A stretch of 63,428 nucleotides of DNA, the filler included, from Folioceros fuciformis (taxonomy: Eukaryota), in assembly GCA_049999805.1 (NCBI GenBank). It is 12 parts of 12 records of this genome, joined end to end, with 100 filler letters (N's around TTAATTAATTAA, not from the genome) between each part and the next. Parts side by side here need not be neighbours in the genome. Positions count along the whole stretch, not along the records: positions 27,854 to 37,525 come from JBNGIO010004999.1; 11 more parts are not named here. One strand, given 5' to 3'. The notes beneath the pieces are model-generated. The model saw only the letters and a program-made list of their open reading frames with translations, searched no databases and was not told the DNA's origin. Position 1 is the stretch's first letter. Every line of letters starts with the position of its first letter. Positions 1 through 63,428 of this stretch are shown here, in pieces. The position numbers were made by a program, and so were the translations under genes.

Positions 1-1211
1 ATCTGGAAGGTGTCAGGCGGCCAACGCCGGATCGTCGTGACGGGCTGCTCGGGTCCTGGACAGGCTGGGTGGCGGCACCTCTCCAATGCTGTAAAATCAA
101 CAACTGCAGGGCCTAAGCAGGCAGGCGGCCAGCCGGATTCAGGCTGGCTAGGCAGGTGGCCTGGCCATGGCGGCTGGTCGCAGCTGGGCCATATAGCCTA
201 AGGCGGCGTTGGATCGTAGCCAGACGGGCCTCTGGCTGATCCAGATTGTGCTGGCCAGGAGGGGGGGCCAGGTATGCGAGAAGGATGGTAGAGGGGCTGC
301 TGGCTGGTGATGGCTGGCTGAGGAGCTTAGCCAAGCAACCCAGCCCGCGCCGGTGGCGAGCAGGCTGCCGGGATCGGATCCCGGCTAGGATCTCTGCTAG
401 GCCGCGGGACCGGCTGGCCATAGGCACAAGGGGCAGCCTGATAGCAGCAACCAGGCGACGAAGTGTTCAGACAGTCATGGCTGGCTATCCTGGATCGCGT
501 CCATCAGGATAGCTGGCTAGGGGCTCTGGATGGCCGGGGCGAGGTCAAGAAGCTGGGCAGCGGCCTGGCTGCAAGACCCCAAGCAGGCTGTCGGCCAGTC
601 GAATCAGGGGGGAATAGGTTGGCTGATCGGACTGCCGACCTGCCCGGGAAAATCGGCCAGCCAGAGTGCAGGAGGCCTGGCTGGGCGCCTAGGCTGGTTG
701 TGGTTGGTCACGCCTGCAGACAGGCAGCCTAGTGCCGGCCAGGCGGGCGCTGTCGACCTGGCCGAACGCTGGAGGCGGGCTGTCGGCAGGGCGATCCGGG
801 CTGGGGTGGGCCGGGGTCTGGCTGACCGCAGGCTCAAGGAGCAGGTGGCCCAGGTCGTCAGCATGCAGGCAGCTCGGTCTGGCGGCAGGCAGACTGGCAG
901 CTGCTGATGACTGGGGGGAAAGGTCTGCTGGCTGGTGGTGGGTTGCTGAAGAACCTAGCCAGCACCCATCCCGGCCTGGCAGTAGGCAGGGTCCGGTCAG
1001 GATCCAGGCCGCGCATCCCAGCAGGCAGCAGGGCCCAGACCAGCTGACCAAGCGGGCTGGAATGCAGTGAGCTGGCGAACATGTTGGATTGAGGTGGGTG
1101 GCAGGCCAGGTAAGGAGCTGGCAGTTGGATCCAAGCAGCCAGACCGGCTGGCTGAACAGTGGCCTGGCTGAATCGTGGCCGCAGTAGTTAGCCTGCTGGA
1201 GGCTGGACAAG
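1..1211. repeat. GC-rich, G-skewed mosaic repeat (probably TE-derived)
   Basis: Dense short motifs (GGCCAG, GCTGGC, GGATCC, CTAG) and no coherent ORF. Same composition at 21338-22960; complementary C-rich version at 16290-17700 and 24660-27293. Confidence 0.6.
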
Positions 1212-1311
1212 NNNNNNNNNNNNNNNNNNNNNNNNNNNNNNNNNNNNNNNNNNNNTTAATTAATTAANNNNNNNNNNNNNNNNNNNNNNNNNNNNNNNNN
1301 NNNNNNNNNNN
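1212..1311. other. Artificial contig spacer (44N-TTAATTAATTAA-44N); also at 3092-3191, 4859-4958, 7571-7670, 15210-15309, 27754-27853, 37526-37625, 40241-40340, 58368-58467, 60421-60520, 61749-61848
   Basis: Identical 100-nt blocks whose 12-mer gives stop codons in all six frames. Confidence 0.97.
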
Positions 1312-2225
1312 TATAATGCAAGCCATAGGTTATGGTGCCCTTTAAATAACGATAGATATGCTTGACAGCTGCCCAATGCGGACGCCCAGGGTTCTTCAGA
1401 AATTGAGCAACAACACTGACAGCAAAGCTGATGTCTGGACGGGTCCAATTGGCCAGAAAAATCAAGCACCCAATAGCTTCAGCATATGGAACACTAGACA
1501 TGTGATCTTCCTCCTCTGCTGTGCAAGGTGACTGATCGGCTGTGAGCTTCTCACCAACGACACAAGGAGTAGACACAGGACGAGCCTCATGTAAGTGAAA
1601 GCGTTTTAAGATCTCCTTAAGATACTTGGTTTGATGTAAGATAACAGTGCCCTGACTTTTGTCCCGCAAAATCTGTATGCCCAAACAGAACTGAAGAGGG
1701 CCTTGATCTGTCATTTCAAACTCACTGCGAAGGAGGGCCTTAACCTTGTCGAGCTGGACCAAACTATTGCTTAGAAGTATGGCATCATCAACATAAAGGG
1801 CCAGCACTACGAACAAGCCTCCCTCAGATAAGTAAAAGACATTACTGTCAGCAGGAGACTGCAGAAAGCTTGACTTCATAAGGAACTTCATAATACGCTT
1901 GAACCATGCTCGTGGGCTTTGCTTCAAGCCATATATTATCTTAAGCAATTTACAAACCTTGTTGGGCCACTGCTTGCTAACGAAGCCCTCGCGCTGCTCC
2001 ATGTACAAAACCTCCTCTAGATCACCATGAAGAAATGCTGTATATACATCCATCTGGTGAAGTTCTAAGTCGAGTTCTGCTGCCAGGGCAAGAGGGATGC
2101 GAACTGAAGGAGGTTTCACAACTGGTGAAAAGGTGTCACCGTAGTCGATGCCAGGTATCTGTGAGAACCCCCTCGCAACAAGTCTGCTCTTGTAACGAGC
2201 TATTGTTCCATTCGCTTTTAACTTG
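1312..2225 (-). mobile_element. Ty1/copia reverse transcriptase fragment (open frame)
   Basis: Motifs YKSRLVARGF, TFSPVVK, QMDVYTAFLHG, YGLKQSPRAW, LYVDD, TRPDIS. Confidence 0.95.
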
Positions 2226-3046
2226 GTCTTCAACCTCTCCTTCATCTAGTTCACCTTCCTCTCAATGAGGTGGATCAACCTCTTGTCCAGTCGACACATC
2301 ATTCTTCCCTTGCTGGACGAGTGGTTCCTCCCTTGCCTCTGGTGGTTTAGGAGTGTTGCTACGTTCTCTCCTCCTTCTCTTCTCTTCCTTCTTTGTCCTC
2401 TCCTTATAACGACGTTCAGAACGAGTGGTGACCCTTGCCACCATGACTTCTTCACCATCGCTAGCTTCGCCTGAATATCCCTCCTCCACAATGCCAGAAA
2501 ATGCTTGAGAGTCAATCAAAGGCTCCTCCTCAGCCTCCACCGACAACACAAGTGCGCTTGTCACCGGAGCTGCTGTCTCCACAGAAGTCCCTCTTGCGGT
2601 GCCTCCGTGATCCTCACTCCAGATCTAGGCAGTGCAGGCCTAGGGATGCCCGAACACCTTGGATCCCCAGCCCTGTGCCCTGGATCCTTACACACTTGAC
2701 AAAATGGCACAAATCCAAGTTGCCTACGTGGCTCTGTGCACTCGTTAGCATAGTGTCCCGGCAAGCCACAATTAAAACAACAACCTATTGCCACCACTTG
2801 TGGACGCTGGGACGAATCTGGCCTCCAATGGCCTGGAGATACTGGATGAGGACCATACCTCATTCCAGGAGGTCCTGGGGGTTGGAAAGATGGCCGAATG
2901 GACTGTGGTGGTCGAGGAGCAGTCACAGCCTATACCTGATAGAAGTCATCCACGTACCAATAGTCTCCTAGTAGGTAGGTGTCCACTTGGTTGACGGCGT
3001 GGCGGGGAGCCCTAGTGCACTTTTGGTGGGTGTGTCCTGATTGGTG
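2226..3046 (-). mobile_element. Retrotransposon gag C-terminal remnant with two zinc knuckles (gypsy-like)
   Basis: ORF 2561-2926 has CFNCGLPGHYANEC and CQVCKDPGHRAGDPRC, followed by a frameshifted acidic/basic tail. Confidence 0.7.
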
Positions 3047-3091
3047 TGTGAACCTCCAAAGTTTGGGGTAGTAGTTTGTTTTGGTTGAAAA
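3047..3091 (+). mobile_element. Terminus of a putative LTR family starting TGTGAACC (second copy at 27294)
   Basis: TGTGAACCTCCAAAGTTTGGGGTAGT(A/G)GTTTGTTTTGGTTGAAAA occurs at both loci; homology starts at TG and the left flanks are unrelated. Confidence 0.65.
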
Positions 3092-3191
3092 NNNNNNNNN
3101 NNNNNNNNNNNNNNNNNNNNNNNNNNNNNNNNNNNTTAATTAATTAANNNNNNNNNNNNNNNNNNNNNNNNNNNNNNNNNNNNNNNNNNNN

Positions 3192-4737
3192 GCCCATGCT
3201 GGTACAAATCACTTACAGCTAGTTTTTGTAGCTTAACAAAGTGTGGATGACCTAGTCGTAAATGCCAAAGTTTTGACTTCTCTATCTGTTGTACAGACAC
3301 TTGAGAAGATCCTTTAGTCAAATGGGCATGTGGCTTACGACTGTCTGTATGAAGACGAAACAAGTCTTTCCCTGAAGACCCAAAGGCAAGTATTTTCTAA
3401 TGATTAAAGGCATCTAACACTTGACATTCTGTTTGAGTAAAAAGAATGTGACAGTGATTATCAGAATTCAACTTCCTTACGGAAATTAAGTTACGTGTCA
3501 TGTCTGGTACGTAGTACACATCATGTAACACTAACACATTTCCTGATGGTACTGACAGGTCTATGGTACCAATACCAGGAGATACAAGGGATCTATCATC
3601 CCCCAAGTATACATATTGATCCTTGACTGATCTGTACATTTGAAATGCCTTTCTGTCCAAGCATATGTGGGCATTAGCCCCTGTGTCTAAATACCAGTCT
3701 ATGGTATGCTGAACCTTTGTATGTGTTGACAAACAGGCAGGTGACAAGAACGAGCTTGTAGCAAAGACTGTTGTACCAACTGTGAGGGCAGAGGGGGTTG
3801 GTTGCTTCTTAATAACCACGTGAGTCTCAGCGCTGGTTGAACCCTCCTTGCGAGGAACACCAGCCTGCTTTTTCCTGCACTCACGCTCCCAGTGACCAGG
3901 TGACTTGCACCAGTTGCAATTTCCTGTCCTTTTGGGTTTTCTTTGACTGGCTCCACGTCCTTGTGAGCCACCTCCTCTTGAGGTACTGCCCCCACCCCTA
4001 TTGTAGGGTCTTCCTCCTCCACGTCCTCGGTTAGAAGTGAAGAGGGCTTGCTGTTTACCAGTGCGTCTGCTATGTGTTTTGCTAGCTTCCTCTTGCAATA
4101 AAGCTCCCACTAACTCTGCAAAGCTTGTTTCAGGTAGGGTTACACCTGAAGCCTTTGCAAGCTTTTTAGTCTGGAGCTTGGAGGCATTGAAGGATGTCAC
4201 AAAGTGTGACCAAGAATCTGGTAAGGATATTAGGAAGTATAGTGTAAGTATATCATCCTTTAAGGTCTCATTTGTAGCACTTTCCAGTCTTGAGACAAGT
4301 GTCCTGAAATGTCCAAGGTGCTTTTCAATTAAGTCTCCTTCCCTCATTTTACATAATTGTAAATTCCTTAATGCTGTCATTTGACTTGTCTTGTTGCTGC
4401 CTGAATACAGGTCTTGAAGTCTTATCCATATTTCAGCTGAGGTTGTGCATCCTGAAGTCTGTCTTAACATTTCTGAAGTAAGACCACTTCGAATGAGGTA
4501 CATGGCTGCTTCATCCTTTGCACCCCATGTATCCTTTGCCTTTTTCTCAGCTGTTGAAGGTTGTGCAGGAGGTGGAGGCATTACTGGGACTGGTTCTTCC
4601 CCAGTAACCACCTTCCACAATTTCCTATTTTGTAAGGCTCCTTTCATGCGGATTACCCATATATCGTAATCCTGCCCACCAAACCTATCCTTTTCCTTAA
4701 ACCCATCCCCACCTAAGGTTGAGGGATCAGTGGCCAT
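3192..4737 (-). mobile_element. Ty1/copia gag-protease-GAG-pre-integrase, interrupted by a stop at 3397-3399
   Basis: Copia gag (YDIWVIRMKGAL), knuckle CNWCKSPGHWEREC, protease WYLDTGANAH, and KLWHLRLGHP after the stop. Confidence 0.93.
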
Positions 4738-4958
4738 TTTTCCTCTTTTGTATTTTTGGGTTAGCTACTCCCAAGAATACTAAGATTGTGTAATGGCTTT
4801 TTGCAGGGGTTAGGAAAAACTCAAGACTTCAGATGCTTCATGCAGCAAGGTCAAAGAANNNNNNNNNNNNNNNNNNNNNNNNNNNNNNNNNNNNNNNNNN
4901 NNTTAATTAATTAANNNNNNNNNNNNNNNNNNNNNNNNNNNNNNNNNNNNNNNNNNNN

Positions 4959-6513
4959 ACCTATTTACAAAGCCACTGCCGAAGGACCGTCATGCTGCTC
5001 ACTGCGAAGCCTTGGGTCTCGTCGTCAAGGCGAACCCTTGACTTGCACACACCTGCACAGCACTTGCACTTACTTGCATAGTTGGTTAGCACTGTCAGGA
5101 ATAGTGGGGGCGGAAGGGCGCACAACAGAATAGCTACCTTTGCTTGTCTCTGTGTGCTACAGGCGCAACTGCTTCAAGCCTGCAATCTCCGCCGTCACCT
5201 CAGGGCACCTCCAAAAGGGAGCGTACCTGAAGACAAGGTTACCTTCATCATCGCACCCAACAACATCTAAAATCATTGCCAGACCTGGACATGGCGACAG
5301 CTTGCGGAAGCTCTCCTCAGACACAGGAGACAACCCCGGAGCTGCCGCAACTCAGCATGCTACAATCTCAACTTTTGGCGCAGCAGTTCCTCCCTGCTCA
5401 GCTTGCTCAACCTGCATGACTTCTGGGGCACTGAACTCTTCCCGGAATATCGTCTCTGCTCCCAGGAGGCAACGCAGATTAGCAGCACAAGCAGGAGCAA
5501 GAGGGCAAAGTTGCCGTCCAAGTGGGAAACTCCTCCAACACTCAGCATAGTTGCGCTCAGTTCTGCAGACAGCGTATGCGGAAGCCAAAGACTGCCGGAG
5601 TTTACGGCGCATGCGAGAGTTCACAACGGCAGGAATGCAGACTAAGTGGGGGTAGCGTAAAACGGTGCCCTAGTCTAGCATGCTTCCCACGTTAAGTAGA
5701 GTTTAGGTTATGGCATATGCGCTTAGATATGAACGGGCACATACCGTGCCCTAATGAAACGCTACCCGTCAACTGTCGTACAGGTTCACGGGACACGGCC
5801 TTAAAAGGCCTCACACACATGCATATCGTATTATTAATCTATGCTGATTTCCTCCCTACGCTAAGTCCTTTGATCCTACGCTAGAAGACCCCTGCGAAGA
5901 AGCGGAAGGTGGGTGGCTGTGCCGCCAAAGTTACGGGGGTGTCGTCGCTGCAGGAGGTCGTCCAAAAGGTGGGCGTTAGGGCACTGAATGCACCTCAGGA
6001 GAAGGTGCTAGGAGAGTGAACGGGCCCAACTGAGGTGGCAGGCAAGTTAGGGCAAGCGCAGGAGGGAGAACCCTTCCCGGGATGGGAGGGGATTTTCAAG
6101 AACGTTCCTGTGGTGACCAAGCTGCAGGAGGAGGACCTGGCCAGACTGCGCATGCTACTGGGAAGGCATATTTTGGACAGAAGGATGGCTACCGGAGGCG
6201 CACCACAGCAAGTGGATTTACCAAGCCTAACTGCGGCCATGGTGCGGGCACAGGCGGATATGTTGGACTAGGCTGCCAGGGCACTAACCTAGTTGAGCAT
6301 GCAGGGGCAGAAGAAAGTAGAGGCACAGGTGAAGCTGACCGAGGCTGAGGCAAGTCGGCAGCAGCTGAAGGAAATATGACAGACGCTAAGTGCAACCAAG
6401 GAATAAGCGGAGGAAGAAGCCCGCCGAGCCCGAGAGGAAATGCAGACGCTAAAGGAATAGCAGGAATTGCTCCTGGCTCAAGTCAGAGAGGCCCATGGAA
6501 CCAATCAGGAAGC
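4959..6513 (+). pseudogene. Decayed ORF(s) of unknown, probably TE-accessory protein with an NLS-like motif and a C-terminal coiled coil
   Basis: ORFs 5082-5270 and 5403-5645 share one frame, broken by a single TAA. From about 5888 one frame reads TPAKKRKV...EEEARRAREEMQTLKE*QELLLAQV through several stops consistent with C-to-T changes. Confidence 0.45.
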
Positions 6514-6710
6514 TGAGATTATAAACAATACCAAAGAAGCAAGAGCATAAAGGCAATAGCAATCATTATGTGTAAGAAGACCTACAAATATGTCAAGGGG
6601 CATAAGTAGTTATAACTGCTAGTCTATCCTAACTACCTAAGATGTAACCCTAAGTACATACTAACAATGTATATAATAAGTAATTATTATTTTTCCTAAC
6701 ACTCCCACTC
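6514..6710 (-). mobile_element. Putative 3' LTR (6514-6701) with polypurine tract
   Basis: Minus strand reads GAGTGGGAG-TGTTAGG (PPT then TG). The AT-rich block ends ...ATCTCA where the upstream ORF is interrupted. Confidence 0.5.
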
Positions 6711-6901
6711 ATTGTGTACGTATGTCTTAGCGATACGCCCACCGAACCTGTCCAGAATAGAATAACCCAAAATCGTCCACTCAAGTGTACCAGCAGAACG
6801 GGTTCTCTGCACGCGTACAGCAGTGACAGTCCCGTGTGACATAAAATTCACAGCGCCCAGCCGCAATTCGCATCCCTAATCTTGGCATCGGCTGGACAGA
6901 G

Positions 6902-7570
6902 TTGGAGCATCCACAACTGGTGAAGATGGCGAACGATGGCGCATCCAGGACTTCTGCTCGTCAACAAGACACCACAGTCTTCAAAGAGGAGATCACAGAG
7001 AAACGCCAACTGCCACACACCGCTACGTCGACTCCAGCACCACCTCGAAACACAGTCCAGGGGTTTGCATCAGCTGCAGAGGAGAGACTGCCCGCTCGAG
7101 TGGTAGAGTTCCTTGCACCACGTCCAGTTCAGCCAAAAGCTCCAGAGTGCATCTGTGAGGCCGAAGCTCTCTTGTGCCCTCGACACGGCAAAATTCCAAA
7201 AATGGCTGCGACAGTCAGGCTTCGAAGGCAACTCAGCGCTGCTGGTGGCCAGTCTGCACAATTCCAGGAGTCTGCACCTGAGGAACCTGTTGACGCTCCC
7301 ACTTTTGCTCACAAGTGCTTCTCACCGCGTGGTCCTTTGAATGCAGTGAAAGCTCCACCACAGGAGGAGGACGAATACATCATGCTGCCTACGCCTCACA
7401 ACCCAAGACCCTTCACACTGCCTAGAGGAAACCGGACCAGGACTGTGAGGTTGATAATAGACGGCAACGGGATCAATGACCCTCTCACTCCTGAGACATA
7501 CACCTGTACTGTGACTGGAATTACAATGATCAGAGAGGACTGGTTCAAGTGGGGTGGAGAGCACGGAAAC
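6902..7570 (+). CDS. Uncharacterised open frame (>220 aa, runs into gap), probably TE-borne
   Basis: Stop-free frame, first ATG at 6926; no family motif recognised; adjacent to the PPT/LTR. Confidence 0.3.
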
Positions 7571-7718
7571 NNNNNNNNNNNNNNNNNNNNNNNNNNNNNN
7601 NNNNNNNNNNNNNNTTAATTAATTAANNNNNNNNNNNNNNNNNNNNNNNNNNNNNNNNNNNNNNNNNNNNACACTGGAAGGTGGCAGGGGCATTGGTAAG
7701 ACCAAACGGCATTACCCA

Positions 7719-10700
7719 CCGGAAAGGACGTGTTCGACTTGGAAATAACTACGCATGCGAGATTGCAGGTGTTGGTGATGTGCAGCTGAAGTTCGACAAC
7801 GGATCTTCATTCATACTGAAGGATGTTAGGCATGTTCCGAAGTTGACAAAAAGCATGATTAGCGCAAGGCAGTTCGATTATGCTGGCTACCACTGTTGGT
7901 TTGGACATCATTCTTGGAAGATCTCTAAAGGTTCTCTTGTAATAGCTCGTGGATCGAAGTGTGGCACTTTGTACTCACTTCAGGCAACCACTATCAAGGA
8001 TCATGTGATTTGTGTTACGGAACAGCCAAGTGTTTCCTTGTGGCATTGTCGGTTAGGACATATGTTTCAAAAAGGAATGAAGATACTATCTCGTTTTGGT
8101 TTCGTCCCTACTTTTGACTTCTCCAATTTCTCCGTGTCTGAGCACTGTTTGTATGGGAAACAGACGAAGTCACTACATGGAGGAAGAGGTAAACACAAAA
8201 GTAAACCTCTTGAGTTGGTTCACAGTGACGTTTGTGGACCTATGCCCACTGTATCATTAGGCGGTGCATCCTATTTTGTCACTTTCATAAATGATTTCTC
8301 ACGCAAGGTGTGGGTTTATCCTTGGAGGAAAAAGGATGATGTTCTGACAGTGTTTTAGAAATTCGTCACCCTTGTGGAGAATCAGTTTGGCCTCTGACTG
8401 AAGTGTCTAAGGACGGACAATGGGGGAGACTACGTTTCGAAGGATTTCCAGTCATTCTGTGATTCCAAAGGAATCAAAAGAGAATTGACTACCCCGTATA
8501 CTCCTCCCCAGAATGGTGTGGCTGAACGGATGAACTCCTAGGACCATCCAGGGGAGGATGCGTAGTTTGTTGTCAAACTCTGGATTGCCTAACGGATTTT
8601 GGGCAGAAGCAGTGGTTACTGTAGTGCATCTTATTAACAGATCTCCTAATAAGGCTGTGGATGAACAGGTTCCAGAGGAGGTGTGGTCTGGAAAGAAGCG
8701 TCATACAAGCATCTACGAGTGCTTGGTTGCGAGGCATACTACCATGTTCCGAAGAAGTTTCGGAACAAGTTGACGCCCAAGTCAAGAAAATGAATTTTTC
8801 TTGGCTATGGTGAATCTGGTGAGATGGGATATCGTCTATGGGATCCAGAGGCCAAGAGGGTTGTTCGCAGCAATGATGTGTTCTTCAATGAGACCAAGAT
8901 GCACAAGCCTACTCCAATTGTGGAGGTGCGACGGGTGGTCTTCCAAGAAAATGGATTGGACTGTCCCGCGTAGGTTGAACGACGTGATATGCAGGAACAA
9001 GTTCCTCCACTTGTAGAAGAGGAGAGAGTGCAACCACTTCCGGTCGAGGCGCCAATGCTTCGTAGGTCAGGAAGGATTTCATGTCCTCCTAACAGGTATG
9101 TTGCATCTCTTGATTATGTCATGCTGACGGATTGTGGGGAGCCTTCTTGTTACCAAGAGGCCATGTCAGTGACTGACAAGGACAAGTGGGAGAAGGCGAT
9201 GCAGTCACAGATGGATTCGCTCCATCAGAACCAAACTTGGGAGTTGGTTCAATTGCCTAGGGGCAAAAAGGCGTTGCCATGCAAATGAGTGTATAAGATG
9301 AAGGACATACCCCATTATGGCAAACCCAAGTACAAGGCATGATTGGTTGCTAAGGGTTTTAAGCAACAGCAAGGGATTGACTTTGATGAGATTTTCTCAC
9401 CAGTTGTTAAGATGACCACCTTGCGATGTGTTCTTGGTCTGGTTGCGAGGAACGACATGGAACTTGTCCAGATGGATGTGAAGTCAGCATCTCTGCATGG
9501 TGATCTCCAGGAAGAGGTATACATGCAGCAACCAGAGGGTCTCATTGAGAAGGGCAAAGAGAATCTGGTGTGCAGGTTAAAGAAGAGCCTTTATGTTTTG
9601 AAGCAGGCACCCAGGGAGTGGTATTACAAGTTCCACTCATTTATGCTTTCTCAAGGCTACAAACGTAGCAAGGAGGATCATTGCCTCTTTACGAATCAAG
9701 CTAAGGATGGAAGCTTGCTCATTTTGGTCCTTTATGTGGATGATATGCTAATTGTTGGGACATAATAGTGATGAGATTTCAGCGTTGAAGTCAAAGTTGA
9801 ATGCTCACTTTGACATGATAGACTTGGGAGAGGCAAGCCATATTCTTGGTATGCGTATTCGTCAAGACAGATAGAAGCGTTTGCTTTACTTGTTTCAGAC
9901 TGAATACATAAACAAGGTGCTTCAATGTTTCAACATGGAGAAGGGGAAGGAATTGAGTACTCCGTTGCCTCCATATGTGAAACTTTTGAGCAAGGATTAC
10001 CCAAGTTCTGCGGAGGACAAAGCTGAAATGGAGAAGGTTCCATACTCATCAGTTGTAGGGAGTTTGATGTATGCAATGATTGCTACACGTTCTGACATTG
10101 CCTATGCAATGATTGCTACACAACCTGACATTGCCTATGCAATGATTGCTACACGTCCTGACATTGCCTATGCAATGATTGCCACACATCCTGACCTTGC
10201 CTATGCAATGATTGCTACACGTCCTGACATTGCCTATGCAATGATTGCTACAGGTCCTAACATTGCCTATGCAATGATTGCTACACGTCCTGACATTGCC
10301 TATGCAATGATTGCTACACGTCCTGACATTGCCTAGAAGAGGAGAGAGTGCAACTAGCTCCGGTAGAGGCGCCAGTGCTTCGTAGGTCAGGAAGGATCTC
10401 ACGTTCTCCTGACAGCTATGTTGCATCTCTTGATTATGTCATGCTGATGGATTGTGGGGAACCCTCTTGTTACTAAGAGGCCATGTCAGTGATTGACAAG
10501 GACAAGTGGGAGAAGGCGATGCAGTCGCAGATGGATTTGCTCCATAAGAACCAAACTTGGGAGTTGGTTTGGTTCCCTAGGACAAGAAGGCGTTGCCATG
10601 CAAATGGGTGTATAAGATGAAGGACATACCCCATTATGGCAAACCCAAGTGCAAGGCACGATTGGTTGCTAAGGGTTTTAAGCAACAACAAGGTATTGAC

Positions 10701-11975
10701 TTTGATGAGATTTTCTCACTAGTTGTCAAAATGACCACCTTGCGATATGTACTTGGTCTAGTTGCGAGGCATGGGTCTAGTTGCAAGGCACGACATGGAA
10801 CTTATCCAGATGGATGTGAAGTAGGCAATTCTTGCATGGTGATCTCCAGGAAGAGGTATACATGCAGCAACCAGAGGGTTTCATTGAGAAGGGCAAAGAG
10901 AGTCTGGTGTGCAGGTTAAAGAAGAGCCTTTATGGTTTGAAGCAAGCACCCATGGAGTGGTATTTCAAGTTCCACTCATTTATGCTTTCTCAAGGCTACA
11001 AGAGTAGCGATAAGGATTATTACCTCTATACCAAGCAAGCTAAGGATGGAAGCTTGCTCATTCTAGTCCTCTATGTGGATGATATGCTGATTGCTGGGAC
11101 TAATAGTGATGAGATTTCAGCGTTGAAGTCAAAGTTGAATGCTCACTTTGACGTGATAGACTTGAGAGAGGCAAGCCATATTCTTGGCATGTTTATTCAT
11201 CGAGACAGACAGAAGTACTAAGTACATTAAGAAGATGCTTCAACGTTTCAATATGGAGAAGGGAAAGGTATTGAGTACTCCGTTGCCTCCATATGTGAAA
11301 CTTTCAAGCAAGGATTGCCCAAGCTCTGCGGAGGACAAAGCTGAAATGGAGAAGGTTTCATACTCATCAACTATAGGGAGTTTGATGTATGCAATAATTG
11401 CTATACATCCTGACATTGCCTTTGCGGTGGGAGTGGTTAGCAGGTTTATGTCAAACCCTGGCAGGAAGCATCGGGAGGCAGTGAAAGGAGTTATGAGGTA
11501 CTTGAATGGTACAAAAGCTTTGTGCTTATGTTTTGGTAGTGAAGGTGCATCTGTAGTGGGATATACGGATGCTGATTATGTAGGGGATATGGACAAAAGG
11601 AGGTCGACATCAGGTTATGTCTTCATGTGCACAGGAGGGACAGTCTCATGGCAATCTCGTTTGCAATCGTGCATAACGCTATCTACCATAGAAGCCGAGT
11701 ATGTTGCAGCGACTGAGGCGTGCAAGGAATCCATGTGGCTTGCTTGTTTAGTGGGAGATTTGGGGATTAAGGTTGAGCTGCCAGTGTTGCATTATGATAG
11801 CCAAAGTGCTATTCAATTGGCAAAGAATCCAGTGTTTCATGCGAAGAGCAAACATGTGGAAGTGAAGTATCACTTCATTCGAGAGGTGTTGTTGGAAGAC
11901 AAGAGGGTACAACTTGTCAAAGTTCACACCAGTCAGAACCCTGCAGATGTTCTTACCAAAGGCCTCTCTACAGAG
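7719..11975 (+). mobile_element. Degenerate Ty1/copia pol (end of protease, integrase, RT, RNase H) with internal duplication
   Basis: WHCRLGHM, LVHSDVCGP, QMDVK, LYVDD, YTDADY and KNPVFHAKSKH motifs with many stops and frameshifts. The segment starting at 9014 is repeated from 10334. Confidence 0.93.
10070..10333 (+). repeat. 8 x 33-bp in-frame tandem repeat encoding YAMIATRPDIA
   Basis: Unit TATGCAATGATTGCTACACGTCCTGACATTGCC, copies differ by point changes. Confidence 0.95.
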
Positions 11976-12257
11976 TGTAGGGTTATTAAAGCCCAATGTG
12001 CTTAGGCTAATGTGTTTAGTCTAAGATTAGTGTCTAGTTAAGTATCATTAGTTTAGATTAGCTTAAGCTAATCTGTAGGAAGCTTCTTGCGCAGCTTCCT
12101 GTAAGCTTCTTGTGAAGCTTCCTAGGGAGCTCTTCTAGAGGGTATAAATACCCCCTTGAGCTCCCTTGCCAACTATTCTCAATGTGACCTCTTTTTCTCC
12201 TCTCCTCTCTGCCTCCTCTTCTCCTCTCCTCCACCATGTTCCTCTAGTGATCCTACA
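11976..12257 (+). mobile_element. Copia 5' LTR (282 bp)
   Basis: TGTAGG...CCTACA inverted ends; TATAAATA box near 12143; followed by a PBS; homologous inverted copy at 20400-20671. Confidence 0.92.
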
Positions 12258-12259
12258 AG

Positions 12260-12270
12260 TGGTATCAGAG
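12260..12270 (+). promoter_or_regulatory. Primer-binding site for initiator tRNA-Met
   Basis: TGGTATCAGAG, 2 nt after the LTR end. Confidence 0.92.
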
Positions 12271-12815
12271 TAGGTTGTGGAGCAAGACCATGAAGATGGC
12301 CATCTAGGAGGGGAAGGGGCACCACGCAGGCGCCACCTAGGCGCCATGTGAGAACCACTTGGGTGCCACATCAGCGCCATGTGGGCGCCACCTAGGTGCC
12401 ATGTGAGCACAACGGTGCCACCTAGGCACCACCTAGGCACCACTTGGGCGCCACTGGGCACCACGCAGGCGCCACTTGGGCTCCACGCAGGTGCCACCTA
12501 GGCGCCACCGGGCACCACGTGGGCGCCCGTGACGCGTGAAACGAGCGTGCCAGTGAAGCGAGGACCCGATTGGCGAGCGCCGGAAAGTGAACGAATCGCA
12601 GACGCCGGGAGCGAGAGTGTGGGCGCCGTATTGACCCCGGCTGAGGAAGTCAGGATCTCGATCAGACGTAGGAGGACAATCCTGTTATGAGCGACAGAGG
12701 CCCAAGTTGTGGACATACGATTCGGAAGAAGTTGTGAGGGTAACCTGTAGAATCTACATTTCATTTCGACTAATTTCAAACTAGCCTTTTGGTTGATTCA
12801 GATCGATTTTGAAGC

Positions 12816-15209
12816 ATGACGTCCTCAGAAAACGTCATGTTCAATATCGAGAAGTTAGATGGTACTAACTTCCCGTTCTGGAAAGAACAAGTGTATAATG
12901 TTCTAGTACAGAAGAAGCAGATCAAGCCCATCAAGCTGCTAGGAGTGAAACCTGTTAGCATGACTCAGGATGAGTGGCAGAATCTAGATGAGCTTGCTAG
13001 GTCTACCATCATGCTAACAGTGTCAAAGTCGGTCTACTTCAACGTGAAAGACAAGACCACAAGTTTCGAGCTATGGCAGAAGTTGTGTGACTTGTATGAG
13101 AAGCAAAGTGCGGCTTCTCAGTTGTACTGGTTGAAACAGCTAGTAGACTTGAAGATGAAGGAAGGGACGAGGATGTCTGATTATCTGAACGAGTTCAATA
13201 CCATTTTCAGCCAGCTCTCATGTCAAGGTATCTCGTTCCCACATTCCGTGAGAGCTATGTTTTTGTTGGTCACATTACCAGAGAGCTGGGACATGTTTCG
13301 TACAGCTCTGAGTAATTCCGCTCCTGCCAGTGGTCTTACCGTTGTAAATGTAGAAGGTAGCCTGTTAACAGAGGAGGTGAACAGGAAGAATATGGAACCT
13401 TCGAAAGGTTCTAATGCCCTCATGGTGAGAGGAAGGTCCACTTCAAAGGGGAAGTACAAGGAGCGAAGTTCTTCCCGTAGCAAATCTCGTAGTCGTAACA
13501 ATGTTGAGTGTTACCATTGTCACAAGAAGGGTCACATCAGAAGGGACTCCGAGAAGTTCAAGAAGGAAAAAGGCAAGGAGAAGAAGCAGAGCGACAACAA
13601 GGCAGATTCGAGTATCGAGCGTGATGAGGTGAACTCTGTTGACGATGAAGATGTTCTTATCTCTTCTTCTTTTGGTTCTGCACAACTGACAGCCATGGAG
13701 AGTCACTTATTCTCTAATTGGATAATTGACTCTGGAGCATCTTTCCATGTTACTCCGCATAGGGAGTGGTTCAGCACTTATGATGCTACTAGGAAAGGAT
13801 GTGTTCAGCTTGGAAATAACTACGCATGCGAGATAGCAGGCGTTGGTGATGTGCAGTTCAAGTTCGACAACGGATCTTCATTCACACTAAAGGATGTCAG
13901 GCATGTTCCGAAGTTGACCAAAAGCATGATTAGCGCAGGGCAGTTGGATGACGCTGGCTACCACTGTTGGTTTGGAGATCGTTCTTGGAAGATCTCCAAA
14001 GGTTCTCTTGTAATAGCTCGTGGATCGAAGTGTGGCACTTTGTACTCCCTTCAGGTAACCACTGTCAAGGATCATGTGATTTGTGTAGCGGAACAACCAA
14101 GTGTTTCCTTGTGGCATAGTCGATTAGGACATATGTCTCAGAAATGAATGAAGATCTTATCTCGTTTTGGTTACGTCCCTGCTCTTGACTTCTCCGATTT
14201 CTCCGTGTGTGAGCACTGTTTGTATGGAAAACAGACGAAGTCACCACATGGAGCAAGAGGTAAACACAAAAGTAAACCTCTTGAATTGGTTCACAGTGAC
14301 ATTTGTGGACCTATGCCCACTGTGTCGTTAGGCGGTGCATCTTATTTTGTCACTTTCATTGATGACTTCTCACGCAAGGTGTGGGTTTATCCTTTGAGGA
14401 AAAAGGATGATGTTCTGACAGTGTTTCAGAAATTCGTCACCCTTGTGGAGAATCAGTCTGGCCTCCTGCTGAAGTGTCTAAGGACAGACAATGGGGGAGA
14501 GTATGTCTCGAAGGCTTTCCAGTCATTCTGTGATTCCAAGGGAATCAAGAGAGAATTGACTGCACCGTATACTCCTCCCCAGAATGGTGTTGCTCAGCGG
14601 ATGAACAGGACCATCCAGGAGAGGATGCGTAGTTTGTTCTCAAACTCTGGATTGCCTAACGGATTTTGGGCAGAAGCGGTGGTTACGGCAGTGCATCTTA
14701 TTAACAGATCTCCTAATAGGGCTGTGGATGAACAAGTTCCACAGGAGATGTGGTCTGGAAAGAAGCCGTCATACAAACATCTACGAGTGTTTGGCTGTGA
14801 GGCATACTACCATGTTCCGAAGGAGTTTCGCGACAAGTTGGCTCCTAAGTCAAGAAAATGTATTTTTCTTGGCTATGGTGAATCTGGTGAGATGGGATAC
14901 CGTCTGTGGGATCCAGAAGCCAAGAGGATGGTTCGCAGCGATGATGTGTTCTTCAATGAGACCAAGATGCACAAGAAGCCTACTCCAACTGTGGAGGTGC
15001 GACGGGTGGTCTTCCAAGAAGATGGACTTGACCGTCCCGCGCAGGCTGAACATCGTGATGTGCAGGAACAAGTTCCTCCACTTGTAGACGAGGAGAGAGT
15101 GCAACCAGCTCCGGTCGAGGCGCCAGTGCTTCGTAGGTCAGGAAGGATCTCACGTCCTCCTGACAGGTATGTTGCATCTCTTGATTATGTCATGCTGACG
15201 GATTGTGGG
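12816..15209 (+). mobile_element. Young Ty1/copia gag-protease-integrase, one nonsense codon at 14145-14147, runs into gap
   Basis: IEKLDGTNFPFWK gag start, CYHCHKKGHIRRD knuckle, WIIDSGASFH, and integrase LRTDNGGEY and PQNGVA. The TGA aligns with GGA in the paralogue near 8074. Confidence 0.96.
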
Positions 15210-15309
15210 NNNNNNNNNNNNNNNNNNNNNNNNNNNNNNNNNNNNNNNNNNNNTTAATTAATTAANNNNNNNNNNNNNNNNNNNNNNNNNNNNNNNNNNN
15301 NNNNNNNNN

Positions 15310-15725
15310 AGACCTAGTTTTGACCCCAACCTAAACCAAGCCTAACTCTAACCTACCCCTGCACCTAATTGCCCGTTACCCCCTTGGACACCACTGTTTC
15401 CCTCTATCCAAAATTATGAGCCTCTCACGACTAGCAAAAATCAGGAGTGCTTCTCAACACCCTCCCCTCCTCTCTCGGATCAGATCATTCCTTCCCCTCA
15501 GATCATCCTGCACCCTTCAGAGACCTCCATCTCCAGGTCCCTACCCCCATTCTGCTGGCCAAGACCCATGACCCGGCAAAGCTACCCATCTAGCGCCCCT
15601 GAATGAGCACCTTGCAAGCTTGGCACTGGAGATAACATCCCACCATTCCTGTCAACATAACCATCATTGGGCTTCCCACCCATTAGCAGCACGTCTGTAC
15701 TAATTGAATGTGTACGCCTGTACAC
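15310..15725 (-). mobile_element. Partial LTR-like repeat homologous to about 23870-24205
   Basis: Shared blocks ACCTAAACCAAGCCTAAC, CCCCTGAATGAGCACCTTG and CAACATAACCATCA. Confidence 0.65.
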
Positions 15726-16289
15726 ATTCTTCTGGCAACCTACGCCTCCGACCCTTGTCCAAGCCACCGTAACCCCCTTGCTCGAAGCCAGACTCAAGCC
15801 GGAGCCAGAGTCGAGCTGTTTTTATCCCTTCGCCTAGTTCACTCTTCAGTCTCTCCTCTGCTGCCTGTTGCAATGACCTCGCCCTCTCGTCAGCTTCCCG
15901 TTGCTCCTTAATAATCTCCTCCTCTCGTCAGCTTCCCGTTGCTCCTTAATAATCTCCTTCTGTAGAAGGTATGCGGCTTCGGCCTTCATCAGCTCCTTTG
16001 CATGAGCATCTTTCAGTTCGGGCGCATGCTCTTCCCTTAACTTCTGCAGAGATCTATCAACGCACAGATAACTGTCTCAACTTGCTTCTGTGCAGCTGCC
16101 TTTCCTTCCTGTGCTCGTTGAAGGAGAAACTCTTTAGAGAGAACCCCTCGCCCATGTAACTCTTAAAGCCACCTTCACTTTGGTTTTCCAGGATGTTCTT
16201 CCACAACCCCCCGGTTTGCAATGGAAGTAGACTCCTCCTCATGATCCTACCCCTCGGGGACTTCAGCCTGATGTTGCACCGATTCGCCA

Positions 16290-17700
16290 CTCCCCGATCC
16301 GTCTGGGCAATTGGACCGTCCCCGCTTGCTTCCTGCCTACCTAGACCCAGTCGGGTCCCGCCAACCTAGTTTCCACCCTGACTAGGCTGCTTGCATGCTA
16401 GCCATGATCTAGCCAGGATTTCCCCCCGGCCCCAGATTGGATCCCCCCGGCTGGCCTGGATTGAGGCCACACACCAGCCTCGTGGGTTTCCGGATCCAGC
16501 CCTGCCACCAGCCTACGCCTGGCTGGTTTCCCCCAAGGCCGCCTAGCTTGTGCAGCCTACCGATCCGGTCAGGCTCCCGGTGCCAGCTACCAGCCTTCCC
16601 ATTCCTACTGCCCGAGATCCGGCCATTGGCCTTGCCGACCAACCCGTCCAGGTCCACCCCTGGCCTGGTTGGCCGGGACCCTAACTGTCGCCCACCACCC
16701 TGGCCGACTAGGCCATCTGCTTGACTAGGCCACCTCCCCAGCCGCCATGGCCCGACTTGGCTGATCCCTCCTTAGCCAGCCATCAGCCGGTCAGCCACAA
16801 CTCGCTCTCGGCCTACTGCCAGCTGGATCTACCTCCGGCGACCACAGGCTGCCTGAGCGGATCCACCCCGACCCTCTCAGCCCCAGCAATCTGGCCAGGC
16901 TTAGATTCTCCACCAACCAGCCAGTCTGCTAGACTGATCCTGGCAATTCTCCACCAACCAGCCAGTCTGCTAGACTGATCCTGGCACCCGCTTGCTCGGA
17001 GCACCGGTCACCTGGAGGCCAGTGCTCCCCTCTAATCCCTGCCTGACCAAATCCGGCCCCAGCCATCTAGAGACCTTCCTCCCACACAGTTAGAGACCTT
17101 CCTCCCACACAGTTAGAGACCTTCCTCCCACACAGTTAGAGACCTTCCTCCCACACAGTCAGCCTTCTGCTCCAGGCCGCCTGTACTGAGGCCACACACC
17201 GGCCTCTTGCCCTCCGGATCTAGCGAGGCAGTGTGCCTGGTTGCTTGGTTCCTACAGCTATGGTTGCTTGGTTCCTGCAGCTAGTCACTGCCCGGCTGGG
17301 AAGCCGCCTTGTTGCCTGATCGATCTTGCCCACCATCTGACTACCTACTAGCCTGCTATTGACCCGCCCACTAGGCTGCCTTCGATCTAGCCAACGCCTG
17401 CTTGGACGAATCCACCTGTAAGGTGGCTGTCAGCCGGCTTGCCATTCCGGCAGAGGATCCGGCCGGATCCTTCCCCTGTAGCCACAACTTAGCTAGCCCG
17501 CCGACTGGCCACGGTCCAGCCAGTCGGCCTGGCTGCCTAAATTCTCCATTCCTCGGCCTGCCTGGATCCCAACCAGCTCCTGGAGCCCACCAATCTAGTC
17601 TCTACCCCGCCCAGCTCCTGGAGCCCACCAATCTAGTCTCTACCCAGCCCACCTGGCCTGGACCCGGCTTCGGACGGATTCATTCAATGTGACCACCTGG
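16290..17700. repeat. C-rich GC mosaic repeat containing a 4 x 23-bp tandem at 17068-17159
   Basis: Tandem unit TAGAGACCTTCCTCCCACACAGT; motif vocabulary is complementary to 1-1211. Confidence 0.65.
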
Positions 17701-17731
17701 CCTGGACCCGGCTTCGGACGGATTCATTCAA

Positions 17732-18080
17732 TGTGACCCAGAATCCGTCTGAAGGATGGATTCCGTCAATATGTGACCCAGAATCNNNNNNNNNNNNNNN
17801 NNNNNNNNNNNNNNNNNNNNNNNNNNNNNNNNNNNNNNNNNNNNNNNNNNNNNNNNNNNNNNNNNNNNNNNNNNNNNNNNNNNNNGATTCCGTCAATATG
17901 TGACCCAAAATCCGTCCGAAGGATGGATTCCGTCAATATGTGACCCAAAATCCGTCCGAAGGATGGATTCCCTCAATATGTGACTCAAAATCCGTCCGAA
18001 GGATGGATTCCCTCAATATGTGACCCAAAATCCGTCCGAAGGATGGATTCCGTCAATATATGACCCAGAATCCGTCCGGG
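17732..18080. repeat. 40-bp tandem array of hairpin-forming units (spans an N gap)
   Basis: Unit TGACCCAAAATCCGTCCGAAGGATGGATTCCGTCAATATG at 17901, 17941, 17981 and 18021, with further copies around 17733 and 18061. Confidence 0.92.
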
Positions 18081-19767
18081 ATGGGGAAGCTAGCGAACAT
18101 GGAGGATTTTTCCGGGGCTGGGAACCAGTTGAGCGGGGAATTCCCGCAGGACTTGGGAATTCCCGCAGGTGGGAGAATGGTAGAACCTGATGTNNNNNNN
18201 NNNNNNNNNNNNNNNNNNNNNNNNNNNNNNNNNNNNNNNNNNNNNNNNNNNNNNNNNNNNNNNNNNNNNNNNNNNNNNNNNNNNNNNNNNNNNAACCTGT
18301 TGAGTGGGCCCTTCCCGCCGACCTTCGGCGCCAGCAACCCGTTAAAGGACTTCGAGATAGCATCCAACAACTTCTCCGGGCCCGTGCCCTAGGCCGCATG
18401 CAACGACGGCCAGCTGAGCACCTTTGACATCCAGTCCAACGCCTTCTCCGAGCCCTTCCTGGCCTCCTATGCCAACTGCAGCTCCCTTTATTGCCTCCGC
18501 ATCGACAACAACTACATAAGCGCCAGCTTCCCCAAGGACAACTACATAAGCGCCAGCTTCCCCAAGGAGCTCTAGGGTAGCCCTAGACTGGACTTCATCG
18601 ACCTGTCCAACAATCTCTTGAACGGCAACATCCCGCTGGAAGCAGGTGCCTCCCCGAGTCGCACCATGATGCTGATCACGCTGGAAGCAGGTGCCTCCCC
18701 GAGTCGCACCATGATGCTGATCAGCAACAACCGCTTCTCCGGCCCAATCCCTCAAGAGCTGGGCAATCTGTCGCTTCAACGCCTCATAGTTGCGCTTCAA
18801 CGCCTCTTCGGCGCCATCCCGCTGAGTCTCGGCAACCTCTAGGTGCTCGGAGATCTCTTCCTTCAATCCAACCACCTCTCCGGCACCATCCTATCCGAGC
18901 TGGGAAACTGCTCGAGTCTGGTGCAGCTCGACCTCTCCAGCAATCTACTCTTCGGCTCCATCCCGCCATCTCTCGCCGACATCTCCAGTCTCTCCCGCCT
19001 CGATCTCTCCGACACCAAACTATCTGACGCCATCCCCCCCGGATTCCGCAGTACCTACAGCTCCTCCTTCAACGTCTCCAACAACGACTTATCGGGCCTG
19101 ATCCCGCCGGCCTTCGATACCAGCGGCTATGGCGACTCCTTCCTCAACAACCCGGGCCGATGCGGCCCGGGCGTCTGACCTTGCCCGACCACGGCCCCAG
19201 CCCCCCCGGCACGCCGGTCCTGGGCCTGGCCTTGGGTGACCCTAGCGGCGGTCGTGGTAGGCTTGGCTCTCGCCACAACAAGATGCTGCTTGGCCTGGAG
19301 GCGCCTCCTGCGAGCTCGGGAGGTCGCGGAAGACGATGGCCAGTGGTCCTTCAAGTCGTTTCAGGACCTGTGGTTCCAACCCAAGAAGGTCCTGTCGGGC
19401 CTCGGCGCTGCGCGCCGGATCGAACCCGGCGCGTCCAAGCGGGTATACAAAGTGGAGATTCGAGACGGGACGACTGTGGCGGCAAAGCTGCTCCCAAGCC
19501 AACAGGGCCGCAATCGAAGAAGCACGCAGACCACGGGTTCGAGGCCGAGGTTCAGACGCTTGGCTGGAGCACCTGGCACCAGCACATCGTGAAGCTCCTG
19601 TGCAGTGGGCCTCCAATGACTGGAACCTGCTGGTGTTCGAATACATGCAGCACGGGAGCCTGGGCAACCTCCTCCACTCACCATCGGTAGGCGAGGAGCT
19701 GGACTAGCACAGCTAGTTCCGCGTCGCAGTAGGCGTAGCCAATGCGCTGGCGTACCTCCACCATGAC
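18081..19767 (+). pseudogene. LRR receptor-like kinase pseudogene (LRR-XI, HAESA/BAM/CLV1-like), truncated at YLHHD
   Basis: Plant LRRs (NNFSGPVP, NNRFSGPIPQELGNL, LDLSSNLLFGSIP), FLNNPGRCG cap, TM segment, WSFKSFQDLWF juxtamembrane motif, and kinase pieces DHGFEAEVQTLG, NLLVFEYMQHGSLG and ALAYLHHD; stops and frameshifts. Confidence 0.9.
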
Positions 19768-20399
19768 ACATCAATTCTGGGTCACAGATGGATTCTGGGT
19801 CGTTACCAAGATGATTTTAACACATGAAGATCCCCCTCAAGATCCCCCAGTAGGGTTACGAGGAGGTCACATACGTAGGCCAAGTAGAAGACTTGGGAAG
19901 CATATAGATACATTATTCATTTAAGACATTTCTATTCTAACATATAGATTTGATTTAACACGCCAAAAACAGCTTCCCTCCCAAACGAGGACTCTGATTC
20001 ACAGAAACCTATACGTCCTCAATCGCAACTAGGATACACTACTACTTGAAAATAACGAAAACTTGTTAGACGTTTAGATAAAAGTATTAAGTACAAATTG
20101 GAATGATAACTTTTGTATGTAGCGGCATGCAAGTTTCGCTTTCCACTTGCCATTTATGTGACTTTGGTATTGTGCGACGGTCTACCGGCACACTTTACCA
20201 AAGTGTGCGCAGGTCTACCGGCACACTTCCGCTTGTTTTAGGCCGGTTGACAGGCGGTCGATCCTGCAACCCTTTCTGGAAAATGCAAACAAATATTGAC
20301 GGGTGATAATTTTCAAGAATAGGGTCAATTGATATGAGGTATAGCTCAAACACGCAGGACCTTACATGGAATCAGATAACCCCTGAATTACGTGATACT

Positions 20400-21338
20400 T
20401 GAAGGATCCCTTGAGGAGCCCCATGGTGAAGGAGGAGAGAAGAAAGAGAGGACACACTCTCACAAATGTCTCACATTGCAAGGGAGCTCAAGGGGGTCTA
20501 TATACCCTCTAGAAGATCCCCCTAGGAAGCTTCACAAGAAGCGCACTGGAAGCTCCGCAAGAAGCTTCCTATATATTAGCTTAAGCTAATCTAAACTAAT
20601 GATGCTTAATTAGACACTAATCTTAGACTAAACACATTGGTATAAGCACATTGGGCTTTAATAACCCTACAACCTCCCTCTTAAAGGCCAATTTACCTTC
20701 ATAGGAGAGTGGTCTACCTTATGCCCATGAGTGTCTGAGCTTGTTCGAATTACTCCGAATCGAGTCCCTTGGTAAGAACATCTACAGGGTTCTGATTGGT
20801 GTGAACTTTGACAAGCTGTACCCTCTTGTCTTCCAACACCTCTCGAATGAAGTGATACTTCACTTCCACATGTCTGGTCTTCGCATGAAACACTGGATTC
20901 TTCCCAAATGGGATAGCACTCTAGCTATCACAATGCAAAACTAGTAGCTCAACCTTGATCCCCAAATCTCCCACTAAACGAGAAAGCTACATGGCTTCCT
21001 AGCACGCCTCAGTTGCTACAACATACTTGGCCTCTATAGTAGATAGCATTTTGCACGATTACAAACAAGATCGCCATGAGACTGCACCTCCAGTGCGCAT
21101 GAAGACATAACATGATGTGGACCTCCTTTTGTCCATATTCCCTACATAATCAGCATTCATATATTCCACTACAGATGCATCTTCACTACCAAAACATAAG
21201 CACAAGGCTTTTGTACCATTCAAGTACCTCATAACTCCTTTCACTACCTCCCAATGCTTCCTCCCAGGGTTTGACATAAACCTGCTAACCACTCCCATTG
21301 CAAAGGCAATGTCAGGACGCGTAGCAATCATTGCATAC
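20400..21338 (-). mobile_element. Copia 3' end: RNase H remnant, PPT (20672-20681) and 3' LTR (20400-20671); same family as 7719-15209
   Basis: Minus strand reads YAMIATRPDIAF...RRSTS, then AGAGGGAGGT-TGTAGGGTTATTAAAGCCCAA, matching the LTR start at 11976. Confidence 0.92.
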
Positions 21339-22960
21339 CCGACCCAGCAGCCGACAACCCAGCAGATTGGGCTGTAGGCAGCCAACAACGGCAGGGGATG
21401 GCGTGCGGCCAGGTAGCGAGCAGAGTCATCAGGGGCCGTGGCCGTGGAAAATGCAAAGTAGGCCTTTGGCAGGTGGCCGGATCTAGGCAAGCAAGGGGTT
21501 GCGCATCCAGGTTGGAGTAAGCGAATCGAACCCAGACAGGCCATGGCGGTTGAGCAGGGGGTCGAGTCACAGCGATCTTGCGATCTGCTGGCCGAGACGG
21601 AGCCAGGTAGGGGCTGGCTGGCAGGCACGTCCTCCTTGCTAGTCGGATCTAGCTAGCCCAAAGCTAGCCAAGCAGCGCTTGTTGCAGCCTATAGGTGAAT
21701 CTGCTGGCTAGCTGCCTGGCCAGATCCAAGAGGGTAGGCTGGCCTGGCAGGCGGCCTGGAGGGTGGTTGGGCCAGCGGCGGCCCGACTGTGTGACCAGTG
21801 GGGATGGCCGGCTGGATGCGGCTGCGGGCGGCCGAACTAGTCGTGACTGCAGGCACGCAACCAGCAGGCAGCCTAGTAGCGGCCTAGCTGGTGAGAAGCA
21901 GGCTGGCTGGCAAGAGGCCGGTAGGCGATCCTATTGGCGGATTCGACTAGGCAGCCGCCTAGTGCTGGCCGGCTGGCTGGAGGAGATCCTAGCCGGCAGG
22001 GCGAGGAGCAGGGGGTGCTGCCAAAGCAGGTACCCACTTGGCGGCTGGCGGCTGGCTTAGTGGGATCTGGGGCCAGCCAAGCGGGCTACAGGCAGGTAGT
22101 CGGGTAGGCCAAACGGGTGGCTACCCTGCAAGGGTCGAAGACAGGGCACCCCAGGCCCGATGGGCAGCCTACGATGGAGACCAGACTGGCGGGATCGCCA
22201 GATGACGGCAGCTGGCAGCAGTGGCTAAGGCGGCTAGCCAGCGGGCTTAGGTGGCCCCCTGGCTGGAACAGGTGGCAGGCGGCCGGTAGCAGGCAAGGCT
22301 GGGGGGACGATGGATCTTGCAGCCAGGCCGACTAGCTAGACCATGGGCAGTCGGCGGGCTAGCTGGATCATCGCCAAAGCAGCTGGGCTGCAGGTAGGCG
22401 CGGCCACCGGGCCAGCTGCGGAGGAGGCTGGAGTGGACTTAGGTAGGATCCGGGCTGGATCCAAGTAGGCGGCGGGGCTAGACCTGGACCAGGACCAGGC
22501 GGGGTGCAGGCGAATCTTGGTAGGTAGGAGGCAAGCTAGGCGGTCCAGTCATCTAGGCGGACCAGAGGTGGGCGTTGGCCATATTGCTAGGCAGCCAACG
22601 GGCGGACCAGTAGCAGGCTAGTGGGCAGTCAGATGGTAGGCAGGTCCGGTGCTGGCTGGATCACGGTTGGTAGATCAGTTGGGGGGGCAGGAAGCTGCTC
22701 TTGCGACCCTGGTGGAAGCTTTGGTGGAATCAGGGGCCAAAGCCGGGCCGAGGTCCTGGCTGGATCCAGCGGGCAAGGTGGCCGTGGGGCAAAAGGGGGG
22801 AAGACGGATCGCCAGGTGGGTGCAGGCAAGCACCTAGGACTGGCTGCAGGTGACGGGATCCGGTAGGGGCAGGCTGGCCAGTCAACTCTGGTTGCCTCGT
22901 TAGCTGGACAGCTTAGGAAGGCAGGCCGGCTGGCTACAAGATCCCAAATAGGCTGGTGTG
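21338..22960. repeat. G-rich GC mosaic repeat
   Basis: Same motif vocabulary as 1-1211; abrupt junction with the copia fragment. Confidence 0.6.
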
Positions 22961-23049
22961 GAGTGATTTCTTGCACCCAAGAATCACCCAAGGGCCACAC
23001 ATCCCCTTATTGTCGTTGTAGTCTTATGGTTCGCTCCCAAGGGAGTGAA

Positions 23050-24205
23050 CTAGCGCCAAGGAATACTACTTATCACACTTCTACCTATCAGCCGGTCTAT
23101 AGGCCTGACCATACACACAACAAAAAGGGCTAGAACCCTAGCCTGTTCCCAAATTAGCTCACACAACTCACACTCCTGATCTTCAGTCCTTCAACTCTTC
23201 AAGATTCCCACTTTAGTCCCTTCCTCTTCACTTCAGCTCTTTAAGATTCCCACTTTAGTCCCTTCCTCTTCACTTCAGCTCTTCAAGATTCCCACTTTAG
23301 TCCCTTCCTCTTCACTTCAGCTCTTCAAGATTCCCACTTTAGTCCCTTCCTCTTCACTTCAGCTATTCCCTGGAGATTGGGACACAATGGCTTCACTCCT
23401 TGCAACCTTCAAGCATAGTGTGGATACTAGGATTGGATAGCCCTCCAAGCTCATGGTCCTGTCCCTTCACTTCAGCCAACCTGCGATTCATTCAGCCCTT
23501 TGCGGATCCGGCCACACGGATCTTGACCGATCTTGGGATCTCCACGTTCCCCTAGTGGCAAGGGGAATCAAGACCTTGGTTCAGTCTCAACCGGCTCAAC
23601 GCCCTATGCCAGGAAAACTACACACAAGGACCAGGGACATCGCACCATAGACCCCCCTCCTCAATAGAAGGTCAGGCCCCTTATACTACCCTGGCCCAGG
23701 AACCTCCATTTCTGTCTACTAGGGTTAGCCTTAGTCCACTACCAATAGTCTCTCTCTCCGACCTAAGCCTATCCCTAATTCTGACCTAAGCCACCCTTAA
23801 CTCTGACCTAAACCTATCTCTAACCTAAACCTAACTATGACCTAATCCTTAATCCACCCTATTCCTAACCCCGACCTAAACCAAGCCTAACGCTAACCTC
23901 ATCCTAACCCTAATTGCCCGCTACCTCTTGGACACTAGTTGCTCCTACCAACAATCACCAGTGCCTCTCAAAAATGCCCTTCACTCCCTCGGACCCCTTG
24001 GATCATCTTGTAACCCTTCAGAGACCCCCTTCGCCTTCAGGTCCCTCACTCCACTCTGTTGGCCAAGACCCCTAACCCGGAAAAACTACCCCTCTAGTGC
24101 CCCTGAATGAGCACCTTGTAGGCTTGGCCTCGGAAGCGACAACCCACCATCTCTGCCAACATAACCATCACTGGGTTTCCCACCCACTGGAGCACGCCTG
24201 TACTA
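23050..24205 (-). mobile_element. Probable gypsy-type 5' LTR with PBS-like TGGCGCTAG
   Basis: TGGCGCTAG on the minus strand at 23050-23058; TATAA on the minus strand near 23681; homology to 15310-15725; no clean CA terminus seen. Confidence 0.45.
23195..23362. repeat. 4 x 42-bp tandem repeat
   Basis: Unit CTCTTCAAGATTCCCACTTTAGTCCCTTCCTCTTCACTTCAG. Confidence 0.95.
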
Positions 24206-24659
24206 AGGGCTTTCTACCTTCAAACAACCAGGCGTGCTGCTTGCGGATGGCAAGTCGAATGCCACTTATGTCTTCTGGTTGGGGTGGTATCCCCCAGCTT
24301 CGTCTGCACTCATTCTCCTGGCAGCCCACTTGGTGATTTTGAGTGTATCAAAGTGACAACACTCTTGCCTGGAACCATCATCTGGTAGTAGATGAGGCAC
24401 ACCCTCTCTACGAGGGCACCTGGGACTCCACACCGGCCGCTCGGCCAGACACTTTCACTGCTGCTCATTCTCTAGACCCAGAAAGTACCCCTGCAATGCA
24501 CGTTGCCCAGAGCAGTGGTTGAAGACGCTCCTCTCCGATGCATATGATTCCCCCCTCCGATTGCACACGTCGCTACCATGGCCCGTATTCTTCCCTAGGC
24601 ACTAGCCCCCGCTTTGCATTGCTCAATTCAGCACCCCTCCACAGTGTCATTGGAGCCTG

Positions 24660-27293
24660 CCTTCAGACCTGGCCGTCCCCGAGCGCCTATGCCTACCTGG
24701 ATCCCACCGGCAACCACCCCTACTAGCTGATCAACCCGGCTCCTTGCCTGCTCGGCCGACCTCCTGCCTTCCGGATCTGTCAGCCTCCAGCCTGCTTGCT
24801 AGGTCAACCAGCGCCTGGGTCAGCCAGCCCAATCTCCAGTGATCATCGCCTTGTAAACAGATTCCCCTGTTAACCAGCCGTACCGTCCTAGCTGGCTGAA
24901 CTCGGTGCCGTCCTTCCCCTAGCTGCATCTAGCCAACCAGCCCCAGGCGCTCTGCCCCCATATCAGCTAGCCATCCTGCTACGTCCCGATCTGCCTTTGT
25001 AGCTGGCTAGCAGCCACCTAGCCTGAACCTCACTTGCCCGCCAGCACTACAAGCACATCCCGGATCAACCCGAGGCCTGCCTGGCTTGGATCCAACATCA
25101 CCCCTGGCTTGCCTACACTACCAGTCTGAACCCGACCAGTCGACAGCCCCAGCCGGCTACCCGGCCTTCGAATCCGACCCTGGCCAGCCTGCTAGGTCCT
25201 CCAGCCACCGGCCCTAACTGATCTATTGGTCGCCTATTGGCTCCTAGGTCGCTTGGCTGCTGCCCACAACCGGCCTTTGCAAGCCACCTGGCCGATCAGC
25301 CAAGCCGCCTGCCTGGCACCCATCCGGATCCATCCTAGCCAGTCGCTAGGCGGCTGCCTGACTGCTTGCTGGCGGGCCAGGTCTGTCTGCCGCCGTTCCA
25401 CCAGCCAGCTCGGCTAGCCCGACCAGCCGGCCTCCCAAATCAGCCAGCCGACCTACAAGCTGGCTATTCCTATGTGCTCCAAGTTGCCTGGCTCTAGTCG
25501 TGAGCAGCCACAGCCAGCCCTATCCACGCCGCCAGGGCTCGGCCCCGATCTGCTCTCGTCAGCTCGGCTAGACGGTCAGCCAGGCTTCCCAGATCCGTCA
25601 ACAACCCGCCTGCTCATCAACCAGCCAACCGTCTGCCCGATCTCTGCTAGTCCTCGGGCTATTTGCCTGGCTGCCTCCTCGCTCAGCCGCCTGCCAACTG
25701 GCCTTGATCAGTCGCAGCCAATCCGGCTAGGATCAACCCGAGGCCTGCCTGGCTTGGTTGGATCCGCTAGCTACTAGCTGCCGCCAATCGCCTATCCGGC
25801 CAGGCCGACTAAAGCCACTGCCTGGATCTAGCTACCTGCAGCGCAACGCCTTGCTGCATCCCCGCTTGGACGCTCGTAGTTGTTGATTTTACAGCCATTG
25901 GAGAGGTGCTGCCACCCAGCTTGTCCAGGACCTTATGCCATTGCCCGCGCCTGGCTGGTCTGCCTCCTGGATCTGATACTGCCGCAGCCTCGGAGCGGCC
26001 TGCCCACCAGGACCCGGCTGCTGCTGACCGCTTGCCAACCTCCAGATCCAGCCCCGGTCTCGACTAGCTTGGATCCGCCTAGCCAGGCCAGCCAGCCTGC
26101 CCGTCAACTGGCTACTCCTTTGCGCTCCAGGCTGCGTGGCACCAGTCGTGAGCAGCCACAGCCAACCCGGACGCTGAGCTGGGCCGCCTACCCTTCAGCT
26201 GGCCTGCCACCGACATGCCCGGCCTCCTGCCCTCCTGAACCTGGCCAGAAGCTAGCCCAGCAGATCCGCCTGCAGCTTGCCTGTAGCTAGGCCAGGTTGG
26301 GCTACGGCCAGGCTCCTCAATAGCCAACCGACCAACTCAGCTGCCCAGCTTGGCTCCAGCCCGCGCTCCAGCAGCCCGCCATCACCAGTTGGTTCCAAGC
26401 CGGCCTACAAGGCCAGCGGATCCAGCTCTGTCCTTGCAGCAGCTTGGCTTGCTTTAGATCGGCCAGCAAGGCCAGCGGATCCAGCGCTGTCCACTTGCAG
26501 CAGCTTGGCTTGCTTTAGATCGGCCAGCAAGGCCANNNNNNNNNNGTCCACTTGCAGCAGCTTGGCTTGCTTTAGATCGGCCAGCAAGGCCAGCGGATCC
26601 AGCACTGCCCTACCTGTCTAACCCACACCGAGCTGGATCAGCCCACGTCCTGTCTGGTAGCTTCTCGCCATGGCCCAGCTCTTTCCCCTATGGTGAGCAC
26701 AGAAAACATGCTGCATCTTTTCGCAAGAACCACGAAACCGACTGCACCACAGGCAACCCCGCAGCTTCCTCCGACCCACGCTGGCTGCCCAGATCTACCC
26801 CAGCACCACCCAACCGATACCAGCCGATGGCGGTGCCTACTTGGAACCAGGATCCATCGTCGCCCCGGCCCACTTGGTGCGGCCTAGTCCCCAGTTGCTG
26901 CCGATCCCCTGCTAGCTGCCCGTTCGCGGCCTACACCGACCTGGATCGGCCACCGACGGCCAGCTCCACAGTCGCCACAGCCTGGCCTGGTTGTCCCCTC
27001 CACAGTAGCCGCCAATCCGGCACCTGCTCTCAACTGTGACCAGCCAAACCGCCCGGTCAGCCTGTCCTAGCCTAGCGTTGGCAGCCGAATCCATTTGTCA
27101 TCCGGCCTGCCAGCCAAGCCGGCCGGCCAGGCTACTCTTGGTCGTCGGCCTACTGGTCCAAACCTAGCTAGCCAGCCAGCTCCCTAGCCTCCCCGGCCTG
27201 TTCTGAGCTCCAGCCTGGTCTATGGTCCAGCCTGGTTGGATCCACCAACCAGCAGGACCGCCTCCCATCAGCACGGTTGCCTACCTAGCTAGG
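24660..27293. repeat. C-rich GC mosaic repeat with internal duplications
   Basis: GATCAACCCGAGGCCTGCCTGGCTTGG at about 25063 and 25731; a roughly 55-bp tandem at about 26410-26603. Confidence 0.6.
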
Positions 27294-27753
27294 TGTGAAC
27301 CTCCAAAGTTTGGGGTAGTGGTTTGTTTTGGTTGAAAAAGAGTTAATAGTGGTATGGTTTGGTTTTCCTTTTCATCTTATTTTCCCTAATTTTCCTTTAT
27401 TTTCTAGTCATTTTTCCTATTTTTCTTTGTGCTAATAAGATTAATTGACCAGAAAATAGTTGGTTTGGTTATAAGAGTGGGTATAGGTTTGGTCCCAGAC
27501 TTGGGAAGGTTTAGGTTCAGTACCAGGCCATAGGGTTGGGTGATTAGTTTAATATTAATTAAAGATATATAATTATTAAATGATTATATAATAATATAAT
27601 AATATTAAATAATAAAATAAAATAATGGTTTGAACATGGGAACGGGTATTTGGGTATGTCAGTGTTAGGGGACAGGGTCTGACGATAGGCTGCCTGATTG
27701 CTTGGCTAGCATGAACGGCCATGGAGGCCATGCCCTAGCTAGAGCTAGAGGCA
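27294..27753 (+). mobile_element. Putative LTR start (TGTGAACC family)
   Basis: Matches 3047-3091; T/G-rich, then AT-rich, then GC-rich mosaic motifs before the gap. Confidence 0.6.
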
Positions 27754-29802
27754 NNNNNNNNNNNNNNNNNNNNNNNNNNNNNNNNNNNNNNNNNNNNTTA
27801 ATTAATTAANNNNNNNNNNNNNNNNNNNNNNNNNNNNNNNNNNNNNNNNNNNNGTGTAGAAGTGATGCAAGCATCTCCTACCGCGATGGTGTGGGAGGAC
27901 AGAGCTTCGGAGGCGAGAAAGTCAGTTGAGGCGGTGGTCCAGTCTGCAATGGGGATCTTGGAGTCGGATCAGCCCAAATCGTTGCTGATCTCTCTCAAGG
28001 TTCAGAAGGACAACTCCGCCTCGGCGTCAAGTGCAGGCTAGGAGAGGGAGGAGAGCGTCCTGATGGCTGGCAACGACCACATGTTGGGTGATCACAAGAT
28101 TCTTGGGGTGGTTGTTGAAGGTAGTGATGATCCGTTGAGGCGGCCTTGTGGTGCGGCAGGAGGTCGTTAGTTGGTCCTGGGAGAGGTGGGTGCGTGGCCA
28201 GCTCTCAATAATGGAAGTGTCTAGGTTGTGTTTGTCCAAGAGGGCGAAGCAAACTCGGATGCTGGGGTGCCCGCTACTTGCCTGAAAACACCTTCTGTAT
28301 CAGCTCCTTGGAAAGCTGTCGTGGTCTGTCAGGAGGAGAATTCTGCAGATGTGCTCACAGTAGGTCCTGAGGAGATGGGTAGGCAGTTTGAAGGCTGTCG
28401 GGATGAGCTAGCAGCAAAGAGGTGGGACGCTCAGGCAAAGGGCAGATGGGCGTCGCCGAATGTGGGGAACAGGTCGGGATTTTCGTCCGTGGAGAACGTC
28501 TTGGCTCAGGACGGGAAGTCCCAACATACTGGTTCCCTGATAATGGGTTTTGGTTTCCCATCCTTGCAATTTGATGGGGAGGAGGAAGAAGTGTCGATGG
28601 TGCCGCCTGATTGGGATCCTAACATTGAGGAAGGATGGGGTAGCTTGGTGAACGTTCCAGGTGTGCGGCAGTATGATTTTGCTCCAGGGACATTAGACAA
28701 CCGCAATCCCCAAGATCGAGACTGTCGAGGTTCTCTGAAGGTGGGGGATTCGAGGTATGGGGAGGCGCTGCATGTACCTCCTACTGTGCTGAATGGGAAG
28801 GATGAGGTGTATGTGGAGAACGGTGCCGCCGGGCTGGGGACCCAACGTGCCGACAGACCCCGAGGCCAGGAGGCGGCTCTGGATCCTCTAAAGGCGAATG
28901 TGCAGGTCGGGTCTTCCTCACCCCTGGACAAGTTTCAAGCTCGGGAGGCGGTCTGCCTGTTGCCCTGCGACTCGCACCGTGAGAGAATTCTAGCAAGCTT
29001 TGAGGCAGATGCTGATGCTCGTGAGGTGGCGAAAGATGGGCGGATTGCGCTGCTGAGTGTGGTTGGGCTGGCCAGGGAGAGACGGGTGAAAAGGTGGTTT
29101 CCAACGGTGGAGTCTGCCAGGTAGGAGACTCACAGGGTGGGAAGGTGAGTTTGGTGGCTTACCTCCCCACCGCCGGCAAGAAGGCGCCCTCTGATTCCGG
29201 GCTTGGGGCTGCCAATGTGGGTCGCCTAGTGGAGGATTTCGCTTATGAGCAACTGGCGGCTTCTACGGCAATGCTCTATGATGGGATGGCTCCTGCGGGC
29301 TCGATCCAGGGGACAAATTCTATCCCTTCCTCTCAAGCAGTCGGTGAAGAAGTGGGAAGGGAGTCTTCCACGGTGCTTCATGGGCCTTAGCTTCTCGTTT
29401 CTCCGCGGGGGGTCCCAACACCACACAACCTGTCTGCTCCGGGCCATCAGTCTCCCGGGCTTGGAGGGGGCCTTGGTCCTGCTGGAACAGTTGAGTCAAG
29501 GGCAGTATCGGCTGGAAATTCCACTGCCTGGAACACTGTGGATACATCTGTCTTGATCACAGGCAAACAAAGGAACTTGGAGGTGGCAGTAGGGAAGAGG
29601 ACTCGTGTTTTGGAAGATCTGTCATCAGGTCTTAAACGGATCTGTCATCTGGCCAAAGCAAGGAAGGCGCTAAACAAAGTCGTTCAACGCAAGATTAAGT
29701 TACTGGAAGTGCAAAAGGGTGGCAATAGGTTTCATGGGAAGACCTCTGCTGGCGTGGGGAACGACTTTGTCGCAGTGCGTGGTCTACGCAGATATGGAGC
29801 GA

Positions 29803-29946
29803 GGGAACCTGTTCTGCGCGTCGCGGAAAAACCTTGGTGGGAACCTGTTCTGCGCGTCTCGGAAAAACCTTGGTGGGAACCTGTTCTGCGCGTCTCGGAA
29901 AAACCTTGGTGGGAACCTGTTCTGCGCGTCTTGGAAAAACCTTGGT
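29803..29946. repeat. 4 x 36-bp in-frame tandem repeat (EPVLRVSEKPWW)
   Basis: Unit GGGAACCTGTTCTGCGCGTCTCGGAAAAACCTTGGT. Confidence 0.95.
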
Positions 29947-30085
29947 GGACTGTGCCAGCCCCACAAAACGGGCTAGCCCCACCATGAGAGATAATGAGAG
30001 AATGTGATAATGAGAGATATGTGCTAAGGACGATGAGGATACTGAGATTGTCTGGCATGAAGTGCAAGCCGTCTTTTTCGGGGAC

Positions 30086-30549
30086 GAAGGTAGCACCTCC
30101 CCGCTAAATTCCTTGGAAGAGGACCCAATGAAGGTATCACGAAGGTAGCACCTCCCCGCTAAATTCCTTGGAAGAGAATCCAATGAAGGTAGCACCTCCC
30201 CGCTAAATTCCTTGGAAGAGGACCCAATGAAGGTAGCACAAAGGAGAACCGGACCCAATGAAGGTAGCACGAAGGAGAACCCAATGAAGGTAGCACCTCC
30301 CCGCTAAATTCCTTGGAAGAGGACCCAATGAAGGTAGCACCCAATGAAGGTAGCACGAAGGTAGCACCTTCCTGCTAAATTCCTTGGAAGAGGACCCAAT
30401 GAAGGTAGCACCTCCCCGTTAAATTCCTTGGAAGAGGACCCAATGAAGGTAGCACCCAATGAAGGTAGCACCTCCCCGCTAAATTCCTTGGAAGAGGACC
30501 CAATGAAGGTAGCACCTTCCCGCTAAATTCCTTCGAAGAGGACCCAATG
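30086..30549. repeat. About 8 x 44-bp repeats with interspersed partial units
   Basis: Unit GAAGGTAGCACCTCCCCGCTAAATTCCTTGGAAGAGGACCCAAT. Confidence 0.92.
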
Positions 30550-33500
30550 CAGGTTAAGGAGGCGTAGGATGAGTATCCTCCACAGGGCAGAAGGTTGATC
30601 ACCACATTTGGTGATCAACCTGATGGTTATGAGAAAGGTGCAAGATTTTTATTCTTTTCTGGTTATGATAGGAGGTGGGGGGAGCAGCTACCCCTTGTCA
30701 TTACACTGCACCATTTGCATGGAGGGTAAGAAAGAATATTTGAATACTTGTTTGCCAGAGGGGTTCCTGTCGGCAAGGAGGGAAAAGAGGAGGAATTCTT
30801 CAGTGGTATATACTAGAAGGATGGTCAACTTTTTGCTGACATCCGGCTAAAACAAGTTTATAGACCCAATATGCCACTTATCCCGGAGTGGAGGTGGTCC
30901 TTGGACGTGCCTTGAGCAAAAGACTGGATATGGAGTCCAGACATGGCAGTGGGTGATGTCGAGGGGCTCTTGGATGGTCAGGGCAGGAGGAAAGCTCCCG
31001 CTGTTTGCAAATATAAAAGGCTTCAAAGATTATCCCTTGAGCTCAAAGCAAAGGATCATCTTGCGTGGCCCAAGTCAGTGTCGGGGGCTAGGATGCCCAA
31101 GCCCTCTGCTGTAAGGAATCTCTCAAGCAAGTCCCGCTAAATGGGTATCGACACTTTGAAGAACTATGAGAGGGGGTCTCACCTGCGGATCATTTCCTGG
31201 AATGTTAGGGGTCTGGGGGGTTGGTCGAAGACGGCGTCGAAGTGTAAACGAATAAAGAATCTACTAGAAGAGGAAGTCACGTGGGATGTTGTGTGCTTGC
31301 AAGAGCATAAACTATCTCTTGAGGAAATCCAGAGAGTGAAGATCTTTCTTCCTGGTCGAATAGAATGGGCAGCAGCTAAGCAGAGGATACAAGAGATGGA
31401 GAAAGGTCTTCTTAACGAGTTTTGGCGACCCGCGGAGGCGTGTCCATTACAATTCACCCAGAGCAAACTCACAACATCTTGGAATCGGGGCAAGATGAGG
31501 AGGGGAGGTTTGTGTGGTTGGTGCTGCAAACTCCTCAAGGCCCAGTTGGAATCTGCAATATTTACTCGCCCAATTCGCCATTGACAGGAGTATCCTTTGG
31601 TGTAGGCTGGGGATCAGCTTGATGAGCAAATCCCATGGATGCTGGCTGGCGACTTCAACTTTGTTGAACGCCGTGAGGACATTCGAGGGGATAGCCCAGT
31701 AGATATACGGGCGGTGCCTATGTCTTGGTAGGAGTTGAGAGACACGGTCCTTGCTGTGCAGGATCCTTGGGTGGCCCTCCCGGCTCATCGCCAACCATAG
31801 TCCTTGATGTTCAACTGGTCCAATCAACAATAGAATTTGGGAGTGCACAGGTTGAACAAGTTCTATTTACCTTCAGAGTGGTTGGCCTTCGTACAGTCAT
31901 ACAATATTCTCGCTGGTACGATCCTTTCTGACCACCACCCCATTAGCTTGCACTTGAGGCTTGCTCCGGAGGTTGAGCACCCAAGGAGGCATATGAAAAA
32001 ATTTCGGATGTACACATCTTTACTGAAGGAGAAAGGTGTCTTTGAAGATATCAAAAACATCTGGCAGGGAGTTGAACAAGGGGGAGAAAATGCGGCGGTC
32101 AAACTGATGTGTGCTACTAACGAGGCGACTAGGTATTTGAGGAGGCTAGGGGTTCAACGAGAACGAGAACAACGCCAGCAAGAACGTTTTTTGAGGGAGG
32201 ATCAGTGGTGGCTACAGAGGAGCTACGAGGGTTGGGAGCTCGCAAGTGCGGAAGAGGCCAGGAAAACGAAGGTGCAGAGCGCTTTGGCCAAGTTGGAAGA
32301 AGACAGGGCCAGAGGTTGGTTTAAGCGGGCCAAAGTCAAGTGGGTGAGGGAGGGGGATGGCCCCTCTAAGTTCTTTTTCAATAAGGTGGCCTCTAATCGA
32401 CATAGAACGCGAATTCCTGCCCTCCCAGACGCACGAGGCGTGGTGCAAGAATCACTCAAAGGTTTAAAAACTCTTATTACCCTCTTCTTTGTTGGCATAT
32501 TCTCCAGCGTTGGGAAGGCGGCAGGGTGGGAACGGTTTTGGTCTTCTTCTTATGGCATGCTTTTGGCTGAAGTGTCTGATGACCAGTGCAGGGCTCTGTA
32601 TAAGCCGATAACCGCTGACGAGTTGCTCCAGGCCCTGAAGGAGATGCCGAGGGATAAATCCCCGGGACATGATGGTATCCCTCCCGAGTTCCTGCTTTGG
32701 GGGTGGGAATTTATGCAGCCGTTATTCATGGAAGCGGTTAGTATGTTTTGGGAAGAAGGTAGCATGGGGAGCTGGTTCAATATGGGGGTTATCTCCCTGC
32801 TCCCTAAGCAAGATGCTAGCTTATCAATCTCCAATTGGCGCTCGATTACCTTGCTCACTACCACGTACAAGGTGATTGCTAAGGTACAGGCTAACCGAAT
32901 TACACCCTTCCTTGATGATTGGATTGAGAAAGAGCAGCGAGGGTTAATTCAAAATAGATGCATCCTAGACAACCTACTAATCCTGATGAAAGCTAAGTAC
33001 AACACTCAAGTACAGAAGAAAGCCGCCGTTTTCATTTCCCTTGACTTTTACAAGGCTTATAATTCTGTTGAATGGCATTTCCTGTGGCGAAGCCTACGTA
33101 GCTTCGGGTTTGGGAATAATTTCCGCAGATGGATAGCCATTTTGAGCGAAGATGTAGGAGCCCAGGTGGATGTTAATGGGTCTTTTACGGAACGCTTTGG
33201 CATCTCTTGGTCGGTACGTCATGGTGGCCCCCTTGCTCCATTCTTATTTATCATCGTCACTGACTTCTTTCTCAACGTAGTCAAGCAAGACCCGGCAGTG
33301 GTGGGTATTTGGAACCCAGACGGAACGTAGCAGGTCAAGGTCTTGGTGAACTATCAGGCTGCAAGGTGAATTGGAGTAAGACGCGCATGATGTGTCTTCA
33401 CTTGGATGGGGAGCCTCCTCAGTGTATCAATCACATTAGGCGAGTGACTCAAGGTTCTACCCACAAGTATTTGGGGCTTCCGTTCCAAGAGGGGGATGAG

Positions 33501-36500
33501 AATGGGGAGATTGGGAAGTACGTCTGCCTTAGGTTCATTCGCAAAGTGGCTAGTCTTCAATTTTTGGAGCTCAATCTGGCAGGTAGGTTGGTGGTAATTA
33601 ATCATATCCTTACTGCCTCTTTATAGTATTATCTGTTTTTATGGGCCCCTTCCAAGTTAGAGGTGAAACGCTTAAAACAGGTGTTGACCTCTTTCCTGTG
33701 GAAGCGTTCGGGAGATAATATGGCTGGGTGCTCTAAAGTGGCTTGGCAGCATATTATTCAGGCATGTGGTTTGGGGGTCTCAAGGTGGTGGACCTGGTTG
33801 CCAAGATGAAAGTGTTGCATGCTCAATGGGTTGTCAGGGCAGCTGATTCGACTTTCTATCCTTGGAAGAGCCTTTTAAACACAGCATCTGGACTGCACCC
33901 AAGCTGTCCCTAGGGTAAGGAGATCCATGGACAATATTTTGGCTGACAAACCGATACTCGATACTGCAGAATGCTCCCCACTTTTCAAGTCCATCTGGAG
34001 TAGTTACTTGGAGGTTAAACAATATCTTATCCCGAGTGACTTTTCTTGTGCGGATGATGTTCTTGGTATTCCTTTGTAGGGGTTCTCGAGGTTGTGGGTG
34101 CAGGAGTTCATGCCAAGGGTATATCGATCACAAATTTTTGGGTTGGCTTGTCGAAGAGGCGTTATCCAACTTGGTCATTTATGGAATTGATCAGAGGCTC
34201 GTTGGAAGGAGATAGAGGAGGTCAAAGGGGAGTTTGGTTTAGGGGCCCGGTACGTCAGACTCATTTTCTTGTGGTTGCACGAGGGGCTTGAGGAAAAGGT
34301 GCAACAGTTCTTAAGGCAACAACCTACCATAGGAGGTGAAGGGTGGTATGCATTCTTCATGGATAGTAGGGAAGTCTATTCGGAGGAGGAGGAGGATCAG
34401 GTGGAAGCATTAGAATTAGATTAGGCGGTATGGCTTGCGAGATCGGAGGGCAAAGAGACGCTGAAGTCGTTCAAGGTCATGTCGCTTGATGGATTTTTGG
34501 AAGAGTAGGGCAGGGATGACGGGGAAGCTTGAGAGGGGAATTACGGGGTATCAATGTCCTCGTTAAGTCTGTTCAGGCAAGGCGATGGTGCACCCCAGAC
34601 GAACTCCCAATTGGGCCACAAACCTCATAAAGCAAAGGTTCAGTGCTGGTTTCCACTAGGCGAGAATTGGGCCCTGACCTTCAGACCAGATCTCTACAAG
34701 TGGCCCACGCGTCCAGGGTGCAAGAAGGCTACCCCTCGATCTTTCTTCAACTTCCCAACGGCGGACTTGTTCCTTGGGTTGGTGTGAGCACAAAAAATCA
34801 AGCAAAGACAACCGATGGCTCCCCGATTGCAATTAGTTGGACGGCGACAAAGAGAAGCCAGCAAACTTCTATGGAAGTCCGTAGGAATCTCCCCCAAGGT
34901 CAAGTCTACGATATGGTATTTTTTTCAAGCGTGTTTGCCTAATGTGAATCGTTGGGATGGGCTTTTAGCTGTAACGAGGGAGGATGTGTGTCGGTTGTGC
35001 GCAGCTGGGGCCCCAAACAAGAGTCCACACATGGTCTATCATTGCAGCTTTGCCCAAGAGATATAAAGGGAGGTAGGCAGGTGGCTCCGTTTGATTTTTC
35101 ATGGTGCTAACCTCAAGATCACGACACAATCAACCTTATTTGGGCTAGACGCAACCTCGGATGAACCTCTCCTTAAAACACAATGGTGGGGCTTACTGTG
35201 GTCTTCTTGCCTTTTTCATCTCTGGGTCAATTGGTTCGTGGTGGTCTATGGAGGACAGGAATCAGCTTCATCGAAAGCTTTGTTGTGGCGCATATGGGAG
35301 CATTCGTTGATTGCAGCAGAAGCTTTGGAGCAATCCTGTTGGAAACAATTTAAGCGGAAAGACAGGAGGAGGGCGGGATTCCTAGCGCCTGGGAAAGATA
35401 CATGTTGGAATCATTCGTGCCCCTCGGGACGGTGAGCCTTAAGATCCTTGGGGGACCCCGAGGTGTGAGTGTAATTGGCTTTGGCAGTTCGTGGGTACCA
35501 TAGTGTAGGGTACCATAGTGTAGGGGATCGCTTTCTGAGCGCCTTGTCTTGAGTTTTGGACTTAAGGCCAGTTCTCCCCTCGCTTCTGGTGCTTGATTTT
35601 TGTACATACGTTAGTAGGATTCTTCCCTTGTATTGTAGTGGAACGCATCTACCAATTATAATCTGAATTTTTTTCGCAAAAAAAAAATAATGCAGCTTGT
35701 TTAACCTTGTCCCTATATAATGCGAACCATATGTATTTCTTGCTCGAGAAACGAAATAGAATGAGCCTGCATTTTTGTTTAAGAAAAAAAATCATTAAAG
35801 TATATTTAAAATAAAATAAAATTCATTTAATTGAAATAAATAGAGTTTATATATTGTAACATAGTTGGGAGGGTGAGTCTAGGTGTTGAGAAACATAATC
35901 CTATTGTAGACATATGCCTACATTTATACAAAATATGTACAAGTCTTCTCTTCTGCCCAGGCTGTTGAGGAAACAGCCTGTGGCGAGGGCACTCGCTCCC
36001 ACGGTATCAACCCTAAAGTGCACGTACTGTACTGGAAGCTTCCGTAAGGTGCAGGTGGATGCAGGACGCTGGATCTGGCCCCGCCATCTGCCGGCGACAG
36101 AGGGCTGAAAGTTCTCTTGCCTGTTGGGGCTGGAAGTACAGACATGCAAGATGAAAGGCTGGAAGGCGAAGACCAGGTAAGTGTGCACAGGCTGTGTTTA
36201 TCACCGTAACGCTGTAGAAACTGGATTGTGAGACAATTAGCCATCATCCGAAGAACGATTTGGCAAACAGAGCAGGGAACAGAGGGTGAAGAAGGGCGAA
36301 GCTTGGGCATATTCTCCTGCCATGCTCCTGTAGCGGCTACTTGATTCTCATCTCCGTGATCTCTCTTATGGCCGGCCACAGGAAGGGAGGCAACACATGG
36401 CGCACATTTGCTCCTCGATTGGATGATTAAAAGCTATGCCTGTGCATGTGCTACAGCTGATGCCGTAGCAAAGGTAATCAGTTAACACAAGTAGTGAGCT

Positions 36501-36926
36501 ACCCCTCGATTTCGTATGGTGTCACTGTGACTTGAAGGCAGAAGCTCCACATACGAGTTCACTGAGGTACCAAGCTTCGGCTGGTCGGGATGATGAAAGA
36601 TACAGCCTAACAGTGTGCAAGTGATGTGACAGCCACAAGGCCGCAAATCTGGATCACTTGCCTGTGAAAACGAAGAGCCGCAGCTGTACGTGTACAAGCG
36701 CGCACCTTCGTCCCTCCCTACGCATAGCCTCCATGGACCATCATCTGTTCATCCCCATCACGACGCTGTGAGAGGTCTCTATTGCCAAACAGGAAAGAAT
36801 GCAAGGCAAGGGAGAAGTAGCAAAATCCATCAGAAGCAGCATTAAATACACCAACAACATGTAGCTGAAGAGCATGCCTGACACTTGGTTGAAGGCATTA
36901 CAGGCCCTGGCCACATACTTCTCTCT

Positions 36927-37525
36927 CTAGCCCGGCATGACAGGAGCCTGGGGTGGCCGAGACCAATATCGCTTTTTGGTAAGTGTGCTGCGCAAATCAG
37001 GACACTGATCGATCTTCTCATAGTCCCCACCTTTGGTTTCGTGTTGGACCTCCATGCCCGTGACCTTGCCAATCACGCTGGTCATGATGCTCAAGACATC
37101 TGCTATTTCAGAGCCCTCGTTGATGGCTTCCATCAAAACTATGATGAAGTTTGTGCCTTCGTCGGCATATCTCAAAGATGCATCTCCAGGACTGGTGGAG
37201 AAAACGGTTAGGAGGTCTTTAACAGAATACAATGGTCGAACTCTGTTGCTCACAACTTGGCTTCCATCAACGGCTGACACCTGGACTTTGCTGCTGGTTG
37301 CATGGATGGCGGTGCTTTACCCCTGCGATTTCGTGCTGCTGACAAGGGTGCCAGTGCCTCGACATATATTTATGATAATTACCTTGAGTTTGTCTGCCAA
37401 AAGCGTGCATTCAGCGATGGGTTTCAAAATATCATCTTCGACATATAGCTTCCCGGCCTTGTCTTTTACACCTAAGCAAACGTACTGCCTTCCGTTTTCA
37501 TCAGTCCCACCATGGGCGTTGATGC
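36927..37525 (-). pseudogene. Animal-type caspase (peptidase C14A-like): C-terminal part of p20, linker and complete p10; 5' end lost in gap; one in-frame TAA at 37317-37319 (pseudogene status uncertain)
   Basis: Manual translation: INAHGGTDENGRQYVCLGVKDKAGKLYVEDDILKPIAECTLLADKLKVIIINICRGTGTLVSSTKSQG*STAIHATSSKVQVSAVDGSQVVSNRVRPLYSVKDLLTVFSTSPGDASLRYADEGTNFIIVLMEAINEGSEIADVLSIMTSVIGKVTGMEVQHETKGGDYEKIDQCPDLRSTLTKKRYWSRPPQAPVMPG*. His codon at 37512-37514, Cys codon at 37362-37364. Confidence 0.88.
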
Positions 37526-37625
37526 NNNNNNNNNNNNNNNNNNNNNNNNNNNNNNNNNNNNNNNNNNNNTTAATTAATTAANNNNNNNNNNNNNNNNNNN
37601 NNNNNNNNNNNNNNNNNNNNNNNNN

Positions 37626-40600
37626 GTCTGGCCTGGGCTGGGCTGGGCTGGGCTGTCCTGTCCCTAAACGCGCGGCGGAAGTGGAGGCGAATGAGGCAGA
37701 CCGGGCAAAGAGAGAAGTGAAGGGCAAGGGTGTTAACACAAGGTGCGGCAAAGGGAGAAAAAGGGAAAACAAGGAGAGAGTGGCAATCCCGGAGTGGATA
37801 AGGAAGGATCCTGGATAGCGGATACCGCCTGGCGCCCTGGCGTACCCAACAGAGCGCTGAGAGAGTTCCGACGCGCTGCTGCCTGGAAGTTGGAAGGCCA
37901 GGGAGGCCGAGGCGGAGGGCGTAACAAGTCATGACATAACCTGGAGACTGGAGGCTATGTGAGACTGTGAGTGAAGAGGCAGGCAGGGGGGCAGAGGCAG
38001 GTGCAGAGGGCAGAGAGTGTAGTAGCGCTGGCGGCTACTGTGCGATGCTGTCGCAGTCCAGAGTGTGTGCACCCAGTCCATGTCCGCATCAAGGTCCGGG
38101 TGTGGGTTGCCGTTGGCCCCACCTCCTCATATCAGCCAGCATCCTCATGAAAGCTGAGCGGCGTGAGCCTGGGCCGTGGCCATGTGTCCTTTGCACAACC
38201 CTAAAGGCTAAAGGTTCTCCCTCCCTCGCTCCCTCCCTCCCTCCCACTTTTACTTCGTGCTGCGTGCACTGGTCGTGGCACGCCTAGTTGTTAACCCCAG
38301 GCTGGTCAACTAGGTTGAGGCCTGCCTCCCTCCCAGGGCCAGGCTGATGAGGCTCCGGCTAGGAAGCCAGTGGGGCGGGGCAAGGCGGGGTAGTCGTAGT
38401 CCAGGGCCGAGCCTTGTCCGTGTCCCCTCCTCCCAGCCAGCGCAGAGCAGAGCTCAGAGCAGCTCAGCGCTGCGCAATCAAGGCGCAGTTCGCCTTCAAA
38501 AATCCCAGCTGTGGATCACCTGCGCCGCTACGACCGCATTTACAGCCTGGTATGCACCGTTACCATATGTATATATTATGTACATATGTACAAAGCAAAA
38601 GCTGAAGCTGCAGTTGCAGAAGCAGAAGCAAGCACCACCACCACCACAAACAAAACAGTGCAGGGAGCAGCGTGCAGCGTGCAGTGTGCAGCGTGTAGTG
38701 TGCACTCCAGGTCCAGGTCCAGTCTAGTCCAGTCCAGTGCAGTGCACTTGCAGTTCATCGCATCCCAGTGGCAGGATCCCCATCGAGCATCGCATCGCCG
38801 CCCTTTACGCTAAACACTACCACTTCCCCTATATACATGGTATGTATGTATGTATGTATGTATGTATGTATGTATGTATGTATGTATGTATGTATGTATG
38901 TATGTATGTATGTAGAGATAGTCGCATGTGCATGAAAGTGAGTACACAACAGTACAGTACTGTACTGTACATAATTACGCAAGCAAGCATGTATGTACAT
39001 ACTTACATATGGTCTGTATGTATGTACATATGCAGTAAGAGTAGACCCGCGTGGGAGCCGTTCCGGGCCTCGCCCTCATGTGCGCGTGGGGCCAACCGCG
39101 CTACACCACACTTACCCCCCACCCCACCCCGTCGCATGGACTGTGGACGGGGTCAAACACTCCAGCTCGGGCCCCACCCCTTTTCTATTTCAAGTGCAAC
39201 TCACAACCAGCGCAAACTCGAAAGCTCAACCAGCAACAGCAGCAGCAGCAGCAAGCAGAAGCATTTGGTAGCGTTCTACTCTCCTCCACCTCCCGGAGAA
39301 TCTTTCCCAGCTCCCACTTGGAGCCACTCGGACTACCCCCTTCCCCGTCCCCGTCCCAGTCCCAGACCCAGTCCCCGTCCCCGTCCCCGTCCCAGTCCCA
39401 ATCCCAATCCCGCGTTCCATCATCTCCATTTCCTTCACGCTTCCTCCAGCTCTCAGCTTACAACGTACCGACCTACCTGCATAGTGCCTCATCCAACATG
39501 CTCTACACAGTAGTAGCTTAGCTTTACCACCTACTACCTACGTGTCTAACTAATCTATTATATTGTGTTATCTAGCAGAGTATGCCACACAGCCAGCGGA
39601 GGATGTCTCATACATTTTCGCTGCTGCATTGTTGTTGCTTGCTTAATCCCGGAGATGTTGCAAGCCATTTGAACACACATCAACAAAGCTAGGGCATGAA
39701 CGAGTACAGTATGTAAGCAGGTAAATCCGAGGGCACTCGCACTCGCACTCGCACCCACAGCCACCAACCACCCAGGCGTTTAGGTCACCCTTGAAGGAGA
39801 GAAAAAGACAAAAACAAGGGTTGCGGAAAGGTGGCAGCTTGAAGTTTGGAGAGTGGGGCGAGGGGTCTGGTGGGCATTGAATGACGGTGCCGCGCGCGCG
39901 ACCTGACTGCTGACTGCTGACTGGGCGCCGGTGCGGCAAATGTGGCGGGTCCACGTGGGACGGGAGCCCCATCCCGCACCCGTACGGCGCGCTTCGTTGT
40001 CATGTGCATCAGGCTCTCTCATCAGTTATCTGTACCCGGTCCACAACTCTTACAAGTGTAACCGGGAAGGAGAAAGGGTAGCAGGTTGCCCCACGGCTAG
40101 TTACCTTAGCCTAGGGTAGCACACCACACTGTACCACTACTACCTACGGTGCACTACACCCCTGTACTACCCCCCTCCCCCATCCCAGGGTGGCCCGACT
40201 TAATGCGGTCACGCCATAGGCCCAGTGCCTATCCGGTCTGNNNNNNNNNNNNNNNNNNNNNNNNNNNNNNNNNNNNNNNNNNNNTTAATTAATTAANNNN
40301 NNNNNNNNNNNNNNNNNNNNNNNNNNNNNNNNNNNNNNNNCCTGCTATTCCCTATTTTTGTTTTGCGACAACACCCATCCTGTTTGCATACACATGGATG
40401 TACTTCCCAACGTTGTCCAGGTTCCACCCTTTTCGTTTCGTTTCGTTTCGGTGCGCTTCGGTTCGGTTTGTTTCGTTTTCTTTCTTTTTATCTTCTTTTC
40501 TTTTCTTTCCGCATGTTTCCGATTATTTTTGTTTTATCTTGCTGACTCGTTTCCTCAACTCCGCTCTACCACATCATCCTTTTGTCTTTTTCTCATTCCC

Positions 40601-41299
40601 CAGGATCTTGCCTCTCTCTCTCTCTCTCTCTCCACGCATCGCTACTACGTCTGTATGTACTTGCCACTGCAATCCACCAGAACTTGGTACAGTATTTGAA
40701 TTCCAATCTCCCATGCACTGTCCCCACAGGCTATCTTCTACCACATATCTAACTCCCCGACCAAGACAGGCCGGGGCCCCTTCCCCTAAACAACACCGCA
40801 CGGCACTGCACCGCACCCCACTCCCTGCTCCTTAGGGACTGGGGAGGAGTCAGAGTGATAAGCTGTTTGGTGGGCTGGAGCTTTGGAGCTTTGGAGCTTT
40901 GGAGCTTTGGAGCTTTGGAGCTTTGGAGCTTTGGAGCTTTGGAGCTCGGAGCTTGGAGCTAGAGCTGGCGATGGTGGTCCCGCCTCGCATTGCCTCTGCC
41001 TCTGCCTTCGCCTCCGGCCGTGCGGAAGGGCTCTCCTGGCCCTACGCCTGTCCACTCCAGCCCAGCGTGCCTGCCCTGCCCTGCCCTGCCCCTGCCCCTG
41101 CCCCTGCCCGCCGCCACGGACACCCAGCCCGGAAAAGCGGAGCACACAAAGCAACGCCCAAACAGCAACGGGCCACGGACTCCGTTCCCATGCACACTAC
41201 ACTGCACAGTGGTGCACCAACTTATATTCCTTCCCTCTTGTCCGCTCTCCACTGCCCTCTTCGTGCGCAAGAGCAAAAACATCAAACAGACGAGGAAAG

Positions 41300-41353
<54 letters not shown>

Positions 41354-43762
41354 TTGTTGCCCGTGCTCTATTACATAATACTGCCATCTTATCCTCACTC
41401 AAGTTAAGCGCTGGGCTCAGCGGCTTTAAAGTTTTTTTGTTTTGTGCGCGCCAAAAACAGGCCTGGGTACAAAAGCGTTGCCCCCTCCGTGCCCAGGCTC
41501 CCTTCCCTGACGTGCTCCTACGTGGAAAGTCAGTGGCTCGAAGTTTGATCGCCTTGGCTGTGCCTTCACCTTTGCATTTATGACGACTCATCGCCACAAG
41601 CACAGCCAGCGTGCACTGCACCCACAGCCGTGCCCTGCCCCATCTCCATGGACTTGCATGTACAGTACATTGTATTGAGCTGTGCACCTCGGAACGGAAC
41701 AGAACGTAAAGTAATGGAACGGGACGTGACGTGATGTAGCGCAAAGTAACGGGAAAGGAAAGGAAAGGAAAGGAATGCAAAGGAAACCAAGGATTCCAGT
41801 CCTGTCGGGTAATGTTGAAGAAACGGGATAGGGGCTTGTGCTAAGTTTAGCAATTTATTGGGTGGAGCACGAATTTTGGGAGTTTCGGTCCGACACTGCT
41901 CTTGCAGGAGAGTGAGGCGAGGAGATGACATGAGAGAAGGCTAGATCTTCCGAGAGGAGAGGAGGTGGAGCTTCCCGGTGGCGGTCTAGCAGTGGACCAA
42001 TCTCCCATCTTAACGAAACAAAACCAAATCAAACCAAACCAAACAAAACCACAACGCCAGCAAATGGCAACGCACTGCACCCTCGTCTCTGTCGCCCCTG
42101 CCCCGGCCACTGTCCCCATCTATTTTCGGCAAACGCAAAGGGCAGGTCACGGCAGAGCAGAGCACAGCAGAACAAGGAGAGGAAAAAAAAAAAAAAAACA
42201 GAGAGGACGGGAGGCCCCTGCCTGGACCGCGGCCCCCGGCATCGCTACCTTTGCATTTTGCGGTTCGGGGTTCGCGGTTTCCAAATTGCATTGCGCGTGC
42301 CCGACCACACCTTCTCCCGCCGCTATGCCACCTCATTAATGTCGCTAGCTTGTCTTCCAAGATATTCCCTCCAATCTTATTTCTTTTCCTTTTCTTCCTC
42401 TGGGTTCTGGGTTCCCGGCTCCGGGCTCTGGGCTCCGGGCTTCCCCCCACCACCCCCAAAAGCTTCTTCCACGCCCCCCATTTCTTTTCCCTATTCAATC
42501 CACGTACGTACTCGCCCACATGCCCCCTTCTTCTCCATCCATTATTCGCCGGCACTGCCACAGCCAGCGCCTTAGCCTCTGCCTCTGCCCCGTTCTACGC
42601 CGGCCCCGCCTCTCTCAAGTCAAACTCTGACCTTGTCCATCCCTGAATGCGTCGCCCATCACTATGAGCAACATGGATGTACACACGTACTGTGGTGTAG
42701 TCTGTGCAAAATCCTGCATGCGCAAAGCACATAAAGAGCCAATCTACCACCCACCTAATATCCACTGCATTAACTGCACAAATGCAAGCGAACGCATTTC
42801 CATCCTTCTTCCTACTGCTGCTACTGCAAGGCAAGGCAAGGCAAGCTACATGATAACGTACATATGTCGATTGTGAGTGATGGTGCGAGTGCGTTCGGTA
42901 ACGGAACGCCGTGGACACACGCTTCCCGAGCGCAGGAACAGCATCGCGTTAACTTGGGAAGACAACCGGAGAGCGCGCACCGTCCCACGAGACGCAAGAC
43001 CCTCATCATTTCCCCCGCCCCGCAAAACAAAAAAACTTTCCTCCACCGGGGCCGGGGCCGGGCCGGGCCGAGATGGGGCCCCCGAGTTGCTAAACCTGCC
43101 ATCACCCAGACCTGCTCCTTGAGCTCTCCTGGACTGGACGGCACGGGACGGCACGGGAAAGGATGCCACGGGACCCGACCTTACAATTGCACCGCGGCAA
43201 GCAACCTACCCAGCATCAACCTGGGCGTGCCCAAAAACAAAGGCAAAGTGGGAGCAATGCATATGGTATTCGATACAATCGTCACCACGGGCACTCGCCA
43301 CTCTTGAGCTGCAGCCACTGCATGCCGGATCCGCATATCTCTCATTACATGTATGTATGTTCATTGTACCCCTGTTTAAGATACTTTTTGTAGCAGTACT
43401 GGTACTGCACTGCTGCTGCCGACTCGGAGCTGTAAACCTGGGCCTAAAGTGCAAAAATGCGCAGCATAAAGGACAGGAGACAGCAGCCTGGACCAGGCCG
43501 GTTCCGGACGTGGAGTCCCTGGAGACCCAGGGGCGGCCCAGGCCGGGCCCCTTTGCCTTGCACGCGCACCCCACCTTTGTTTTCTTCTTGTCAACTGGGC
43601 TTGAAATTTTCACGGAGGCAGCAGACGAAGACGCAGATGCAGCAGCAGCCAACAGCCAGCGGCCAGCAGGATGTTGGGCGACGACACACTTGCTTCAGCG
43701 ACTGGGCCTGGACCTGATGAACTTGGACCGGGACCTGGACCTGGACCTGCGCCAGAGCCAGG

Positions 43763-43793
<31 letters not shown>

Positions 43794-44100
43794 CGAGGCC
43801 AGCGCCAGCGCCAACGCCACGGCCAAGGCCAGGGCCAGCGCCAGCGCCAACGCGGCAACAGGCTACGGGATTTTGTTCCTGCCCGGAAATCTCCCCCCTC
43901 CTCCCTTCGTTGGTGGAGGGGCCCCAGCTGTACAGTTGTACCGGGGGAAGGAGGCGTTTGCACATCAGCTTGGGCGTCAGCGGCTGCCTATCTTTGGATG
44001 GCAGGGAGGCCAGGGCGCCCCCTGCCCCGCGGGCCCCGGCCCGACTCGGCCCCACCGTCCACGGATTCCGTTTCCCCCGCAACGGCCGCAAACTCGCTGC
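37626..44100. repeat. Microsatellite-dense non-coding region
   Basis: (TATG)n about 38841-38912; (CCCCGT/CCCAGT)n 39343-39410; (GTTTC)n 40433-40476; (CT)n 40612-40632; (GGAGCTTT)n 40878-40945; (CCTGCT)n 41300-41353; (GGAAA)n 41752-41774; (CCAGAG)n 43763-43792. Confidence 0.9.
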
Positions 44101-44832
44101 TTACAAAGGTGAACACGTAAACGTAATTAGGCCGCGCTCTACACTCCTTCCCATAACTGTCAAGCGGTGGAGCATTTCCGCAGCTCCAGCCTCCAACACG
44201 CGCGCGCCTCAGATTCCGAGTTTTTATTTCTTGGAAGAATGGAAGAATTGTTGTTTTGTTTCCAATATTCGTGGCGGGAAATAAAATAGAATTGTGGGTA
44301 CTGGGGGACAGATACGCTGTGCTATCTCTCGCACACACCCAGTTCGGGTCTGGAGCAGGAGCACCCACCCGTCGCCTCGCCCCAGCCTCCTGACGTGCCT
44401 GCAAATCGCACCTCCTTGCCCTGCATATCTGCCTGAGATCATGCTATTATCTTACAGGACCATGTGAACGGAGCCCTGTGCACTGTGACGGCACAGTCAC
44501 AGGCACAGTAGCGAGACAGACATGTATCTCATTTTCTCGTGGCAGGGTCGCATTTTTGTGGCAGGGTCGCAGCCCGACTTCCAACTTCTTCCAACTTGCC
44601 TCCTTGCGCCAACTCCTACCAGTCCGGCTCTACCGCCTTTGACTTGGTGCCCGGTCTGAGAATCGAGAGTCCCGATTCCCTGCTACCCCACTTTCCTCCG
44701 GGCCCGAGGGCCAGGGGCCCAGAGGGGGTCGCGGAAGACGGGGAGGGGGAGGGAGACGGAGAAGGTAAGGGAGAGGGAGAGGGAAAATTGTGTTGCGGTT
44801 GTTGTGGTTTTGAATATTTCCAGATTCCACCA

Positions 44833-46051
44833 ATGGCAGTTCTGCCCCATCAGATGCCCACGCTCTTGTCTCCCTCCTCCCCACCCTGCCCGAGACTCTG
44901 CAGCTCGCCCGGCTGCCAGGCCTGGGGAAGATGGAACATCGGTGTAGTTGCCTCCTCTCCTTCCGTCGTCCGCAGCCGCGGGAGGAGTGGGGTGTCCTTC
45001 GCGCTGGCCGCTGCGGTTACCATTACGGCGTCACGCGTGTCCGACAAGGCTGACACCGTCCGGGTGATGGGTCCTGGATCGGACGCTCTTCCAGGTGCGT
45101 GTTTGTGGGCTGTGCGATAGGGTTTGGAGGCATTCTGTTGCTGCCTGCCATGCCCACGATTGATTGTGGCGGATGCGCAGCCTGCAGCTATCGGGCGGCT
45201 GCTGGCGCTGGACGAGTTCTTTTTGGCTCCCACCAACGGAGGACTGCCGGTGGCTGACTCTGGCTTTCTGCTGGAGAGTCTGGTGTACTACCTGGAGGGG
45301 GAGGGTGATGCGGATGACGAGCCTTCTCAAGGGGAGGCCACGCTGCAGCCTAGGCATGGAGTTCAGCTGCATTACGTGTCTAGCATGACCTTGGGCAAGG
45401 GATCCGCTCCTCCGCCGCTGGAAGATGTGTCGCGTGGGCAGGCTGCTGTGCCCTTTGTTTTCCACGTGAGAGGCCCAGGAAGTGTGCGGCAAGTGCTGAC
45501 GGAGCAGGGGGACGAGGGTGGTGCCGTTGTGAAGGTGGTGGCCGGGGAGTTTGCGGGTTTGCAGGCCGCAGCGCCGTTACATGATTTTGTAAGTTCTGTT
45601 TGTCTGTCGGCAACGCTTTCATGCCGGGTCTTCCATGCCCGTGTGTATTCCAGCACCCTTTGACTGCTTCTTGTGTTGACCGTTGGCGTTTGAAATGACG
45701 TGTAGCAACTGCTGGATGTGTCGATGCGCCCGAGTTCCGCAGCTCAGTTTTCTGTGAAGCTCAACACCGGAGTTCTTGTTTATGTCCTGGAGGTAGGTAC
45801 TGCACATAGGCAAGCTTCGGGTTTGCCTTGCTCGTCCTGTTCACGTTGCTCCGTGACCAATCCTGTTCTATGCGTAGGGCGTCGGGCTCTTCAGTTTATC
45901 CACCTCCGCTTGTGCCGGGTCTGTGAACTACCAGAACGAAGGGCATGGCTTGTGGTTTGCGCCCAGTGACTTGGCTTCACCCAGAGTGGTGCATGTCCGG
46001 ACCCATTCCTGGTCACATTTGCGGTTTCTCTTGGTACAGGCAGAATGCTGA
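44833..46051 (+). CDS. Pirin-like bicupin protein (about 307 aa) with a transit-peptide-like N-terminus; exons 44833-45094, 45188-45588, 45706-45792, 45878-46051
   Basis: Three GT-AG introns join in frame. Pirin landmarks appear in order: LLALDEF, LESLVYYLEG, MTLGKG, VKVVAGE, LLDVSMRP, VLVYVLEG, LRFLLV. Confidence 0.8.
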
Positions 46052-46139
46052 CCGTGGGAGAAACTAGCTTGCCAGAGTGCAATGCGTCTCCCCCTTTCCC
46101 GAGGGCAGAGTGCACTGAGCATGCCCCTCATTAATTCGT

Positions 46140-48410
46140 ACTACGTGTTCCCGTGGCGGGCTTCGTAAGTTTCAGTTTTCTTCTGCTGCCAGCTCCACCC
46201 TTCATTCTTCAAGGGATGTGGGCACAAGTTATATTTTCGTACAACTACATCTGAATTCGGCTTCCCTGTAATCAGTAATGCTCGAAACTTGCCTACGGAT
46301 GTCCTTCTGGAAATAGGACTGCACTGCTCTTCATGCCCGAACTTACGACTGTGCATGCTGCATCTTGCAAGGACGGTAAATGGCAGTAGTCCCCATCTCT
46401 GCGTGCAGCAACCTCAGATCGCATCGTGGTACGCACCAAATGAGGAGCTAGCCCATCCTACCGCATGAGGGCTCTGTGTAACCATCAAACTATGCATCGT
46501 CGACCGACATGGAATGCTGCTGCTTTCGACACATGAATAGGAAACTTTAGTGCTCTCCTGGTGTGTTGTTCTCCCGAGTAGATCTCTTATACAACAACCT
46601 CACCTGTCGATAAGTTGCTATCTGACAAAGAAGGCGATCCAACAGACAGCTGACTCGGAGACGACACGGCCGGTAACATCAACGAATCCCGACAGAAGAT
46701 TACTGTAGGTGGCGTCCCAATCCAAAGGCCACCTTGGAAAGAGCTGCCAACCAATTACGGCCACTCGATATGCCTATACAATGAAGCTCCATGCATTATC
46801 ACCAATATCCTGCAATTTCCTGGGACTGGAGACGCACAACAGCTGTATTAGATGGCAAGCTCACACATGCCTCTGCCTCTGGAAACCTGATTGCTCAAAC
46901 AACCTGAATGTCAGGTCAATACCACACTGTAAGAGTACAGCACGTGGTTGTTGTGGCACGCCCACACATGATTCCCTTCAGCTCAATCTCTTTGGTGGAA
47001 CGAGTAGGAGCCTGAAAGATGTAAGTTGACAGCTGTCCTAGCGCGTCTCCATCTTCAACTTATCTTGCCTTGACATCTCGTCTCTTGAGGTCTTTGATCA
47101 GTTGGGCAAACTTACAGCTCGAGACTGCCTGCCCATGATGTCCTCGTTGACATGGTGATGAGCTACAGGACTGTGACTCCGATCTACCAAGTTTTCCATA
47201 TCCCTGTCACGCTTAACAGGTAAATCCCGAAATGTGCCACTGCACACCATCCGGAGGCATCGATCTTTGCACAGTGCACAGATACTTTGGTGTTGTACGG
47301 TGAACGAAAGAAAAATAGTAAACAAGTGACACATTACGCAGAACGTAGTCTTACTAGGCTTTAGCTCGCCAGGCTCTAAGGAATGGTCATCGGGTCAAGG
47401 CAGGGCACGCCTTGCTCAATGTTTGCTAGAAGAGTTGACAGCTCGATACCTACTCTCCTAGCAGAGCGCTGTGCATCTGCTTTGGCAGCTTTGGCTACAC
47501 AGAAGACTCAGACCGAGGCGCCTTACCCAATCATCGGTAAAGATGCAGTGAACAAAGACGCACTCTCACCCATGCCCTGGCCTGAGGCCCCACATCCGTG
47601 CCTTGAGTATGACCCATCGCCGCTGGAACTCCAACCATGATACCACTGCTCAGTACGTAATGTCATTCTTCGTCGATTCGTCCGTCAGACGAAGGTGCCA
47701 ACGATGTAGACACACATCGAGCACACGAGTTCAATTATCCTCCTTGTCACACCAGAACACTAACTTGCATCAAAGGATCTGGTGGGCATCAGGAGAGAAT
47801 TCCTTTTGTCAGACGCAGGCGCTGCCAGCTCTCAAAGTGACAATAGGCAGTACGCGAGGTGAAACCCCATATGCCACCTGGAATGGGAAAGGGTACTGCC
47901 TTGCTCGGGGTGGTTTCACGTATGACACATATGCACCACTACATTGCCCCAGATGAACTCCCTGCTATCAGCCTGATGCCAGCCAGGGTTACGTAACTCC
48001 ACCGCAGCAGAACAAATACTCCCAGACAACTTGAAGAAAAGATTTGCGAAATCCGCGGGTCGTCGCCTGTCCAGCCAGCGATTCACACGTTGAAGCCTTC
48101 GCCCCTCAGCTGGTAGGACACCCACAAGCTGAACAACAGCATCGGCCGTAAATCGAAGATTTGTTTCAGCCATGCGAGACTCGAATTGCTCGGTGTTGGT
48201 GAAGCTCCCAGCACATGTGTTACTCCAAGTGCTGTCTCTTGCACAAGTTCTCGAATCTTTGCTGGTGCACTCCAAGGAGAAGCACCATACGAGAAGAGGA
48301 GAGGGCTCCTTGATGGAAGATTGTCACATTGACCTCTATCCAGACAGGCTTCAAATACCCAGCAAAATCACCTATGGAAGAAAAAGGATCGGACAACATA
48401 TACGACATTG
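46140..48410 (-). other. Possible multi-exon gene of unknown function
   Basis: Gene-like composition; minus-strand GTAAGT/GTGAGG donors (about 47115, 46603, 46347), a TTTCAG acceptor (about 47012) and short open frames; no motif recognised. Confidence 0.25.
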
Positions 48411-48949
48411 AGTCGACGGAGCATCACCGGCTTGGTCACAACTTGTAGACCTGAAGGTCTTAGCACAATGGGAGTACAGGTTTCACGACACCAAACGTAG
48501 TCCGAACACAGACCAGTTTCCTTTTCTGGACCTGGTCCTAGGTTCCGTGCATTTGTTGTTTTCCAAGGCTCACAACCACTTTTTGTGGTGCAATTTCAGG
48601 TACGAGCAAAATTATAAGGGACGAACAATGGGGACTACATTTTCCTCTAGCGATGCTTCTAGAATTTCAACACGGCGTACCGCGAACCACCGCGTGGCGT
48701 ACCACGTGGTGTGAAGCACAGTTAATTCATACACTGATAAAATTCAATTATTTCAAACACAAAGTCTTGGATCAAGGGCATAATTGATGACCACTTTAGT
48801 ACAAGTACGTGGCTTTCACATTGAAAATAACTGGGGCTCAAACAGGAGGTTCGGCAGGCTAACGGGGTTCCTGTTTCACAGTTAAAATTTCCCGTTCGGC
48901 AGGCTAACGGGATTCCCGTTTTCCCCTTTTTTTTTTCAGTCCTTTATTA

Positions 48950-50400
48950 TAGAGATCTTAAGATACATGTCTAAAATAATTCATAGAAGTTGTAGATTTC
49001 TTATTCACAAAGGTGGAGGTGAAGCATTATGTATACATGTCTGGAAGGTAGACAAATTGAGATATATATCTTAAACAATTCATGGAAGTTGCAGAGAAAC
49101 GTATGGAAGATAGAAAATTTGAGATATATGTCTTAAAAAATTCAAGAAAAATATAAAAATATATCGAAGATAAAACAAATTGAGATATATGTCTCAAAAA
49201 ATTCATGGAAGTTATGAAAATTTATGGAAGAGAGAAAATTTGAGATATCTATTTGGAACACTTAATGGAAGTTGTAGATTGCTCATTCAGCATCTTAGAG
49301 GTGAAGTATCATGTACAAATATTTATAAGTGAAATATTATATCAATTTCCAGCATATGAAACCAATTTCATAATTAATGCTAGATTATTATAAACTATGC
49401 TCTAAGGGCTGGTGTTACTAACTTAACACTCCCACTTGACACCTACCCATTAGGCTTTGTGACTTTTATTGTGTTTCATTAATAATGATCATAATATTTT
49501 AAATTTATTATTTTTTCATGATTTTTAGAATATAGTGGAATTGGACCTATATGTGCTTGGTCCTCATGTAGAACTTCAAATTGTAAGTGAGTGCAATAGC
49601 CCTTTAATTGTTGCAAAATATGTCTTGAACTTCTACGAGTTCAGATAGTTGAAGAAGTTGTCATAAGCTATCCTTACTACATTAGCAAGTAAGCAATATT
49701 CGGCTTCAGTAAAACTAAGTTATTGTTTGCTACTGTAGCTTATAGAAGCATATAAATGAAGCATATTGTGCTCCTCCTATCAATAAGATTCCTTGCCCAA
49801 TTGGTCTTATTATAGCCTTCAAGCTGTAGAGATTCACCATACTTCGTAGGCAACTTGTATACAAGTGTGTAAAGCATTAACTATTTGAAGACCTGTTTGG
49901 TTGCCTTCCAATGAGCTTTAGTTAGGGTTTACAGAAATTGGGATAAAACTCCCACTAAAAATAAAAGGTACGGCCTAGTGCATACTATGAGGTACATAGA
50001 GTCCCAGTGGTGGAGGAGCATGTTGTCTTACTGGTGCCAAAAACAAGTTGCCTCACAGTCCTTCTCTTTGTTGAGTTTAAAGTTGTCCTTCATAAAGATA
50101 GAAATAGGTGTAGTTTCTAGCATCTTGTATGTAGTTAGGACTTTTTGAATATAGTTAGATTGATGAATGAAACTTCTTCAAGTTTTTCTATAACTTAAAA
50201 CTTCAATGCCTAGACAAAATGCAAGTTCTCCAAAGGTTCATGAATTCTTTGCAAGCATCCACTTAGCAAGATCTTTAAGAATGAGTTTAGAGTTGGAGAT
50301 AAGAACAATGCCTTAATGTATACTCTTAGTAAAGTACAAGTACAGTGACTACCGTATCTCTCTCGATGTAGATAATGCTATTTGAGTGTAGCCTAGTGAA
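48950..50400 (-). mobile_element. Highly decayed copia RT/RNase H with PPT (49429-49437) and AT-rich LTR-like region
   Basis: Minus-strand remnants WKATKQVF, WARNLIDRRST and SFTEAEY; AAGTGGGAG-TGTTAA junction; loose ~60-bp AT-rich repeats at 49050-49270. Confidence 0.7.
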
Positions 50401-51413
50401 TCCTAAAGACTAAAAACTAGTATATTAAGCCGCAATGCCAATGAGCCAAGCTGGATACACACATAACTGGCTGGTGCAAGAGCAGTCTTGGTGTAAGCTT
50501 GGGATGCTCCAAAATCGTTGTTTGACATCATTACAATGAGAAAAGAGGAAAAACACAAGAGCACACGCTCAATGCTCATATGAGAGGGACTCAACTGGGA
50601 GGGGAATGAATCTTTCAACAAGCTTGCTCCAGCGCTATCCGCCCTGTAAAATGGAGCTTAAATGTTCTCAATAGGGCGAGGAAAGCTCGAACTCCCACAT
50701 GATTTGAATTAGCACTTACAACTAGGAGGACGTTTTATGCGGGGTAAAGAAAATCCCCACCTCAAGCTCGTGCTTCTTCCCTGAATGTCGTTGCCACGAA
50801 CAGTCTTCGCTCAGAGGGACCTCTGTGTGGCCATACATAACGTAGCCCGGCTATTCGGCGTGGCATGTCTCAACATACATGGGAACATTGTCTATGGCTG
50901 GAATCGCAATTCGGACGACTACAGATGTACATTGTACATAGGTGGGCGGTTCCTAATGGACGGTGGTATACAGTTGAGGCGGGCCCGGGAGTGGCGATGC
51001 GGGAATACATGTCGCTTATCGGTGTCATAGGCGGCTACAGATTCCAATTTCCCAGCACCGTCTACACTACTCGCGATTTGTCAGCATCAGGTTTGTTGTA
51101 GTGCGCGGTGCATCACGCACCTGCGGTGTGGTGGGTGGTTCATGGGGTAGCAGATCCGTGCTGCACAGCGCGACATTCCTCGTGCTGCTGGCCTGGATTT
51201 TGAGAATTGAAGTTGGATGATCGTGCGCTTAGAGACTCACTGTACCTTGCAGTGGGGCGGTTTATTGAATGCTCACCACCGTCTGAAATTTTAACTCCTC
51301 AGGTGCGAAGCTCCTCGGGGTGAAACTAGCAGTGAAGCTGTGCCAGGAGGGTCAAGAAGGGAGAGCTACTTTTCGGGATCCGGCTAGCTGGATCGCTTTG
51401 GTTCCTCGCCAAC

Positions 51414-53315
51414 ATGGCAAGCATGGGGTTGTTACGGTCGGCTGGCAATGAGGATGAGGACAGGGGTGGTAGACGGCATCGCCGTAGATTGAGGTTCGAT
51501 GGCACCGCTGGTGAGGTTGAGCAGCAGGTTGGGTGCAGCGATGCTAGAGTCAGGAGTCTTTTCGTGACGGAAAGGCGGGCTCCTCTGTGTCTTGTCCTGA
51601 GGGCGTCACGGAAGCAGCGCTCTAGGTATCACGTTCTCTGGCCAGGTTACCAGCATGCCCAAAACTTCTCTCTTGAGCTTGCGGCGCTGGGCAGGGCAGC
51701 AAAACATGTTTTGGACAATGTAAGACCTCAGACTGTGGGGGTGATGTGCGCAACTGGAGCGTCCTTTGCGTGCAAATGCGGCTTGATTTTGTTTCTGAGT
51801 GTGTTTCTCGACAAGTCCTGGCCTGTTCTACAGATTTCTAGTGTTTGTACTCTATTTCTGGAGCCCGTCAGATCGTTTCTTCCAAACGCGATAAGGATTG
51901 CTCTGCAACCAGTGAAGGCTTTGATGAGACCGGTTTTTGGGTTGATGTTGTCACGACCTTTATTGTGCCTGGCGTGGCCTGATGCTTATAGGACTGCTAG
52001 GTTTTGGCGTCGTCTCCTTCCCATTTATTTTGCATATATTAGAACCAAGCAGAGTGTAAGATGGAAGAGTGCAGAGGAAAGGGAGAAGATATGGGCCAGG
52101 AGGCATGATTGGGGTGGGGTGAAGGTGCATCAGCTGGTTTTGGACATGAGTGGTTTTTATGTGAAGTCCGCTCAGATTCTTGCTAGCAAGGCTGATTTTG
52201 TACCCAAGGCCTGGATCAAACATCTGTCTAAGCATTTTGATGATCAGCCGCCTCGTCCATTTTCAGAAGTTGCACTCAGTGTGAGGCAACAGCTGGTGAG
52301 ATGTGAGCGTGGACCGTCTCTGCCTCTGGATGCCAAGGGTCTTGTTCCATTAAATTCGGTGTTCTTACACCTTGAACCAACTCCTTTAGCATCAGCCTCA
52401 ATTGCTCAGGTTCATGGAGCTATTCTGAATGACGGTACAAGGGTTGTGGTGAAGGTGCAACACCTAGGAATGGAAACTTACATGCATTCAGATCTCCGCA
52501 ACATTGCCTGGGTGGCAAAGTTTCTGCGGGGCCAACTTCCCTTCGATCTCACTGGTGTGGTGAAGGAGATACAACAAACTATACCTCTGGAATTTGACTT
52601 CCAGCGAGAGGTGTGGTTTATGACACGGATCAAGGAGAACTTACACAGTAATGGCTTTCAGCACATTGCTTGCCCGTCCCCGATCGAGTATCTGTGCACC
52701 AAGCGTCTCATTGTGATGGACAGGATTGATGGTGTTCCTTTTACACGCGTCTTGCACTGTGGAACTGAAGAGAGGGGCAGGTCCGATGAGTTGGTGCCTC
52801 TGGTAGAGCAGCTGCTGCACGCCTACGGCCAGATGTTGCTTGTGGATGGCATTTTCCATGCTGATCCGCATGCAGGTAATTTACTCCTCCTTCCGGATGG
52901 AAGACTTGGACTCCTTGACTTTGGTCAAAGCAAAATTATTGACAGAGACACTCGACTACTCGTAGCCCGCATGGTGCTTGCTCTGGCAGATGGATCTGAA
53001 ACAGAAATCGCCAGTGCTCTCATCCAGACGGGTATGGTTTTTCAAGATGTTCGGGGGTTCCCCATGTCGGAGTGCACGTTAGCTGTGATGGCTCGGATTT
53101 TATTTGACACTTGTTATGTAGAGGAGGCTACAGTGTCCCCCATGTCGGACGACTCTATTTTACGCACCTTTCCTCTCACCTCATTCAATCAGTCATTCTG
53201 GATGGTCATCCGAACGATTGTTCTTTTGCGAGGGTTGTGCTATGAGCTGAACATGAACGTCTCAGCAGCTGCCGTTTGGCGTCCGTTTGCTGCCGCCCAG
53301 CTTGTGACACATTAA
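51414..53315 (+). CDS. ABC1/UbiB/COQ8-family atypical protein kinase (ABC1K), single open frame, 633 aa
   Basis: GFYVKSAQILAS, PLASASIAQVH, VVVKVQH, LEFDFQRE, FHADPHAGN, LLDFG. Confidence 0.93.
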   Translation: MASMGLLRSAGNEDEDRGGRRHRRRLRFDGTAGEVEQQVGCSDARVRSLFVTERRAPLCLVLRASRKQRSRYHVLWPGYQHAQNFSLELAALGRAAKHVLDNVRPQTVGVMCATGASFACKCGLILFLSVFLDKSWPVLQISSVCTLFLEPVRSFLPNAIRIALQPVKALMRPVFGLMLSRPLLCLAWPDAYRTARFWRRLLPIYFAYIRTKQSVRWKSAEEREKIWARRHDWGGVKVHQLVLDMSGFYVKSAQILASKADFVPKAWIKHLSKHFDDQPPRPFSEVALSVRQQLVRCERGPSLPLDAKGLVPLNSVFLHLEPTPLASASIAQVHGAILNDGTRVVVKVQHLGMETYMHSDLRNIAWVAKFLRGQLPFDLTGVVKEIQQTIPLEFDFQREVWFMTRIKENLHSNGFQHIACPSPIEYLCTKRLIVMDRIDGVPFTRVLHCGTEERGRSDELVPLVEQLLHAYGQMLLVDGIFHADPHAGNLLLLPDGRLGLLDFGQSKIIDRDTRLLVARMVLALADGSETEIASALIQTGMVFQDVRGFPMSECTLAVMARILFDTCYVEEATVSPMSDDSILRTFPLTSFNQSFWMVIRTIVLLRGLCYELNMNVSAAAVWRPFAAAQLVTH

Positions 53316-53796
53316 TCTGTTTATCTCTTCTTCCTTGTCTCGTATATTATGTTCCCTTGACATAATTTATTAATAATCTCGTTCATCGCGGGTAATGATT
53401 CCCTTCAGTTAAGTATGTAAGCCGAGTTGCAAAAAGTTTCACCCGTCAGAGCACCGACTGACCATCAACCCTCCGTGGAATGGTCGGAGAGGACGTTCAT
53501 CTGGCGCTGGACTGGAATCCGGTCAGGGACCCGGTCTGCGCTGCAATCGCGCTCAGGTCAGCCGGTCTCATCTCATCGTCCGGGTTGTGAGGATCGTCTG
53601 AGTTGGAAACCCAAACTGGAAGTACAAACTATAGAACAGATCCTGTTCAAGTATAGTCGTGTTGCTATGCGCGGACAGAAGGGTATATATTCTGTGGTCA
53701 CAATTGTTTCTTTGTCAATATGGGTTATGAACGTTTTCTATCCGCGTTGTACGAACACAATACTCTGCGGTTTGTCGATTCACTTCCTGCATCCTT

Positions 53797-53975
53797 TGAG
53801 CCTGCCTGTGCTCTTTCTTTGGCATTCAGAACTTTAGAGGTTTGCGTGCTTTGAGCTTGCCTGTGCTCTTTTCTTGGCATTCAGAACTTTAGAGGTTTGC
53901 GCTGCCTTGAGCTTGCCAGTGCTCTCTTTTTGGCATTCAGAACTTTAGAGGTTTGCGCTGCCTTGAGCTTGCCTG
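53797..53975. repeat. About 3 x 55-56-bp tandem repeat
   Basis: Core TTGGCATTCAGAACTTTAGAGGTTTGCG occurs three times. Confidence 0.9.
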
Positions 53976-54461
53976 CGCTTGCTCGCCCATGCATATTCAG
54001 AACTCGAAGTGTCGACGCATTCTCATCCGTGTATGTCTCTTCGTCGTTCCTTGGTCTCGTGAGGAGGTTGAAGGGCACACTCGGTGTGCCACCGTCGAGG
54101 TCAAAGACCGGCCGACGTCGAGGATCGAAGGAGGGCCGACAGTCAGTCAGGCGAAGCGTGTAGACCACGACGAGTCGAGTATTTCCGCTTTTGCGGTACC
54201 TGGGAACACCGGCGTTTGGATACGAGTTTGTGGACAGACTGAAAGAAGCCTCGTGCGCTTCTAGGCTGTACGGCGTAGTAAGCCGACGCGGGAAAGAGAA
54301 TCCTTGTGTATGTCTGAAATGAACAGCAAGCCGATGAGTACGGGCATGATCTTCGGAATCTATGAGGAATGTTTCTATCAACATGCACCAACCCGACTTC
54401 TCAAAATCTAACTCATAACAAAAACGTGGAAACGCCGTCCAAAATTGAAGGCAAGGGTCAT

Positions 54462-55992
54462 TCCTGCGGGCAGAAAGACAAAGAAGTCAAGGTCCAGATG
54501 CAAACTCCAGATACGACTTTGCTCCAGTGCCATAGCAGAGGAAAATTGCAAATTGGGGAAAGCTTACAAATCTTGTTGAAAGCGACAATATCGCAACTCT
54601 GGATGTAGTCTGAGGCAGGCTCGGACAACAGATAATCTTCAATCAGGTTATCCACAGAGACCAGATCATCTTCAATTGTCATCATGATTGTCAGCTTTTT
54701 GATTCCTGCAACAACAGTCTGTAGCTTGGCTGCAAAAGCAACGACAACAAGATCATTGGTAGGCCTGAAGCTAGACCGTGACCTCTAATACACCAAAGAC
54801 TCAAAAAGTGGTTTAGTACGTACAGGCACCCCACATGAGGCCAGGCATTTCAACCTTGCGCACATGTTCCTCCAGCTTTACCATGTCAGTCTCATCATCC
54901 CAAGGCTTCACATCGAGCAGGACTGAAGACTTCCCAACTGAAAATGTCCCCAAGGCAACATGATTTATGAGTGATACGGCAAATCCTCGAAACGAAGTCC
55001 GGAAAGGAATGACACAAAGAATCACCCTTCGGTTTGCAAGCCGTGCAACTTTGCAAAGTCCGGTACTTCTGAGTCAGCCAGTCAGGAAATTGGTCGCTGC
55101 TGCTTGAACAAAGACCACATTCTGCACTCTCGTACTCACCTACTTTCTTCTTATCTCCAGCTTTCTTAAGAGCTGCTTCCCGTTCTGCTGCAGCAGCCTT
55201 CTCTTCTTCGGTCTCATCCCCGAACAAATCCAAGTCGTCATCATCATCATCCGCCTGACGGAAAAGGCGATAAATTCAGGTTCGTAATATACAGTAATTG
55301 TGAAGATGAAACGAACACGGAAATAGCTTCATATAAAGTCTTTGAAGGTATTACCTTCGCAGGCTCAGCCTGCGTAGGGGCAGCCTCAGGGGTGTGGGCT
55401 GGGACCGCTGGGGAGGGAGGCACAAACTCCCGGCTAGTGGGTCCGGCTTCAATCACGACACCAACACCTTGACCCGCAAAGCTGTAGAGCCATGGACAAT
55501 CGTCAGGAACAAAAAACCCCAAGCCGAAAGCCTAGAGAACGAAGGACTGGAAAGTTATGCGAAATGACAACCTGCTGCCGAGGAGTCCGCTGATGTGCTT
55601 GTACCACCGGGAGGCGTTCACAAGGTCCGCAGGAGGGGCCTCCTTGAGAGCGGCGAACACGGTCAAATCATCCTTGGACGCCTGGTAGCTGAAAAAGGAA
55701 ACAACAATCAAGCTCGGGGATGAAGTAAACACCAGAGGCACATGCTGATGGTGCAAATGCCCACCACCTGAACCCTAAACAACGTGGTCCCCTGAGACAT
55801 AGGGGACGCATGCAGGAGCAGACAAAAGCACTGCCAGTGAAAGAACCCGGGTGACCAAGGCAGACACAACAACATCTCAACATCTCCAAATCGCAAATAG
55901 GCTTACGCTGAGATGTAGCTGCGAGTGAGCAAATGCTCGTCCAGCTCTTTCAACCCCTGCTTGCTAGAAAGATCTTTCAGCACGACGGCCAT
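54462..55992 (-). CDS. EF1B: Translation elongation factor 1B beta/delta; exons 55992-55907, 55688-55572, 55481-55355, 55254-55140, 54937-54824, 54729-54568, 54463-54462
   Basis: [87 protein letters not shown] introns are in phase. Confidence 0.95.
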
Positions 55993-56265
55993 TGCTCCCG
56001 GCGTCGGATGCACTGGGACGCTGGACGGGACAGGTCTGAGAGCTTCACGAGACGGCGCTGAGACCTTTACCAGATTTTACTGTTCAACCAGCAGCCCTAA
56101 ACTATTGGTTGTTCATATTTGGCACGGATATCCAGCACAATTCGCATATATATACTGCATATTATTTCAAACGTCGCCCAAAACACAAACAAAACGAACA
56201 CTTCAATTAATTCTTGAGCATTCCTTCAAGTTCAGTCGGGCTCCAAGAATCTCACGTACCACTGC

Positions 56266-56273
56266 TAGGGTTT
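56266..56273 (-). promoter_or_regulatory. Telo-box (AAACCCTA) upstream of EF1B; second copy at 56521-56528 (+)
   Basis: TAGGGTTT about 275 nt upstream of the ATG; the motif is typical of plant translation-machinery promoters. Confidence 0.45.
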
Positions 56274-56578
56274 TGCTTGTGGTTGCTGCCAAAGAATGAA
56301 TCAAGGGATGTATTGGTTGTATGGGACTATTAAAAAACAGTGAGTCATAAGATCAATCTCTGGATCAGTACATTTAGATTAAGAGCCTATACATACATAT
56401 ATAGCTTTCAAACATAACAACACCTCGATGTGAATAAACGGTATCTCGACCATTGATTATGGTATTATTATATACTTATGGGATATACTTACGACATTCT
56501 AGTACGGATGTGTTGTTACAAAACCCTATGGATTTCTAACACTGGTACTTAAGACATCAACAATCTAACCTATAAGAC

Positions 56579-57295
56579 TTACTCAAGTAACCCTAACATC
56601 TTGTTAAACTTCATATGTTTCTTTAAGGCTAAACCTTTGGTAAGAACATCAACCAACATGTCCTCTGTAAGACTGTTAGCTAATTCTATCTCTTTAGATT
56701 GAACTTGCTCCATGATGAAGTGATACTTAACTTCAATGTATTTTGTCCTTAAATGAAAAATAGCATTCTTGGCCAAATGAATGCAACCTTGATTGTCATT
56801 GAAGATGAGTGTTGGTCCTTTATGCTTGAATCCTATCTTTTTGAGTGTCAGTCCTTTCTACTTGAATCCTATCTCTTTGAGTGTCGGTCCTTTCTATTTG
56901 AATCCTATCTCTTTGAGCAATCTTCGAAGCCATATGGTTTCCTCTGTTGTAGTTGAGGTCGCCATGTACTCTATTCTGTATTCTACTTCTGTAGAGGATA
57001 GTGCTAACGTGGGTTGACGTCTACTACTCCACGAGATGGCTATCTCGAATAGCATGAAGACATCCAGTGGTAGACTTGTGGGTATCGACGTCTCTAACCC
57101 AATCTCAATGTGAATCACAAAATCCAACAACGTGGGCTTCTTCTTGTTGCTTTCGGTAGGTCAATTTCCAGTGCTTTGTACCTCCAAATACCTGAAAATT
57201 CTCTTGACTACTTAATAATGTTGTTGTTGAGTGAGGATTGACCAAGAATTGGCTCACAACCCCCATTGTCTGTACTATGTCTGGCCTTATGCTTA
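56579..57295 (-). mobile_element. Decayed copia RNase H fragment with a ~36-bp x3 tandem
   Basis: AISWSSRRQPTLALSSTEVEY, AKNAIFHLRTKYIEVKYHF, DVLTKGL. Confidence 0.88.
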
Positions 57296-57695
57296 GTGCT
57301 GCTGTATGGTAATATAGAGAAGAGGGTAATCCAACAGTCTACTGAATTTGTTGAATAAAGTGATAGAAAAGATTTGCAACCTGAAAAATGTAGGATGTGA
57401 AAGTTAAGTTAAGTTAAGTATATCTTCTAACGAAGAGGAAAGTTTGAGCTTTAAGAACAATGGAAAACGATTGGCACAGAAGAACATTCGAGAGGACGGG
57501 GAGAATGGTTCAATCCCATTCCCACTTTTTTAAGAAAATTTTGAAAGGGATAGATAGCACATAAGCCCTTTTCGATGTATGTAAGTACTGTACATACTCT
57601 AGGCATTCAATGTATCTAAGCCAGGTCTGGACTCTTCGAAAGACGCATCGTGACCGAACGGCAGTGGTCGATCTCGGCGCAGTCTAGCTGTCCAT

Positions 57696-57750
57696 CTTCT
57701 AGAAGCAGGCCGAGAGTGTTCGACTGGTTAGAGCTAGAAAGTTCCCGAAC
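57696..57750 (+). promoter_or_regulatory. Heat-shock elements
   Basis: cTTCtaGAAg at 57696-57705 and a perfect three-unit aGAAagTTCccGAAc at 57736-57750, about 190 nt upstream of the sHSP ATG. Confidence 0.82.
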
Positions 57751-57940
57751 GTCGTGCTCGGACTTCTTAAGCGGCGCGTTGCCAAGTTTATGTCACCTCG
57801 CAGTTCTTCCAGTCTATTGTACACTTTCTAGCAGCTGAAGAAGATCATCCAGTGGAAGTTGAAGAAGGCGATCAGCGTGTCAAGTTTCGACGATCTACGT
57901 CACGCGAGGAGCTCGCTCTGCGGTGAAGAGTGTGTTGTAG

Positions 57941-58367
57941 ATGGCGCTTACTCCTTTCCTCTCACGCTTGGGCAATGACGATGTCTGGGATCCCTTCGCT
58001 TTCCACCGACTGTGGGACCCTTTCGAGAGCTTCGGACTAGCCGAGAGGACTCCTGCTCGTTCTTTCGCGAGGGATGCAAGTGCGGTGGCCAGCACCAGGG
58101 TTGATTGGAAGGAAACACCAACGGCTCACGTCTTCAGAGCAGATTTGCCTGGTAGGTCCTGCTGCTTGACAGAAGTGAACTACTTACGTCGGTATTGGTT
58201 GGAAGTGTGGTGGACAAGGATATAGTCGCTGACAAGGCCGTGAATTCACTTCGTGTAGGTCTTAAGAAGGAAGAGGTGAAGGTGGAAGTGGAGAACGGGC
58301 ACGTACTGAAAATCAGTGGAGAGCGCAGCAAGGAGGAGGTGCAGGAGACAGACAAGTGGCATCATGT
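57941..58367 (+). CDS. HSP20: Cytosolic class I small heat-shock protein (HSP17/18), intron 58152-58258, 3' end in gap
   Basis: [58 protein letters not shown]; a phase-1 GT-AG intron restores the frame. Confidence 0.93.
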
Positions 58368-58778
58368 NNNNNNNNNNNNNNNNNNNNNNNNNNNNNNNNN
58401 NNNNNNNNNNNTTAATTAATTAANNNNNNNNNNNNNNNNNNNNNNNNNNNNNNNNNNNNNNNNNNNNCTCCAACCTTTGATTTTGAAGACTTCCAGAATC
58501 GTTTGAGGAACTACTGGGGCAACGTTGCTCCTACCCTTGGTGGCACAGCAAGTGTACTTAGTTCGACATGAATCCCCTTCCCCACAGCAGGCAACCCTGC
58601 TGCTGGAGTTGGGAAGCCTTCGAACACAACTGGAAGCGCAGGAGCAAGCTCATCACAACAACCTGCACAAGAAACTGGTTTCTTTCTTGGCTTTGCTCCC
58701 AGTGGTGGTTTTAATTTCGTTCCATTCCAGGGGAATCAAATTCCACCAGCACCTCCTATCAACAATCCAGTACAAGCT

Positions 58779-60420
58779 ATGGCGATCAACCCAGGCTCCT
58801 TCAAGATTGAGTTCAAGAACAAGGACCGTTTCAATGGCCATGACTATCATATTTGGGTCATGCAATTGACCCAGATCTTGGAGGAGAACGAGTTGAGCCC
58901 ATCCCAGTAACTCAACCTAACAACGCAAATGCAGCTGATATATTAGTGTGGCAGAGGAAGGACAGGAGAGCTCGTTCCATTCTGCTGGCATCTCTCGACA
59001 GGAATATGATGCCCCATACCATGGATGCGGACACATTTGTAGCGGTCCGGAGCAATTTCAAACTTATTTATCGGGACAAGAGTTCAGTTTCTCTCATAAT
59101 GGCACATAGGGACTTCTTCAATATCCGCATGAAGGATAGTGAGACTACCGAGTCCTACATGAACAGATTTCGGACTGCCCGTGCCACTCTTGCATACTGT
59201 GGAACAACTTTTTCAGAGTCTCAAGCTGCCATAGGGTTTTTGGCATCCATGCCTGATAGCTATTCTCATTTCACCAATTCACAGAATGCCACTTTGCAAG
59301 ATAGGGGGGTCAGTGATCTTGTGGTCCAATAAGAAGCTCTCGACTATATGCTTGTCCTCAACTAAGGTTGAGTATGGCGCACTTTCTCAAGCAGCGAGGG
59401 AGGTTATCTGGATTCGGTCTTTTCTAAGAGGGATACAGCAGCTTGCAGCAGGACCGACCATACTTTGGTGTGATAACCAATCAGCAATAGCGTTGTCGAA
59501 GAATCCTGTTTTCCATGCTGGGTCCAAGCACATTGAAATTACTCATCACTTTATAAGGCAAGCTGCTGATATAGGAGAAGTAGAGGTCTGCTACATTTCT
59601 ACAACAAAGAATATTGCTAACCTACTTACTAAGGCCTTACCCAATGCTTCACATTTGAAGCACTCGACAACAGCTAGACTGAGACTTATCACAGCTGCAA
59701 GGAAGACTGGTACAACACACTAAGGTGAGATGCAACCCCAAGCCTAGACATGCACATGATATCCCTGGTCTTTTATCCTTTTTTCAAGGCTTGCAGCAGT
59801 CCCTCTATTTTCTTCAACTCATCTAGCAGGGCTGCAAGTTAGCAAGGGCAGGGAAGTCAATCAATGTGCATGTTTGGATATTGGAGACTGCACATACTGG
59901 GGTAGGGCAAGGTGGATGAAGCACCACATAAATGTAAGCGCTTGGTCTCCCCCATTAAAGTTGTCATATCTTCTCTTCTTTTGAAGTTTCCTTTCAGGGG
60001 GAGTGTTTTCATTTTCACCAGGTGCTTTAGTTGCTCGCATCAGAATCATTTGATCTCTTTTGCTCAGCTCCTTTTGTGCATCAAAGGTAACCCGATATGC
60101 GTAGTAGTAATCCAGCTCCCCTTTTTCCTCTGGCATTGCCATCTCCATAGCTCTCTGGTATTCCAGCCTTGATAGTCTACCTTCAATGACACCTCAGGAG
60201 GTGAATCATAAACCTGCACCTAGTCACCAGCATGGGTCATGATCTTCAGAGTCCACTCCCTAGTAGAGCACTTAGAGGCATGGATCCACTCCCTTCCTCA
60301 GTGAACACAATCAATGCCATTTGGAGTAGACTTCCTTGATTTCTCCATCAGCAGGCAGCAATGATTGCAAGCAAGGAACCAGATTCCCAACAAGATGATC
60401 ACAGACCAGGCAAGCAGGAG
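58779..60420 (+). mobile_element. Internally deleted copia: gag joined directly to RNase H near 59305
   Basis: Gag (FNGHDYHIW, WQRKDRRARSILL, IRMKDSE) is followed at once by GSVILWSNKK..KNPVFH..NLLTKAL; homologous to 62806-63428. Confidence 0.85.
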
Positions 60421-61419
60421 NNNNNNNNNNNNNNNNNNNNNNNNNNNNNNNNNNNNNNNNNNNNTTAATTAATTAANNNNNNNNNNNNNNNNNNNNNNNN
60501 NNNNNNNNNNNNNNNNNNNNCAATGGAGGACAGCATAACTTGTACATAAACTGAGTCGGTTCGGTTAGTGTTCTCTTTCCACACTCGTGAGTGATGTAGC
60601 TGCGACCTGTTCAGGGTTTAGGGTGATTCACAACTTTTTTGAGAACGAGTCCAACTGCTTTCGTTCGTTTTTGAGAACGAGTCCAACTGCTCTTGGTGAC
60701 TACGTCAAATCTTGTATCCTTCAAGTAGTGCCGCCTTTTGGTTAGAATGGATGGTATCCTACTTCACACATCAATCATATATCAGTTGGCAACTTCCTAG
60801 GGTGACCTTGAAAAGGGGTGTACATGAAGCTCTCTGATCCTGAAGACAAACTGTTCATGACGCCACTCGCACCCGGAGCTCGTCAATCTCCAGCCACGGG
60901 ACAGGATAGGTATTTTGCTACCCCCGCCCCTGACAACTGTGAACCAGCCCCAGTAGAGGCCCGTCAAGATGTAGATACCCTAGGGCTCACAGGGGAACGC
61001 TAAGAGAGACAAAAATGGAACTGATTGTCGTGGGAAGGGAGGCCTGGGTTGCATGAACACCAGACTGAAAAGAGAGGCCATCTGGACGGCGAAGGGCAAA
61101 AAATCATGGACACGGGCAGAGACAGCTGGTGACCAGGGTGGCAGCGGTATGGGCAAGTCCTCAATATCGGGGTCTGTGTTTGAGCGCCCAATGAGAGAGA
61201 CCGGGGAGAACAACGTTAATTGCCTGACAGATCCGAGTGATAGGTGAGTGAGATCCTGGTTGACAGTAAATTGGGCTCCAGCGTCTTGCGCGATGACGTG
61301 AGAAACCAACACACGTGAGAAACTGGCATACTCATTCACGGTCGACCCTCACAACTGTACACAGTTTCACCACATTCACTGTAAAACACATACACAGAAA
61401 TGGCTGAGACTGTCTGTGC

Positions 61420-61748
61420 CATTTCTTCGTCACCACCATACGTGTCCCACTCGGAGTGTTCAACAGACCAAATACCAGAGCTGATTTCTCAGCATGCAGT
61501 CCGTCTTCCTTTTCCTTCTCGGACAGTGGCCCGAGCACCAACTTTGTGTGAGGTACGTGGCCTCCTTCCTCCTTCAGACGAGCATTTGTGCTCTTTAGCT
61601 TGAGGGCAATATCCTCTCTCCTTTCTCCAACCAGGAATCGATGCACCTCCTTGTTCTCCTCAACGGTTGCCACTGCAGGTTTCTTGTTAGCCCCTGCTAC
61701 CATTCTCTGTGTTTCAATGCTATCTACATCTGTCCACCTACCTGCATC
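61420..61748 (-). pseudogene. PLS-class PPR E2 plus DYW:KP domain fragment, truncated before the CxxC motif
   Basis: DAGRWTDVDSIETQRMVAGANKKPAVATVEENKEVHRFLVGE...GHVPHTKLVL...KEDGLHAEKSALVFGLLNTPSGTRMVVTK. Confidence 0.85.
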
Positions 61749-62039
61749 NNNNNNNNNNNNNNNNNNNNNNNNNNNNNNNNNNNNNNNNNNNNTTAATTAA
61801 TTAANNNNNNNNNNNNNNNNNNNNNNNNNNNNNNNNNNNNNNNNNNNNAGAAATAATAGCAGACCACGTTGGTTCTGTACCAATATGGTTAGTCAACTAG
61901 ACTTAGCAGTTAATATAGGTAGTTAGCCAAGCTAGCGAAAGGACACATCCCTTGGGAGACCACCTATAAAAGCCCACCTATGAACACACTTGTTTAACTT
62001 TTATTAATATAGCATCTTTGTTCAAGACGCTTCCACATG

Positions 62040-63428
62040 CAATTCTAACTGATATGGGCAAGGTTTGCCAACTTCTTAAAACACTCTATGGTTTGAAGCA
62101 GTCTAATAGGGCCTGGAACGAAACTTTCCATGCACTTTTGATAGAATTTGAGTTCACATGTATGGACGTTGATAGCAGTGTGTACATATTATGGGAAGAT
62201 GTAGACTTCCTTAATCTGACAGTGTATGTGGACGACAATTTTTTGTTTAGTACATCTACTACACTAATGGCTAGAATCAAGAGTGTATTGCTTTCCATAT
62301 TTGAAATGACCAACTTTGGCCAGCTCACCTTCTCTCTTGGCGTCCAATTTTATTTTTCAGAAGATAGGCATTCTATTGAGATCCACTAAGAGCATTACAT
62401 ACACCATCTATTGCAGCGTTTTAATATGGCTAACGCATGTCCTATTGCAACCCCTATGTCAACAGGTGATAAGGTTTCTAAGGAATAGAGTCCATCAACG
62501 CAGGAAGAGAAAGACATCATGGCCACACGCCCTTATAGGCAAGCTGTAGGCAGTTTGATTTACCTATCAGCTTGGACTTGCTTAGATATCTCAAGAGCAG
62601 TTAGTTGTGTCTCAATTTTTAGAAAACCCTGGTGAGGCTCATTGGACTGCTGTTAAGAGAATCTTTAGGTATCTCAAGGGTACCCCAAGGCTAGGACTCA
62701 CCTATACCAAATAGCCTAATGGTCTGATTTTGTCTTCCTATTGTGATGTTGATTGGGCCGGAGACCCTGACAGTAGAAGGAGTGTAGCAGCTTATTGTAA
62801 CATGCTGGGGGGTTCAGTGATCTCGTGGTCCAGTAAGAAGCTCTCGACTATATGCCTGTCCTTAACTGAGGCCGAGTATGGTGCACTTTCTTAAGTAGCG
62901 AGAGAGGTTATCTGGATTCGGTCTTTTCAAAGAGGGATACAGCAGCTTGCAACAGGCCCGACCATACTTTGGTGTGATAACCAATTAGCAATAGCGTTGT
63001 CCAAGAATCCTGTTTTCCATGCTAGGTCCAAACACATAGAAATTACTCATCACTTTATAAGGCAAGCTGCTGATACAGGAGAAGTAGAGGTCTGCTACAT
63101 TTCTACAACAGAGAATATTGCTGACCTACTTACTAAAGCCTTACCCAAGGCTTCACATTTGAAGCACTCAACAGTAGCTGGACTAAAACTTATCACAGCT
63201 ACAAGGAAGACTGGTACAGCACACTAAGGGCTGCAAGTTAGCAAGGATAGGGAAGTCAATCACTCTGTAGGCCTGAACAATGGAGACTACACAAAATGGG
63301 GTAGGGCAAGGTGGATGAAGCACCACATTCGAAGCAGACTTCCTTGGTTTCTCCATCAGTAGGCAGCAATGATTGCAAGTGAGGAACCAGATTCCCAACA
63401 AGATGATCACAGACCAGGCAAGCAGGAG
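62040..63428 (+). mobile_element. Degenerate copia RT-RNase H and 3' region
   Basis: LYGLKQSNRAW, VYVDD, YCDVDWAGD, KNPVFHARSKHIEI. Confidence 0.92.

Follow-up and report, generated by a model that had tools for sequence, protein, structure and literature searches.

Does DNA assembled from a land plant encode a true caspase, rather than the metacaspases with which plants are credited? Reviews and current literature hold that plants, lacking caspases, rely on metacaspases, as does the abstract of PMC12521494, and in passages of PMC11218826 and PMC10952240 the term caspase refers to CARD domains and to animal or bacterial NLRs. Neither "caspase" nor "peptidase" occurs in the main text of PMC7027989, and our literature search found no paper on caspase-type genes in hornworts or other plants, although a family of this kind could appear in the supplementary tables of papers on hornwort genomes and HGT. 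Here, we describe a minus-strand frame at positions 36927-37523 of the window, the whole 63,428-nucleotide stretch of DNA that was analyzed. We conclude, at a probability of about 0.72, that it is the C-terminal two-thirds of a caspase-type gene in land-plant nuclear DNA, that it belongs to a clade containing hornwort sequences, and that this particular copy is most likely decaying.

A caspase-type frame at the end of an unplaced contig

The frame reads 198 codons and on translation carries, in order, NAHG, CTLLADKLKVIIINICRG, KDLLTVFSTSPGDASLRYADEGTNFI, DVLSIMTSVIGKV and QCPDLRSTLTKKRYW, with the His of the catalytic dyad at residue 4 and the Cys at residue 54. The order of the motifs and the spacing of 50 residues agree with what the initial annotation had described; the corresponding spacing is 42 in caspase-3 and 48 in caspase-1. 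Beyond S-L-R, the p10-like part continues with G-T-N-F-I, then Q-C-P, and then L-T-K-K-R-Y-W. The frame appears in the ORF list as two pieces (37317-37577 and 36927-37316) because of an in-frame TAA (Table 1). Its match to the Pfam family Peptidase_C14 (E 2.4e-13; 50.8 bits, with a cut-off of 21.4) is far above chance.

The catalytic Cys lies in a variant pentapeptide, N-I-C-R-G, which has Asn at the site of the caspase Gln and Ile at that of Ala. The Asn substitution, which had been pointed out from the outset, is borne out by the alignment, where it is common to 19 of 22 clade relatives, and the His, Cys, Arg, and Gly columns of the motifs match 27 or 28 of the 28 caspase rows outside the clade. 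Likewise, the Arg of S-L-R had been equated with the caspase pocket Arg, and in a phmmer search of the PDB it does align with the Arg of S-[WY]-R in caspase-3 and caspase-7; this p10 Arg (S-x-R) is present in 21/22 clade rows and in all 28 other rows. Altogether, the window copy keeps 33 of 40 conserved clade positions, including the His, the Cys, and the p10 Arg. We take the p10 Arg to be the equivalent of caspase-1 R341, the p20 Arg that of R179, and the Gln site that of Q283.

One element of the initial annotation did not hold, namely that there is a gap to be closed at 37526. Twelve linkers of the form N44-TTAATTAATTAA-N44 join separate unplaced contigs in the window, and position 37526 marks one of these rather than a sequencing gap within a scaffold; the gene thus runs off the end of its contig. 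In the window copy, the position of the S1-pocket Arg of the p20 part falls past that end.

Table 1. Coordinates of features on the contig carrying the caspase-type frame
Feature	Position	Strand	Basis or remark
Contig with the gene, unplaced	27854..37525	.	9672 bp, GC 0.50; N44-TTAATTAATTAA-N44 linker on each side
Arrays of tandem repeats (units of 36 nt and of 44/115 nt), upstream of the L1 within this contig	29803..30554	.	
L1 (non-LTR) retroelement of plant type, degenerate, convergent with respect to the caspase gene	31141..35435	+	Pieces of Exo_endo_phos, RVT_1, and zf-RVT, spread over several frames
Probable 3' untranslated region	36014..36926	-	X1 contigs on these bins; a hint, X1 not being recorded as RNA
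Possible intron of 133 nt (GC..AG) within the 3' region	36745..36877	-	Joint 36744>36878 in one X1 contig
Terminal TAG stop	36927..36929	-	Sequence, ORF list
Remaining linker and p10-like small-subunit part	36930..37316	-	ORF list, alignments
S1 Arg codon of S-L-R	37170-37172	-	In the p10-like part
In-frame TAA, inside the inter-subunit linker	37317..37319	-	Translation; contigs of two studies
p20-like large-subunit part of the caspase domain, ending at the contig end	37320..37523	-	Translation, alignment of relatives
Cys codon in N-I-C-R-G	37362-37364	-	In the p20-like part
His codon in N-A-H-G	37512-37514	-	In the p20-like part

Sequence relationships of the window gene

The gene is a member of a caspase-type (MEROPS C14A-like) cysteine protease family. 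When the window protein was compared with the PDB by phmmer, all 60 rows listed were caspases, among them the caspase-3/6/7 ancestor, caspase-7, caspase-3, Sf-caspase-1, and CED-3. A profile of the family matches caspase-7, -6, -8, and -3 over the whole domain at E values of about 1e-35, again with caspases in 60 of the 60 rows listed, and it aligns the Arg of the family motif R-x-G-x-x-x-D, present in the relatives, with the Arg of V-R-N-G-T-D in caspase-7. An HMMER search of 1.84 billion representatives returned 49 matches at E<=0.001, every one of which has caspase-type motifs, and the Atlas feature neighbors of one relative, P0009, are caspase clusters. Identity between the window copy and any relative is 36-42%, and a word-indexed search with the window protein gave no match.

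In a careful IQ-TREE analysis of 55 rows (unrooted), the window copy falls in a clade of 21 rows with 100/100 support and a stem of 0.83. The clade consists of the window copy, 3 Nothoceros rows, and 17 rows from assemblies and metagenomes without organism names, and it is recovered in a quick tree of 61 rows (24 rows, SH-aLRT 99). Its only members with an organism name are the three transcripts of the hornwort Nothoceros aenigmaticus, which are transcriptome contigs from a transcriptome that may include foreign RNA. Of the 49 library matches, 30 were looked up and 10 of these carry organism names, 2 from hornwort and 8 from animals; the third hornwort row came from a separate search, and the eight named animals all lie outside the clade. 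The clade signatures (A-H-G, Asn before x-C-R-G, V-F-S-T, G-T, and Y-W) are also found in the window copy. The hidden lineage-specific family that the initial annotation had envisaged accordingly has a counterpart in a strongly supported clade with hornwort transcripts inside it, which is best explained as a multicopy, fast-diverging group that appears distinct from all of the animal caspases sampled.

Pattern-limited scans with an alignment of closer relatives (A2) gave no match among GTDB prokaryote genomes and none in IMG/VR, where a viral source of the kind also envisaged in the initial annotation might have shown itself; an absence from scans of this kind is weak evidence. A metagenome pattern scan yielded 11 loci, and four of them (L001, L002, L005, and L011) were considered as clade members or outgroups and rejected, being animal-like caspase pieces, three of them split. 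For the N-terminal extension common to the relatives P0002, P0016, P0059, and P0063, a Pfam search as permissive as E 10 gave no family and Atlas gave no usable match, and neither CARD, DED, nor any other Pfam prodomain was found in Pfam searches with the family.

How the family reached the plant lineage is a separate matter. One tentative explanation, which we consider possible but somewhat short of an even chance, is that a processed, intron-less transcript of an animal caspase was transferred to the plant lineage and then multiplied, as opposed to an ancient gene having been lost elsewhere. The domain is indeed intron-less across 198 codons, the caspase copies are multiple and diverged, the named clade members come from hornwort only, and the clade is placed among animal rows when the tree is drawn from its midpoint. 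However, that tree is unrooted, without an outgroup, and has a weak backbone, with supports of only 58-82; the long stem and low identity indicate no donor; and no poly(A) remnant was found downstream of the caspase frame in the DNA.

The window copy is probably a decaying paralogue

The window copy is not an uninterrupted full-domain coding sequence: it contains the TAA, its N-terminal third lies off the contig, and it has Leu where the Pro of K-P-K is invariant in 21/21 clade rows and 28/28 other rows. Because it is cut short, carries a premature stop, and has lost the invariant Pro, it may be dead; we infer that it is a pseudogene, probably a paralogue in decay whose family is still live. 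The TAA itself is real: exact contigs from two studies (record 7 of X1 and record 23 of X3) read across it, with 0 other letters in each.

An unlikely alternative is that the window copy is a working gene, with the TAA spliced out or read through and a full protein made. The frame stays open for 129 codons past the TAA and keeps nearly all of the family-conserved p10 residues, G|GTAAAG would be a good donor (GT at 37319-37320) with several in-phase AG acceptors 27-78 nt downstream as judged by eye, and relatives with short linkers are known, such as P0009. We have nonetheless set such an intron aside: the exact X1 and X3 contigs cross the segment unspliced with no joint reported there, and the linker of the window copy, unspliced, has the same length as that of the relative P0003, so that the TAA segment can be accounted for without an intron. 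The candidate introns that would remove the TAA would also be very short and lack a pyrimidine tract, and the invariant Pro is lost as well. As to read-through, TAA followed by A is a strong terminator. A joint at 37157>37340 was also rejected as splicing, as it is noncanonical, is seen in the DNA runs as well, and is flanked on one side by only 23 letters.

The sequencing runs contain sister copies of the window gene. At position 37138, another letter is found in 4 (X1), 5 (X2), and 7 (X3) distinct contigs, so several related copies exist, and a loose end in X2 extends the frame upstream of 37520 with the family motif D-C-F...C-L-N-A-H-G. In the 3' region, the candidate intron seen in one X1 contig has a parallel in a second X1 contig, derived from a diverged copy, whose loose end matches it; the DNA runs X2 and X3 do not show the joint. 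None of the runs containing the stretch is recorded as RNA. We note separately that X1 has no cover on 34488-36013 and is only guessed to be RNA; neither observation is counted as evidence on expression.

Probable plant origin of the contig

The caspase frame shares its 9.7-kb assembly contig with a degenerate L1 retroelement, and the link between the two is known from that contig. The L1 features lie in the order APE endonuclease, RVT_1, zf-RVT, with Pfam E values of 0.0038 for Exo_endo_phos (below cut-off), 6.3e-23 for RVT_1, and 2e-6 for zf-RVT. Organism names are attached to 11 of the 30 relatives of its reverse transcriptase, and each of these 11 is an angiosperm. The L1 is highly repeated in this organism, with a summed depth of 131-930 in the DNA runs X2 and X3 compared with about 11.5 on the adjoining unique spacer. 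Elsewhere, the assembly contains a full Plant_U3 snoRNA (127 bits), a DYW deaminase domain, an ABC1 kinase, and Ty1/copia elements, and the GC3 of the caspase frame (0.55) is in line with that of plant genes (0.52 and 0.50). Three runs (X1, X2, and X3), which come from two studies and share an organism label, each contain the stretch, with 0.51-0.62 of sampled words found. The contig therefore looks like plant DNA.

These observations bear on the possibility, which we regard as quite unlikely, that the contig is a contaminant or belongs to a constant associate, an animal or other eukaryote on or within the plant, rather than being part of the plant nuclear genome. It is short and unplaced, and when it was compared by blastn and tblastn with the remainder of the window, neither a shared repeat nor a second caspase locus was found; domains of this type are otherwise known from animals (8 of 10 named matches); and the metagenome scan gave intron-bearing animal-like caspase genes, DNA of a kind that is common in environmental samples. 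Against this stand the plant-type L1 with zf-RVT on the same contig, its repetition in the organism's own DNA runs, the recovery of the caspase stretch in two studies, and the plant-like GC3. Moreover, the 21-row clade has a second land plant inside it and no named animal, and the 198 codons are intron-free whereas the animal-like loci are split. We infer that the window gene is of plant nuclear origin, and the claim that it sits in a plant assembly with no obvious animal contamination fits the L1, the Plant_U3 snoRNA, and the runs of both studies.

Predicted fold and activity

A model of the window fragment (pLDDT 83.9) is predicted to adopt the clan CD caspase fold, with p20-like and then p10-like halves. 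Its best matches are the caspase chains 4jj7, 4pry, and 1jxq (caspase-9), with Z scores of 13.0, 12.9, and 12.8; for 4jj7 and 4pry, 135-142 residues align at an rmsd of 2.1-3.1 A and 23-28% identity. The partial model scores 1.5 Z units lower against the MALT1 paracaspase (Z 11.5, 19% identity) and lower again against C14B structures (AtMC4, 9.2; AtMC9, 9.1; Yca1, 6.2; TbMCA2, 4.7), with 8-12% identity to metacaspases. For the closest full-length relative, P0002, every row listed by Foldseek up to rank 50 was a caspase entry.

It is very improbable that the gene encodes a divergent metacaspase, paracaspase, or orthocaspase of the Arg/Lys-specific C14B type, a reading for which one can cite the breadth of Pfam PF00656 (caspases, meta-, para-, and orthocaspases alike), the MALT1 and AtMC4 scores of a partial model, and the known presence of metacaspases in plants, but against which stand the caspase-type motifs of the 49 library matches, N-I-C-R-G at the Cys in place of the D-x-C-H-S-G of metacaspases, the Arg at the p10 pocket position as in caspases, the higher identity to caspases, the absence of any meta- or paracaspase among the 60 PDB rows listed in either search (window protein or family profile), and the lack of any match to the protein among NCBIfam and PADLOC models of bacterial families. 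The Pfam, PDB, motif, and fold comparisons thus uphold the initial assignment as caspase-type.

The family enzyme would be a single-chain zymogen in which a p20-like part, with its His in A-H-G and its Cys in N-A-C-R-G, is joined to a p10-like part through a linker whose length varies between about 25 and 45 residues. Activation would proceed by linker cleavage, dimerization, or both; active caspases are dimers that meet at the last strand. Its putative S1 pocket would comprise the upstream Arg (R-x-G-x-x-x-D), the Asn that replaces the caspase Gln, and the Arg of S-x-R. On the basis of such an Arg-Asn-Arg pocket, we predict that the family cleaves after an acidic residue (Asp or Glu) by the caspase mechanism, and the Asn could change P1 specificity. 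A role in cell death or immunity is conjecture. A broader reading, to which we give even odds, is that hornworts and the sequenced plant carry an expanded and diversifying set of true caspases with this pocket and this acidic-residue cutting, whether kept since an early eukaryote or acquired from an animal.

A caspase-type family in a land-plant genome and in the transcripts of a second plant would qualify the statement that plants have no caspases, and if the broader reading is correct, at least one land-plant lineage is an exception to the rule that metacaspases are all that plants have. Real caspases could then underlie part of the unexplained 'caspase-like' (DEVDase/YVADase) biology of plants, or a lineage-specific death or immune pathway, and the family would represent either a striking inter-kingdom gene transfer or a deep gene retention. 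A natural caspase clade outside animals would also serve the study of how the S1 pocket and activation evolved, and its substrates and any role in cell death, immunity, or symbiosis are testable in a transformable plant group.

Comparison with known systems

The closest known counterparts are the animal caspases (caspase-3, -6, -7, -8, and -9 and CED-3; C14A), which are the best matches in both sequence (family profile, E about 1e-35) and structure (Z about 13). They have the same fold and order of elements, with the His in x-H-G and the Cys in x-x-C-R-G, and several of their features recur in the family: K-P-K-[IVL]-F-F-I before the Cys in the relatives, the Arg of S-x-R, G-[ST]-x-F, and the C-terminal Q-x-P...L-T-K-x-L-Y-[FW]. 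The clade differs from them in having Asn for Gln (19/22), A-H-G for [ST]-H-G, and V-F-S-T, G-T, and Y-W; identity is only 22-30%, the host is a plant, and the window copy is cut by the contig end and by a stop.

The nearest named relatives of the window copy itself are the unannotated Nothoceros aenigmaticus transcripts (EukProt EP00246: P009469, P000030, and TRINITY_DN2499_c1_g1_i9.p1), which lie in the same 100/100 clade, share its signature residues, and are the most similar to the window copy by identity (39% over 166 columns). Whereas the window copy is broken, these have intact ORFs, one of 412 aa being marked complete, and they have an N-terminal extension and in some cases a long acidic insert in the p20 part.

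The plant metacaspases AtMC4 and AtMC9 (C14B) share the clan CD fold, the His/Cys dyad, and a plant host with the window gene, but match it at only Z 9.1-9.2 and 8-10% identity and are absent from the 60 rows listed for each sequence search. Metacaspases have the Cys in D-x-C-H-S-G and an acidic S1 pocket for Arg or Lys, and the window copy has N-I-C-R-G and the p10 Arg instead. The caspase-like domain of the MALT1 paracaspase is the second-best structural class and is also absent among the sequence rows listed; MALT1 is Arg-specific and has Glu where caspases, like the window copy, have Arg. Finally, there are precedents for caspase-family genes that persist with inactivating changes, such as the protease-like domain of c-FLIP, which matches the model at Z 10.4, and the human caspase-12 stop allele; in comparison with these, the window copy keeps both its His and its Cys and is interrupted by a stop.

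A caspase-type frame on an unplaced contig

The window consists of unplaced contigs chained by twelve N44-TTAATTAATTAA-N44 linkers. The caspase frame lies on the minus strand and comprises 198 positions, running from 37523 to a TAG stop at 36927-36929. Its p20-like (large-subunit) part contains N-A-H-G followed by K-L-K-V-I-I-I-N-I-C-R-G, with the catalytic His and Cys at residues 4 and 54, and a linker of about 46 residues separates N-I-C-R-G from the p10-like (small-subunit) motifs D-L-L-T-V-F-S-T-S-P-G-D-A-S-L-R...G-T-N-F-I, D-V-L-S-I-M-T, and Q-C-P-D-L-R-S-T-L-T-K-K-R-Y-W. Translation of 36927-37523 shows that the motif order and His/Cys spacing claimed in the initial annotation are accurate, and the restriction of the ORF track to the p10 half that it described is explained by an in-frame TAA at 37317-37319. 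Sequence does end at its "gap at 37526," but this is a join between separate contigs and not a gap inside a scaffold.

The window protein matches Pfam Peptidase_C14 (E 2.4e-13), and a phmmer search of all PDB sequences gave 110 matches at E<=1, of which the best 60 are all caspases, including the caspase-3/6/7 ancestor, caspase-7, caspase-3, Sf-caspase-1, and CED-3. The S-L-R motif of the frame places its Arg against that of S-[WY]-R in caspase-3 and caspase-7, in agreement with the proposed equivalence of this p10 residue to the caspase S1 Arg. Only 49 proteins were matched at E<=0.001 by HMMER among 1.84 billion representatives, the best with 38-42% identity; in their alignment the His, Cys-Arg-Gly, S-x-R, and G-[ST]-x-F columns are in register. 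A profile from the 13 closest proteins matched caspase-7, -6, -8, and -3 at E ~1e-35 with the whole domain covered, and paired the Arg of the family R-x-G-x-x-x-D motif with that of caspase-7 V-R-N-G-T-D.

We compared the window fragment, modeled with AlphaFold at pLDDT 83.9, with 48,161 PDB representatives. Caspases score at Z 12.8 to 13.0 (4jj7_A, 13.0, 26% identity; 4pry_A, 12.9, 28%; caspase-9, 1jxq_A, 12.8, 23%), whereas metacaspases score at 4.7 to 9.2 (AtMC4, 9.2, 10%; AtMC9, 9.1, 8%; Yca1, 6.2, 12%; TbMCA2, 4.7, 12%), and legumain/asparaginyl ligase at 9.0-9.2 (14-15%). With the model of P0002, the closest full-length relative, all rows listed by Foldseek down to rank 50 are caspases, and the NCBIfam and PADLOC models of bacterial C14 and defense proteases gave no match to the window protein. 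These sequence and structure comparisons bear out the initial annotation's animal-type caspase, and given the matches listed we reject a metacaspase or orthocaspase identity. The MALT1 paracaspase (Z 11.5, 19%) and the c-FLIP protease-like domain (10.4, 18%) were also matched; judged from sequence, a paracaspase identity is unlikely.

Relatives of the window protein

An organism look-up covering 30 of the 49 HMMER matches put a name to 10 of the 30: the hornwort Nothoceros aenigmaticus accounts for two, both transcripts (EukProt EP00246), and animals account for eight (Anabrus, Mytilus, Diadema, Ladona, Periplaneta, Medioppia, Littorina, and Sergentomyia). Eleven further proteins (P0056-P0066) came from a profile search; one of them is the third Nothoceros sequence, an ORF of 412 aa labeled complete. 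The window copy falls inside a 24-row clade (SH-aLRT 99) in a quick tree of 61 rows, after which six rows were dropped (long branches P0011, P0036, and P0048; short fragments P0006 and P0033; duplicate P0066); P0051-P0055, members of already represented clusters, are in neither tree. In the careful tree of 55 rows, it groups with the three Nothoceros sequences and 17 further rows (support 100/100, stem 0.83), and no organism-named animal lies inside this clade. The trees are unrooted and carry no C14B (metacaspase-side) outgroup, so positions nested within and sister to the animal caspases are not told apart.

Four relatives (P0002, P0016, P0059, and P0063) share an N-terminal extension of ~100-180 residues with a conserved ...I-R-x-[LV]-C-A...L-x-E-A-[IV]-I-R-P-x-C... 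block; it has no Pfam or Atlas match and is modeled at low to moderate confidence (pLDDT 36-78). The Nothoceros proteins P0004 and P0059 have a highly charged, Glu/Lys/Arg-rich insert of ~70-80 residues in the p20 part, where it separates the strand of the His from the K-P-K strand; the remaining clade members lack it. In P0016, S-G-H-G replaces the Cys-Arg-Gly site, and this clade member thus appears to be a natural pseudo-protease.

Probable plant origin of the contig

The assembly is that of a plant, as shown by a Plant_U3 snoRNA, a DYW deaminase domain, an ABC1 kinase, and many Ty1/copia pieces. An 18-kb contig has both the ABC1 kinase ORF and, a short way downstream, the snoRNA; the kinase frame is uninterrupted, and therefore apparently intron-less across its span, and the DYW domain represents part of a plant-type PPR editing factor. 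A Y-A-M-I-A-T-R-P-D-I-A unit is repeated at 9875-10336, within the reverse transcriptase (RT) region of a Ty1/copia stretch.

Features of the caspase contig and of other contigs in the window
Feature	Position	Strand	Details
Contig carrying caspase gene	27854-37525		9672 bp; GC 0.50; gene at right-hand end
In-frame TAA	37317-37319	minus	inside linker
Degenerate L1 element	31141-35435	plus	endonuclease, RVT_1, zf-RVT; same contig as caspase
Tandem arrays	29803-30554		36-nt unit, 4.1 copies; 44/115-nt units, 2-4.5 copies
ABC1 atypical kinase domain	51336-53315	plus	659-codon open frame; E 4.6e-49
Plant_U3 snoRNA, full-length	53440-53660	minus	Rfam RF01847; 127 bits; E 1.7e-33
DYW-family deaminase domain	61332-61748	minus	E 1.1e-6; runs into contig end
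Ty1/copia-type gag, integrase, RT pieces	1256-2245, 3397-4764, 7627-15257, 21059-21652, 58844-59723		several small contigs

For the caspase contig itself, plant origin is strongly suggested, and we put the probability that this unplaced contig is plant nuclear DNA at roughly 85%. Organism names are attached to 11 of 30 relatives of its L1 reverse transcriptase, without exception angiosperms. Three public runs (X1-X3), from two studies under one organism label, contain 0.51-0.62 of the words of 35800-37525; X2 and X3 are possibly the assembly's own data, which leaves X1 as the independent study. Across 31000-37525, the DNA runs X2 and X3 cover 30/30 bins, and summed depth is 131-930 on the L1, whereas the unique spacer 35796-36013 has ~11.5. 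Both this spacer and the caspase region are matched by exact contigs of the public runs. GC3 is 0.55 for the caspase frame, 0.52 for the ABC1 kinase, and 0.50 for the DYW domain, and a GC of ~0.5 matches hornwort reads as given in the Anthoceros angustus genome paper (PMC7027989). The case for plant DNA is weakened by the unplaced state of the caspase contig, by its having no repeat in common with other contigs in the window, and by no single record from the runs on 31000-37525 being shown to bridge L1 and caspase. The tandem arrays sit between the L1 and a 299-codon open frame (28225-29124) that has no Pfam match. Long ATGT/TACA-type and GC-rich trinucleotide or dipeptide-coding microsatellites occur at 38800-38930 and 40900-44100 on neighboring GC-rich contigs, and contig 1-1211 has a GC of 0.66, well above the remainder of the window.

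Related copies and the state of the window copy

Diverged contigs on the caspase region (e.g., with 25 differences in 320 letters and 32 in 388), together with another letter at 37138 in 4 (X1), 5 (X2), and 7 (X3) distinct contigs, indicate several related caspase copies. At least one reaches further 5', since a loose end in X2 extends the reading frame upstream of 37520 with the family D-C-F...C-L-N-A-H-G motif. Letters differ from the window at 36464-36465 in all contigs of the three runs, and at 37138 and 37161 in all except a minority X2 contig; the latter two lie in the coding part and, with codons read by eye, would turn Val into Ala, as in the family consensus direction, and Asp into Glu. 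By these differences, the window copy looks like a minority variant or one with assembly errors.

The TAA is real: one contig of 273 letters in X1 (record 7) and another of 274 letters in X3 (record 23) run across it without difference. In principle it could be removed by splicing, for which reading by eye finds a G|GTAAAG donor at 37320, with in-phase AGs following after 27-78 nt; however, runs X1-X3 show no joint at the TAA segment, and the unspliced linker exactly equals that of the relative P0003 in length. Most simply, the window copy is read as a paralogue that was disabled recently. It retains the His, Cys, Arg-Gly, and p10 Arg, has Leu at the Pro of K-P-K (Pro in 49/49 compared relatives: 21/21 in the clade and 28/28 other rows), and departs from the clade at 7 of 40 columns that are >=80% conserved there; its N-terminal third is beyond the contig end. 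A p20-only product would be unable to form an active site, as in caspases generally the S1 Arg comes from the p10 half. X1 alone shows a joint (36744>36878) that leaves out 133 nt, bounded by GC..AG when read on the strand of the gene, and the loose end of a second, diverged contig in X1 agrees with it. X1 carries no RNA label; the joint hints weakly at a putative spliced 3' region of the caspase gene.

Proposed working and comparison with known caspases

The family protein would be a cytosolic single-chain zymogen with its His/Cys catalytic dyad in the p20-like part. The predicted S1 pocket combines the upstream Arg, the Asn beside the Cys, and the p10 Arg, and because such a three-residue pocket would be basic, it is predicted to suit Asp or Glu at P1. 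Activating cleavage is predicted in the variable, often acidic linker, and the N-terminal extension may serve in recruitment. A conflict-driven (immune or death) role would fit the multiple diverged copies and the low identity between members.

Our full-text literature search returned no paper that describes caspase-type genes in a plant, hornworts included; supplementary tables, which lay outside that search, may list the family under Peptidase_C14. Plants are said to lack caspases still in the abstract of a 2025 paper (PMC12521494). Metagenome loci L002, L005, and L011 are intron-split animal-like caspase genes in environmental assemblies, with [ST]-H-G, Q-A-C-Q-G or Q-V-C-R, and G-S-W-F motifs, and are unrelated to the plant clade. 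We rate the latter as a separate land-plant clade of caspases with an Asn pocket. The window copy shares its V-F-S-T, G-T, and C-terminal Y-W signature, and the replacement of Gln near the Cys proposed earlier is part of that signature too: where animal caspases have [ST]-H-G, and Gln ahead of x-C-R-G, the clade and the window copy alike have A-H-G and Asn.
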